From an uncultured Elusimicrobia bacterium (GTDB taxonomy: Bacteria; Elusimicrobiota; Elusimicrobia; UBA1565; UBA9628): DNA of 37,536 bases. The position numbers and the translations under genes are program-made. The stretch is taken from NCBI GenBank assembly GCA_964600165.1, contig CAZRIP010000006.1, positions 1-37,536 on the forward strand, read 5' to 3'. This document shows positions 1 to 37,536 of this stretch, one piece after another; position 1 is the first letter of the stretch, and each line of letters begins with the position of its first letter. A model generated the notes under the pieces. It did no database searches, was not told where the DNA came from, and saw only the letters and a list, made by a program, of their open reading frames with translations.

Positions 1-760
1 GCGAGAGCAGGTCGCCGCCGTGGCTGACGGCGACGAGCATGTTCGGGCGGATCGCCGCCGCGTGGATGTCGCCGTCGATCACGTCCTTCAACGCGCCGCC
101 CGACTCGCCCCAAGCCGCTTGGTTTTCCGGCGTGACGAACCAGAATTTCTCGTTGAAGGAGGCTTTCGCGCGATCGGCGAGCCCGTCGAGCTCGGCGTCG
201 CCGGTGAGCCGCGCGACAAAGCGCAGGCCCGAGTACCACAAAGCGTTGATCTCGACGGCCTTGCCGTCGCGCGGCGTGACGGGCCGGTCGCGGCCCTCGG
301 GATCGGCGTCCATCCACGTCGCCTGGCGCGGGCCCGTGATGAGCCCGTCTTGATCCATGAAGATCTTGTTGAAGCGTCCGTAGCGCTCGTAGCCCGTGCC
401 CGTCGCGTAATGCTCTACGATGGAGCGCAGCGTCGGCGCGAGCTCCTCGGCGAACGCGCGGTCGCCGGTCGCCTCGACGTATTTCTTGACCGCCTGGATG
501 AACCAGAGCGAGCCGTCGATCGTGTTGTACTCGGACTTTCCATCCGGGAAGATGCGGTTGGGGATCAGGCCGTCTTTTTCGAAGCGCGCGAAGCGGCGCA
601 GGCTCTCCTTGGCGTCGGCGTAGCGGCCCGTCGTGAGCAGCAGGCCCGGCAGCGAGACGAACGTGTCGCGGCCCCATTCTTCAAGGAACCAGTCCATGCT
701 CGCGGCCCAGATCTCGACCGACCCGCGCTCCTCATGGACAAATCGCGCCGCCGCGGCCTC
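1..760 (-). other. GDE_C / amylo-alpha-1,6-glucosidase-like domain (truncated by the window edge) inside the giant ORF
   Basis: Motifs typical of bacterial and archaeal glycogen-debranching GDE_C proteins: DWFLEEWGRDTFVSLPGLLLTTGRY, GLIPNRIFPDGKSEYNTIDGSLWFIQAV, WMDADPEGRDRPVTPRDGKAVEINALWY. Confidence 0.7.
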
Positions 761-3700
761 GAACGCGCCGAGCGCCGCCGACGGAGCCGCCCAGACGTCC
801 CCGTCGCGCAGCGCTCGATAGGCGCCGAGCTGCGCGCGGCGGTCGTCGCGGACGCGGCTCGAGACGTCGGGATCGCTCGGCAGCGGGATCCGGTAGCGCC
901 AGTACGATTTCCCGTCGCGCACTTCCTTGACCGGGAACGGATCGCCCCACTGGTCGCCGAGCGTGTACGCCGCGAAGACGGCCGAGCGGCCGTTGCCGGC
1001 GGGGCCCGCCGCGTCCATGAAGCGCCACGAGAAGCCCGGCGACCGGGGATCGTCGTGGCCGCTCACGCTGCGCCACTGGCCCTTGATCGTCACGAAGCCC
1101 AGGCGCTCGGCGTCGCCGCCCTTGCCCTCGAAAGCCTCGGCGACCGGCAGCGCGCCGGTCGGCTCGAAGACGGCGCGCAGCGCGCGCACGTAGTCGTCGC
1201 CCTTCTCGTCGCCGCTGGCGAGCTGGCCGTTGCCGAAATTGTAGGCGAAGTGCAGCGCGTCGGCGCGCGCGCCGTCGAAGCCGAACGAAAGCCAATGCTT
1301 GAAAGGCTCGACCGCGGGCCGGTAGCCTTCCTGCTGCAGCCGCGTCCAATCCCACAGCGCGAGATCGCCCCAATCCTCGTGCACCCATTGATTGACGACG
1401 CCGGGATTGCGGGTCTTCAAGTCCTTGAAGTATTGAGGATTCTTCCAGGCGTCGACGCCGTCCTTGGCCCGGAACATCGGGATGTCGAAGATCACCTTGC
1501 CGCCGTCGCGGTGGACCTCGTCGAGCGCGTCCTTGAGCTGCGCGTACGCGAGCCACTGGGCGAAGCGGCGGCGCGCGACGAGCCCCGCGAAGCGCGGATC
1601 GCCGCGCGAGCGCTCGACATCTTGCGGCTGCCACTGCGGCGCGGGCTTGCCGATGAGATCGGAGAGGGCCATGAACGCGGCGTAATCGTCGAGCCAGTAT
1701 GAATTCTCCGAGATGAAGGCTCGCAGAGCCGCGCCGCGCAGCGAGCCTTGATCGAATCTCCGCCATGCCGCGTCGGCGACCTCGGTCTCTCTCGCGCGCA
1801 CGGCGTCGTAATGGACGCTTTGGCGCTCGTCGAGGCTCGGAGCCGCGAGCTTCGCGAGGAGCGCCGGATCCGCGGCCACCTCGTCGACCTTCGCCCAGTC
1901 GACGTAATCCTCGTTGAGGGCGTAGAGGCTGACCGGAGCGTACGGGCTTTCCGCCTTGACCGCGAAGTGCGGGAGCAAATGAACGATCGACGCGCCTTCT
2001 TTCTTCAAGTCATCCCGATAATAGGGCCCGAGGTCCGTGAACTTGCCGACGCCCGGGTCGCCCTCGGCGCGGCGCAGCGCGTAAACGGGCAGCGTCACGG
2101 CCGATTGAAATTGAGAGGGATCGCGCCACCAAGAATCCCGCGGGACGACGGGCGCGGCGCTCTCGGCGTTCGCAAGAAGGGCCGTGGCAAGACCGGCCGC
2201 CTTGACGCCGTTCCAGAGAGAGCGCTTGGAGACGGCCGGGCCGCCGCCCTGAACGCGCTGGCGCGCCTCTTGCGCGAGCTCGCCCGCCTCGGCGGCGACG
2301 CGCGCCGGATCCGCGAGCCGCGCGGCGAGCAGCTCCCGCGCCTTCGCGGCGTCGACGAAGAGTCCCCCGCCGGCGTCGCGTCCCGAGGCGCCGGGCAGCG
2401 GCTCGAGAGTCTGGCGGACCAAGTTGCTCAGGTAGAGGAACCAGCCCGCGGGCAGCGGGCCCGCGGACGCGAAGCGCTCCGTCAGCGCCGCCAGTTTCTC
2501 GGCGCTGCCGCGCGCGGCCGCGCCCGTGCCGACCTTGGCGTTCTCGGGCGCGTCGGGATCGAGGGCCAGCTCGTCGACGAGATCGGACCAGGAGGCGGCG
2601 CGCCCGTCGCGGCCCGAGCGGCCCGAGTAGAACTGCAAGCCGGTGTCCTTGCCCGCCGCCGCGACGACGACGGGCAGCGCCGCGTCCGCCGGGGCCGCGA
2701 GCGTGCGCTCGCCCGGGCCCTCGTTGCCGGAGCCCGCGACGACGCCGACGTCGCTCAGCACGAGTCGATCGACGAGCCGCGAAAGCAGAGAAGGCGCGGA
2801 GGGATCGCTCAGCGACGCAGGCGCGCCGACCTCGATCGAGACGATCAGCGGCTGCTTCAGGGGATCGCGCGACGCCGCGAGCTTCTCGAGCCGCGCCGCC
2901 ACGGCGGCTTCCGAGATCCCGGTCTGCGTCGTGACGCGCTCGAGGAAAGGAGACGTGGACGGCTCGGGCTTCGAGCTCGGTGAAAGCGTATAGAGCGGCC
3001 GCGCGGCCGACGGCGTCAGGCCCAGCTTGCGCGCGGCGATCGAGAACGCGAAGAGCTTGTGCTCCGGCACGCTGATCCAGACCGCGCCGGAGAGCGGCAT
3101 GACGGCGCGCACCGTGCCTTCGAAGCGGGCGACGGCGGCCGCGAGCTCGGCGCCGATCAAAGGAGCGGCCTCCGCCTGCGGCTGGGAGTCGTCCCAGTAG
3201 CGCGGCGCGGCGGACGAAGGCGGCAGCGCGAGCAGAAGATCGACGGGCCCGAGCGCGGCGTCGACGCCCGCCACGCCGCGCCCCGACGGGTCCGGCACCG
3301 GAGTCGGCATGTCGAGCGGGACGTCCAGCGTCCGCGCGAGAAGATTGACGAGATCGCCCAGCGCTCCCGGCTGCTCGACGGCGGCCTTGTGCTTGAGCAC
3401 GAAGACGGTCGCCGTCGTCCTCAACGGCTCGCGGCTCAGCCGCTCGCGGACCGACTTGTCCTTGAGGGCGGCCGGGAAGAAGCGGTAGGCCGTGCGCGTG
3501 AGCGCGAGGTCGTCCATGCCGCTCGCGTTGAGCAGGTCCTCGATGACCTTGTCGCTGATCGCGGCCGGGGCGTCCGAGGCGACGTGGAAGAGCGACGCCG
3601 CCGCGAGGTGCCGGATGTTCTCGCGCTCCTTGAGATCGGCCACCTTGGCGGAAAGCAGCTCGGCGTCGGACGTCTCGGCGCGCGCGCCGAGCTCGCCCAG

Positions 3701-6700
3701 CAGCGCCGCGGCCGTATAGCGAGCGTACTTGTCGGGATTGGCGGCCTCCTTGGCGACGCGCGCGACGCCGCCGCGATCGCCGTGCCGCGCGAGCGCGTAC
3801 GCCGCGTAGACGCCGACGTCCCAGCGCGGGTCGGCCGCCGCTTTCTGCAGCAGCGCGTCGACGGCCCGGCCGGGGATCTCCGCCAGCGCGAGGAACGCGG
3901 CCTGACGGACCCGCGCGTCGGGATCGTTCAAAGCCGCCTCGCCGAGAACGAGAGCGGATTCCGGGGCCTTCAGATTCATCAGCGTGAAAGCCGCCTGGAA
4001 CCGGACCAGCCAGACGTCGTCCTTGAGCGCTTGCAGCAAGCCCGGCAGCGCGGCTTGGCGCTGCGCGGCGAAGCGCTTGACCTTTTCGGCGTACGCGGCG
4101 TCGCCCTGCTGGCGGCGCTGCTCGTCGCTCGTCTCGTCGTCCTCGTCGGCCGAGGAGTCCCCGTCGAAATGGGAGGCCGGGTCCGGTTTGGGGATCTCGA
4201 TCCCCTCGTAAGCCTTGTCCTCGAGGTCGAGCACCGCCTTGTAGCGCTCGAGCCACGCGAGCGCCTCCGGCTTGACCTTCGGCAGCGTCCAACCGAGCCC
4301 CGGGAGCCGCCCCGCGCGCAGCCGCAGCGCCGAGACGTCGTCGCCGAAGATCAGCTTCATCGCGGCCATGCCGCTGCCGACGCCCGCGCCCTGGCGTTGG
4401 ATCGGCAGCCCGAGATCGGTCGACGCGCGCATCGCGATCGCGTCCGTGACGAGCGGCAGGTTCTCGAAAACGAAGCTTCCGGGCGTGTAAAGTCCGGCCA
4501 GCTTCAAGGCCTTCTTGATGAGCGCCTGGTCCGCCGCGTCGCCCGGCGCGGCCATCGACGTGCCGGACATGCCCGTGTATTTGCGGTCGTTCGTGTCGGA
4601 CGGAGTCGGCGCCATGTCCTTGGACTTGACCGAGACGACGCCCCGCTTGTAGACGTTCGGGTCGCCGGGATCGGTGACGACGTCGCCGCCTTTCCACAAG
4701 CCGTGCGGGAAGAGATAAACGCGCCGGATCGGGTAGCGCCGGTCGAGCGAGAAGCCGACCGAGCTGAAGAACGGGATCTCCCACTTCTTGTCGTCGGGCG
4801 CGACGACGACCGCGCCGACGGAGCGCACGAAGCGGCCGGCGGCCGGCTGGCTCGCCGAGTCGCGGAAAGGTCCGGCGTTGCCCGCGCTCGCCACGACGAT
4901 CGTGTACTCCCCCTTGCCGTTCTTCTTGCGCGTGAGCGCGGAGAAGAAATCCGCGAGGTTCGAGTCCGCCGTGCCGCGCTGGCCCAAGCTCATGCTGATG
5001 ACGTCGACGCCGCGCTGGAAGCCGAGGGTCGCGCCGCCCATGATGTCGCCGTCGGAGGCGCCGGGGTTGTCCTTGCCGAACACCTTGGCCATCAGCACGC
5101 GCGCGCCGCGCGCGATCCCGCGATAGACCTTGTTGAGCGAGGCGACGATGCCCGTCGTGTGCGAGCCGTGGCCGATCCAGTCCTCCGGGCCCTCGTGGAC
5201 GATGTCCAGGACCTCGACGACGCTGCGTCCGTCCGGCAGCTGAAAAGCCTCGTGCGTGGCGTCGGCGCTGGTGTCGATGACCATGACCGTGCCGTCCTCG
5301 CCGGTGACGCCGAGCTGCCAGACCGGCGGGACCTCGTGGATCTCCGCCATGTCGGTCAAGTGCAGCTTGAAATTAGCGTCCGAATGCTCGACGTCCATCG
5401 CGCTGCGCGTGACGAACTGCTTGATCTCCGCGGCTTTGCGCCGGGGGATCGTCACGTAGATCTCTTGCCGGCCTTCGTCCTCGCCCCACACGCCTTTGAT
5501 CTCGACGTCGAGCTCGTCGAACCGCTTGAGATGCTCCTCGAAGCCCGCCTCGACGAGCGCGGCGCGCGCCGCGGCGCGGGACTCGGCCGTCGCGCTCGCG
5601 TCGCCCACGGACTTCTTGATCGAATGGCCCTCCGTCGGGCGCAGCCACAGCCCGACGCGCGCCTCGGCCTTGCGCAAGACGAGGACGTGGCTGCCGTCCT
5701 CGCGATCGACGCGCGCCACGCGAAATTCGCCGCCGTCCTCCGCCTCCCAATAGCGCAGCAGCCGCTCCCAGGTCGTCACGCCGGCGTCGGCCGGCCCGAA
5801 GGACAGGAACGCCATCCCCTTGTTCTCGAGCGAGGCGTAGAGGTTGTCGACCATGGAGGCGAGCGGCATGCCCTGGAGCCTCTTGGTCGCGATCGTGCGC
5901 CAGAATTGTCGGATGCGCCGCTCGAAATCGGCCGCGGCGCGCGCGTCGCGGCGGTCGAGGCGCGAGCCGCGCCGGCTGAGCAGGAGGAACTTCGCCTCGA
6001 ACTCCGTGCCCTTGAACGCGGCGGGATTGGCCGCGCGGTCCGTGGCGAGAAGGTAGAGATTATCGAGCTGCTTGAGCGTGGCGTCGAGCTGCTGGGCCTG
6101 CTCGGAGCCGCGCGCGGGCAGAAGCGAGAACGGCTTGCCGAGGACGACGGCGCCGAACTTGCGCGCGCGCTCGGGCTTGCCGAGCTCGCTCTGCGGCTCG
6201 GCCGTCTCGATCGTCTCGACCTTGGCTTGGCCGTCGGAGAGCGCCCGGTAGATCGACTCGTCCTTGAACTCGGCGGACTCCGGGTTGACGACGAGCACTC
6301 CGAACGGCCGGCCGAGCTTGAGCGAGCTTTGCGTCTGGCGCGCGACGCGCTCGATGAGCGGGACCTTGACGTCGCGCAGCTTGGCGGCGGGGCCGAGCTC
6401 CGCGAGCCGCGCGCCGAGGTCGCGCCGCGCGCGCTCGAGGAGCGAGAAGATCGAGCCGGCCGGCGGAGGACCGCGCGAGCGGTTCTGCTTCAGGTGGTGA
6501 AGCTCGTGGACCAAGACCATGCGCCGCAAGAGCGGCGTGAAGGCGAGCTCGGGGCGCAGATAGACGGTGTCGCCCACCGCGTAGCCGAGGCCGAAGCCGC
6601 GGCCCGAGAGGTCCGGCTTGACGAGCTCGGCGACGCCGGCGTCGAGATGGCCCGCGAGGACGTCTTTTTGCAGCGCCGACTTGAGGTCGGCCGCGCGGGC

Positions 6701-7555
6701 GCCGCGGCCCTTGAATCGGGCGTAAGCATAGTAGCCCAGGTCTATCAGAGCGAGGCCGCCGAAGATCGCGCCCGCACCCGCGAACGCGCTCGCCGCCGTC
6801 GCGGCGACGACCGACAACGCGCCCACGGGATGGCCGATCGAGACCGCGGCGATGCCGACCTTGCCGAGGAAGATCGAGAGCGCGCCGACGCCGACCGCGG
6901 CCGACCCCGCGAGCGCGGCGAGCTTGGCCGGCAGGCCCGGAGAGCGGTTTTCTCGATTCGCGATTCGCCCCGCGACCGGCGAATACATACTATGGGCGCC
7001 CATAGCGTGTGCTCGCTCGTCGAGGCGGACGGAAGAAGCGGGCGGGTTGGCGACGACCGATTCACCTGCAGACGCCGCGCCCTGCTCGCCGATCTGCCGG
7101 ATGAAATCGTCCGACGCCGCGCCGCGGGCGCTGTCCCCCGCCGATTCGGCGGGCAACTGCGAAAGCACTGTCGGCGCGGCGAGGCGCTGGAGGTCGCCCG
7201 CGAACGCTTGCGCGCGCGCCGACTTCGCATCCGCCATGCGGCGGATGACGAGAGGCGCCTGCGCGCTCGCCGCAGCTTGAACGGCCGCCGCTTGGGGCGC
7301 CACGAGCGCGGCGACGGCCCAAGGCGAAAGCGAGACGTTCGCGATGGAGACGTCGACGGCAGCAAGCTTGCTCAAGTCGCCGACCGGCGCCAGCGGCGCC
7401 TGGTTGACGGGCAAAACCGGGACGACCTCGATGACGGGCGCGGAGCCCCGTCCGGTCGTCTCGGCGGCGGCGGCCTGCCAGGCTTGCGGCCCGGCCGAGG
7501 ACGCCAAAAGCGAGAGCGTCAGCAGCGACGCCGTCGCCTTGCGCAGCTTGAGCAC
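1..7555 (-). CDS. Giant secreted multidomain protein, C-terminus beyond the window (at least 2518 aa). Order of parts: signal peptide, two predicted TM helices, HExxHxxQ motif, S8 subtilase, HEAT-like repeats, degenerate S8-like segment, GH77 4-alpha-glucanotransferase, GDE_C amylo-alpha-1,6-glucosidase.
   Basis: Manual block-by-block translation of the minus strand found no stop codon from 7555 down to 1. The frame is constant and GC3 is high over most of it. The start is a GTG at 7555..7553, 7 nt after AAGGA, directly after in-frame TAA/TGA stops, and it encodes MLKLRKATASLLTLSLLASSAGPQAW, which reads as a Sec signal peptide. Recognisable motifs are VMVIDTSAD, GHGSHTTGIVAS, VVASAGNAGP and GMSGTSMAAP (S8 D/H/N/S), plus VHELHHLKQ. 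The HEAT-like stretch contains NDPDARVRQAAFLALAEIPG. The GH77 region aligns with Thermus amylomaltase blocks (YWLDDYAAFMAL, IFDIPMF, DWGDLALWDW, FGFDGARADALHF, LPVAEAFEG, GHDD). The GDE_C region contains WFLEEWGRDTFVSLPGLLLTTGRYADAKESL, GLIPNRIFPDG and WMDADPEGRDRPVTPRDGKAVEINALWY. The ORF track omits this frame only because no stop lies inside the window. Confidence 0.7.
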   Translation of the reverse strand, partial: MLKLRKATASLLTLSLLASSAGPQAWQAAAAETTGRGSAPVIEVVPVLPVNQAPLAPVGDLSKLAAVDVSIANVSLSPWAVAALVAPQAAAVQAAASAQAPLVIRRMADAKSARAQAFAGDLQRLAAPTVLSQLPAESAGDSARGAASDDFIRQIGEQGAASAGESVVANPPASSVRLDERAHAMGAHSMYSPVAGRIANRENRSPGLPAKLAALAGSAAVGVGALSIFLGKVGIAAVSIGHPVGALSVVAATAASAFAGAGAIFGGLALIDLGYYAYARFKGRGARAADLKSALQKDVLAGHLDAGVAELVKPDLSGRGFGLGYAVGDTVYLRPELAFTPLLRRMVLVHELHHLKQNRSRGPPPAGSIFSLLERARRDLGARLAELGPAAKLRDVKVPLIERVARQTQSSLKLGRPFGVLVVNPESAEFKDESIYRALSDGQAKVETIETAEPQSELGKPERARKFGAVVLGKPFSLLPARGSEQAQQLDATLKQLDNLYLLATDRAANPAAFKGTEFEAKFLLLSRRGSRLDRRDARAAADFERRIRQFWRTIATKRLQGMPLASMVDNLYASLENKGMAFLSFGPADAGVTTWERLLRYWEAEDGGEFRVARVDREDGSHVLVLRKAEARVGLWLRPTEGHSIKKSVGDASATAESRAAARAALVEAGFEEHLKRFDELDVEIKGVWGEDEGRQEIYVTIPRRKAAEIKQFVTRSAMDVEHSDANFKLHLTDMAEIHEVPPVWQLGVTGEDGTVMVIDTSADATHEAFQLPDGRSVVEVLDIVHEGPEDWIGHGSHTTGIVASLNKVYRGIARGARVLMAKVFGKDNPGASDGDIMGGATLGFQRGVDVISMSLGQRGTADSNLADFFSALTRKKNGKGEYTIVVASAGNAGPFRDSASQPAAGRFVRSVGAVVVAPDDKKWEIPFFSSVGFSLDRRYPIRRVYLFPHGLWKGGDVVTDPGDPNVYKRGVVSVKSKDMAPTPSDTNDRKYTGMSGTSMAAPGDAADQALIKKALKLAGLYTPGSFVFENLPLVTDAIAMRASTDLGLPIQRQGAGVGSGMAAMKLIFGDDVSALRLRAGRLPGLGWTLPKVKPEALAWLERYKAVLDLEDKAYEGIEIPKPDPASHFDGDSSADEDDETSDEQRRQQGDAAYAEKVKRFAAQRQAALPGLLQALKDDVWLVRFQAAFTLMNLKAPESALVLGEAALNDPDARVRQAAFLALAEIPGRAVDALLQKAAADPRWDVGVYAAYALARHGDRGGVARVAKEAANPDKYARYTAAALLGELGARAETSDAELLSAKVADLKERENIRHLAAASLFHVASDAPAAISDKVIEDLLNASGMDDLALTRTAYRFFPAALKDKSVRERLSREPLRTTATVFVLKHKAAVEQPGALGDLVNLLARTLDVPLDMPTPVPDPSGRGVAGVDAALGPVDLLLALPPSSAAPRYWDDSQPQAEAAPLIGAELAAAVARFEGTVRAVMPLSGAVWISVPEHKLFAFSIAARKLGLTPSAARPLYTLSPSSKPEPSTSPFLERVTTQTGISEAAVAARLEKLAASRDPLKQPLIVSIEVGAPASLSDPSAPSLLSRLVDRLVLSDVGVVAGSGNEGPGERTLAAPADAALPVVVAAAGKDTGLQFYSGRSGRDGRAASWSDLVDELALDPDAPENAKVGTGAAARGSAEKLAALTERFASAGPLPAGWFLYLSNLVRQTLEPLPGASGRDAGGGLFVDAAKARELLAARLADPARVAAEAGELAQEARQRVQGGGPAVSKRSLWNGVKAAGLATALLANAESAAPVVPRDSWWRDPSQFQSAVTLPVYALRRAEGDPGVGKFTDLGPYYRDDLKKEGASIVHLLPHFAVKAESPYAPVSLYALNEDYVDWAKVDEVAADPALLAKLAAPSLDERQSVHYDAVRARETEVADAAWRRFDQGSLRGAALRAFISENSYWLDDYAAFMALSDLIGKPAPQWQPQDVERSRGDPRFAGLVARRRFAQWLAYAQLKDALDEVHRDGGKVIFDIPMFRAKDGVDAWKNPQYFKDLKTRNPGVVNQWVHEDWGDLALWDWTRLQQEGYRPAVEPFKHWLSFGFDGARADALHFAYNFGNGQLASGDEKGDDYVRALRAVFEPTGALPVAEAFEGKGGDAERLGFVTIKGQWRSVSGHDDPRSPGFSWRFMDAAGPAGNGRSAVFAAYTLGDQWGDPFPVKEVRDGKSYWRYRIPLPSDPDVSSRVRDDRRAQLGAYRALRDGDVWAAPSAALGAFEAAAARFVHEERGSVEIWAASMDWFLEEWGRDTFVSLPGLLLTTGRYADAKESLRRFARFEKDGLIPNRIFPDGKSEYNTIDGSLWFIQAVKKYVEATGDRAFAEELAPTLRSIVEHYATGTGYERYGRFNKIFMDQDGLITGPRQATWMDADPEGRDRPVTPRDGKAVEINALWYSGLRFVARLTGDAELDGLADRAKASFNEKFWFVTPENQAAWGESGGALKDVIDGDIHAAAIRPNMLVAVSHGGDLLS
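1000..2110 (-). other. GH77 4-alpha-glucanotransferase (amylomaltase-like) domain inside the giant ORF
   Basis: Collinear similarity to Thermus aquaticus amylomaltase blocks, as recalled from memory: LPVYALRRAEGDPGVGKF..LPHF, YWLDDYAAFMALSD, QWLAYAQLKDALDEVH..IFDIPMF, DWGDLALWDW, FGFDGARAD (putative nucleophile Asp at 1276..1274), LPVAEAFEG, SGHDD. Confidence 0.75.
3400..4040 (-). other. HEAT / PBS-lyase-like repeat region inside the giant ORF
   Basis: Repeated helical units of the form DPDARVRQAAFLALAEIPGRAVDALLQKAAADPRWDVGVYAAYALARHGD and similar, preceded by an acidic linker (DEDDETSDEQRRQQ). Confidence 0.55.
4480..5300 (-). other. Peptidase S8 (subtilisin-like) catalytic domain inside the giant ORF
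   Basis: Catalytic Asp is in VIDTSAD (codon 5275..5273). Catalytic His is in GHGSH (5170..5168). Oxyanion Asn region is SAGNAGP (around 4885). Catalytic Ser is in GTSMAAP (4558..4556). The order D-H-N-S matches subtilases. Confidence 0.8.
6494..6508 (-). other. HExxH (HELHH, then KQ) putative zinc-binding motif after the TM pair in the giant ORF; resembles DUF4157-type HExxHxxQ
   Basis: Translation ...LRPELAFTPLLRRMVLVHELHHLKQNR. There is no further Zn-ligand evidence, so the metallopeptidase assignment is tentative. Confidence 0.35.
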
Positions 7556-7583
7556 GAAGCAGTCCTTTTGCGGCTGGATTTAA

Positions 7584-8765
7584 CTACTGAATGAAAATCA
7601 AAGTAGGCGCGGCGTCGGCCGTGCGCGGAGGCCCGCTGAACATCTCCTTGCGGGCCTGCTGCGGCAAGGCGACCGGGTACGAGCTCGCGCGCTCGGGCTT
7701 CGAGCGCTTTTTGACGACGGGCGCGGCGGCGGCGCGCGCGGAATCGACGAAATCGTCCTCGCCGCGCGGCTTGGGCCGCGACGACGCGTAAGACGACGGG
7801 CCCGAGCCGCTGCCGATGTGGATCGGCAGCGCGAAACCGCACTGGGCGATCCACGCCTTTCCCGAGTCGACGCCGCCCGCCTTGACCTCGGCGTTGAAGA
7901 AGAAATTGACCCAGCTGTGCTGGTACCCGGAACCCAAGATCAAGCGGCCTTGGTTCTGCTCGGGCTTGCGGCTCGAGTCGCCGGCCCACGGCGCGATCAG
8001 ATCGTGCTCCGGATCGGCCTCGAGACGGGCGTGGACCGAGCCGGTGACGTGGTTGTAGCCGAGGCCGGCGAACGGCGTGAAGCGGCCGAAGTTTTGGCTG
8101 ACGACGGCGTTCAAGCCGTAGCTGTTGACGTTCCAGCGCAGCCCGCCGTTGATGTCGATGGTGTCCGTGAAGCCGAGGTCGTTGACCGGGATGGACGTCT
8201 TGTAAGCGAAGTTTCCGTAGACGTAGTTGTAGTTCGCGGCGAGCGAGACGAGCGGCAGCTCTTCGCCGAGGAAATGCTTGCGCAGCGTGAAGCCGAGCGA
8301 GTTCGACTGGCCCTTGGCCGTCGTCGTCGGCGAAAGCTTGTAGCCCGGCGGCGTCGTCATGTTCGCGCCGCGGACCGCGAAGTCCATCCGATACGGCAAG
8401 CCGCCGCGCAAGTGCATGACCAGGTTCGGGAACAGCACCGAGGACGGGAAGACCGATTCGGGATGGGCGTCGGAGATCTGCTGGGTCTGCATCACCGGGA
8501 ACTTCGACTTGTCGAGCGGCATATGGCCGACGCCCAGGCTGACGTCGGGCTGAAGGCGCTTGTCGATCACTTCGTGCGGCGGGTCGAACGACTCGCCGGC
8601 GTTAAACCCGAGGCCTTTGACGAGTTCCCCGCTGAGCCAGTCCGTGATGTTCTGGAAGTCGGTCCCGGCGTCGGGGTTGGCGCGCGCGGGGGTACCGGAA
8701 AAGCCGAGCGCCGCGACCAGGAGAGCCGTCGCGGCGCGTCGGGCCTTCCCGGCGCGAGCCTCCAT
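7584..8765 (-). CDS. Putative outer-membrane beta-barrel protein with an N-terminal signal peptide
   Basis: MEARAGKARRAATALLVAALGFSGTPARA is a signal peptide. The body is rich in alternating aromatic and Gly residues (NYNYVYGNFAYKTS, GLRWNVNSYGLNAVVSQNFGRFTPFAGLGYNH). Its ATG immediately follows the TAG stop of the upstream small ORF. The C-terminal 70 aa are low-complexity, so the 3' end is less certain. Confidence 0.6.
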   Translation of the reverse strand: MEARAGKARRAATALLVAALGFSGTPARANPDAGTDFQNITDWLSGELVKGLGFNAGESFDPPHEVIDKRLQPDVSLGVGHMPLDKSKFPVMQTQQISDAHPESVFPSSVLFPNLVMHLRGGLPYRMDFAVRGANMTTPPGYKLSPTTTAKGQSNSLGFTLRKHFLGEELPLVSLAANYNYVYGNFAYKTSIPVNDLGFTDTIDINGGLRWNVNSYGLNAVVSQNFGRFTPFAGLGYNHVTGSVHARLEADPEHDLIAPWAGDSSRKPEQNQGRLILGSGYQHSWVNFFFNAEVKAGGVDSGKAWIAQCGFALPIHIGSGSGPSSYASSRPKPRGEDDFVDSARAAAAPVVKKRSKPERASSYPVALPQQARKEMFSGPPRTADAAPTLIFIQ

Positions 8766-8986
8766 CTAGTGCTTGATCACCCGGGAGCGGCCTCGATCCG
8801 TGAGCCAGAAATAGGCCTGTCCGCTTTTGGAGCAAGAGAGCTTCGTCGTGACGCGGTCCGCGACGCGCGGGGCGTGCGTCTCGGTCTGAGCGCGGAGATT
8901 GAGCTCGAGCCATTGGGAAAGATTCGCTACGCGAGCCTTGTGGCCGTGCTTGCGGGAGATGCTGGGCGGTGTCTTTTTCATCATTT
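8766..8986 (-). CDS. Small basic hypothetical protein (73 aa)
   Basis: ATGATG start preceded by GAGGAAGAA. Translation is MMKKTPPSISRKHGHKARVANLSQWLELNLRAQTETHAPRVADRVTTKLSCSKSGQAYFWLTDRGRSRVIKH. Its stop directly abuts the ATG of the beta-barrel gene. GC3 bias is moderate. Confidence 0.5.
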
Positions 8987-9108
8987 CTTCCTCTGCCCAG
9001 ATGATAACACCCGCCCCGTCGGGGCTCATGGGCCGGAGGGCCCAACGCCTCGAAGGCAAAAGGCCTAGCGGGAAGCCTGAGGCGAATTAGCCTTTAAAAT
9101 GCAGGGTT

Positions 9109-9876
9109 TTACTGGCCGTAAGCCAGGCGCAACGCGAGGTATTCCGGCAGGCCGGCGGCGCGGATCTTGGCCTGGACGGCGGCGACGTCGTAATCCAGCC
9201 GGACGACGCGGAAAGTGCCGCGCGAGGAGTCGTAAAGCCCGCAGGAGGCGCGACGATCCTGGTCGCGCGGCTGGCCGACCGAGCCCGGATTGAAGGCGGT
9301 CGGGGCGCCCGGCTCGATCTTCACCTCTTGCTGGTCCTCGAGGATCATGGAGTCGACGCGTCCGGTCTGCGGGTTCATCACGCGAAAGCACAGCGGCATG
9401 TGGCTGTGGCCGACGAACAGCGGCCATTTCTTGACGTAGGGGATGTTGTCGTGGAACTGCGTCACGCTCAACAGGTATTCCTCGGGAGGACGGCGCGGCG
9501 TGCCGTGCGCGATCGTGAACTCCTCCTTCTCGAGCTTGGCCGACATGCTTTCGACGAACGCCCGCGAGTCCGCGGAAAGCTGATCGCGCGTCCAGAGCGC
9601 CGCGGCGCGCGCGTACGGATTGAACCAATCAGCGTCCATGCGGCCGATGACGGCCAAGTCGTGGTTGCCGCAGACGATCGAGAGGTTCTTGAGCGCGCGC
9701 AGTTTCACGAGCACGGCCTCGGGGTCCGGGCCGTAGCCGACGAGATCGCCGCAGCAGATGTAGCCGCCGACCTCGAAGTCCGAGAACATCTCGAGCACGG
9801 CGGTCAACGCCTCGAGGTTCGAATGAACGTCGGAGAAGACGCCGTAGAGCACGAAAGCGATGCTACTAAATCTCAA
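9109..9876 (-). CDS. Calcineurin-like metallophosphoesterase (YfcE/MJ0936-like)
   Basis: Motifs LYGVFSDVHSN, GDLVGYGPDP, GNHD and GHSH. Start is uncertain: the track start at 9876 is a TTG embedded in a hairpin, and an alternative GTG lies at 9852. Confidence 0.85.
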   Translation of the reverse strand: MRFSSIAFVLYGVFSDVHSNLEALTAVLEMFSDFEVGGYICCGDLVGYGPDPEAVLVKLRALKNLSIVCGNHDLAVIGRMDADWFNPYARAAALWTRDQLSADSRAFVESMSAKLEKEEFTIAHGTPRRPPEEYLLSVTQFHDNIPYVKKWPLFVGHSHMPLCFRVMNPQTGRVDSMILEDQQEVKIEPGAPTAFNPGSVGQPRDQDRRASCGLYDSSRGTFRVVRLDYDVAAVQAKIRAAGLPEYLALRLAYGQ

Positions 9877-9898
9877 CTTACCCCGGGGTAAGTCGAGA
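9871..9898 (-). terminator. Near-perfect 28-bp palindrome (12-bp stem, CCGG loop) directly after the smc stop; putative intrinsic terminator
   Basis: tctcaacttaccccggggtaagtcgaga. On the minus-strand RNA this gives ucucgacuuacccc/gggguaaguugaga with one G.U pair, followed by uuu. It overlaps the candidate TTG start of the phosphoesterase. Confidence 0.5.
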
Positions 9899-9909
9899 CC
9901 CGCGGCCGC

Positions 9910-12900
9910 TTAAGCCGCCGGCTTTTCGGTCTCGCCCGCGAGCTCGAAGGGCCCGTGCGTGTCCGGCTTCTTGGGGGCCTCGGCGTCGGGGACGACCGCG
10001 CTCAGCGGCACGGCCGCGGCACCCGCGGTCTCCTTTCGCTTCTCGTTGGGGCGGAAATCGACGGAGACGAGCTGGGAGACGCCCATCTCCTCCATCGTCA
10101 CGCCGTAGATGACGTCGGCCGCCTCCATCGTGCGCTTGTTGTGGCTGACGATGAGGAACTGCGAGCGCTGCTGGAACTCCTTGAGCAGCCCCACGAAGCG
10201 CTCGACGTTGGCGTCGTCGAGGGCGGCGTCCGCCTCGTCGAGCATGCAGAACGGAGACGGTTTGACCATGAAGAACGAGAAGAGCAGCGCGATCGCGGTC
10301 AGCGTCTTCTCGCCGCCGGAGAGCAGCGAGATCGACTGGAGCCTCTTGCCCGGCGGCTGCGCGACGATGTCGACGCCGGTCTCGAGGATATTCTCCGGCT
10401 CGGTCAAGACGAGATCGGCCTCGCCGCCCTCGAAGAGCACGCCGTACAGGCGGCGGAAGTGCTCGCGCACCTCGGTGAAGGTCTGCCGGAAGTTCTCGCG
10501 CGTCGCCGAGTTGATCTTCGTGATCGCGGCCATGAGGTCTTCCTTGGCCTTCTTCAAGTCCTCGATCTGGTTGGCGAGAAACACCTGCTTCTCGGAGAGC
10601 GCGTGGTACTCCTCGGGCGCCGCCATGTTGACGTTGCCGAGCGCGGCGATGCGCTTGCGCAAGAACTCCACGCGCTCCGCGTCGACGGGCTGCTCGCCGT
10701 ACTTGTGCTTGGCCTCGTCGACGGTGAGCTGCCAATCGTCCCACAAGCGTTTGGTCAGGGCGTCGCGGGTCGCGCGCTGGGAGCTCGTTTGCAGCTCGAG
10801 CTCGTGGAGCTTCCGCTGCGACTCCTCGACGAGCGCCTTGAGCTCGCGCAGCTTGGCCTCGCGGGCCGCGATGGCGCGGTCGAGCTCCTGCAGCTTGTCG
10901 AAAACGGCCTTCGCGTCGTTCTCGAGGCCGGCAAGGCGCTCGCCGAAGCCGGACAACGACGCGCGAGACTCCTCGGCGATCGCCTTGGCTTGCTCGTCGC
11001 GCTTTCCGAGCTCGACGATCTCCTGGCGGCGGCGCGAGGCGGCGTCCTCGAGCGTCTGCTTCTCGGCGCCCAAGCGCTCGTAAGCGCCGGCGAGGAAGCG
11101 CAGCTTCTCATCTAAGCCCGCGAACTTTTCCCTCAAGAACTGCTGCTCGGCCTGGCTCTTGGCGACCTGCTCGCGCAAGGCGGCGATGCCGGCCGCGGCC
11201 TCCGCCTCCCTTGCCCGGGCGGCCAGCTCGGCGGCCGCCGCTTCGTCGATGCCGCCGCGCAGGAGCTTGATCTTCTCCTTGATGAGGGCCATTTCCGCGA
11301 GCGTGCCGGCCGCTTCCGAGGTGGAAAGCTCGACGTTGCGCCGCGACGTCTCGATGAACGATTCTTTTTGGGCGACGGCCGACGCGGCGGCGCTCGCCTG
11401 CGCGTCCTGGCGCGCGGCTTCGGACCCGGCGCGGCGCGCCTCGTTCTCGGCGGCGGCGGCGCGCTCTTGGAGCGCGGCGCGGTCGGCGGCGAGAACTTCG
11501 CTCTTTTCACGGGAAACGGCGACTTTCGCGCGCAGCTCGCCGATCTCGGCGAGGCCGACTTGGAGGCTCTCGCCCGTTTTCGCGCCGCCGTAGACCCAAT
11601 GCTCGCCGAAGAGCGCCTTGCCGAGCGTGTAGGCCTCCTGCAGCAGGAAGCGCACGACGGCCTCGTGCTTCGCGTCGGCGATCTCGATCTGGGACAGCAA
11701 GGACTTGGCCTCGGCCGGATAGATCTTCTCGCCGAAGTTCTGCGGCAGGGCGCTCAGAACGAGAAAGCGGGCCCGGCCCTTGCCGGAGTCGCTCAGGAGC
11801 TCCACGGCGGCTCGCGCCGCCGTGGAGTCCTCGCAGACGACGGCGTAGAGCCGCTCGCCCAGGAGATCCTCGAGATAGGGCTTGACCGACTCGTCGCACT
11901 TGATGAGCTGGCGCACGGTGCCGATCACGCCGGGGATGCCGGCCGACAGCGCGGCCTGCGCGCCGGTCCAATAGGGGTTCTGGCCGCCCTGCGCTTCGAG
12001 CGCCTCGGCGCGCGCCTGCGTCTGCGCGAGCTCGGAGTTGAGGCGGATCGTGTCGTCGGCGGCTTGCGTCAGCGCCGCGCGGACGGAGGCAAGCGCGTCC
12101 TCGGCGGCGACGGCCTGCGCGGCGGCCGCGGCGGCGGACTCCCGCTGCGTCCTCGACAGCTCGCGGGAGACCGCGCTCTCTTCCTCGGCGCGCGCGGCTT
12201 GCGCGAGGTCTTTCTCGAGGTCGCGCAGGCTGGCGCGAAGCCGCATCTCTTCTCTAGAAAAAGCCGACTCCGCCTCGGCGAGCGTCCGGCGCCGGCCGAG
12301 GGCGTCCTCGGCGGCGGCGAGCGCCTCCTTGCGCAGGGCGTCCAGCCGCGAATCCTCTTCCTTTAAAAGGGCGGTCTGCTCGTCGTGGCGAGCCTTGCCG
12401 GCGTCGACCTCGGCCTGTCCCCCGTCGCGGGCGGTCTCGGCTTCGGCCACGGCGGCGCTGGCGCGCTCGAGCTCCGGCGCGATCGCGGCCTGGCGGGCCT
12501 GCGTCTGGTCGATCTCGATCTCGCATTCGCGCACGCGCACGGCGATCTGCGCGGTCTCGCGCTGCGAGGAGTTGACGCGCTCCTCGAGGCGGCCGATCTC
12601 GGACTTGACCTGAGAGATCTTCTGATTGCACTCGATGACGCGGTTCTGCTCGTTGGCTTTCTCGAGGTTCGCCGCGGCGAGATTGGCGCCCTCGCCGTCC
12701 TGCTCGGCGCGCTTGGTGCCGAGCAGCTCCTCGAGGGGCTTGGACTGCTCGCCGAGGACGGCCAACTGCTGGTCGATGTCGCCCGCCTGCTGGATGATGC
12801 TGGCGGCTTCGGCGGCGGCCAGCTCGGCCTTGTACTTCTCGAAGAGCTTGGCTTTGCGCGCGTCGCTGTCGAGCTTCTTGACCTGCTCGTCGATGAGGCT

Positions 12901-13485
12901 GAGCGAATCCTGCAGGCGCCCGAGATCCATGTCGAGCCGCTCGAGCTTGCGGATGGCCTCGTCGCGCTTGGCGTTGTACTTCGCGACGCCGGCGGCTTCC
13001 TCGAAAAAGGCGCGGCGCTCCTCGGGCTTGGCCGTGATCATCGCGTCGACGCCGCCCTGGTCGATGATGGCGTAGCCGTCGCCGCCCAAACCGGTGTCGA
13101 GGAACATCTCGCGGATGTCGCGCAGGCGGCACTGCGTCTTATTGAGGAAATAAGCGGACTCGCCGGAGCGATAGATCCGCCGCGTGACCGTCACTTCGGA
13201 GAACTGGACCGGCAGGGAGCTCTGCGAGTTGTCGAAGGTGAGCGTGACCTCGGTCATCGACATCGCGGGGCGCTTGGTCGTGCCCGCGAAGATGACGTCG
13301 ATCATCGCGTCGGCGCGCAGGCTCTTCCACGACATCTCGCCCAGGCACCAGCGCACGGACTCCATTACGTTCGACTTGCCGCAGCCGTTGGGGCCGATGA
13401 TGCCCGTGATCCCGGGACCGAGGTCGATGTGGGTTTTTTGCGCGAACGACTTATAGCCGGCGATATCGATCGACTTGAGGTACAT
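9910..13485 (-). CDS. smc: Chromosome partition protein SMC
   Basis: 1191 aa. N-terminal Walker A (GPNGCGKSN), long coiled coils, a hinge, C-terminal LSGGEK and Walker B DE motifs. RBS GAGGTGA 6 nt upstream of the ATG. Confidence 0.95.
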   Translation of the reverse strand: MYLKSIDIAGYKSFAQKTHIDLGPGITGIIGPNGCGKSNVMESVRWCLGEMSWKSLRADAMIDVIFAGTTKRPAMSMTEVTLTFDNSQSSLPVQFSEVTVTRRIYRSGESAYFLNKTQCRLRDIREMFLDTGLGGDGYAIIDQGGVDAMITAKPEERRAFFEEAAGVAKYNAKRDEAIRKLERLDMDLGRLQDSLSLIDEQVKKLDSDARKAKLFEKYKAELAAAEAASIIQQAGDIDQQLAVLGEQSKPLEELLGTKRAEQDGEGANLAAANLEKANEQNRVIECNQKISQVKSEIGRLEERVNSSQRETAQIAVRVRECEIEIDQTQARQAAIAPELERASAAVAEAETARDGGQAEVDAGKARHDEQTALLKEEDSRLDALRKEALAAAEDALGRRRTLAEAESAFSREEMRLRASLRDLEKDLAQAARAEEESAVSRELSRTQRESAAAAAAQAVAAEDALASVRAALTQAADDTIRLNSELAQTQARAEALEAQGGQNPYWTGAQAALSAGIPGVIGTVRQLIKCDESVKPYLEDLLGERLYAVVCEDSTAARAAVELLSDSGKGRARFLVLSALPQNFGEKIYPAEAKSLLSQIEIADAKHEAVVRFLLQEAYTLGKALFGEHWVYGGAKTGESLQVGLAEIGELRAKVAVSREKSEVLAADRAALQERAAAAENEARRAGSEAARQDAQASAAASAVAQKESFIETSRRNVELSTSEAAGTLAEMALIKEKIKLLRGGIDEAAAAELAARAREAEAAAGIAALREQVAKSQAEQQFLREKFAGLDEKLRFLAGAYERLGAEKQTLEDAASRRRQEIVELGKRDEQAKAIAEESRASLSGFGERLAGLENDAKAVFDKLQELDRAIAAREAKLRELKALVEESQRKLHELELQTSSQRATRDALTKRLWDDWQLTVDEAKHKYGEQPVDAERVEFLRKRIAALGNVNMAAPEEYHALSEKQVFLANQIEDLKKAKEDLMAAITKINSATRENFRQTFTEVREHFRRLYGVLFEGGEADLVLTEPENILETGVDIVAQPPGKRLQSISLLSGGEKTLTAIALLFSFFMVKPSPFCMLDEADAALDDANVERFVGLLKEFQQRSQFLIVSHNKRTMEAADVIYGVTMEEMGVSQLVSVDFRPNEKRKETAGAAAVPLSAVVPDAEAPKKPDTHGPFELAGETEKPAA

Positions 13486-13518
13486 CTCTAGTCACCTCGG
13501 CGTGAGTCCATTAAGTGC

Positions 13519-13547
13519 CATCTTTTGTTGATCAGTGCCAAAAGATG
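13519..13547 (-). promoter_or_regulatory. 9-bp inverted repeat (CATCTTTTG, 11-nt spacer, CAAAAGATG) in the smc 5' leader; possible operator or RNA stem
   Basis: Seen directly in the sequence. Flanking GGCAC direct repeats. Located between the putative -10 and the RBS. Confidence 0.35.
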
Positions 13548-13554
13548 ATCGAAC

Positions 13555-13583
13555 AGTATAGCAGATTCCGTCGGGAAAATCAA
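13555..13583 (-). promoter_or_regulatory. Putative sigma70-type promoter of smc (-35 TTGATT, 17-nt spacer, -10 TATACT)
   Basis: On the minus strand, TTGATT lies at 13583..13578 and TATACT at 13560..13555, in the only AT-rich stretch upstream of smc. Confidence 0.5.
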
Positions 13584-13654
13584 GGTTCCGAAATAATACC
13601 ACGCGGGAGGCCGAAGCGGAAGGGACCAACAGCCCACGACGACTAGGACCCGGC

Positions 13655-14494
13655 CTAGAGGCGCTCTTGAAGCCGCGGCAAGGAGATCGAGGCCCGGGAG
13701 ACGAGTCCGCGGCGGGCGAGGTCGATCAATTGGAACTCGAGGCGCCCCTGGGCGTCGCGGCCCAGGCGCAGCTCGCGCCGCGAGGCGCGCGGGAGCCGCT
13801 TGAGCCGCTCGTCGACCCAGTCCGCGGCGACGTCCCAGAGGTGCGGGTCGCGCAGGGGCGAGTCCAAGGCGACGAAGTTCTCTCTCGCCAGAGCCGCGAG
13901 GGCCATCGCCGCCGCGCGGCCGGACAGGCCCCGGGCGGGATCGAGGCGCACCTCCGCCGCCCTGAAGGGCTCGGCCTGCCGCTCATCGAGCCAAACCGAC
14001 AGCCAGGCCACGTCGGCGAGCGAGGCTCTTTGGGGCGCCGTCGTGATCTCCGACGCGCGGACGCGGTAGTAGCGCGTGAGCACTGCGACGGGCGAGAGCC
14101 TCGGCTGGGGGCCGGCGCGGTCCTCGAACGAGAAGTTCGCCGAGTCGCGCTTAGGGACCGGCGGCAGCCACACGCCGCACTTGGCGACGACGTCGGCGCC
14201 GTCCGGCGCGACCGAGAGCGTGATCAGGCGGGCGCGGCGCGCCGCGTCGTCGACCCGCAGCCATTTCCCCGCGAGAGCGACGGCGACGTCGCCCGCCAGG
14301 CTCCATTTCCCCGCCTGCGCGTCCTCGAGGACGCGCGTGGCGGCGGGCGCCGCCCCGAGCGGCGAGGCGCGCCACTGAAGCGCCGGCAAGGCTTTCCACG
14401 AGAGCCGCGTGTCGGAGAAGTCGCGTTCCCAGGGCGCGGCGGCGTCCTGGGCCAGCGCGAGCGAGACGGCGACCAGCGCGAGCCTGATAAACAT
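13655..14494 (-). CDS. Hypothetical secreted protein (Trp-rich, signal peptide)
   Basis: MFIRLALVAVSLALAQDAAAP is a signal peptide. The overlapping plus-strand 579-aa ORF is Arg-rich junk. A -10-like TACAAT lies 9 nt upstream of the ATG. Confidence 0.55.
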   Translation of the reverse strand: MFIRLALVAVSLALAQDAAAPWERDFSDTRLSWKALPALQWRASPLGAAPAATRVLEDAQAGKWSLAGDVAVALAGKWLRVDDAARRARLITLSVAPDGADVVAKCGVWLPPVPKRDSANFSFEDRAGPQPRLSPVAVLTRYYRVRASEITTAPQRASLADVAWLSVWLDERQAEPFRAAEVRLDPARGLSGRAAAMALAALARENFVALDSPLRDPHLWDVAADWVDERLKRLPRASRRELRLGRDAQGRLEFQLIDLARRGLVSRASISLPRLQERL

Positions 14495-14529
14495 CGCGGA
14501 ATCATTGTAGCGCGCCGGCTTCGCGTCCG

Positions 14530-14558
14530 AGTGACGATGGCGGTAAATCTAATATACT
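14530..14558 (+). promoter_or_regulatory. Putative promoter of mltA with -10 TATACT 6 nt upstream of the ATG (leaderless-type)
   Basis: GTGACG-like -35 at about 14531, a 16-17-nt spacer, TATACT at 14553..14558, then cgcttc and the ATG at 14565. Confidence 0.4.
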
Positions 14559-14564
14559 CGCTTC

Positions 14565-15794
14565 ATGCGCTCGGCGGTCTTTCTGTCCATGGTTCTGGCC
14601 GCGCCGTCTTTCGCCCAGCCGCCCGCCGTCTCGACGACGACCGTCTCGGCCGGACCGGCGCTGCGCCTGATCTCTCCCGAGGCTTACCCGGACTTCCACG
14701 AGAGCTTTCAAGGAAAGGCCGCCCTCGTCAAGGCGGCCAAAAAGGCGCTCCTTTATCTCGAGGGGCCCCAGGCGCCGCGCTTGTTCAAGCTCGGCGAGCG
14801 CACCTATGGGGCGGGCGAGCTCGCGGCCTCTCTCGAGGAGCTCATATCGCTCGCCAAGACGGCCGCGACCCAAGACGAGTTCGCCGACGCGGTAAGGCAA
14901 CGCTTCGACGTTTTCGAGTCGGCCGGCTCCGACGGAGCCGGCAAGGTCGTGTTCTCGTCGTATTACCAGCCGCTGCTCGCGGCCGGCCGGAAGAAGTCGC
15001 CCAAATACCCGGTGCCGCTTTATCGACGCCCGCCGGACATGATCGACCTCGACCTCGGCGCGTTCGACCAGCGCCTCGCGGGAGACGCTTTCGAGGGCCG
15101 CGTCGACAAAAAGACCCGCGCCCTCGTGCCCTATTTCTCACGGGGAGAGATCGACGTCAAGAAGCGCCTCGCGGGAAAGGGCCTCGAGATCGCCTGGCTC
15201 AAGGACAAGTTCGACGCGCTCGACTTGCACATACAGGGCTCCGGCATCCTGCGCTTTCCCGACGGCAAGGAGGTCCTGGCCAAGTTCGCGGGGACCAACG
15301 GCCAGCCGTACAACTCGGTCGGCCAGCTGCTGATCAAGGCGGGAGCCTTCACGAAGGACAACATCACGCACGACAAGATTCGCGCCTACTTCCTGGATCA
15401 TCCTGAAGCCGAGGACTGGGTGCTCGAGCAGGATCCGCGCTACACGTTCTTCGACCTCGCCGCTCTCCCCGCCGACGGCGAGCCGTTCGGCGCCGTCGAG
15501 CAGTCGCTCGTGCCCGCGCGCTCGATCGCGATCGATCCGGCGCTCATCCCGCTCGGCGCGCTCGCGTTCTTCACGACGACGGCGCCGCAGGCCGACAAGG
15601 AAGGCCGCCTGCTGGGACTTTTCCCTTCGTCGCGGTTCGCCGTGTGCATGGACACCGGCGGCGCGATCAAGGGAGCCGGGCGCGTCGACATCTACGCGGG
15701 CCACGGCCTGCAAGCCGAGACGACGGCGCGCAACCAGTGGAGCGACGGCCGCCTCTACATCCTAGTCAAGAAACCCCCCCCGCCGGACCGCTAG
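14565..15794 (+). CDS. mltA: Membrane-bound lytic murein transglycosylase A (MltA family, 3D domain)
   Basis: Signal peptide, the MltA-domain region, and a C-terminal 3D domain (RFAVCMDTGGAIKGAGRVDIYAG). Confidence 0.85.
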   Translation: MRSAVFLSMVLAAPSFAQPPAVSTTTVSAGPALRLISPEAYPDFHESFQGKAALVKAAKKALLYLEGPQAPRLFKLGERTYGAGELAASLEELISLAKTAATQDEFADAVRQRFDVFESAGSDGAGKVVFSSYYQPLLAAGRKKSPKYPVPLYRRPPDMIDLDLGAFDQRLAGDAFEGRVDKKTRALVPYFSRGEIDVKKRLAGKGLEIAWLKDKFDALDLHIQGSGILRFPDGKEVLAKFAGTNGQPYNSVGQLLIKAGAFTKDNITHDKIRAYFLDHPEAEDWVLEQDPRYTFFDLAALPADGEPFGAVEQSLVPARSIAIDPALIPLGALAFFTTTAPQADKEGRLLGLFPSSRFAVCMDTGGAIKGAGRVDIYAGHGLQAETTARNQWSDGRLYILVKKPPPPDR

Positions 15795-15800
15795 GCCGGG

Positions 15801-15806
15801 TATAAT
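15801..15806 (+). promoter_or_regulatory. -10 box TATAAT 6 nt upstream of the ATG at 15813 (leaderless-type); no convincing -35
   Basis: gggTATAATcactccATG. Confidence 0.35.
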
Positions 15807-15812
15807 CACTCC

Positions 15813-16601
15813 ATGAAGAAGCTGCTTTTCACGTGCCTGACCCTGCTGCTCGCCGCGGCGAGCCGCGCGCAAGATCCAATCCGCCTGACGGACGAGCAGG
15901 CGCTGGATATAGGCAAGAAGATCTTTCAAAACGAAGCCGGCGGCAAGACCGAGCTCCTGGTTCACTGGAACGAGGGAGAGGAGTTCGCCTCGCTCGGCAT
16001 CGGCCACTTCATCTGGTACCCGAAAGACTATCACGAGCCGTTCGAGGAAAGCTTCCCGCCTCTCGTGAAGTTTCTCGTCGCGCAAGGGACGCCGCCGCCG
16101 CGATGGGTCGTCGACGCGCCGTACTGCCCGTGGCCCACGAAAGCGGCGTTCGACGAAGAGAAGCCTTCGCCGCGAACGCGCGAGCTGCGCGATTTTCTAG
16201 CCTCGACGATCGCCCTCCAAGCGCGCTTCGCGGCGAACCGTCTCGAGCAGGCGCTGCCGAAGATCCTCGCCGCCGCGCCCGTCGAGAGCCGCGCGCGCGT
16301 CTCTCGGCAATTCTATCGCGTCGCGCAAGACCCGCGCGGCGTCTACGCGCTGATGGACTACGTCAACTTCAAGGGCGAGGGCGTCAAAGAGACGGAGCGC
16401 TATAAAGGCCAAGGCTGGGGACTGATGCAAGTCCTCCAGGCCATGTCCGGCGACGCGCCCGGCCAACCCGCGCTCGACGAGTTCGCGCGCTCGGCTGCCG
16501 ACGCGCTGACGACGCGCGTGAGCAACTCTCCCCCGGAACGGCACGAGGAGCGCTGGCTCTCCGGCTGGAAGAAGCGCCTCGAGACGTACCGGCAGCCTTG
16601 A
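15813..16601 (+). CDS. Hypothetical secreted protein
   Basis: MKKLLFTCLTLLLAAASRAQD is a signal peptide. No family recognised (GIGHFIWYP motif). TATAAT lies exactly 6 nt upstream of the ATG. Confidence 0.6.
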   Translation: MKKLLFTCLTLLLAAASRAQDPIRLTDEQALDIGKKIFQNEAGGKTELLVHWNEGEEFASLGIGHFIWYPKDYHEPFEESFPPLVKFLVAQGTPPPRWVVDAPYCPWPTKAAFDEEKPSPRTRELRDFLASTIALQARFAANRLEQALPKILAAAPVESRARVSRQFYRVAQDPRGVYALMDYVNFKGEGVKETERYKGQGWGLMQVLQAMSGDAPGQPALDEFARSAADALTTRVSNSPPERHEERWLSGWKKRLETYRQP

Positions 16602-17113
16602 TCCCGGTCTCGCTGCGGGACCGGCTCTACGCCCTGTTCGTCGAGTGCCTGGCCGAGACGGACTCGGCCCGCGCCTTCGACGCGAAGAGCCGCCGCTTGA
16701 GGCTCTCGTCGGCCGGCGAGCGCGACTATATGCGCGACCGGCTGCCCCGCTACGTCTCGGCCCTCGCGGGAGCGTCCGCCGCTCCGCCCTCGGCTCCCTT
16801 CGCGCGCGACCTCGAGGTCGGAGAACTCTTGTTCAACCACGGCCTCTTCTTCGACGCGCACGAGTATCTCGAGGGGACTTGGCGGCGAGAGAAGGAGCCG
16901 CGCAAGAGCCGCGTTCAGGGCTTCATCCAGATCGCGGCGGCCTTCCACAAGCTCGAGCTCGATCCGAAAGGCACGGAAGGCGCGCTCTACTTGCTGTCGC
17001 GCGGCGTGGCGAAGGCGGCGGACGATGGTCTCGCGGAGACCTTGCGGCCGGCGCTCAAGGACCTCACGAACGGTCGGCCGCCCGCGTCGATCCCCGCCGT
17101 CAAGTTCGCCTGA
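16598..17113 (+). CDS. DUF309 domain protein
   Basis: FNHGLFFDAHEYLEGTWR matches the DUF309 signature. The TTG start overlaps the stop of the upstream gene; the start is uncertain. Confidence 0.6.
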   Translation: MIPVSLRDRLYALFVECLAETDSARAFDAKSRRLRLSSAGERDYMRDRLPRYVSALAGASAAPPSAPFARDLEVGELLFNHGLFFDAHEYLEGTWRREKEPRKSRVQGFIQIAAAFHKLELDPKGTEGALYLLSRGVAKAADDGLAETLRPALKDLTNGRPPASIPAVKFA

Positions 17114-17118
17114 TCGGA

Positions 17119-17715
17119 TTACAGTCTTCGGATCAGCGACAGGACCTTCCCGGAGATCTGTCCGGCGCCGAGCGGAAACGGCGGGTACTTGGGGTTGTCG
17201 GGCACGAGGATCGGGCCGCCGGGACGCAGGCGCAGGCGCTTGACCGTAGACTCGTCGCCGTCCAAGCGCGCCACGACGATCTCGTTGGTCGAGGCCACGG
17301 TCGTCCAGCGCACGACGACGGTGTCGCGGTCCATGAGCGTCGGCTCCATGCTGTCGCCCTTGATCTTGAGCGCGAAGAGCGAATCGACGTTCTCTCGGTC
17401 CGCCGAGACGGGAACGTGGCCCTCGGCGTCGGCGTAGCTGCCGACGGCCGGGCCCGCGGGCACGCGGCCGAGAAGCGGGATCATCGCGATGCGCTCCATC
17501 GACGGCAGAGCGAGCGTGCGCGGCTTTCCGTGCGCGGAGCCGAGGAGCCCCTTGGCGCGCAGGTTGTCGAGATGGTACTGGACCGTATCCGGAGACTTCA
17601 AGCCCGCCAGCCGGCAGAGCTCGCGCACGGTCGGCGCGTAGCCGTGCTCGGTCATGAACTCCTTGACGAGCTTGAGGATCGACTGCTGCTGCGGCGTCAG
17701 TTCCACTTGGGGCAT
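17119..17715 (-). CDS. lexA: SOS repressor LexA
   Basis: N-terminal wHTH, a GDSM (Ser) motif and a VKRL (Lys) dyad. RBS GGAGG upstream. Confidence 0.95.
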   Translation of the reverse strand: MPQVELTPQQQSILKLVKEFMTEHGYAPTVRELCRLAGLKSPDTVQYHLDNLRAKGLLGSAHGKPRTLALPSMERIAMIPLLGRVPAGPAVGSYADAEGHVPVSADRENVDSLFALKIKGDSMEPTLMDRDTVVVRWTTVASTNEIVVARLDGDESTVKRLRLRPGGPILVPDNPKYPPFPLGAGQISGKVLSLIRRL

Positions 17716-17743
17716 TGCGACGGCCTCCTCTCGGCGAGCGGCA

Positions 17744-17772
17744 CAGTATAGTCGAACTCTTGTTCGATGTCA
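17744..17772 (-). promoter_or_regulatory. lexA promoter with the LexA (SOS/Cheo-type) box TCGAAC-N4-GTTCGA filling the spacer between a perfect -35 TTGACA and a -10 TATACT
   Basis: Minus-strand reading gggtaTTGACA tcgaacaagagttcgac TATACT ...gagaggagg..ATG. Box at 17751..17766, -35 at 17767..17772, -10 at 17744..17749. Confidence 0.8.
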
Positions 17773-17832
17773 ATACCCCGAGGGTCCGCCGTAAAAACAG
17801 CTCAGGCGGCAGCAGGCGCAGCCGTTCGGGCG

Positions 17833-18804
17833 CTAGCCGATTTTCTCGCCGCAGCCCGAGCAGAACTTCGCGTCGGCCGCCAGCTCCTTGGCGCACTTGG
17901 CGCACTTGACCATGGCGGCGCCGCCCTTGTTGATGCTGCCCATGGCGTTGGCGAGCATATTGCCGATGCCGCCGCCGGCGCCCAGGCCCACGCCCAAGCC
18001 CACGCCCATGCCGGTGATGCCGCCCGCGCCTCCCTCGTTCGAGGCCGCCTTGTCGAGGACGTCGAAGGTGCGCATCTTGTCGTAGCCCGAGCCGAGGATG
18101 TCGAGCTGCGCCTTCTGCGCGAGAGCGGCCTTGAGCTTTTGGACCGACGGGTCCTCGTCGGGCACGTCGATCGAGGCCACGAAGAAGTTCACGAGCTCGA
18201 CGCCGAACTTACCGAAGTCCGGGGCGAGCTTGCCTTTGATGCCCTCGGAGATCTCATCGAGCTTGGCCGAGACCTCGAGCAACGTGATCTTGCCGTCTAC
18301 GATGGTGCGCGAGATGTAGTCCTTGATGCGCGACATCAGCGCGCCTTTGTAGAGCTCGGTGAGCGCTTCGACCGTGAACTCGCCGCGTTGGGCCGACAGC
18401 TGCGTGAAGACTTGGCGCGAGTCGGCGACGCGGACGGCGAACTGGCCGAACGCGCGCACCGGCAGCGCGACTTTATAGACGGGGTCCAACAGCGGGATCG
18501 GGTTGGTCGTGCCCCACTTCACGTCCATGTGCACGGCCTTATTGATGAAATACGCCTCGGCCGCGAAGGGCGTCTGGCCGCCGAACGGCGCTTTGATGAG
18601 GCCCTTCAAAAGCGGGATGTTCGCCGTCTTGAGCGTGTGCGTCCCCGGGCCGAGGACGTCGGCGATCTGGCCCCCCGAGAGGAAGATGACCTCTTGCGTC
18701 TGGTTGACGATCACCTGCGTGCCCCACGTCAGGTCGTCGCCCGGAACGCGCCAGATCAACACGTCAATGGGACCGTCGTATTTGAGAACCTCGATGATCG
18801 CCAT
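17833..18804 (-). CDS. SPFH/band-7 domain protein with C-terminal Gly-rich region and zinc ribbon (B. subtilis YdjI-like)
   Basis: Collinear similarity to YdjI (VLKYDGPIDVLIWRVPGDDL..., Gly-rich linker, CAKCAKEL...CSGCGEKIG). Confidence 0.8.
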   Translation of the reverse strand: MAIIEVLKYDGPIDVLIWRVPGDDLTWGTQVIVNQTQEVIFLSGGQIADVLGPGTHTLKTANIPLLKGLIKAPFGGQTPFAAEAYFINKAVHMDVKWGTTNPIPLLDPVYKVALPVRAFGQFAVRVADSRQVFTQLSAQRGEFTVEALTELYKGALMSRIKDYISRTIVDGKITLLEVSAKLDEISEGIKGKLAPDFGKFGVELVNFFVASIDVPDEDPSVQKLKAALAQKAQLDILGSGYDKMRTFDVLDKAASNEGGAGGITGMGVGLGVGLGAGGGIGNMLANAMGSINKGGAAMVKCAKCAKELAADAKFCSGCGEKIG

Positions 18805-18834
18805 GTTCGGTATTCCCCCTATGCCGTGACTCTC

Positions 18835-18863
18835 AATATAGCCCCGGTTCTATGCGTTGTCAA
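18835..18863 (-). promoter_or_regulatory. Promoter of the SPFH gene (-35 TTGACA, 17-nt spacer, -10 TATATT) embedded in the last codons of the upstream gene
   Basis: Minus strand gtTGACAacgcatagaaccggggcTATATTgagag...aggggga...ATG. Confidence 0.55.
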
Positions 18864-20793
18864 CCCTCGGCCGCACGCCGCGGGCCAGCGCCTCCTTGGC
18901 GCGCTGATAGGCGTCCTGGCGCTCGTGGTCGATCCAATGGCCGATCTGCTCGGGCGTCAGGCCGACTTTCTGGCCGAAAGTGTCGAGCGCGCGGCGCTCA
19001 CCCGCGGCGACGCGCCCGTCCGCCAGGCACATCTGCACGATCCCCCGCAGCACGGCCTCGGCCTCCTCGCGCGACTTGGGGGCGGGGCAGTCGAGCTGGC
19101 CGCGCCGCGCGGCCGCCACGAGCTCGTCCATGCGGTCGAGCGGCACGCCGCGGCGATTGGCCACTTCCTCTATAAGACGCCTTTCCTCGGGCGCGACGTC
19201 TCCATCCGCGACCATCGCCGACGCGAGAACCGCCACCGCGTCCGAAGGAGAAAGATTCGAGGACCACGACAAATCGAAGTCGCCCGCCTGCTTGACGCCG
19301 ACCTCGGGCCTCTTCCAGAGCCCGATCGGCACGACGGCGCGCACGACCCAGGACAGCTTGCCGTCGTTCAAGGCCGTTTGGCAGTAATCGCAGCTCTCTT
19401 GGTCGCGGCGCCAAGTCGCCGCGCCGCAGTTGGGGCAGCGCAAGGAGCGCAAGCCGGAGCGCGGGTCGGTCTTTGCTCCGATCTGCCGGCCCAGGACGAC
19501 GACATGCTGGCGCTCGGCTTGCCCGCGCTCGGCGTAGCTCGCGCCGTTCCAGTCGAACCAGACGCCTGACCATTTGACGAGGACGTGGGCATGCTGCCAC
19601 TTCTCGCCGTCGTCGGCGACGGCCAGGACCTGCGAGCCGCCGACGGCGACGCCGCGATAATAAGGAGCCTTTTGCGCGATCTGAAGCCCGAAGGTGTCGA
19701 GAAAATCCGGCGGCGCCATGCACTTGAGCGGCGCGACGTCGTGGTTCGAAAGCGCCTGCTGCCAGCGCCAGAACGCCACGGCGCCGCGCTCCTCGAGGAA
19801 CTGGACGTTGAGGTCCGGGTCGGCCTCGGTCGCGGAGACCAGGCCCGGCACCTCCAGCTCCGGATCGCGCGGCGTCCACTCGCAAGCTTGCGTGATCTCG
19901 CTCAAGACCCAGTCGAACTCGCCGGTGTTGACCCAGGACTTGCACTGGTCGCAGCGCGCGGCGTCGAGCAGCGGCAACGGCGCGCCGCAGTTCGGGCAGC
20001 AGCCTTCGATCAACCCCGGCCGGCCCAAGGTCTTCGCGCCGGGCCGGCGCAGGAACGTCCAGACTTCCTCGAACTCCGCCGGCGTCGAGGAGCCGCCCGA
20101 GACGCTCCCGTCCTTGTCGAAGTCCTGGTCGACCGCCGAGGCCCTCACGCGCACGTGCAGCGCGTCGAAATGCTGGTCGGACTCGACCTCGAGGATCTCG
20201 CTGTCGAGGATCCGAACCTGATCGACCTTGTTGCGCTTGCCGTCGGCCTGGTTCATCTCGAGCTGGATCGCGAAGCGCACCATCACGCCGTCGGAGACGA
20301 AGGAGCGCGCCGGAGTCATGTCGCCCGCGCTCCAGGCCTGCTGGATCTTCAAGAACGCTTTCTGGGCGCGGGAGAGAAACCCCGTCGCGTCGAAGAGCGG
20401 GTCGCGCGCCTTGAGCTGGCCCAGGTTCTTGGCCATGTCGTGGTGGTCTTGCATCTCGAGGCCGTCGGCGATCACGCCGCCCTTGTAGCGGTCGACGCCG
20501 ACGTTGCCGCCCTGGTAAAAAAGATAAAGGAGGAAGAGCGTCACCGGGATGCCGCCGACCGGATGGGCGACGACCATCTCGATGTAGAGGACGATCAATT
20601 GGCCGACGAAGAAGTCGCCGCCGGAGGAAGAATACGACGACCCGCCGTAAGAACTCCCTCCCGAGTAGCCGGAGTAGCCGCCCGAATGCGAGCCGCCCGA
20701 GTAGGATTGGCCGCCGCCGGCGCGCGCGTGGACCAGCAGCGGAAGCGCGGTTAAAGCGACGAGGATGGCGAGAACGCGAAGGGCCCGGCGCAT
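18850..20793 (-). CDS. Membrane protein with two Tim44-like domains, two Cys4 zinc ribbons and a C-terminal TerB-like domain; N-terminal Gly/Ser/Tyr-rich low-complexity segment
   Basis: Start is probably the ATG at 20793 (MRRALRVLAILVALTALPLLVHA). The track start at 20955 would overlap the upstream gene with Arg-rich junk. Motifs CPNCGAP..CDQC and CPNCGAAT..CDYC. The C-terminus reads as TerB-like (AVLASAMVADGDVAPEERRLIEEVA ... LRGIVQMCLADGRVAAGERRALDTFGQKVG). Confidence 0.65.
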   Translation of the reverse strand: MRRALRVLAILVALTALPLLVHARAGGGQSYSGGSHSGGYSGYSGGSSYGGSSYSSSGGDFFVGQLIVLYIEMVVAHPVGGIPVTLFLLYLFYQGGNVGVDRYKGGVIADGLEMQDHHDMAKNLGQLKARDPLFDATGFLSRAQKAFLKIQQAWSAGDMTPARSFVSDGVMVRFAIQLEMNQADGKRNKVDQVRILDSEILEVESDQHFDALHVRVRASAVDQDFDKDGSVSGGSSTPAEFEEVWTFLRRPGAKTLGRPGLIEGCCPNCGAPLPLLDAARCDQCKSWVNTGEFDWVLSEITQACEWTPRDPELEVPGLVSATEADPDLNVQFLEERGAVAFWRWQQALSNHDVAPLKCMAPPDFLDTFGLQIAQKAPYYRGVAVGGSQVLAVADDGEKWQHAHVLVKWSGVWFDWNGASYAERGQAERQHVVVLGRQIGAKTDPRSGLRSLRCPNCGAATWRRDQESCDYCQTALNDGKLSWVVRAVVPIGLWKRPEVGVKQAGDFDLSWSSNLSPSDAVAVLASAMVADGDVAPEERRLIEEVANRRGVPLDRMDELVAAARRGQLDCPAPKSREEAEAVLRGIVQMCLADGRVAAGERRALDTFGQKVGLTPEQIGHWIDHERQDAYQRAKEALARGVRPRVDNA

Positions 20794-20845
20794 CCCCGGG
20801 AGTTTAGCCCCCGCTTTCGCGCTTGTCAACGGCGGGAGAAATCGT

Positions 20846-21397
20846 CTACTGGCCCTCGCCCTGCGGACCGCCTTGGCCGTCGCCGCCTTGATCCGGAGTC
20901 TTGCTTCCGGCCGGAGCCTTGCCGTCGTCACCCGGCGCCGACATCTTCCCGCCATCCGCGCCCTTCTTGGCGCGGCGCGGCGCGATCTTGGCCAACTTCT
21001 GCCGGCAGGCCTCGGAAGCCTGGTCCTTGTGCTCTTTCATGCAGTCGCCGAGCATGCCGCCGCCGGCCTTCATGCCGGGACAGAGCTTGGCGGCGTCCGC
21101 CTCGCAAGGGTCGGTCATGGTATGCGCCTTAACCTTGCCGACCGCTATTTTCCCCATCTTGGAGCGGCACTCCGCGGAAACTTCCTTCTTGTGCTCGTTC
21201 ATGCAGGGGGCGAACTTGCCGTCGCCCGGATGCATGCCGGGGCAGAGCTTCTCGGCGTCCTGCTTGCAGGGGCCGGCGTCGGCCTGCGGCAAAGGCGTGG
21301 GGTGTTGATTCTCGCCGTCTCCTTCATTGGCCAGGCACGGGCCGGCGATAAAAACGCAAAAGGCGAGCGCGAGCGCGGCGAGCAGGGATTTCTTCAT
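20846..21397 (-). CDS. Secreted Cys-rich tandem-repeat protein with a Gly/Asp-rich tail
   Basis: Signal peptide MKKSLLAALALAFCVFIAGPCLA. Two ~38-aa repeats, each with 4 Cys: PCKQDAEKLCPGMHPGDGKFAPCMNEHKKEVSAECRSKM and PCEADAAKLCPGMKAGGGMLGDCMKEHKDQASEACRQKL. Confidence 0.7.
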   Translation of the reverse strand: MKKSLLAALALAFCVFIAGPCLANEGDGENQHPTPLPQADAGPCKQDAEKLCPGMHPGDGKFAPCMNEHKKEVSAECRSKMGKIAVGKVKAHTMTDPCEADAAKLCPGMKAGGGMLGDCMKEHKDQASEACRQKLAKIAPRRAKKGADGGKMSAPGDDGKAPAGSKTPDQGGDGQGGPQGEGQ

Positions 21398-21403
21398 TTC
21401 CGG

Positions 21404-21432
21404 ATTATAGCGGGAGGGCGGCCGGCGCGCAA
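21404..21432 (-). promoter_or_regulatory. Leaderless-type promoter of the Cys-rich gene (-35 TTGCGC, 17 nt, perfect -10 TATAAT, 6 nt, ATG)
   Basis: Minus strand TTGCGCgccggccgccctcccgcTATAATccggaaATG. Confidence 0.55.
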
Positions 21433-21442
21433 GACGTTTCGT

Positions 21443-22051
21443 TCACCGCGCGGCGATGAGCCAAACGCGGCCCGAGTGGACCGTCAGCGCCGGGCGCGCC
21501 GCGGCGACGTTCGACAACCCGCGGCTGCCGGCCGAGAGCGAGAACGACTTGAGCCGATATTTGACTCCCGCCAGCGTCACGCGCGCCTTCGGCGCGGCCA
21601 GGACGGAGAACGTCTCGCCCGCCCGCGCGAAGCGCGCGTATTTCCCGGGGCCCAGCAATCGCGCCGCGCCGCGGTCGAGAACGACGAGCTCGAGCGCGCC
21701 CGCGTATTTTTCGATCAGCGCCAGGTTGACGAGCGCGTGGTCGACGCGCCCGCCGAGCGCGGCGGCGACGAAGGCCGTGCGAAATCCCGCGTCGAGCGCG
21801 AAACGCAGCGCCTTTTCAAAATCGGACGTCGCTTCGTCGAAGTCGCACGAGTAAGCCCGCGCCGCCTTCTTCGGCAGCGGCCGCGGCAATGAGTCCATGT
21901 CGCCGATCACGACGTCGGCCGTGAGCCCCAGCGTGCGCGCGTGGCGCAGGCCGCCGTCGGAGCAGAGCACGGCGCGCACTCCGCGCGACGCCCTGCGCGC
22001 GAGCGCGGCGTCGCCGAGCTCGCCGTTGAGAAGGATCAGGCAGGCGCTCAT
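21443..22051 (-). CDS. Thiamine pyrophosphokinase
   Basis: Only the C-terminal 203 aa of the track ORF look coding (MSACLILLNGELGD...DSLP...); the rest is antisense junk. The ATG overlaps the stop of the CDF gene in an ATGA overlap. Confidence 0.65.
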   Translation of the reverse strand: MSACLILLNGELGDAALARRASRGVRAVLCSDGGLRHARTLGLTADVVIGDMDSLPRPLPKKAARAYSCDFDEATSDFEKALRFALDAGFRTAFVAAALGGRVDHALVNLALIEKYAGALELVVLDRGAARLLGPGKYARFARAGETFSVLAAPKARVTLAGVKYRLKSFSLSAGSRGLSNVAAARPALTVHSGRVWLIAAR

Positions 22052-22908
22052 CGCTCGATCTGCAGGGTCACGTGCGAGAGGCCGAATTTTTCCTTGAGGA
22101 GCTCCCGCCCCGCCTCGAGTATTTCGCCATGGTCGCGCCCGGGCTCGGCGACGAGATGGCCGCTCATCGACTCGCTGCCCTGCGTGAGGGACCATAGATG
22201 CAGATCGTGGACCTCCTTGACGCCGGGCAAGGCCGACAACGCGGCGCGGATCTCCTCGATATCGATATGGGCCGGAGCGCCTTCCAACAAGATGTGGACG
22301 GCGTCGCGCAGAATCCAGTAGGACGCGATCATGATCATCACGCAGATGAAGCCGCTCGCCACCGCGTCGGCTTGGTACCAGCGCGTCTTGAGGATCACGA
22401 GGGCGGCGGCGATCGCGCCCACCGAGCCGAGGCCGTCGGACACGACGTGGATGAAGGCGCCGCGGATGTTTATGTTCTCTCGGCTCGACGAGAAAAGGAT
22501 GCAGCCCGACGCCACGTTGCAGACGAGGCCGACGCAGGCGATCGCGAGCATCTGCCCGCCGGCGATGGGCGTCGGGAAGACCAGGCGGCCGTAAGCCTCG
22601 CGCAAGATGACGCCCGTCGCCACCCACAAGGCCACGCCGTTGCCGAGGGCCGCGAGGACCTCCACGCGCTTGTAGCCGAAGGTGCGCCGCGGGTCCGGAG
22701 GGCGGCGCGCCATCGAAGCGGCGAAAAGGGTCATCGACAGCGCGATCAAGTCGACCGCCATGTGCATGGCGTCGGCGATCAAGGCGAGGCTTCCGGTCCA
22801 CCAGCCCCCGATCAGCTCGACGACGAAGATGGTCGCCGTCAGCGCGAACGCGGCCGTGACGGCCTTGAGAGGCGCGGGCTCCGCCGGCGAGCGCTCGCAG
22901 ACGTTCAC
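22048..22908 (-). CDS. Cation diffusion facilitator family metal exporter (CzcD/ZitB-like)
   Basis: Six TM segments with HxxxD motifs (ADAMHMAVD, HVVSDGLG) and a C-terminal cytoplasmic domain. Proposed GTG start at 22908 overlaps the rlmB stop in a GTGA overlap; the start is uncertain. Confidence 0.8.
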   Translation of the reverse strand: MNVCERSPAEPAPLKAVTAAFALTATIFVVELIGGWWTGSLALIADAMHMAVDLIALSMTLFAASMARRPPDPRRTFGYKRVEVLAALGNGVALWVATGVILREAYGRLVFPTPIAGGQMLAIACVGLVCNVASGCILFSSSRENINIRGAFIHVVSDGLGSVGAIAAALVILKTRWYQADAVASGFICVMIMIASYWILRDAVHILLEGAPAHIDIEEIRAALSALPGVKEVHDLHLWSLTQGSESMSGHLVAEPGRDHGEILEAGRELLKEKFGLSHVTLQIER

Positions 22909-23660
22909 GATTTCGCGGCCTGACGCGCGATCTCGTAGAGCAGCATGCTCGCCGCGCAGGACGCGTTGAACGACTCGACGCCGGACTTCGACATCGGCAC
23001 GGACACGACCTCGTCGCAGAGCTCCTGCGTCAGGCGCCGCATCCCGTCGCCCTCGGAGCCGATGACGAGCACGAGCGGAAGGTTGAGCGACACGTCCCAG
23101 ACGGGCTTCCCCGCGCCGTCGGCGCCGTAGACCCAAAAACCCGCCTCTTTGGCTCTTTGCAGGGACTGCCCCAGGTTCACGACGCGAAAGACCCGGATCT
23201 TCTCGATCGCGCCCGCCGAGGCGGCCACGACGACGGGCGTGACGGGCGAGGCGCGGCGCTCCGTGATGAGGATCCCCTTCGCGCCGAGGTTCGCGGCCGA
23301 GCGCGCGATGGCGCCGAAATTGTGCGGATCTTGAATTTGGTCCAGGGCGACGAGAACCATGCCCTTCTTGTCTTCCTCGGAAAGCGTCTCGAGAAAGGCC
23401 GCGAAGCTCTCGCCGGCCTCGTAGAACACCTTCGCCGCGATGCCCTGGTGGCGCCCTCCCGACGCGGCTTTGTCGAGCTCTCGGCGACCGACGAAGTGGA
23501 CGTCGACGCCCGCCGCCTTGGCGGCCTTGACGATGGCGCCGACGGCGGGATTGCGCAGCTCGTGCTCGACCCAAAGCTGGCGCACGGACTGCGGGCGGGA
23601 CAGCAAGGTCTCCTGGACGGCGTGCGCGCCGAAGACCCAGCGGACCTCGCCTTGGCTCAC
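22905..23660 (-). CDS. rlmB: 23S rRNA (guanosine-2'-O)-methyltransferase RlmB (SpoU/TrmH family)
   Basis: SpoU methylase motifs (LVALDQIQDPHNFGAIARSA, LVIGSEGDGMR, VPM..SLNAS). GTG start with a GGAGG RBS inside the cysS 3' end. Confidence 0.85.
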   Translation of the reverse strand: MSQGEVRWVFGAHAVQETLLSRPQSVRQLWVEHELRNPAVGAIVKAAKAAGVDVHFVGRRELDKAASGGRHQGIAAKVFYEAGESFAAFLETLSEEDKKGMVLVALDQIQDPHNFGAIARSAANLGAKGILITERRASPVTPVVVAASAGAIEKIRVFRVVNLGQSLQRAKEAGFWVYGADGAGKPVWDVSLNLPLVLVIGSEGDGMRRLTQELCDEVVSVPMSKSGVESFNASCAASMLLYEIARQAAKS

Positions 23661-23661
23661 C

Positions 23662-25044
23662 TTACCTCCTCTTCCATTTCTGGCCGTCCTTGGTGTCCTC
23701 GACGAGCACGCCGCTCGCCTCGAGCTCCTTGCGCAGCTCGTCGGACGTCTTAAAATCCTTGGATTTTCGAGCGGCGACGCGACGTTCGAGTAGATCCTTT
23801 TCTAAAGGAGAGAGCTCCGCTTTCGGCTCGTCCTCGAAGAGCTTCAGGCCCAGGACCTTGTCGGCCTCCTCCAAGAGCGTCTTCTTGGCGCCCGGAGGCA
23901 CCTCGCTCTTGAGGCACTCCCAGACGGCAGCGAGCGCGGCGGGCGCGTTCAAGTCGTCCTCGACGGCGTCACGGAACGCGCGCAGATGATCGGCGCAGGC
24001 GGGCTTGCCTTCGACGGGCTTGAGCGCCAGCGCCTGCTCTTTCAAGCGCCGGCGTCCGGTCTTCGAGGCGTCGAGCGAGTCCCACGTGAAGTCCAGCTGT
24101 TTCCTATAGTGCGCCGTGAAGCAGTGATAGCGGTAGTCGAGCGGATCGTAGCCGCGGTCTTTGAGATGCTTGACCGTCACGAAGCCGCCGTCGGACTTCG
24201 CCATCTTGGCGTGGTTCATCAGCAAGAACTCGCCGTGCATCCAGACGCGCACGAAGGGCTTGTCGGTGGCGGCCTCCGATTGGGCGATTTCGTTCGTGTG
24301 ATGGATCGGGATGTGGTCGACGCCCCCGCAGTGGATATCGAACGTTTCCCCCAGATACTTCATGGCCATCGCCGAGCACTCGATGTGCCAGCCGGGGAAG
24401 CCCACGCCCCACGGCGACTCCCATTCCATCTGCCTCTTCTTGCCGGCGGGCGAGAATTTCCACAACGCGAAGTCGGTGGGATTCTTCTTCTCGGGATTGG
24501 CCTCGACGCGCGCCCCGGCCTTGAGGCCCTCGATGTTCTCGGCGCCCGCGAGACGGCCGTAAGCCGGGAACTTGGCGGTGTCGTAATAAAGGCCGTCCGA
24601 GGTCTTGTAGACGAAGCCTTTGCGCTCCAAGCGCTGCACGAGCTCGATCTGTTCCTTTATATTGTCGGTGGCGCGGCAGAGCTCGTCGGGCGGCAGGATG
24701 TTGAGATCGCCGATGTCATTAAGAAAGGCGTCGGTATAGAATTTGGCGATCTCCCACGCCGTCTTGCCCTCGCGCGCGGCGCCGACCTCCATCTTGTCCT
24801 CGCCCTCGTCCGCCTGGCTCGTCAGATGGCCGACGTCGGTGATGTTCATGACGTGGCGGACCTTGAAGCCGGCCGTGTCGAGCGTGCGTTTGAGCAGGTC
24901 CTCGAAGACGTAGGTGCGGTAGTTCCCGACGTGTTGGAAGTTATAGACCGTCGGGCCGCACGTGTAGAGGCCGACGATCGGCGGCGCGATGGGCCGCAAG
25001 TCTTCCTTGGCGCGGGTCAGGGTGTTGAACAATTTCACGGACAT
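23662..25044 (-). CDS. cysS: Cysteine--tRNA ligase
   Basis: HIGH-type motif (CGPTVYNFQHVGNYRT), KMAKS (KMSKS) and Zn-binding Cys and His residues. Confidence 0.95.
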   Translation of the reverse strand: MSVKLFNTLTRAKEDLRPIAPPIVGLYTCGPTVYNFQHVGNYRTYVFEDLLKRTLDTAGFKVRHVMNITDVGHLTSQADEGEDKMEVGAAREGKTAWEIAKFYTDAFLNDIGDLNILPPDELCRATDNIKEQIELVQRLERKGFVYKTSDGLYYDTAKFPAYGRLAGAENIEGLKAGARVEANPEKKNPTDFALWKFSPAGKKRQMEWESPWGVGFPGWHIECSAMAMKYLGETFDIHCGGVDHIPIHHTNEIAQSEAATDKPFVRVWMHGEFLLMNHAKMAKSDGGFVTVKHLKDRGYDPLDYRYHCFTAHYRKQLDFTWDSLDASKTGRRRLKEQALALKPVEGKPACADHLRAFRDAVEDDLNAPAALAAVWECLKSEVPPGAKKTLLEEADKVLGLKLFEDEPKAELSPLEKDLLERRVAARKSKDFKTSDELRKELEASGVLVEDTKDGQKWKRR

Positions 25045-25050
25045 GCGGGT

Positions 25051-25056
25051 ATTCTA
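25051..25056 (-). promoter_or_regulatory. -10 TAGAAT 6 nt upstream of the cysS ATG (leaderless-type)
   Basis: Minus strand aagcTAGAATacccgcATG. The -35 is weak. Confidence 0.35.
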
Positions 25057-25097
25057 GCTTGAATTCGAGCGGCTTGGCTGTTACCCTGGTGTAAGAC

Positions 25098-25991
25098 ATG
25101 AGGCGCTCGCGCGCGATCGCGCTGATGTTCGCCCTCGCCGCCGTCGGCGCCGCCGGCGCCGTGACTTGGCGCGCCCTGCGCGCGCGCGCGCCGTCTTCGC
25201 CGGAGGTTCCCGAGCTCGCCATGCCCGCGCCCCCGCCGATGAGCGAGGGCGCCGAGCCGAGCTCGCTCGGCATGGTGCGCCGCGGCGACGAAGAAAAGCC
25301 CCGCGTCCCCGCCCCCGCGCTCAAGCCGGCGCCCAAGCCCGCGCCGGCGCCCGCGCCGCCCGAGCCCGAGCTCGAGGCCGCGGCGCCGCCGGCCGCCCGG
25401 CCGCCGGAACAGAAAAGCAAGGCGGCCCCCCACCTGACGCCGCTACCAAGCTGGCACCACTTGCTCGGCGCCGACGAGGACGAGAACGGCCAGCCGATCG
25501 TCCATTACCTTCTGAAAACCGCGCCCGAGCCGGCTCCGGCGCCTCCGCCGACGGCGCCGCCCCCGAAGCCGACGGCGCCGCCCCCCGCCGCCGTCGAGCA
25601 AGCGGCGGCGCCCCCACCTCCTTTAAAACGCGGCTACCGCCCGCCGCCGCCGCCCGCCAACCCGGTGGAGACGGGCCCGACGACGCAAGTCTCGCCCGCC
25701 GCGCCGCCGCCGGACCAGAGCGTCGAATACCCGGTACCTAAGACGACGCCGGCGGTCGCGCAGACCGTCGAGGTGTCCTTCGTCACGCGCGGACCGGCCG
25801 ACACGCCCCCGCCGCCCGATCCGGCCGCGCCCGCGCCCAACGCCACGGGCTCGGCCTGCCTCAAGGCCGGCGCTTGGAAGAATTCTTGGACCGGGGTCTG
25901 CTACGACACGCGCGCCGGCTGCCAGCAGGCGCAGCCCAAAGGCGCCTGCGCGCAGCCGCCGGGCGTCGCCGGACGCGCCGCGCCGCAGTAA
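25098..25991 (+). CDS. Proline-rich anchored or secreted protein with a C-terminal 4-Cys module
   Basis: N-terminal hydrophobic anchor, long PAPKPAP/PPP repeats, and a C-terminal CLKAGAWKNSWTGVCYDTRAGCQQAQPKGAC. Confidence 0.6.
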   Translation: MRRSRAIALMFALAAVGAAGAVTWRALRARAPSSPEVPELAMPAPPPMSEGAEPSSLGMVRRGDEEKPRVPAPALKPAPKPAPAPAPPEPELEAAAPPAARPPEQKSKAAPHLTPLPSWHHLLGADEDENGQPIVHYLLKTAPEPAPAPPPTAPPPKPTAPPPAAVEQAAAPPPPLKRGYRPPPPPANPVETGPTTQVSPAAPPPDQSVEYPVPKTTPAVAQTVEVSFVTRGPADTPPPPDPAAPAPNATGSACLKAGAWKNSWTGVCYDTRAGCQQAQPKGACAQPPGVAGRAAPQ

Positions 25992-26005
25992 GCTAGAATC
26001 CCCGC

Positions 26006-26665
26006 GTGATCCCTCTGCGCGACAACGTCCCGCGCAGGACTTTCCCCGCGATGACCTTCGGCCTCGTGGCCGCCAACGCCTGGGTGTTTTTCCAGGAGCT
26101 CGCTCTCGGCCGCAAGCTCGACCGCTTCATCATGACGTGGGGCCTGATCCCCAAGCGCTACGCCGCCTCCGGGATGCTCGCCAAGCTCGGCGCGAAAGCC
26201 TACCTTGGGCCGTTTCTCACGTCGATGTTCCTGCACGGCGGCTGGCTTCACATCCTCTCGAACATATGGGTGCTCGTGATCTTCGGCGACAACGTCGAGG
26301 ACCGCCTCGGCCACGTCCGCTACCTGCTTTTTTATCTCGCCGCCGGCGTCGTCGCCGGCTTGAGCCAGGTCTGGGCCAGCTGGGGCTCGCCGGTGCCGAC
26401 GATCGGAGCCTCGGGCGCGATCGCGGGCGTCATGGGCGCTTTCTTCGTGCTCTATCCGCGGGCGCGCGTCGTGATGCTGGTGCCGATCTTCATATTTCTC
26501 GAAACCATTGAACTTCCCGCATATCTGTTCCTCGGGTTGTGGCTTTGGATGCAGGTCTACTCCGGAAGCCACGCGTTCGGCGGCGCGGGCGGCGTCGCCT
26601 GGTGGGCGCACGTCGGCGGCTTCGCCGGCGGGATTGTGCTGCTCGGACTTTTCTCGCTGCTTTAA
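26006..26665 (+). CDS. Rhomboid family intramembrane serine protease
   Basis: GASGAIAGVMGA holds the catalytic Ser and AHVGGFAGG the catalytic His; about 6 TM segments. GTG start 14 nt after the upstream stop. Confidence 0.85.
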   Translation: MIPLRDNVPRRTFPAMTFGLVAANAWVFFQELALGRKLDRFIMTWGLIPKRYAASGMLAKLGAKAYLGPFLTSMFLHGGWLHILSNIWVLVIFGDNVEDRLGHVRYLLFYLAAGVVAGLSQVWASWGSPVPTIGASGAIAGVMGAFFVLYPRARVVMLVPIFIFLETIELPAYLFLGLWLWMQVYSGSHAFGGAGGVAWWAHVGGFAGGIVLLGLFSLL

Positions 26666-26791
26666 ACCCGACCTAGGGCCTAGAAAACGGTAGTCCCATT
26701 GCCGAGCCGTCATTGGCCCGGAGGACCCGCGGGAAACAGGCCGCGCTCGCGCTACAATGGCCTCTCAGTCAATGCCCGGAGGTCAGTCCCG

Positions 26792-28696
26792 ATGAAGATG
26801 TTCCGCTCTCTTTTCGCTTCGCTGCTCGCGTTCGCGCTCGTCCACCTTTCCGTCGCCCCGGCCGTCGCGGCGACCTTCGAGACCCTCAAGCCGGTCGAAA
26901 TTTCCGCTCAACTCCCGGTCGTCGCGCCTATTTTGCCCGCGACGCCGATGGGGCCGGGCGATCTGTCCCTGATGGCTCCGGGCCTTCCGGCCGGCGCCAA
27001 CGTCGCCGAGACGATCGGCGCGATGCAGGCCGCGCAGGCCCAAGCCGCCCAGCCCGCGCAAGCCGCGACTCCCGCGGCCATGGCGACGCTCAACGTCGTC
27101 ACCGGTCAGCTCGCCAAGGCGCCGCAGGGCGACGCCGTCGCCGCCGACGCCGTCCTCAGCCGCGCTATAGAAGGAAGCAAGACCGGCACGACGTTTTCGG
27201 CGGAGCCGGTCATCGGCCGCGACGTGGGCGCGCAAGCATTCGCCTCGGGCCTCGTCCTCGCCGACAAGGCGCAGCAGCCGCAGAGCGCCCCCTCCGTGTC
27301 GCGCCGCGATTTCCGCGACAACGAGCGCGGCAGCACGACGGTCGTCGTCTCGATCATCCTCGGCGTCGTCGCCGCGGTCGCCATCACGATCGGCGTGATC
27401 TGGCACAACGCGCAGAAAAAGAACGACGAGTGGCAGAACTCCAAGAGCAACCAAGAGATCGTCCTCGTCGAGCGCGCCCGCCGCGCCAACGACGCGGAGA
27501 CGCTCTACAAGATCGGCCAGGACGCCCGCACGCGCCAGGCCCGCATGAACGAGCGCATCGCCGACGCGAAGTCCGCCGGCAGCAAGAAGGTGGACGACAA
27601 GACCGGCGACGACCTCGGCCAGGCGAAATTCTACGCCGCCGCGGACGGCCTCGTCGGCGCGCGCGCCGAGATGAACCACGATCAGGTCTCCCAGGACCCG
27701 GCCAAGCGCATCGGCGAAGTGCCCGCCCCGGCTTGGAAGCAGCGCCTCGCGGACGAGAACGCCAAGGCCAAGACGTCGGAGTTCGAGGGCGACCTCGCCG
27801 TCGCGCTGCAAGGCCTCAAGGCCCAGCTCGGCCGCGTCGACGCCAAGGACCAGGGTCTCAAGGGCGACATCGACAACTTCCACAAGGAAGTCCCGGGCTC
27901 CTTCAAGGGTCGCATGGGCGAGATGGAGAACAAGGCGCGCGCCGACCTCAACGAGTTCGAGTCGACCGACGTCCAGCCCGAGCACGCGCTTTACGATCAG
28001 CTCAACGGCGAGATGCGCGGCCGAGTGTCCGCCAAGCTCGCGGCCGGCAGCGCCGAGTACCAGGGCCACCTCGCCCATCTTCAGCGCCTCTCGGACGCCG
28101 ACGAGCAGCTCAAGCCCGCCCTCGAGATCGCCGTCCAGATCGACAAGGATCTCAAGGACATGGCGTCCCACGAGCACAACCGCCAGTTCAACCTGCTGCT
28201 CGCCTCGCAGAACGAGAACGTCGAAGTCGACGACTACGACAACCAGGGCCGCAAGACCGGAAGCCACTACGAGGACCACAGCGGGACCTACAAGGCCCTC
28301 GCGGCCTCTGAAGGCGCCGAGGCGCGCGCGTCGGCCGCGAGCGCGCAGGGCGGCGTCAAGGCCCTGCACGCGATCCTGCCCTTGCTGCGCAACAATAAGA
28401 CGCTCAAGGACGAGGGTTTGGCGTCCTTGATCCCGCAGGACCCGCGCAACGTCGCGCAGAACGGCAGCGTGTTCTTCGACTTCTGGATCCCGGCCAGCTG
28501 GAACTTGTTCGGCTCGCTTTTCACCGAGTCGCAAGCGGGCCAGGCCCAGGCCGCCTTCGCGCCGATCCTGGCGCAGCTGCAAGGCGCCCAGCAGCTCGTC
28601 GGCGAGCGCCAAAACGGCGAGAACGGCTGGGTCAACGGCGCGATCGACCAGGACCTCAAGGCTCAGGTCGAGAAGGCCAAGGCGCGCGGCAAGTAA
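26792..28696 (+). CDS. Hypothetical single-pass membrane protein (634 aa) with a long charged, coiled-coil-like C-terminal region
   Basis: ATG at 26792 with a GGAGG 10 nt upstream. Signal peptide MKMFRSLFASLLAFALVHLSVAPAVAA and one TM (VVVSIILGVVAAVAITIGVIW). No recognised family. Confidence 0.65.
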   Translation: MKMFRSLFASLLAFALVHLSVAPAVAATFETLKPVEISAQLPVVAPILPATPMGPGDLSLMAPGLPAGANVAETIGAMQAAQAQAAQPAQAATPAAMATLNVVTGQLAKAPQGDAVAADAVLSRAIEGSKTGTTFSAEPVIGRDVGAQAFASGLVLADKAQQPQSAPSVSRRDFRDNERGSTTVVVSIILGVVAAVAITIGVIWHNAQKKNDEWQNSKSNQEIVLVERARRANDAETLYKIGQDARTRQARMNERIADAKSAGSKKVDDKTGDDLGQAKFYAAADGLVGARAEMNHDQVSQDPAKRIGEVPAPAWKQRLADENAKAKTSEFEGDLAVALQGLKAQLGRVDAKDQGLKGDIDNFHKEVPGSFKGRMGEMENKARADLNEFESTDVQPEHALYDQLNGEMRGRVSAKLAAGSAEYQGHLAHLQRLSDADEQLKPALEIAVQIDKDLKDMASHEHNRQFNLLLASQNENVEVDDYDNQGRKTGSHYEDHSGTYKALAASEGAEARASAASAQGGVKALHAILPLLRNNKTLKDEGLASLIPQDPRNVAQNGSVFFDFWIPASWNLFGSLFTESQAGQAQAAFAPILAQLQGAQQLVGERQNGENGWVNGAIDQDLKAQVEKAKARGK

Positions 28697-28720
28697 CGCT
28701 TCGCATCACGTACGGCACCG

Positions 28721-28746
28721 CCCCTGTGCATTTCAGTGCACAGGGG
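28721..28746. terminator. Bidirectional stem-loop between convergent genes (10-bp GC-rich stem CCCCTGTGCA / TGCACAGGGG, 6-nt loop)
   Basis: cccctgtgcatttcagtgcacagggg, followed on the plus strand by cattgctttgcctct. Confidence 0.6.
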
Positions 28747-28759
28747 CATTGCTTTGCCT

Positions 28760-29392
28760 CTAAGGACCGAACAGCGCGGCGACGTCGGGATAGCCCTTCT
28801 TGAGCGCGAGGCTCTTGGCCGTCTCTCCGTCTCGCGTGCTCGCCCCCGCCGACGCGCCGGCGGCGAGCAGCATGCGGACGGTATCGGCATGCCCGCGCTG
28901 AGCCGCCAGGATGAGCGGCGTGTCTCCCTGCGAGTCTCGCCCGTTGGACGAGGCGCCGCCGCGCATCAGGGCCTCGCAGACCTCCGTGCGGCCTTGAAGG
29001 GCGGCCCACATCAGAGGCGTCCAGCCGATCTCGTCGCGCTGCGAGACCGGCGCGCCGCCTGAGATCAGCTCGCGCACGACCTCGACGCGATTCCAGCGGG
29101 CGGCGAGGGTCAAGGGCGGCTGCCCCTTGCGGCGGGTCACGGCCGCCACGTCGGCGCCGGCCCCGAGCAAGGTCCTGACCGCGCCCGCGTGGCCGAAGGC
29201 CGCGGCGTGCATGAGCGGGGTCCAGCCGTCATCGTCGCGGGCGTTGACGTCGGCGCCGGCGGCGATGAGCCGCGAGATCCCTTCGGCGTCGCTGTCGGCC
29301 GCGGCGCGCTCGAGCTTCTGGTTGGGCGTGAGATCCGGTCCGCAGGACGCGGCGAGCGCGGCGCAAGCGAGCGCGAGGACGAGCCTCTTCAT
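28760..29392 (-). CDS. Ankyrin-repeat lipoprotein
   Basis: Lipobox LAASCG after a signal peptide and about 5 ankyrin repeats (GWTPLMHAAAFGHAGAVRTLLGAGADV...). ATG at 29392 is preferred over the track TTG at 29401 because of a leaderless-type promoter. Confidence 0.8.
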   Translation of the reverse strand: MKRLVLALACAALAASCGPDLTPNQKLERAAADSDAEGISRLIAAGADVNARDDDGWTPLMHAAAFGHAGAVRTLLGAGADVAAVTRRKGQPPLTLAARWNRVEVVRELISGGAPVSQRDEIGWTPLMWAALQGRTEVCEALMRGGASSNGRDSQGDTPLILAAQRGHADTVRMLLAAGASAGASTRDGETAKSLALKKGYPDVAALFGP

Positions 29393-29399
29393 CCTCCCC

Positions 29400-29427
29400 A
29401 ATATAACGGCCTGCGGGGATTTTTCAA
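29400..29427 (-). promoter_or_regulatory. Promoter of the ankyrin lipoprotein gene (-35 TTGAAA, 16 nt, -10 TATATT, 7 nt, ATG)
   Basis: Minus strand TTGAAAaatccccgcaggccgtTATATTggggaggATG. Confidence 0.45.
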
Positions 29428-29438
29428 GACGACTTTGG

Positions 29439-29867
29439 TTACGGGCGGGGCTTGCGCTGCATCAGCTTCTCGGGGTCGGTCACCTCGGTGAAGCCGAACT
29501 GGCGGTAGAGGCCGTGCGCGTCGGTCGTGCGCAGGAACCAAGACTTGACCGTCTCGAGCCGAGGCGAGGCCATCACGCGCTCGACGAGCCATTTCCCGAG
29601 GCCCTTGCCGCGGCAGGACTCGTCGACGATGACGTCGCAGAGATAAGCGTAGGTCGTGTAATCGGTGACGACGCGCGCGAAGCCGACCAGCTCGGCGCCG
29701 CGATAGAGCCCGAAGCAGAACGAGTGCTTGAGGCTCTTGGCGACCACGGGCTTGCTCCGCTCGGCGGCCCAGTACGACGCCGAAAGCAGGCGATGGATCG
29801 CGTCGACGTCGAGTCGCGCGGGGTCGGTGCTGACGCGGTAGGGCCCGCGCCGGCTCTCCTCGATCAC
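29439..29867 (-). CDS. GNAT family N-acetyltransferase
   Basis: C-terminal part of track ORF 29439..30893. Contains HSFCFGLY, the acetyl-CoA motif RGKGLGKWLV, and YRQFGF. Proposed GTG start overlaps the upstream stop in a GTGA overlap. Confidence 0.7.
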   Translation of the reverse strand: MIEESRRGPYRVSTDPARLDVDAIHRLLSASYWAAERSKPVVAKSLKHSFCFGLYRGAELVGFARVVTDYTTYAYLCDVIVDESCRGKGLGKWLVERVMASPRLETVKSWFLRTTDAHGLYRQFGFTEVTDPEKLMQRKPRP

Positions 29868-31360
29868 GGCCGCGTCCCCGCGAACATCGCGGGAGCCTCG
29901 AAGAAGCTTTTGATCAGAGGCTCGAGCGAGGCCGCGTCGGGCCCCGAGAAGACGTACAGGTAGGCCTTGTCCGAACGCTTGATGCCGTAGACGAAAGGCT
30001 TGCCCTTGAGAGCCAACTCCTTGAGCTTGGCCAGATCGCCGGGCTCGACGATCCCTCGCCAGCTTTCGAGATCGGCCACATCGTCGAGCTTGAGGAAGAG
30101 CGCGCCGCTCAAGCCGGAATAGGTCTCGAGCTGGCGCCGCGGCGAATCGCCGAACGAGTAGCCCCAAACGGAGTTCGAATGCGCGAGCTCCTGAAAGCGG
30201 TCCTTGGCTGCATTCATGCCGAGCCCGAAGACGAGCGCGCAAGAGCGGAACCAGACCCGGGGCGAGGACAACCGAGGTCCGAGGCCCGCAGAAACGGCGC
30301 GCAGATATTCTTCGACGAAGGAAGCGTCGGTGAGACGCGTGCCGCGCGACAACGCCTCGTCCACGGGGTCGACCAAGGCCTTGGCCGCGTCGTTGACCTC
30401 GCTCTCGGCGTATAGGGTGTCTTTGCCTTCGAAGTAGCGCTTGAAGTCGGCCGGCGGCATCACCAGCCGAGAGACCAGGCCCTGTCCCAACGCCGTGGCC
30501 AGCGCCTCGTTGAGCAGGCCATAGGCCGCCAGAGAATAGGGCTCGGCCGCGGCGGCGAATGCGTTGATGAGCTTCCTGCGCTCGCCCGTCCCCGCCGATT
30601 CGTAGAAGTAATGGAAGAGCTCGTGCGAGACGACGTCGATGCGGTGCTCCATGTCCTCGCCGGGGACGATCTCTACGACGGAGTGGTCCTCGATCTGCTC
30701 GCCGCTGGAGTGGCCGTTGCCCCGAGACGGCTGGGCCACGATGTCGAATTCCACCGTGGTGCCGTTGGGGTAGGAGTAGCCGTAGAACTTGGCGACCTTG
30801 GAGTAGAGCTCGGCGAGGCCGCGCTTCTCGATCAAGGCCATGAGCTTCTCGGCGGCGTCCTCGGCGCTCGCCCGGCCTTCCCGAGCCCACCAAGCGTCGA
30901 AGCGCTCGTGGAAGGGGCCGGCCGCCGCCAGCGTGGCGCGCGCATCCTCCTGGGACATGAGGAGGCCGAGGCTTCCCGCGAACTCATTCCAAGAGTCGGC
31001 TCGGTAGGCGGCGATGCGCAGCTTCTCGCGCACGTCGATCGACGCGCCGTTGAGGGGCAGGGCCACGGAGTCGCTCTCCTCGTCGAGATCCATCTGCTTG
31101 TCGTAGCGCGCGTGCAGGCGGCCCCAAGAGTCGAGCGCCGCGCGGTCGCGCGCGCTCAAGCCTTGCCGATCCCAAAACGCTCGGAAGTTCTCCTTGGCGC
31201 AAGAGCCGTTGCCGGAGAGGCAGTTGAGCTGATAGGCCAGATTGGCGGAGGGAGAGACGCGGAAGACGAGGACGAGGCCGTCCTTGGTCTGGAGGCGGCC
31301 GATCTCCTTGGCGCGGGCCGGCGCGACGGCAAGCAGCGCGGCGAGCGTCGCGGCGATCAC
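29864..31360 (-). CDS. Secreted putative zinc metallopeptidase (gluzincin-like HExxH ... NEALA); hypothetical
   Basis: Signal peptide MIAATLAALLAVAPARA. VVSHELFHYFYES, followed 34 aa later by LLNEALATALG. GTG start overlaps the ispDF stop in a GTGA overlap. Confidence 0.6.
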   Translation of the reverse strand: MIAATLAALLAVAPARAKEIGRLQTKDGLVLVFRVSPSANLAYQLNCLSGNGSCAKENFRAFWDRQGLSARDRAALDSWGRLHARYDKQMDLDEESDSVALPLNGASIDVREKLRIAAYRADSWNEFAGSLGLLMSQEDARATLAAAGPFHERFDAWWAREGRASAEDAAEKLMALIEKRGLAELYSKVAKFYGYSYPNGTTVEFDIVAQPSRGNGHSSGEQIEDHSVVEIVPGEDMEHRIDVVSHELFHYFYESAGTGERRKLINAFAAAAEPYSLAAYGLLNEALATALGQGLVSRLVMPPADFKRYFEGKDTLYAESEVNDAAKALVDPVDEALSRGTRLTDASFVEEYLRAVSAGLGPRLSSPRVWFRSCALVFGLGMNAAKDRFQELAHSNSVWGYSFGDSPRRQLETYSGLSGALFLKLDDVADLESWRGIVEPGDLAKLKELALKGKPFVYGIKRSDKAYLYVFSGPDAASLEPLIKSFFEAPAMFAGTRP

Positions 31361-32514
31361 GCCGGCAGAAGCAGTGTCGCCACGGCGTAGCAGGCGATGG
31401 CCTCGCCGCGGCCGATCGAGTCGACGCCTTCGTGGCTTTTCGCCTTGAGGTTGACGCGGGCCTCGCCGACGCCGAGGATGGATGAGAGCGACGCCCGGAA
31501 GGCCTCGTAGTGGGGCTTCATCTTCGGCTCCTCGGCGACGAGGGTCACGTCGACGTGCGAGAGCACGCCGCCCGCGGTGATGAGCTTAGCCATGACCGCC
31601 GCCATGATGTCTTTGCTCTGGATGTTCTTGATCTTCGGGTTGTCTGGCGGGAACATGATCCCGATCTCTCCCGCGCCCAAGGCGCCCAAGATCGCGTCGC
31701 CGACGGCGTGCAGCACGGCGTCGCCGTCCGAGTGGCCGAGCAAGCCCTTGTCGTGCTCGAGCTTGACCCCGGAAAGCCACAGCTCGCGGCCCGCGACGAG
31801 CCGGTGGATGTCGAAGCCGAAGCCGACGGCGGTCCGGCGCCGCCCGCCTTGGCGGTCCTCGATCAATGCCTCGGCCATCGTCAAATCCTCCGGCGTGGTG
31901 ATCTTGAAGTTCTCGTACGACGACGGCACGATCTTGACCTTGTGCCCCGATTTCTCGACGAGCTGGCTTTCGTCGGTCGCGTCCTTCTCGTCCGGGAACT
32001 TGGCCAGCGCTTCCTCGATGATCTCGCGGCGGTAACACTGCGGCGTTTGCGCGGCCCAGAACGACGAGCGCGCCGGCGTGCCCGAGATCCATAGCTGCTT
32101 GTTGGTGACCTTCTTGAGCGTGTCCTTGACCGGCACGGCCGGCAGGGCGGCTCCGGACTCGAACGCCTCCTCTATACACGCCTTGACGAGGCTCGTCGTC
32201 ACCAGCGGTCGCGCGCCGTCGTGGATCGCGACGACCTCGGCGTCCTCGGGCACGAGCTTGAAGCCGTTGCGCACGGAGCCCATGCGCGTCGGGCCGGACT
32301 CGGTCACGACGACGCGGTCGGACGAGAGCCGCGCGCCGTGCTCCTTGATGCTCTCGGGCGAGAGCACGAGCACGATCTTTTCAATCTCCTCGATATCGAG
32401 GAACGTCTTCAGGCTCCACTCGACGACGGTCTTCTCGGCCAGCGGCAGGAACTGCTTGGGCTGGCCCATGCGGCTGCCGCTGCCGCCCGCGACGATGATG
32501 GCCGCGGACTTCAC
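31357..32514 (-). CDS. ispDF: Bifunctional 2-C-methyl-D-erythritol 4-phosphate cytidylyltransferase / 2-C-methyl-D-erythritol 2,4-cyclodiphosphate synthase
   Basis: N-terminal IspD (IIVAGGSGSRMG) and C-terminal IspF (GFGFDIHRL...HSDGDAVLHA). Confidence 0.9.
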   Translation of the reverse strand: MKSAAIIVAGGSGSRMGQPKQFLPLAEKTVVEWSLKTFLDIEEIEKIVLVLSPESIKEHGARLSSDRVVVTESGPTRMGSVRNGFKLVPEDAEVVAIHDGARPLVTTSLVKACIEEAFESGAALPAVPVKDTLKKVTNKQLWISGTPARSSFWAAQTPQCYRREIIEEALAKFPDEKDATDESQLVEKSGHKVKIVPSSYENFKITTPEDLTMAEALIEDRQGGRRRTAVGFGFDIHRLVAGRELWLSGVKLEHDKGLLGHSDGDAVLHAVGDAILGALGAGEIGIMFPPDNPKIKNIQSKDIMAAVMAKLITAGGVLSHVDVTLVAEEPKMKPHYEAFRASLSSILGVGEARVNLKAKSHEGVDSIGRGEAIACYAVATLLLPA

Positions 32515-33497
32515 GCGATCGGATTGCGCGCCTTGGCGAAGATCATGCGGCCGGCGGAGGTCTGCAAGATCGAGGTCACGCCGACCTCCAGCCGCTTGCC
32601 GATGTGCTTCTTGCCGTCCTCGATGACGACCATCGTGCCGTCGTCGAGATAGCCCACGCCTTGCTCGCGCTCCTTGCCTTCCTTCATGACGAAGAGCTGC
32701 ATGGCCTCGCCGGGCAGCACGACGGGCTTGAGGGCCGTGCCGAGATCGTTGACGTTGAGGCAGACGACGCCCTCGAGCGAGGCGATTTTATTGAGGTTGA
32801 AATCCGTGGTAATCACCTTCGCGCCCATGTCGCGCGCCAGGCGCGCGACCTTGCCGTCGACGTCGGAGACCTCGACGATGTCCTTGTCGAGGATCTTGAC
32901 CGGAAGATCGGGGTTCTCCTGCAGCCGCGCCAGGATGTCGAGACCTCGGCGGCCGCGCGCGCGCTTGAGGGAGTCAGGCGAGTCGGCCAGCTGATGGAGC
33001 TCCTGCAGCACGAAGCGCGGCACGATCAGCGTGCCCGAAAGAAACTTCGTCTCGCAGATGTCGATCACGCGGCCGTCGATGATCGCCGAGGTGTCCAGGA
33101 TTTTCATGTCGGCGCCGCGCCGCTTGCCCATTTTGAGGATGTCCTTGTCGAGTTGGTCGATCTCGGGCAGCTTGCGGATGACGAGGATCAGGCCCAGCGC
33201 GCCGAAAGCGAAATACCGGAGGATCGCGTAGCGATCCCAGACCTGGTAAAGCGCGTCGTTGCCGACCTGGAATACGGCGTAGTCGATGACCTTGGCCACG
33301 AAGACGCCCCCGGCGGCGCCGAGCACGCCCGTGATCATCGTGAAGAGATTCACCTCGGCGGTAGCCATCTCGAAGCCGATGATGCCCAAGCCGACCACGA
33401 GGCCCAGGACGGCGCCTTTCATCGACCGCGTGATGTGGAAGTAGACGATGGCGGGACAACAGACGACGACGGCGGCGCGAAACAGCCAGATGCCCAT
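32511..33497 (-). CDS. PIN/TRAM domain membrane protein (YacL-like)
   Basis: N-terminal TM segments, a PIN-like core and a C-terminal TRAM domain. Located immediately downstream of radA, as in Firmicutes. Confidence 0.7.
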   Translation of the reverse strand: MGIWLFRAAVVVCCPAIVYFHITRSMKGAVLGLVVGLGIIGFEMATAEVNLFTMITGVLGAAGGVFVAKVIDYAVFQVGNDALYQVWDRYAILRYFAFGALGLILVIRKLPEIDQLDKDILKMGKRRGADMKILDTSAIIDGRVIDICETKFLSGTLIVPRFVLQELHQLADSPDSLKRARGRRGLDILARLQENPDLPVKILDKDIVEVSDVDGKVARLARDMGAKVITTDFNLNKIASLEGVVCLNVNDLGTALKPVVLPGEAMQLFVMKEGKEREQGVGYLDDGTMVVIEDGKKHIGKRLEVGVTSILQTSAGRMIFAKARNPIA

Positions 33498-33569
33498 GGA
33501 CGGCTCCTCGTCCCGGTAATTTTATGAAAGGAGATCCCGGGACCTTGTTTTACGGATTATGCGTCTATC

Positions 33570-34970
33570 TTACGACTTATGATTCGCGGCGAAAATCTTC
33601 TCGGCGGCTTCCACGAGATCGGCGACGCCGACCACCGTCAGCCCGGCGATCTTGGGCAGGTCCTTGACCGCGCGCTGGGCGATCACGGCCGTCTTGAAGC
33701 CTGCCTTGGCCGCCTCTTTGAGCCGGCTCTCGATGAACGGCACGCGGCTGACCTCGCCGAGGAGGCCGACCTCGCCGACGAGCACCCAGTCCGCGGGCAC
33801 GGCGCGATCGCGCGCCGAGCTCACGACGGCCATGCAGGCCGCCAGGTCGGTGGCCGGGTCCTTGAGGCGCACGCCTCCGGCGAGGCTGACGAACACGTCG
33901 GTGTCCTCGACCGACAGGCGCAGGTGCTTCTCCATCGCGGCGAGCAGCACGAGGACGCGGTTGAGGTCCAGGCCCGTGCTCATGCGGCGCGGCAGCGGGT
34001 ACTTCGTGTGCACGACGAGCGATTGGGCCTCGACGAGCATCGGCCGTGAGCCCTCGAGCGTGACCGAGACGGCGCGTCCCGCGGAGGCTTTGGCGTCGCG
34101 GTCCGCGATGAAAAACGAAGCCGCGTTCGTCACCTCGCGCAGGCCCTTCTCGCTCATCTCGAAAAGACCCACCTCGTCGGTGGGGCCGAAGCGGTTCTTT
34201 TGGGCGCGCAGCACGCGCAGGAGGTCGTGGCGCTCGGTGTCGAAATACAAGACGGTGTCGACGATGTGCTCGAGCACCTTGGGGCCGGCGAGCGCGCCGT
34301 CCTTGGTGACGTGGCCGAGCACGAAGACGCAGATCTCGGAGGATTTGGCGACGCGCAAGAGCTCCGCCGCGCACTCCCGCACCTGCGCCACCGAGCCCGG
34401 CGACGACGTGAGCTCGGGGTGATAGCAGGTCTGCACGGAGTCGAGCACGACGAATTTCGGCGCGTGCTTCTCGACGGCGGCGAGGACCTTGGCGAGATTC
34501 GTCTCCGAAAGGAGATAAAGCGATTGAGCCGTGAGCCCCAGGCGCTGCGCGCGCGCCGAGACCTGCTTGAGCGATTCCTCGCCGGAGACGTAAAGCACCT
34601 TGTCCTTCTGGGCGAGGCGCGCCGCCGCCTGCAGCATCAGCGTCGACTTGCCGATCCCCGGCGGGCCGGCGAGCAGCAACATCTGGCCCGCGACGACGCC
34701 GCCGCCCAAAAGCCGGTCGAGCTCCGGCACGCCCGTCCGCGTTCGCGTCTCGGTCTCGGCGCCGGCCTCGGAGAGCGCCACGACGTCGGACGAGAAGCTC
34801 GTCAAAGCCCGCGGAGCGGAGCCGGCCGCGGCGAGCGCGGCGACCTTGCCGGTCTCCACGACCTCCTCGACCATCGAGTTCCAGTTGGAGCAGTCGGGGC
34901 ACTGCCCCATGGGTTTAGGAGCGGCGTAGCCGCACTGCTGACAGCGATAAACGGTCTTGAGGCGGCTCAT
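33570..34970 (-). CDS. radA: DNA repair protein RadA/Sms
   Basis: N-terminal Cys4 zinc finger (CQQCGY..CPDC), Walker A GPPGIGKST, KNRFG motif and a Lon-like C-terminal domain. Confidence 0.95.
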   Translation of the reverse strand: MSRLKTVYRCQQCGYAAPKPMGQCPDCSNWNSMVEEVVETGKVAALAAAGSAPRALTSFSSDVVALSEAGAETETRTRTGVPELDRLLGGGVVAGQMLLLAGPPGIGKSTLMLQAAARLAQKDKVLYVSGEESLKQVSARAQRLGLTAQSLYLLSETNLAKVLAAVEKHAPKFVVLDSVQTCYHPELTSSPGSVAQVRECAAELLRVAKSSEICVFVLGHVTKDGALAGPKVLEHIVDTVLYFDTERHDLLRVLRAQKNRFGPTDEVGLFEMSEKGLREVTNAASFFIADRDAKASAGRAVSVTLEGSRPMLVEAQSLVVHTKYPLPRRMSTGLDLNRVLVLLAAMEKHLRLSVEDTDVFVSLAGGVRLKDPATDLAACMAVVSSARDRAVPADWVLVGEVGLLGEVSRVPFIESRLKEAAKAGFKTAVIAQRAVKDLPKIAGLTVVGVADLVEAAEKIFAANHKS

Positions 34971-34976
34971 GAAAGA

Positions 34977-36323
34977 CTACTGAGCGGTACCACTCTTGCT
35001 GCTGCTGCGGCCCTTGGCGCCGGCGGCGCCGAAGGACGCCATGCCGAACAAGTAAGCGATGTCCTGGTCCTCGAAGCTGACGTTGACCCAGGTGTTGAAC
35101 GCCTTGCGGATCTGCACGTCCTCGTAGCGCGCGCCGACGCCGAGCCACTTCGTCACGCGCGCGAGCACGCCGAAGTCGTACTCGGGCTTGTCGAAGACGC
35201 GCGAGTTGATCACGCGGTTGCGGCCGAAATCGTAGGCCTGCGCCGTCAGGCTGAAGCGCTTGCCGACCGGGTCTTGGTAGAAGGGCGTGACGGTGATACG
35301 CGCGCCGCCCGCGGAGCGGATGGCGCCGAAGGCGAGGTCGAAGGGCCCTTTGACGAAGCCGACGAGGCCGTCGACGCGGTTTTTTTGCACGTAGTCGGTC
35401 CCGTGATGGACCGTGTCGACCGGGCTGCCGAGATTGGCGATGCCGCCGTAATAGTAGCGGCCCTCGCGCGGAACGATCTTGAGGCCGACGTCGGAATAGC
35501 CGCTGCGGATCGGGGCCTCGTAGCGATAGTCGTAATTCCAATAGACGCGGAATTGGTTGATGCGGCCGAGCACGTCCTTCGCCGTCTGGGCCGCGTCCTT
35601 GACCGAGGCGACGGTCTCCTTGACGTCCTGCTTGACCTTCTCGTCGTGCAGCAGCGCGCCGATCGCGCCCTTGTCGGTGGCCAGGCCCGCCATCATCTTG
35701 TCGGTGTTCACGAGCACCGAGTCGAGCTTGGCCGTGATGTCGTCGGTGCGCTCCATCGCCTTCTCGAGCCTCGGCTTCGTGGTCTCGATCAAGTCGTTCA
35801 GGTTCGCCGTCATCTCGCGCAGGTTGGCGACGGTATCCTTCAGGTTCCCGGTCAGCGAGCCGCGCGGGCCCTCCGAGTTCATCTCGGTGAGGATGCTCTG
35901 CAGGCTGCCGAGGGCCTTGACGAGCGCTTTCTCGATCGAGATCGGGTCGGTGCCGCGGACGGTCGTCTCCGGCGGGATCACGCCCGACTCCGGATGGCCC
36001 TGGTCGATCTGCAGGTACTTGGAGCCGATGATGCCGGTCGAGCCGATCGTGAACTCCGCGTCCTTGTAGATGTCGACGCCCTTGCGGATCGAGAGCACGC
36101 ACTTGGCCGCGCCGTCGGCCAAGACGACGTCCTTGACCTGGCCGATCTCGACGCCGGAGAGCTTGACCGGCGAGTTGCGGTTTAAGTTGGCGACGTCATG
36201 GAACGTCGCGTAGAGCGTGTAGCGCTTCTCGAAGGTGTAGTCGCCGAGCAGGAAGATCGCCGTGCCCATGAGGACCAGGCCCGCGACGACGAAGGCGCCG
36301 ACTTTCGCTTCGATCGACAGCAT
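34977..36323 (-). CDS. mlaD: MCE-family protein MlaD-like (extended C-terminus)
   Basis: N-terminal TM plus an MCE domain (TFHDVANLNRNSPVKLSGVEIGQVKDVVL). Start ATG overlaps the mlaF stop in a TGATG overlap. Confidence 0.8.
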   Translation of the reverse strand: MLSIEAKVGAFVVAGLVLMGTAIFLLGDYTFEKRYTLYATFHDVANLNRNSPVKLSGVEIGQVKDVVLADGAAKCVLSIRKGVDIYKDAEFTIGSTGIIGSKYLQIDQGHPESGVIPPETTVRGTDPISIEKALVKALGSLQSILTEMNSEGPRGSLTGNLKDTVANLREMTANLNDLIETTKPRLEKAMERTDDITAKLDSVLVNTDKMMAGLATDKGAIGALLHDEKVKQDVKETVASVKDAAQTAKDVLGRINQFRVYWNYDYRYEAPIRSGYSDVGLKIVPREGRYYYGGIANLGSPVDTVHHGTDYVQKNRVDGLVGFVKGPFDLAFGAIRSAGGARITVTPFYQDPVGKRFSLTAQAYDFGRNRVINSRVFDKPEYDFGVLARVTKWLGVGARYEDVQIRKAFNTWVNVSFEDQDIAYLFGMASFGAAGAKGRSSSKSGTAQ

Positions 36324-37114
36324 CAGCTCTTCTTGCCCTCCGCCGGCTCGGGCTCGAACTCCTTGAGCTTCATCTGGATCGGTCCGTGGCTCAGGCCGTC
36401 GACGAACTGGCGGATGTAGGGGTTGGTGCTGACCTTGATGATCTCGGGATGGGCCACGCCCAAGACGCGGCCGTCGTGGAGCATGGCGATTCTGCTCGCG
36501 ATCTTATAGGCCGACTTCATGTCGTGAGTGACGACGATCGAGGTGACCTTCAATTTTTTCTGGAGGTCGAGGATCAGGTCGTTGATGACGTCCGACATGA
36601 TCGGATCCAAGCCCGTCGTGGGCTCATCATATAAAATATATGACGGTTCGGCGGCGATCGCGCGCGCGAGCGCGACCCGCTTTTTCATGCCGCCGGAGAG
36701 CTCGGAGGGCTTGAAGTCCTCGACGTCCTTGAGGCCGACGAGGGCGAGCTTCTCGGTGGCGATCTGACGATATTTGGACGCCGGGATGTCGGTGAGGTAA
36801 CGAAGGCCGAAAGTGATGTTCTCCCAGACCGTCATCGAGTCGAAGAGCGCCGCCTCCTGGAAGAGGTAGCCGAAGCGCCGGCGGTATTGCGCGACGTCCG
36901 ACTCCCGGGTGAGCTTGGTGATGTCCATGCCGTCGACGGTGATCGAGCCGGAATCCGGCTGCACCAGTCCGATGACGCTTTTTAAGAACGTGCTCTTGCC
37001 GCAGCCCGAGCCGCCGATGATGCAGAGCGTCTCGCCGCTTTCCACGACGAGATCGACGCCGCGCAAGATCTGGCGCTTGCCGTAGCTCTTCTTGACGTCC
37101 TTGGCGTCGATCAA
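36323..37114 (-). CDS. mlaF: ABC transporter ATP-binding protein MlaF-like
   Basis: Walker A GGSGCGKST, the signature LSGGMKKRVALARA, and Walker B ILYDEPTTGLD. Proposed TTG start overlaps the mlaE stop in a TTGA overlap. The track ORF extends further with a junk N-terminus. Confidence 0.85.
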   Translation of the reverse strand: MIDAKDVKKSYGKRQILRGVDLVVESGETLCIIGGSGCGKSTFLKSVIGLVQPDSGSITVDGMDITKLTRESDVAQYRRRFGYLFQEAALFDSMTVWENITFGLRYLTDIPASKYRQIATEKLALVGLKDVEDFKPSELSGGMKKRVALARAIAAEPSYILYDEPTTGLDPIMSDVINDLILDLQKKLKVTSIVVTHDMKSAYKIASRIAMLHDGRVLGVAHPEIIKVSTNPYIRQFVDGLSHGPIQMKLKEFEPEPAEGKKS

Positions 37115-37536
37115 GTGATCCCCAGCGCGACGAGCACCGCTGTGACGAAGTAATCCAACAAGAGAACGGACACCATGGACATCACGACCGCGGACGTCGT
37201 CGACTTGCCTACGCCCTCGGCGCCGCCGTGCGTCGTTATGCCCTTGAAGCAGCATATGAAAGCTATTACTGTCCCGAATACGTAGTTCTTGACGTAGCCG
37301 TGGACGAAATGGCGGATCTCCATGTTGTCGATGATGTCGTGCCAGTAGACGTTCGCCGGGATGTGGAGCTTGACCGACGCGACGACGTAGCCGCCGATGA
37401 TGCCCGAGAAGTCGGAGACGACCGTGAGAAAAGGCAGCACGGCGATGAACGCGAGCACGCGCGGGATGACGAGATAGCGGATCGGGTCGGTGCCGAGGGT
37501 GTAAAGCGCGTCGATCTGCTCGGTCACCTTCATCGT
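37111..37536 (-). CDS. mlaE: ABC transporter permease MlaE-like, C-terminal part (N-terminus beyond the window)
   Basis: C-terminal permease segments (IIGGYVVASVKL...AVVMSMVSVLLLDYFVTAVLVALGIT). Confidence 0.8.
   Translation of the reverse strand, partial: TMKVTEQIDALYTLGTDPIRYLVIPRVLAFIAVLPFLTVVSDFSGIIGGYVVASVKLHIPANVYWHDIIDNMEIRHFVHGYVKNYVFGTVIAFICCFKGITTHGGAEGVGKSTTSAVVMSMVSVLLLDYFVTAVLVALGIT

What the first reader, a model, noticed from the sequence alone, without database searches (positions are those of the whole stretch)
1..7555. Single open reading frame of at least 2518 aa fusing a secreted S8 protease, HEAT repeats and a complete GH77 + GDE_C glycogen-debranching pair
One minus-strand frame is stop-free and codon-biased from a signal-peptide-encoding GTG at 7555 all the way to the window edge. 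The supplied ORF track does not list it because its stop is outside the window. The long plus-strand ORF 3059..7594 (1511 aa) and the 924-aa ORF 2010..4784 are Arg-rich antisense artefacts of it. The encoded protein combines a Sec signal, two predicted TM helices and an HExxHxxQ motif with a canonical subtilase. The subtilase has D (VIDTSAD), H (GHGSH), N (SAGNAGP) and S (GTSMAAP). After it come an acidic linker, HEAT-like repeats, a second degenerate subtilase-like segment (GSGNEGP...VVVAAAGKD) and a full amylomaltase-like GH77 domain. The last part is a GDE_C amylo-1,6-glucosidase domain. I do not recognise a protease fused to a transferase plus glucosidase glycogen-debranching pair as any described architecture. 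The transferase-glucosidase logic echoes eukaryotic debranching enzymes but uses GH77 rather than GH13, and here it sits on an exported polypeptide. It could be a processing-activated secreted polysaccharide-remodelling enzyme or a sequence-level fusion.
Basis: partly seen in the sequence, partly recalled or inferred. Interest (0 to 1): 0.85.

Follow-up and report, generated by a model that had tools for sequence, protein, structure and literature searches.

The report
Protease carrier fused to glycogen-debranching enzymes
The window really does encode one giant protein, probably exported and membrane-anchored, that joins an active subtilisin-type protease and HEAT repeats to a two-enzyme glycogen-debranching module. 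The same fusion occurs in at least 17 other Elusimicrobiota genomes, so it is a real architecture that I could not find described in the literature.

Summary
The minus-strand frame 7555..1 has no stop for 2518 codons (46 expected by chance) and GC3 is 0.8-0.97 throughout. Pfam finds Peptidase_S8, HEAT_2, Glyco_hydro_77 and GDE_C in that one frame.

The fusion is not an assembly artefact. Of 30 related Elusimicrobiota loci with an upstream carrier homologue reaching its C-terminal part, 17 independent MAG loci have the same in-frame fusion. Eleven of those ORFs are complete, at 2644-2916 aa. In 11 others the two halves are separate, mostly adjacent genes, and the GH77+GDE_C gene then has its own signal peptide and an Ala/Pro linker. 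Some split-form carriers end instead in a divergent GH13-like domain.

The S8/HEAT protein therefore behaves as a carrier whose C-terminal cargo is always an alpha-glucan enzyme. Catalytic residues are conserved for S8 (D761/H796/N893/S1000), GH77 (D2099/E2140/D2168) and GDE_C (D2297/D2416). A second S8-like domain is a pseudo-protease.

Most likely function (inferred): a membrane-anchored, extracytoplasmic enzyme that combines proteolysis with indirect debranching of glycogen-like glucans. This parallels eukaryotic GDE but uses a GH77 transferase.

The same GH77+GDE_C pair is also embedded in giant Omnitrophota and Elusimicrobiota proteins. No paper describing the architecture was found. The window lacks roughly the last 160 aa.

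The parts
1..7555 (-). Single ORF of at least 2518 aa. The start is GTG 7555 and the 3' end runs off the window. Comparison with fused homologues suggests about 160 aa are missing, giving a full length near 2680 aa.
   Evidence: no stop, GC3 0.8-0.97; homologous fused ORFs of 2644-2916 aa
7466..7555 (-). N-terminal Sec-type signal peptide, aa 1-30 (MLKLRKATASLLTLSLLASSAGPQAWQAAAAE).
   Evidence: Sequence. AF2 predicts helix 2-19. Aligns with the N-termini of homologues. Similar to the signal peptides of stand-alone GH77+GDE_C proteins. No dedicated signal-peptide predictor was available.
6938..7465 (-). Ala/Ser/Val/Pro-rich spacer of low predicted order, aa 31-206.
   Evidence: Composition; pLDDT below 50 over most of it.
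6710..6937 (-). Hydrophobic two-helix hairpin, the putative membrane anchor, aa 207-282.
   Evidence: Kyte-Doolittle peaks at 208-275. AF2 helices 207-237 and 244-282, pLDDT 70-83.
6326..6709 (-). Compact HExxH domain, aa 283-410. H350-E351-x-x-H354 lies at nt 6494-6508, and E379/E386 sit on the next helix. Putative zincin-like metallopeptidase, unverified.
   Evidence: HExxH kept in 35 of 36 homologues. AF2 pLDDT 85-95 with three strands plus the motif helix. Only sub-threshold Pfam DUF6782. No significant PDB fold match.
5621..6328 (-). Domain with a class-I SAM-methyltransferase (Rossmann-like) fold, about aa 410-645. It lacks the GxGxG SAM-binding motif (VLVVNPES instead).
4481..5290 (-). 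Subtilase (Peptidase_S8) catalytic domain, aa 756-1025, with triad D761, H796, S1000 and oxyanion N893.
   Evidence: Pfam 85.9 bits against a cutoff of 21.8. Across 36 homologues H, N and S are kept in 36 of 36 and D in 33 of 36.
4076..4303 (-). Acidic linker, aa 1085-1160.
   Evidence: 25% Asp+Glu.
3356..4078 (-). HEAT-repeat region. Pfam covers aa 1165-1260, and a conserved helical continuation runs to about aa 1400.
   Evidence: HEAT_2 43.9 bits and HEAT 32.8 bits. Dense invariant columns 1171-1400.
2216..2938 (-). Second, degenerate subtilase-like domain (pseudo-protease), about aa 1540-1780. GSGNEGP is kept, the Asp/His segment is deleted, and the Ser position reads GTGAAA.
   Evidence: Aligns with the second Peptidase_S8 hit of P0003, which keeps GHGTH and GTSMAAP. 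The Ser position is Ala or Gly in 33 of 36 homologues.
2138..2233 (-). Fusion junction, aa 1775-1806 (AVSKRSLWNGVKAAGLATALLANAESAAPVVPR). It has a basic stretch, a short hydrophobic stretch and an ANA|ES site, so it looks like a signal peptide. There is no in-frame start codon between aa 1712 and 1820.
776..2137 (-). GH77-type 4-alpha-glucanotransferase domain, aa 1807-2260. It begins at the conserved WW(K/R)D motif. Putative nucleophile D2099 (GARADALHF), acid/base E2140 (VAEAFEG) and D2168 (SGHDDP).
   Evidence: Pfam GH77 117 bits. Profile match to Thermus and Aquifex amylomaltase structures at E 1e-23. The three residues are invariant in 14-16 homologues.
1..721 (-). GDE_C (GH133) amylo-alpha-1,6-glucosidase domain, aa 2279-2518, truncated by the window edge. 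D2297 (WGRD) and D2416 (TWMD) are conserved.
   Evidence: Pfam GDE_C 206 bits, profile 14-238 of 367. Alignment to Candida glabrata GDE 5D06 maps D2297 to D1078 and D2416 to D1241.
7584..8765 (-). Upstream gene, 393 aa, DUF6588-like, with its own signal peptide. It is always directly upstream of the carrier gene in relatives and is probably in the same operon.
   Evidence: Pfam 26.2 bits, just under the cutoff of 27. Conserved position in all 23 of the 30 carrier-bearing loci that matched it (L029, the only other hit, lacks both it and a carrier), plus L001 and L003. A 4-bp overlap with the carrier gene in L002.

Best explanation
This is one real gene of an Elusimicrobiota bacterium, and it encodes a protein of about 2700 aa.

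Shown directly:
- The N-terminal two thirds (the 'carrier') contain, in order: a signal peptide, an Ala/Pro-rich spacer, a two-helix hydrophobic hairpin, a small HExxH domain, a methyltransferase-fold domain, an intact S8 subtilase, an acidic linker, HEAT repeats and a dead second subtilase domain.
- The C-terminal third (the 'cargo') is a GH77-type 4-alpha-glucanotransferase followed directly by a GH133/GDE_C amylo-alpha-1,6-glucosidase. Both keep their catalytic residues.
- In relatives the same two parts are either fused, as here, or encoded by neighbouring genes. Some carriers instead end in a GH13-like domain.

Inferred:
- Carrier and cargo act as one unit on the outer face of the cytoplasmic membrane. 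The reasons are a Sec signal plus an even number of membrane helices in the carrier, and Sec signal peptides on every stand-alone GH77+GDE_C protein.
- The cargo debranches glycogen-like or starch-like alpha-glucans by the indirect route used by eukaryotic GDE. The transferase moves the maltooligosyl stub to another chain, and the glucosidase then removes the remaining alpha-1,6-linked glucose.
- The active S8 domain either digests protein in the same substrate (necromass, or dextrins that reach the periplasm) or matures or releases the cargo.
For: Single frame and domains.

Fusion is real: 17 loci have no stop between carrier and cargo, and 11 of the ORFs are complete at 2644-2916 aa. P0070 (2686 aa) has the same Pfam order. 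The junction pattern is conserved. There is no internal start codon in the window junction.

Functional coupling:
- 11 loci are split, most with the two genes adjacent.
- Fused and split forms are interleaved in the NJ tree.
- The alternative C-terminal cargo is a divergent GH13 domain.
- The gene order DUF6588 then carrier is conserved.

Catalytic competence:
- The S8 triad and oxyanion Asn are conserved.
- GH77 D/E/D are invariant.
- GDE_C D2297 and D2416 match CgGDE D1078 and D1241, whose mutation abolishes glucosidase activity (PMC4837477).

Export:
- Stand-alone GH77+GDE_C proteins start with typical signal peptides, e.g. MKRMLSVLLSALIALSGGPFA.SAAAQ and MKKILGAISIFFCLMTTVHA.
- AF2 predicts exactly two long helices after the N-terminal signal helix.

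Indirect debranching by a transferase plus GH133 is the established mechanism of eukaryotic GDE (PMC4837477, PMC7965971).
Against: - No enzyme activity, localisation or processing was measured.
- Topology is inferred without a dedicated predictor. The hairpin is flanked on both sides by Arg/Lys (RENRSPGLPAK ... RFKGRGAR), which by the positive-inside rule would put the bulk in the cytoplasm.
- HEAT repeats and a methyltransferase fold are more typical of cytoplasmic proteins.
- In other giant proteins the same GH77+GDE_C pair is fused to phosphorylase-like and GT5 glycogen-synthase domains, which normally work in the cytoplasm.
- The Pfam GH77 match is partial (profile 1-279 of 465).
- The glucosidase catalytic base lies outside the window.
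- The junction in this particular contig is not covered by the only independent assembly of the same strain, because L001 ends at window base 2324.
- The natural substrate is unknown. The gene neighbourhood (SMC, metallophosphoesterase, MltA) gives no carbohydrate-uptake context.
Confidence: 0.55

Rival explanations
1. Membrane-tethered cytoplasmic machine. The hairpin anchors the protein with its bulk in the cytoplasm, where GH77+GDE_C debranch the cell's own glycogen. The S8/HEAT part would act as a scaffold or regulator at the glycogen granule.
For: Positive charges flank both ends of the hairpin (sequence; helices). HEAT repeats and a SAM-methyltransferase-like fold are typical of cytoplasmic proteins. 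The GH77+GDE_C pair is fused to phosphorylase-like, GH13 and GT5 glycogen-synthase domains in other large proteins. Glycogen itself is cytoplasmic.
Against: An N-terminal Sec-type signal followed by two helices returns the chain to the outside. Every stand-alone GH77+GDE_C homologue examined has a Sec-type signal peptide, so the same module would have to sit on opposite sides of the membrane in sister lineages. Even the GT5-containing P0076 starts with a signal peptide. Subtilases are mostly extracytoplasmic.
Confidence: 0.2
2. Polyprotein precursor. The fused chain is cut at the conserved signal-peptide-like junction, either by its own S8 domain or by signal peptidase. This would release a soluble GH77+GDE_C enzyme equivalent to the separately encoded one. 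This is a variant of the main model rather than an exclusive alternative.
For: The junction keeps a basic stretch, a short hydrophobic stretch and an AxA-like pattern in the window (ANA|ES) and in most fused homologues. The split forms deliver the same module as a free secreted protein. An intact protease is always present in the chain.
Against: No cleavage data exist. Several homologues have Pro right after the putative AxA site (AFA-P, AHA-P). A similar basic, amphipathic tail also ends some split-form carriers, where nothing follows it. It may therefore be just a structural tail.
Confidence: 0.25
3. Contact-dependent attack or harvesting protein, like the giant surface proteins proposed for predatory Omnitrophota. 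It would digest the protein and storage glucan of other cells.
For: The same GH77+GDE_C pair is embedded in dozens of 2300-7600-aa proteins with N-terminal signal anchors, some assigned to Omnitrophota. West-Roberts et al. (bioRxiv 10.1101/2023.11.21.568195) link giant Omnitrophota proteins carrying glycogen-synthase-like domains to predation.
Against: At least one related genome is 3.8 Mb (L047, CP096137.1), which does not look like a reduced epibiont genome. No adhesin, secretion-system or cell-wall-lytic domains are present in the protein. That preprint does not mention GH77, GDE_C or this architecture.
Confidence: 0.1
4. Assembly or sequencing artefact. Two neighbouring genes would have been joined by a collapsed Ala-rich repeat or a lost stop codon in this contig only.
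For: The closest protein-level orthologue first found (L002) has two genes separated by 125 bp. Both flanks of the junction are GC-rich and Ala-rich. The independent same-strain contig L001 stops 90-190 nt short of the junction.
Against: The same in-frame fusion, with the same junction pattern, occurs in 17 MAG loci from different studies and assemblers and in P0070. GC3 and frame are continuous across the junction. The stops in L001 are all G>T/C>A changes typical of damage or sequencing errors.
Confidence: 0.02

Closest known systems
Eukaryotic glycogen debranching enzyme (GDE/AGL, indirect debranching enzyme; GH13_25 + GH133; e.g. Candida glabrata 5D06)
   Same: A 4-alpha-glucanotransferase and an amylo-alpha-1,6-glucosidase sit on one polypeptide in the same N-to-C order. 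The GDE_C domain is homologous (E 5e-20). The residues equivalent to CgGDE D1078 and D1241 are conserved.
   Different: The transferase here belongs to GH77 (amylomaltase type), not GH13_25. The protein is bacterial, carries a signal peptide, and is fused to a protease/HEAT carrier. The literature describes the indirect enzyme as specific to eukaryotes (PMC7965971).
Stand-alone Elusimicrobiota GH77+GDE_C proteins of about 950-1170 aa, annotated '4-alpha-glucanotransferase' or 'glycogen debranching enzyme' (e.g. P0005-P0044, and gene 2 of L002)
   Same: The same module at 59-64% identity over window aa 1798-2518, with the same conserved WWKD start and catalytic residues.
   Different: They are separate genes with their own signal peptide and a 100-250-aa Ala/Pro linker. 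In the window these parts are missing and the module continues from the carrier with no stop or start codon.
Bacterial amylomaltase MalQ (GH77; Thermus aquaticus 1CWY/1ESW, Aquifex 1TZ7)
   Same: Pfam GH77 is above the cutoff. A profile of the domain matches amylomaltase structures over about 260 residues (E 1e-23), up to just before the nucleophile.
   Different: MalQ is a cytoplasmic single-domain enzyme of about 500 aa. Here the region around the catalytic residues (GARxDALHF, AEAFEG, SHDD) looks more like GH13 conserved regions II-IV, and the last 40% of the GH77 profile is not matched.
Large cell-envelope subtilases (S8 proteases with long accessory regions and membrane or wall anchors; my own knowledge, not tested)
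   Same: Intact D/H/S subtilase in a very large protein that is probably exported and anchored.
   Different: No PA, Fn3 or wall-anchor domains were detected here. This protein carries HEAT repeats, a pseudo-subtilase and glycoside hydrolase or transferase cargo.
Giant multi-enzyme proteins of Omnitrophota ('Archaeovorins', West-Roberts et al., bioRxiv 10.1101/2023.11.21.568195)
   Same: Very long exported proteins that combine glycogen-metabolism-type domains. The GH77+GDE_C pair of this family occurs in 2300-7600-aa proteins together with GH13, GT5 and phosphorylase-like domains.
   Different: The window protein is smaller and has a defined, conserved S8/HEAT carrier that those proteins lack (blastp of the carrier). 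The preprint does not report GH77 or GDE_C modules.

Membership tests
Peptidase S8 (subtilase) | Profile match above the curated Pfam cutoff | tested here: met
   PF00082, 85.9 bits against 21.8, aa 756-1025.
Peptidase S8 (subtilase) | Catalytic triad in Asp-His-Ser order plus the oxyanion-hole Asn | tested here: met
   D761 (VIDTSAD), H796 (GHGSH), N893 (SAGNAGP), S1000 (GTSMAAP). H, N and S are kept in 36 of 36 homologues and D in 33 of 36.
Peptidase S8 (second domain, aa ~1540-1780) | Catalytic triad present | tested here: not met
   The Asp/His segment is absent and the Ser position is Gly (GTGAAA). It is Ala or Gly in 33 of 36 homologues. Only the P0003 type keeps GHGTH and GTSMAAP. The domain is a pseudo-protease.
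GH77 4-alpha-glucanotransferase | Profile match above the curated Pfam cutoff | tested here: met
   PF02446, 117.1 bits against 25. Profile match to amylomaltase structures at E 1e-23.
GH77 4-alpha-glucanotransferase | Match over the whole catalytic (beta/alpha)8 domain | tested here: not met
   Only profile positions 1-279 of 465 are matched, and the same holds in all homologues scanned. NCBIfam equivalog scores are far below their cutoffs.
GH77 4-alpha-glucanotransferase | Clan GH-H catalytic Asp (nucleophile), Glu (acid/base) and Asp (transition-state stabiliser) | tested here: inconclusive
   D2099, E2140 and D2168 are invariant in 14-16 homologues. R-x-D lines up with R-I-D293 of Thermus amylomaltase just past the end of the HMM alignment, and weak GH13 hits cover the same stretch. 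The assignment rests on motifs, not on structure or activity.
GH133 / GDE_C amylo-alpha-1,6-glucosidase | Profile match above the curated Pfam cutoff | tested here: met
   PF06202, 205.9 bits against 21. Coverage is profile 14-238 of 367 because the window ends. Complete in the fused homologue P0070 (288 bits).
GH133 / GDE_C amylo-alpha-1,6-glucosidase | Residues equivalent to CgGDE D1078 and general acid D1241 | tested here: met
   WGRD (D2297) aligns with D1078 and TWMD (D2416) aligns with D1241. Both are invariant in the alignment.
GH133 / GDE_C amylo-alpha-1,6-glucosidase | Catalytic base equivalent to CgGDE E1492 | not testable with these tools
   It lies beyond base 1 of the window. Homologues have a near-invariant LPEVFDG motif there, but phmmer alignments to 5D06 stop at residue 1440.
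Indirect glycogen debranching enzyme (functional class) | Transferase and alpha-1,6-glucosidase activities on limit dextrin | not testable with these tools
   This needs an enzyme assay.
HEAT repeat proteins | Profile match above the curated cutoff | tested here: met
   HEAT_2, 43.9 bits against 27.7. HEAT, 32.8 bits against 23.5.
Zincin metallopeptidase (DUF4157 / DUF6782-like) | Profile match, or fold match to a known metallopeptidase | tested here: not met
   No DUF4157 hit. DUF6782 reaches only 13 bits (E 0.06) against a cutoff of 27. Foldseek against PDB gave nothing below E=1. HExxH and a downstream Glu are nevertheless conserved.
Class I SAM-dependent methyltransferase | Rossmann-like methyltransferase fold | tested here: met
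   [not shown]
Class I SAM-dependent methyltransferase | Gly-rich SAM-binding motif I (E/DxGxGxG) | tested here: not met
   The first strand reads VLVVNPES, and the homologue consensus is VLVVNPxSxE. It should not be filed as an active methyltransferase.

The most novel reading that the evidence does not exclude
The S8/HEAT protein is a dedicated membrane-anchored carrier with exchangeable C-terminal alpha-glucan enzymes: none, GH13-like, or GH77+GH133. The GH77+GH133 pair would be a bacterial, extracytoplasmic, convergently built counterpart of the eukaryotic indirect debranching enzyme. It would be delivered either tethered, or released by cleavage at the conserved signal-peptide-like junction, to harvest glycogen and protein from necromass or from other cells.
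Probability: 0.25. Interest if true: 0.8.

Novelty: new variant of a known kind. Interest (0 to 1): 0.62.

Why it matters
Indirect glycogen debranching by a transferase and a GH133 glucosidase on one chain is treated as a eukaryotic invention (PMC7965971). This finding shows a bacterial version built from a different transferase family (GH77). It appears to be exported, and in many Elusimicrobiota it is welded to an active protease/HEAT carrier.

The repeated fusion and fission of carrier and cargo is a natural 'Rosetta stone'. It assigns an otherwise uncharacterised family of 1800-2800-aa subtilase proteins to alpha-glucan processing. It also links them to the glycogen-enzyme modules hidden in the giant proteins of Omnitrophota.

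This gives a concrete, clonable module for testing extracellular glycogen scavenging in uncultured groundwater and soil phyla. It also warns that gene callers and protein databases can miss such fusions.

Tried and rejected
1. Assembly artefact. This was suspected after L002 showed two genes. It was rejected when 17 loci showed the same in-frame fusion.

2. The 100%-identical but shorter protein P0001 (1388 aa) and the three 'genes' called on L001 looked like evidence for stops. All 10 differences from the window are G>T/C>A, and three of them create TAG. I treated them as damage or sequencing errors. L001 also ends before the junction.

3. Word-indexed protein searches found no protein longer than 2047 aa and only 2-4 carrier homologues. 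The exhaustive HMMER search and the genome scan found the fused forms. The absence of a fused protein is therefore a limit of that search, not a biological result.

4. The HExxH domain has no significant Pfam or PDB fold match.

5. The methyltransferase-like fold was considered as a real activity. I rejected it as an active enzyme because motif I is missing.

6. A third transmembrane segment (aa 79-104, or a split of helix 244-282) would put the bulk in the cytoplasm. It is not conserved as hydrophobic in P0002 or P0003, and AF2 gives two helices.

The afdb50 fold library was unavailable.

8. I tried to map the GDE_C catalytic base onto CgGDE E1492 in a complete homologue. The alignment stops at residue 1440.

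9. Neighbouring genes give no carbohydrate-uptake context: SMC, metallophosphoesterase and MltA.

Full report
**1. The observation**

Translating window 7555..1 on the minus strand gives 2518 codons with no stop. Base composition predicts 46 stops over that length (P about 7e-21). The other five frames carry 2-82 stops. GC at the third codon position is 0.79-0.97 in every 100-codon block, so one coding frame runs through the whole stretch, including the parts with no domain hit.

In-frame stops at 7582 and 7600 close the frame upstream. GTG 7555 is the first possible start, follows an AAAGGA, and aligns with Met1 of homologues.

Pfam places four families in this one frame:
- Peptidase_S8, aa 756-1025
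- HEAT_2 and HEAT, aa 1165-1225
- Glyco_hydro_77, aa 1822-2099
- GDE_C, aa 2279-2512

NCBIfam agrees at the family level only.

Small corrections to the finding:
- ORF 2010..4784 lies on the same strand in another frame, not antisense.
- The GH77 profile match is partial (1-279 of 465).
- GDE_C is cut by the window edge.

**2. Is the fusion real?**

The first homology search raised doubt. The best non-identical relative, P0002, is an 1860-aa S8/HEAT protein. On its contig (L002) it is followed, after 125 bp, by a separate 1077-aa GH77+GDE_C gene. P0002 aligns with window aa 21-1780. The second L002 protein aligns, from its residue 166, with window aa 1798-2518 at 61% identity. More than 50 GH77+GDE_C proteins of 950-1170 aa from Elusimicrobia MAGs were found, none with a protease.

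A same-strain contig (L001, 99.9% identical to window 10812..2324) even shows three in-frame TAG codons. However, all ten differences from the window are G>T or C>A, an error signature, and L001 ends before the junction.

I then scanned one genome per species with a GH77+GDE_C alignment and walked the reading frames in 10-kb flanks. In 30 loci, a carrier homologue reaching its C-terminal part lies upstream of the GH77+GDE_C region:
- In 17 loci the carrier and GH77+GDE_C are in the same frame with no stop between them. These are L012, L016-L024, L026-L028, L030, L031, L033 and L048.
- Eleven of these ORFs are complete, at 2644-2916 aa.
- In 11 loci they are separate genes, most of them directly adjacent.
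- In 2 loci (L032, L047) the frame breaks at a poly-A run.

The exhaustive HMMER search independently found P0070 (2686 aa) with the identical Pfam order.

The junction has a shared pattern in fused forms: a basic stretch, a short hydrophobic stretch, a 20-40-aa linker, then WW(K/R)D. The window has no in-frame start codon between aa 1712 and 1820, so the glucan module can only be made as part of the long chain. An artefact is therefore very unlikely.

Fused and split forms are interleaved in a neighbour-joining tree of the GH77+GDE_C region. This points to repeated fusion or fission of two genes that stay together.

**3. Anatomy**

The order along the chain is as follows.

1. Signal peptide, aa 1-30, followed by an Ala/Pro/Ser/Val-rich spacer of low predicted order.
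2. Two long hydrophobic helices, aa 207-237 and 244-282.
3. A compact domain carrying H350ExxH354 and conserved Glu379/Glu386. HExxH is kept in 35 of 36 homologues. The domain has no significant Pfam or PDB match.
5. The intact subtilase, with D761, H796, N893 and S1000.
6. An acidic linker.
7. HEAT repeats.
8. A second subtilase-like domain. It has lost the Asp/His segment and the Ser in the window and in 33 of 36 homologues. It is intact in the P0003 type.
9. The junction.
10. The GH77 domain. It matches amylomaltase structures up to just before the nucleophile (E 1e-23). After that it carries invariant GARxDALHF, AEAFEG and SHDD motifs, which resemble GH13 regions II-IV. The putative catalytic residues are D2099, E2140 and D2168.
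11. The GDE_C domain. WGRD (D2297) and TWMD (D2416) align with Candida glabrata GDE D1078 and the general acid D1241. Mutation of either abolishes glucosidase activity (PMC4837477). The catalytic base lies beyond the window edge.

**4. Surroundings and relatives**

A DUF6588-like gene with its own signal peptide (window 7584-8765) sits directly upstream of the carrier. It does so in every locus where the upstream region is available and it was detected, and it overlaps the carrier gene by 4 bp in L002. Further upstream, a small ORF, a metallophosphoesterase and SMC are also syntenic.

Some split-form carriers (P0122, P0131, P0138; loci L004, L007, L011; a separate ORF in L009) end in an extra domain of about 500-700 aa:
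- In P0131 and P0138 it has all four GH13-type motifs (DEIPNH, RRDMAY, FDEAY, GTHDG).
- In P0131 it matches alpha-amylase structures at E about 1e-11 and just passes the Pfam Alpha-amylase cutoff.

So the carrier's C-terminal partner, whether fused or adjacent, is always an alpha-glucan enzyme.

Every stand-alone GH77+GDE_C protein examined begins with a Sec-type signal peptide. This includes distant ones such as P0055 and P0058.

The GH77+GDE_C pair is also embedded in dozens of 2300-7600-aa proteins. P0073 is assigned to Omnitrophota and P0084 to Elusimicrobiota. Partner domains include GH13 alpha-amylase, GT5 glycogen synthase and phosphorylase-like regions.

**5. How it most likely works**

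Shown:
- It is one gene.
- The catalytic motifs of S8, GH77 and GDE_C are intact.
- Carrier and cargo are linked through evolution.

Inferred:
- The chain is exported by Sec, and the two-helix hairpin holds it in the cytoplasmic membrane with the bulk outside. This is the only topology that agrees both with a functional N-terminal signal plus two helices and with the signal peptides of the split-form cargo.
- There, the GH77 domain would transfer the maltooligosyl part of a short branch to another chain, and the GDE_C domain would hydrolyse the remaining alpha-1,6-glucose. This is the indirect route of eukaryotic GDE (PMC4837477, PMC7965971).
- The protease may digest accompanying protein, or it may process the chain at the signal-peptide-like junction.

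Counter-evidence:
- Arg/Lys flank both ends of the hairpin.
- HEAT repeats and the methyltransferase fold are typical of the cytoplasm.
- In other giant proteins the fusion partners (GT5, phosphorylase) are cytoplasmic enzymes.

For these reasons I keep a cytoplasmic, membrane-tethered glycogen machine as the main rival at 0.2.

**6. Comparison and novelty**

The parts belong to known families, with the caveats listed in the membership table. The combination is not described in the literature I could search:
- No paper combines Elusimicrobia with glucanotransferase and debranching.
- A 2024 review of prokaryotic alpha-glucan enzymes, in the 12 passages displayed, mentions GH133 only in archaeal contexts, as an amylo-alpha-1,6-glucosidase debranching enzyme.
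- The Stramenopila storage-polysaccharide study calls the indirect enzyme (GH13_25+GH133) selectively eukaryotic.
- The two Omnitrophota giant-protein preprints do not mention GH77 or GDE_C.

Where public sequences of the wider GH77+GDE_C and carrier families carry a name, it is generic: 'S8 family serine peptidase', '4-alpha-glucanotransferase' or 'glycogen debranching enzyme'. The fused representative P0070 carries no name.

I rate it a new variant of known kinds: a new, conserved multi-enzyme architecture and a bacterial GH77-based analogue of GDE. Interest is moderately high. Function and localisation remain inferences.

Noticed in passing
L001 (= window 10812..2324); stops at window 7113, 2838 and 2722: A contig of the same strain from another ENA assembly differs at 10 positions. 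All are G>T or C>A in L001, and three create TAG stops inside the big ORF. This is an oxidative-damage-type error signature. It also explains why the protein database holds a truncated 1388-aa copy (P0001).
   Followed up: yes
L032 and L047, about 10040-10060; compare L020 at the same place: In two sister genomes the fused frame breaks exactly at a poly-A run that encodes LRPKKK at the start of the GH77 core. L020 has T+A9 and is in frame, L032 lacks the T (-1 nt), and L047 has T+A7 (-2 nt). An A9 tract is odd in a genome of about 68% GC. It could be a homopolymer sequencing error or a slippage-prone switch that uncouples cargo from carrier.
   Followed up: partly
P0073, P0076, P0078-P0084, P0086, P0088-P0105 and others: The GH77+GDE_C pair is embedded in dozens of 2300-7600-aa proteins, two of which were traced to Omnitrophota and Elusimicrobiota (P0073, P0084). 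P0076 has the order GH77, GDE_C, GH13 alpha-amylase, GT5 glycogen synthase. P0073, P0082 and P0084 add phosphorylase-like regions. Several start with a signal anchor followed by the motif N(F/I)W.ERR(K/R).
   Followed up: partly
P0131 aa 1720-2423; P0138 aa 1750-2560; loci L004, L007, L009, L011: Some split-form carriers end in a divergent GH13-like domain instead of GH77+GDE_C, with motifs DEIPNH, RRDMAY, FDEAY and GTHDG. P0138 also has a C-terminal multi-helix hydrophobic region of about 250 aa. In L009 the GH13-like part is a separate ORF between carrier and cargo.
   Followed up: partly
window 7584-8765 (minus strand): A DUF6588-like gene with a signal peptide and a beta-rich sequence with alternating aromatic residues, plus a Pro/Ser/Arg-rich tail of about 80 aa. 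It is always directly upstream of the carrier gene in relatives and might be an outer-membrane partner.
   Followed up: partly
[not shown]
   Followed up: partly
N-termini of the window ORF, P0002, and stand-alone GH77+GDE_C proteins: Carrier and stand-alone cargo proteins share a very similar N-terminal signal, of the form K/R-rich ... LLSALIALSGGP(F/Q)A.SAAAQ(V/E), followed by long Ala/Pro-rich spacers. This may reflect a lineage-typical Sec signal plus a periplasm-spanning linker, or a specific sorting route.
   Followed up: no
window 2010-4784 (minus strand) and 3059-7594 (plus strand): There are long spurious ORFs of 924 and 1511 aa in non-coding frames of the big gene. The first is on the same strand, not antisense as the finding states. 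Such ORFs are typical of DNA with about 70% GC.
   Followed up: yes
window 9910-13485 and L048 2-325: The SMC gene upstream is 90% identical at the protein level, over the short stretch available, to that of L048 (Elusimicrobia MAG DAIDHI010000038.1). That genome may be the closest sampled relative of the window's organism.
   Followed up: no

Follow-up and report, generated by a model that had tools for sequence, protein, structure and literature searches.

Gene content of the locus

Three minus-strand genes lie among core housekeeping genes (SMC, MltA, lexA, thiamine pyrophosphokinase, cation efflux (CDF), SpoU, CysS, IspDF and RadA) in the window, the whole stretch of 37,536 nucleotides of DNA analysed here. 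Their positions in a first-pass annotation, made from the sequence alone, match the gene calls:

20846-21397, minus strand: gene for a Cys-rich secreted protein of 183 aa, flanked by the genes for thiamine pyrophosphokinase and Tim44-TerB
18850-20793, minus strand: gene for a Tim44-TerB membrane protein of 647 aa, the start being Met55 of a 701-aa open reading frame
17833-18804, minus strand: gene for a soluble SPFH protein of 323 aa, with Band_7_1 at aa 22-217, a linker at aa ~258-290 and a Cys4 zinc ribbon at aa 297-322

Contigs with an identical Cys-rich protein have public gene calls for the same 183- and 647-aa products and for a 323-aa Band_7_1 product, which runs off the end of the compared stretch. 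The Cys-rich protein has the signal peptide and the two 4-Cys repeats that had been annotated, the repeats being of identical spacing (C44/52/65/77 and C98/106/119/131), and matches Pfam Cys_rich_FGFR with 32.5 bits (cut-off 22).

Architecture of the Tim44-TerB and SPFH proteins

The 647-aa protein begins with a signal peptide and a Gly/Ser/Tyr-rich segment; a single membrane span then leads to two successive units of Tim44-like domain plus zinc ribbon, and the C-terminus is a TerB domain. Its parts are encoded as follows:

20722-20793, minus strand: signal peptide or anchor (aa 1-24), with a hydropathy peak at aa 1-27, ending A-R-A-G-G-G
20617-20718, minus strand: Gly/Ser/Tyr-rich low-complexity segment (aa 26-59), predicted outside the cytoplasm
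20509-20613, minus strand: hydrophobic membrane segment (aa 61-95), with a conserved P-x-x-G-x-P kink and then basic residues
19888-20433, minus strand: Tim44-like domain 1 (aa 121-302), with Cys4 ribbon 1 (C266, C269, C281, C284) inserted before the last strand
19327-19821, minus strand: Tim44-like domain 2 (aa 325-489), with Cys4 ribbon 2 (C453, C456, C468, C471)
18943-19239, minus strand: TerB domain at the C-terminus (aa 519-617), containing a conserved pair of A-D-G...E motifs

The motif [AG]R[AS]G[GN]G is present in 79 of the 81 members of the Tim44-TerB family, and comparison of homologues shows R24, G26 and G28 to be almost invariant. The Gly/Ser/Tyr-rich segment (14 Gly, 13 Ser and 5 Tyr among 35 residues; pLDDT <50 in the AlphaFold model) is found across the whole family. 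Pfam Tim44 matches aa 121-254 with 91.6 bits, and a second copy, for which the Pfam scan of the 647-aa protein gave no call, emerged as an internal duplication, aa 131-300 aligning to 325-487 at 31% identity (E 8e-18). The eight zinc-ribbon Cys are invariant among 19 homologues, with a weak Zn_ribbon_3 match to ribbon 2 (18.9 bits). Pfam TerB covers aa 519-617 with 29.8 bits (cut-off 24.4), scores reach 63 bits in divergent relatives, and weaker DUF533 and DjlA matches cover the same region, in which G531 and G593 are invariant and E537 and E599 almost so. Foldseek pairs the AlphaFold model (pLDDT 77) with mL45, with yeast Tim44 and with the C-terminal domain of human Tim44 (2cw9); 3qk9 and 2fxt are among the entries matched. 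The Tim44-like, zinc-ribbon and TerB assignments of the first-pass annotation are thus upheld by HMMs, the internal-duplication test and structure models, and the Gly/Ser/Tyr-rich stretch and hydrophobic segment that it described are both present.

A precomputed TerB match is recorded for 68 of 120 proteins among the homologues listed. Since TerB-less family members exist, TerB is an optional C-terminal add-on, and since TerB-less forms also pair with SPFH genes, it is not essential to pairing. The anchor is predicted to have its N-terminus outside and its C-terminus inside, because basic residues trail the span and because zinc ribbons and TerB are cytoplasmic in nature.

The SPFH protein matches Band_7_1 with 150.7 bits. 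Its Gly-rich linker is conserved and glycine-zipper-like, and its C-terminal CxxC...CxxC ribbon scores 23.4 bits with Zn_Ribbon_1, slightly under the cut-off of 25. The structure model, of moderate confidence (pLDDT 62.6), matches stomatin, HflK/C, prohibitin, flotillin and QmcA. Hydropathy analysis of the protein found no hydrophobic segment; such a soluble SPFH protein therefore needs a membrane receptor (PMC8581546). The likeness to YdjI proposed in the first-pass annotation is confirmed at the level of architecture, a soluble Band_7_1 domain with a C-terminal zinc ribbon being of the YdjI/SamI type (PMC11237479, PMC8581546).

Conservation of the gene pair

Among 31 informative close relatives (Elusimicrobiota loci with ≥40% identity), 23 carry an SPFH gene downstream of the Tim44-TerB gene on the same strand, with a gap of ≤415 nt in 16 of the 23, and 8 have no SPFH gene nearby. 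The pair lies behind at least four different upstream genes (e.g. the thiamine pyrophosphokinase gene and the unannotated clusters c35 and c49) and also occurs on a non-syntenic contig, adjoining an IS91 transposase gene. Searching outward from SPFH homologues, a Tim44-family gene was found upstream in six of seven loci, adjacent in four and separated in one each by an unannotated 212-aa gene and by an NfeD gene; the 634-aa gene upstream of one SPFH homologue was verified as Tim44. The order is reversed in three PVC-group loci (Lentisphaerae, Victivallales and Kiritimatiellae), where the SPFH gene is directly upstream and co-oriented; its product there is canonical for Band_7_1, scoring 275-303 bits, carries zinc ribbons or a GYF domain, and shares only about 30% identity with the Elusimicrobiota SPFH protein. 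Farther afield (Fermentibacteria, Planctomycetota, Riflebacteria and others), 42 of 45 loci show the anchor gene unaccompanied by SPFH over the searched distance of up to 10 kb on each side, and one metagenome-assembled genome carries both a paired and a solo copy of the anchor gene (L013, L024).

In Elusimicrobiota, a larger block comprises CysS, SpoU, a cation-efflux (CDF) gene, a thiamine pyrophosphokinase gene, the pair and lexA; the order from CysS to SPFH is found at four loci, with lexA further downstream in three. Because the pair sits in this larger conserved block, part of its adjacency may be inherited gene order. No further family recurs among the same-strand neighbours of related loci, and no ter-operon or defence context surrounds the pair. 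The window had been annotated as lacking pspA, and a phmmer search of low sensitivity with E. coli PspA and PspC queries (E≤10) found a homologue of neither, both there and across 1.3 Mb of related loci. TPM_phosphatase had no match among the window genes scanned and does not figure in the list of the 25 commonest neighbour families.

The Cys-rich gene is missing from all 81 related loci screened, the closest relative (72% identity) included, and adjoins the pair only on contigs with an identical protein and the same gene order, which represent one sampled lineage. Only 8 homologues of its product were found among 5.8 billion proteins, one of them in an unrelated hydrogenase context, and the gene appears to be lineage-specific and outside the conserved pair. 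The real unit is a recurring, uncharacterised two-gene pair, Tim44-TerB and SPFH, and the Cys-rich gene and lexA are mere neighbours.

Promoters and the lexA neighbourhood

Four promoter-like sites were seen in the region against 0.3 expected, including one for each gene of the pair:

20801-20829, minus strand: promoter-like site of the Tim44-TerB gene, TTGACA-17 nt-TAAACT, of leaderless type, the -10 ending 7 nt before the ATG at 20793
18835-18863, minus strand: promoter-like site of the SPFH gene, TTGACA-17 nt-TATATT, overlapping the stop codon of the upstream gene and followed by a GGGGGA Shine-Dalgarno-like sequence

The pattern TTGAC(G/A)-N17-TAAACT/TACACT, 4-7 nt before an in-frame start, recurs at 23 related Elusimicrobiota-type loci. 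An SPFH promoter-like site (TTGACA-type -35 with one mismatch allowed, 16-18 nt spacer, TATAGT/TACAGT-type -10) lies 39-94 nt before the start at 20 of the 24 Elusimicrobiota-type loci with the gene, window counted, and at none of the three PVC loci. Each gene of the pair has its own conserved promoter, with that of the anchor gene apparently leaderless; because the promoters are separate, the two genes need not be co-transcribed. A further site precedes the Cys-rich gene (TTGCGC-17-TATAAT, then 6 nt to the ATG). This leaderless-type promoter and the separate SPFH promoter had both been recognised at first pass; the leaderless-type promoter of the Tim44-TerB gene itself was overlooked.

Directly downstream of the SPFH gene lies lexA (TIGR00498, 141 bits), as it does at one related locus (L076), and the gap from the pair to lexA varies, with 0-3 genes between. 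A perfect SOS box (CGAAC-N4-GTTCG) occurs solely in the promoter of lexA itself, and no SOS box precedes the three-gene set. Of the earlier suggestion of a module beside lexA, the adjacency is real and the functional tie is not borne out: this adjacency is lineage synteny with variable inserts.

Proposed role of the pair and alternative readings

The pair probably works under the cell membrane. We would put at about even the chance that the anchor and the YdjI/SamI-type SPFH protein act as a joint scaffold at the inner membrane face, for membrane surveillance or homeostasis. The 647-aa protein would be the inner-membrane anchor, with a short exported Gly/Ser/Tyr-rich tail and, past the span, a cytoplasmic part in which two Tim44-like (NTF2-fold) modules, both bearing a zinc ribbon, precede TerB. 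Elsewhere, Tim44-like modules are membrane-binding modules. The SPFH protein would be recruited by the anchor to the inner membrane face and organised there, TerB could provide a regulatory or ligand-sensing input, and the separate promoters might allow the scaffold protein to be made in excess over the anchor. Such a scaffold would parallel the recruitment of the cytosolic SPFH protein SamI/YdjI by SamG-SamH in B. subtilis (PMC8581546; bioRxiv 10.64898/2026.02.06.704340), but with another anchor protein and no linked pspA.

A less probable reading, which nevertheless deserves weight, is that the two genes are independent and adjacent only within a vertically inherited housekeeping block, the anchor acting alone and the SPFH protein with other partners. 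The block shared by four loci, the separate conserved promoters, the otherwise heterogeneous same-strand neighbours and the distant loci without SPFH, which make the anchor seem to act alone in most other phyla, are consistent with this. However, the pair is kept behind several upstream genes and on a non-syntenic contig, it recurs in reversed order with a divergent SPFH protein in the PVC group, NfeD lies between both genes at one locus, and an SPFH protein that is soluble depends on a receptor in the membrane (PMC8581546). We consider it rather unlikely that the locus is a true orthologue-level YdjGHI/SamGHI-PspA system, with pspA and a TPM/YdjH-like gene elsewhere and the SPFH protein bringing PspA to the membrane. 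While the SPFH protein fits the description of YdjI (PMC11237479; PMC8581546) and the zinc ribbons and NTF2-fold domains of the anchor are the domain types of YdjG (PMC11237479), domain order and number are unlike YdjG, with TerB and the Gly/Ser/Tyr-rich tail as additions, the low-sensitivity phmmer search of the window and related loci found no PspA/PspC, TPM_phosphatase is absent from the window genes scanned and the commonest neighbour families listed, and the developmental role of B. subtilis SamI is independent of PspA (bioRxiv 10.64898/2026.02.06.704340).

A role in anti-phage defence or abortive infection, with TerB marking the module and a membrane effector, is very improbable. The first-pass annotation treated TerB as a marker on the premise that such domains may belong to stress or defence loci, and PADLOC gives one weak match (PDC-S48, 25.6 bits) confined to the TerB region; the SPFH and Cys-rich proteins have no PADLOC match, housekeeping genes flank the locus, effector genes such as nucleases or NTPases do not recur among the neighbours, and the position is stable across a phylum, unlike that of a mobile defence island. 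Hardly credible at all is a three-gene envelope-stress module that includes the Cys-rich protein and is tied functionally to lexA and SOS. In its favour, the three genes of the window share an orientation and lie close together, with lexA directly downstream here and at L076, yet the Cys-rich gene is absent even from the closest relative, its few homologues include one in a hydrogenase context, the sole perfect SOS box belongs to lexA and the distance to lexA varies. Co-location in other genomes was the test that the first-pass annotation itself had proposed, and the three-gene module was rejected because the genes are not co-located there.

Comparison with known systems

The proposed anchor-SPFH scaffold resembles PspA-YdjGHI (SamGHI) of B. 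subtilis in that the gene for a soluble SPFH protein ending in a zinc ribbon adjoins that for a membrane protein with zinc ribbons and an NTF2 fold, and in a low-complexity Gly-rich segment, which lies within YdjH in B. subtilis. In B. subtilis, the membrane complex recruits the SPFH protein and is restrained by it (PMC8581546, PMC11237479, bioRxiv 10.64898/2026.02.06.704340). The present pair differs in having no pspA at the locus or related loci and no equivalent of the TPM-domain YdjH, in separate promoters, and in one anchor that replaces two, with duplicated Tim44-type NTF2 modules, inserted ribbons and TerB; its likeness to YdjG is one of domain types. Tim44-like proteins had been called known partners in PspA-type loci, but the term goes unmentioned in two comparative papers on Psp, where YdjG with two zinc ribbons and an NTF2-like domain is described instead (PMC11237479). 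The suggested YdjGHI-like variant survives as a recurrent Tim44-TerB/SPFH pair with a YdjI-type SPFH protein and no pspA nearby, and not as a three-gene module or with a TPM (YdjH-like) partner.

An SPFH-fold protein encoded at the side of a dedicated membrane partner is also a feature of SPFH-NfeD pairs and HflK/C-FtsH. NfeD is the classical SPFH partner, as in E. coli QmcA-YbbJ and archaeal stomatin operons, and the related locus with NfeD between the Tim44-family and SPFH genes provides a link to such pairs. In contrast to both systems, the SPFH protein here has no membrane anchor, its partner is neither NfeD nor a protease, and the long C-terminal coiled coil that builds cages there is replaced by the glycine-zipper-like linker and zinc ribbon.

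With TerB of the ter (tellurite resistance) operon and the TerB-like domains of DjlA and YebE (DUF533), the anchor shares a C-terminal helical domain above the Pfam cut-off with two A-D-G...E motifs, but neither a terZACDE context nor a J-domain, TerB being an optional addition. Mitochondrial Tim44, mitoribosomal mL45 and the bacterial Tim44/TimA family share with it the NTF2-type Tim44 C-terminal fold, which in the first two tethers a machine to the inner membrane. The anchor has no translocase link and falls below the NCBIfam cut-offs for TimA (48.8 against 200) and the Tim44/TimA adaptor subfamily (67 against 80); unlike in these proteins, its Tim44 domain comes in two copies, with zinc ribbons inserted and TerB fused on.

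Gene content and domain architecture

Three consecutive minus-strand genes precede lexA in the window (G+C ~68%), whose close relatives are Elusimicrobiota metagenome-assembled genomes. Their coordinates are those of the first-pass annotation, and public gene calls agree with them, as contigs with an identical Cys-rich protein encode products of 183 aa and 647 aa, together with a Band_7_1 product of 323 aa that extends beyond the end of the retrieved DNA.

20846–21397, minus strand: gene 1, Cys-rich gene (signal peptide and two 4-Cys repeats)
18850–20793, minus strand: gene 2, Tim44-TerB anchor gene (start at Met55 of a longer ORF)
17833–18804, minus strand: gene 3, SPFH gene (Band_7_1; lexA directly after)

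The three genes had been proposed to form an envelope-stress module beside lexA; the observation itself and the domain calls stand, while the membership of the Cys-rich gene and the link to lexA (one third of the claim) do not.

The 647-aa anchor protein has a membrane span and two Tim44-like domains of NTF2 fold, along with two Cys4 ribbons. The first Tim44 domain is matched by Pfam (PF04280) at aa 121–254 with 91.6 bits (cut-off 29.6), and the second, which is not called by Pfam, is evident as an internal duplication (31% identity between aa 131–300 and aa 325–487, E 8e-18) in which the CPxCG...CxxC ribbons of the two copies align with each other. Eight of eight ribbon cysteines are invariant among 19 aligned homologues, and in an AlphaFold model (pLDDT 77) each ribbon precedes the last strand of the Tim44-like domain to which it belongs. 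The best PDB matches of this model are the human Tim44 C-terminal domain, the mitoribosomal protein mL45 and yeast Tim44 (Foldseek against 2cw9: E 7e-5, target TM-score 0.65). Compared with TimA, the anchor falls below the curated cut-offs of the TimA and Tim44-TimA adaptor models (NCBIfam NF033778 and NF033779, 48.8 versus 200 and 67 versus 80). TerB (PF05099) is matched at aa 519–617 with 29.8 bits (cut-off 24.4), relatives reach 63.4 bits, and 68 of 120 listed homologues have a precomputed match; within its paired A-D-G...E motifs, G531 and G593 are invariant and E537 and E599 nearly so. A PDB sequence search with the TerB region retrieved chance matches only and no TerB structure. Taken together, the Pfam scores, the internal duplication and the fold match uphold the earlier Tim44-like and TerB assignments. 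Family ORFs of 761–1208 aa in the related loci, considered as cases of domain fusion or of TerB being exchanged for another domain, proved to be artefacts of start-codon extension, and long family proteins in the database still carry TerB, with no new domain recognised. The N-terminal hydrophobic segment of the anchor ends in A-R-A-G-G-G, a motif present in 79 of 81 family members, and is followed by a Gly/Ser/Tyr-rich segment, a hydrophobic span that contains a conserved P-x-x-G-x-P kink, and basic residues. We infer a cytoplasmic location for the large C-terminal part, a topology for which the Cys4 ribbons, TerB and the signal-less partner protein argue.

The SPFH protein has a Band_7_1 match, an SPFH fold, the properties of a soluble protein and a C-terminal zinc ribbon. 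The Band_7_1 match covers aa 22–217 (Pfam, 150.7 bits, cut-off 24), and its structural model, of moderate confidence (pLDDT 62.6), matches stomatin, HflK/C, prohibitin, flotillin and QmcA with a Foldseek probability of 1.0; a PDB sequence search gave marginal flotillin matches only. There is no hydrophobic segment (no 19-residue window with hydropathy >1.5). The CxxC...CxxC ribbon lies at aa 300–318 (Zn_Ribbon_1, 23.4 bits, just below the cut-off of 25), and F314, C315, C318 and G319 are invariant across 17 sequences, with one to three ribbons per homologue. We take YdjI (SamI), the soluble SPFH member encoded with pspA in Bacillus subtilis, to be a Band_7_1 member (InterPro). Its architecture, as described in PMC11237479, fits this placement. 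The stretch at aa ~258–290 (17935–18033), previously regarded as a linker, is strongly conserved and includes a glycine-zipper-like GxGMGLGMGLGAGAGMG with seven invariant glycines, which might insert into the membrane or lie on it.

The two repeats of the Cys-rich protein share an identical Cys spacing of 8, 13 and 12 residues (Pfam Cys_rich_FGFR, 32.5 bits). This gene is absent from all screened loci carrying an anchor-family gene (80 retained loci and L081, the closest relative at 72% identity); in L081 the anchor gene is followed by the SPFH gene and preceded by another gene. Only eight homologues were found in the protein database, one of them beside hydrogenase genes. The absence from these 81 loci and the hydrogenase context of one homologue speak against its proposed place in the module. 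In the usual Elusimicrobiota arrangement the thiamine pyrophosphokinase gene directly abuts the anchor gene, and the Cys-rich gene therefore looks like a lineage-specific insertion.

Distribution of the anchor family and conservation of the pair

The family with the 647-aa architecture is large: a word-indexed search gave 688 matches, most of those listed being 600–680 aa long, and 1,499 cluster representatives pass E<=1e-30; among the best 150 of these, the profile alignment is nearly full-length in most cases. Public records name the family generically only. Anchor-family loci were located at 331 positions in species-representative genomes, and the 80 retained for screening are from Elusimicrobiota, Planctomycetota, Lentisphaerae/Victivallales, Kiritimatiellae, Verrucomicrobiota, Fermentibacteria, Riflebacteria and Hyd24-12. 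Most of the organisms that carry them are uncultured; Haloferula luteola YC6886 (L070) is among those with the anchor gene. Some genomes have two Tim44-TerB copies (L013 and L024 in SO_2017_LW4_15; L052 and L063 in CSMAG_3030), and in the Elusimicrobiota genome (L013 and L024) one copy is accompanied by an SPFH gene and the other is solo.

The 80 loci and L081 were screened for the neighbours seen in the window. ORFs were clustered from gene predictions based on codon usage, with the anchor gene as training set. At >=40% identity to the anchor there are 36 loci, 31 of them informative in having enough downstream DNA, and the SPFH gene lies downstream on the same strand in 23 of these 31. At least four different genes are found upstream of the paired loci. 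The association also holds from the SPFH side, where six of seven look-ups have a Tim44-family gene upstream, adjacent in four. Single look-ups revealed a TerB-less 496-aa Tim44-family form beside an IS91 transposase gene, an NfeD gene between Tim44 and SPFH and, in L086, an unannotated 212-aa gene in the same position; the latter was considered as a split-off TerB and rejected, having neither similarity to TerB nor a Pfam match. Three PVC-group loci have a canonical, co-oriented Band_7_1 gene directly upstream of the anchor gene, its product being ~30% identical to the Elusimicrobiota type and bearing zinc ribbons or a GYF domain. At 42 of the 45 more distant anchor loci (Fermentibacteria, Planctomycetota and others) no SPFH gene was found in the flanking DNA covered, and no family is common to the same-strand neighbours of these loci. 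The evidence for the pair is contextual, and the pairing is confined mainly to one phylum, in which the conserved block comprises CysS, SpoU, a cation-efflux (CDF) gene, the thiamine pyrophosphokinase gene, the pair and lexA.

In Sabulitectum-type Fermentibacteria a co-oriented PLD-like (PLDc_2) gene of 173–175 aa lies directly 3' of the Tim44-TerB gene (L043, L044, L046, L055, L057, L058, L073 and L074; about 11.3–12.3 kb), which may reflect lineage synteny or an alternative partner.

Promoters and the relationship to lexA

Near-consensus sigma-70-type sites are enriched in the region (4 in 4.8 kb versus 0.3 expected), three of the four lying directly 5' of the anchor gene, the SPFH gene and lexA. 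At the anchor promoter-like site (20801–20829) the -10 element ends 7 nt before the ATG, and the arrangement TTGAC(G/A)-N17-TAAACT/TACACT, 4–7 nt from an in-frame anchor start, is found in the window and in 23 related loci (among L001–L031, L045, L076 and L081). Because it recurs in this way, the anchor transcript is likely to be leaderless. Anchor genes of Fermentibacteria differ, with TGGACA-N17-TA(G/C)ACT and a leader of about 30–50 nt. A second leaderless-type arrangement in the region is the promoter of the Cys-rich gene (21404–21432, minus strand), with TTGCGC-17-TATAAT followed after 6 nt by the ATG at 21397.

The SPFH gene has a promoter-like site of its own, consisting of a TTGACA-type -35, a 16–18 nt spacer, a TATAGT/TACAGT-type -10 and then a Shine-Dalgarno-like sequence. 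A corresponding promoter-like site precedes the SPFH start in 20 of 24 Elusimicrobiota-type SPFH-carrying loci including the window, also where another gene intervenes. As each gene has its own promoter-like site, the pair is not necessarily one operon. In one sub-lineage (L014, L018, L021 and L022) the SPFH promoter spacer contains a perfect palindrome, GCCTCCG-GCG-CGGAGGC, that is absent from the window; it could be an operator, or could merely reflect the close relatedness of its carriers.

The module had been described as lying immediately upstream of lexA. The lexA promoter (TTGACA-17-TATACT, 17745–17773, minus strand) carries a perfect Cheo-type SOS box, CGAACaagaGTTCG, in its spacer (17753–17766), which implies lexA autoregulation. 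CGAAC-N4-GTTCG sites with <=1 mismatch number 3 against 3.4 expected, and the box in the lexA promoter is the sole perfect one in the 37.5-kb window. No such box (<=1 mismatch) occurs near 18800–21450, and SOS control of the Tim44-TerB/SPFH region was accordingly rejected. In relatives lexA lies 0–3 genes downstream of the pair; this variable distance, membership of a conserved block and the lack of an SOS box near the pair argue against a functional link.

Comparison with known systems and proposed role

In mitochondria, NTF2 domains of the Tim44 type, as in Tim44 and mL45, anchor molecular machines at the inner membrane, and NfeD is the classical SPFH partner. The window locus differs from the SPFH-NfeD operon in that the scanned window genes include no NfeD, which separates anchor and SPFH in only one related locus. 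In B. subtilis, the membrane proteins YdjG/SamG, with zinc ribbons and an NTF2-like domain, and YdjH/SamH recruit the soluble SPFH protein YdjI/SamI (PMC8581546, PMC11237479, bioRxiv 10.64898/2026.02.06.704340). The anchor is similar to YdjG in its domain types (two zinc ribbons, an NTF2 fold and a membrane segment) but differs in their order and number. Unlike the PspA-YdjGHI system, the window locus has neither pspA nor a TPM protein. The scanned window genes gave no Pfam match to PspA, and phmmer searches with single E. coli queries, which have limited sensitivity, detected no PspA or PspC at E<=10 among six-frame ORFs of 86 loci and the window (1.3 Mb), in line with the earlier remark that pspA is missing from the window. 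TPM_phosphatase (YdjH-type) is likewise absent from the window genes scanned and from the 25 commonest listed of 100 families matched by 76 same-strand neighbours.

TerB had also been put forward as a marker of stress or phage defence. In contrast to ter operons, the locus lacks TerC, TerD, TerZ and TerA neighbours, none of which occurs among the window genes scanned or the 25 commonest neighbour families listed. The sole PADLOC match is a partial one of 25.6 bits between the TerB region and PDC-S48, with none for the SPFH or Cys-rich protein, and the genes on either side within the window are housekeeping genes. On this evidence we rejected a defence island or known defence system and do not retain TerB as a phage-defence marker here.

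The pair resembles a system of an SPFH protein and its membrane partner, and its partner architecture was not found in the literature searched; nor was the pairing of a Tim44-like/TerB anchor with an SPFH protein described there (searches on Tim44, PspA, SPFH, TerB, TimA and Band_7_1). To our knowledge, work on SPFH proteins of the YdjI/SamI type has been limited to Bacillus, where they belong to a PspA operon. The recurrent pairing of Tim44-type anchor and YdjI/SamI-type SPFH genes suggests a second, PspA-free route by which a soluble SPFH scaffold docks to the membrane. The reading with the most support, held with evenly balanced confidence, is an interaction in which the anchor would receive and organise the SPFH protein at the membrane, both would form a scaffold beneath it for membrane surveillance or homeostasis, and TerB would be an optional regulatory addition. 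A bolder and rather unlikely reading is that the anchor is the dedicated receptor of a YdjI-type SPFH scaffold in a PspA-independent membrane-surveillance system of Elusimicrobiota and some PVC-group lineages, which might also act in trans in further phyla with the anchor.

Bacterial Tim44-like proteins are widespread, and we know of no function assigned to them, nor was one found in the literature searched. Were the bolder reading correct, tethering SPFH assemblies at the inner membrane would be their first assigned function, and the pair would parallel in bacteria the joint presence of Tim44 and of SPFH proteins (prohibitin, SLP2) at the inner membrane of mitochondria. The pairing provides a concrete hypothesis for both families, the anchor family being large and uncharacterised; its practical value is limited, with carriers mostly uncultured and a function that is putative.

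Elsewhere in the window, a giant ORF of >2518 aa (2–7555, minus strand), which runs off its end, encodes Peptidase_S8, HEAT repeats, Glyco_hydro_77 (4-alpha-glucanotransferase) and GDE_C (amylo-alpha-1,6-glucosidase), an unusual fusion of subtilase and glycogen-debranching domains. A few kb from the pair, among CysS, IspDF, RadA and MlaD, are genes for a rhomboid protease (26006–26665, plus strand) and an ankyrin-repeat protein (28760–29401, minus strand; Ank_2, 173 bits).
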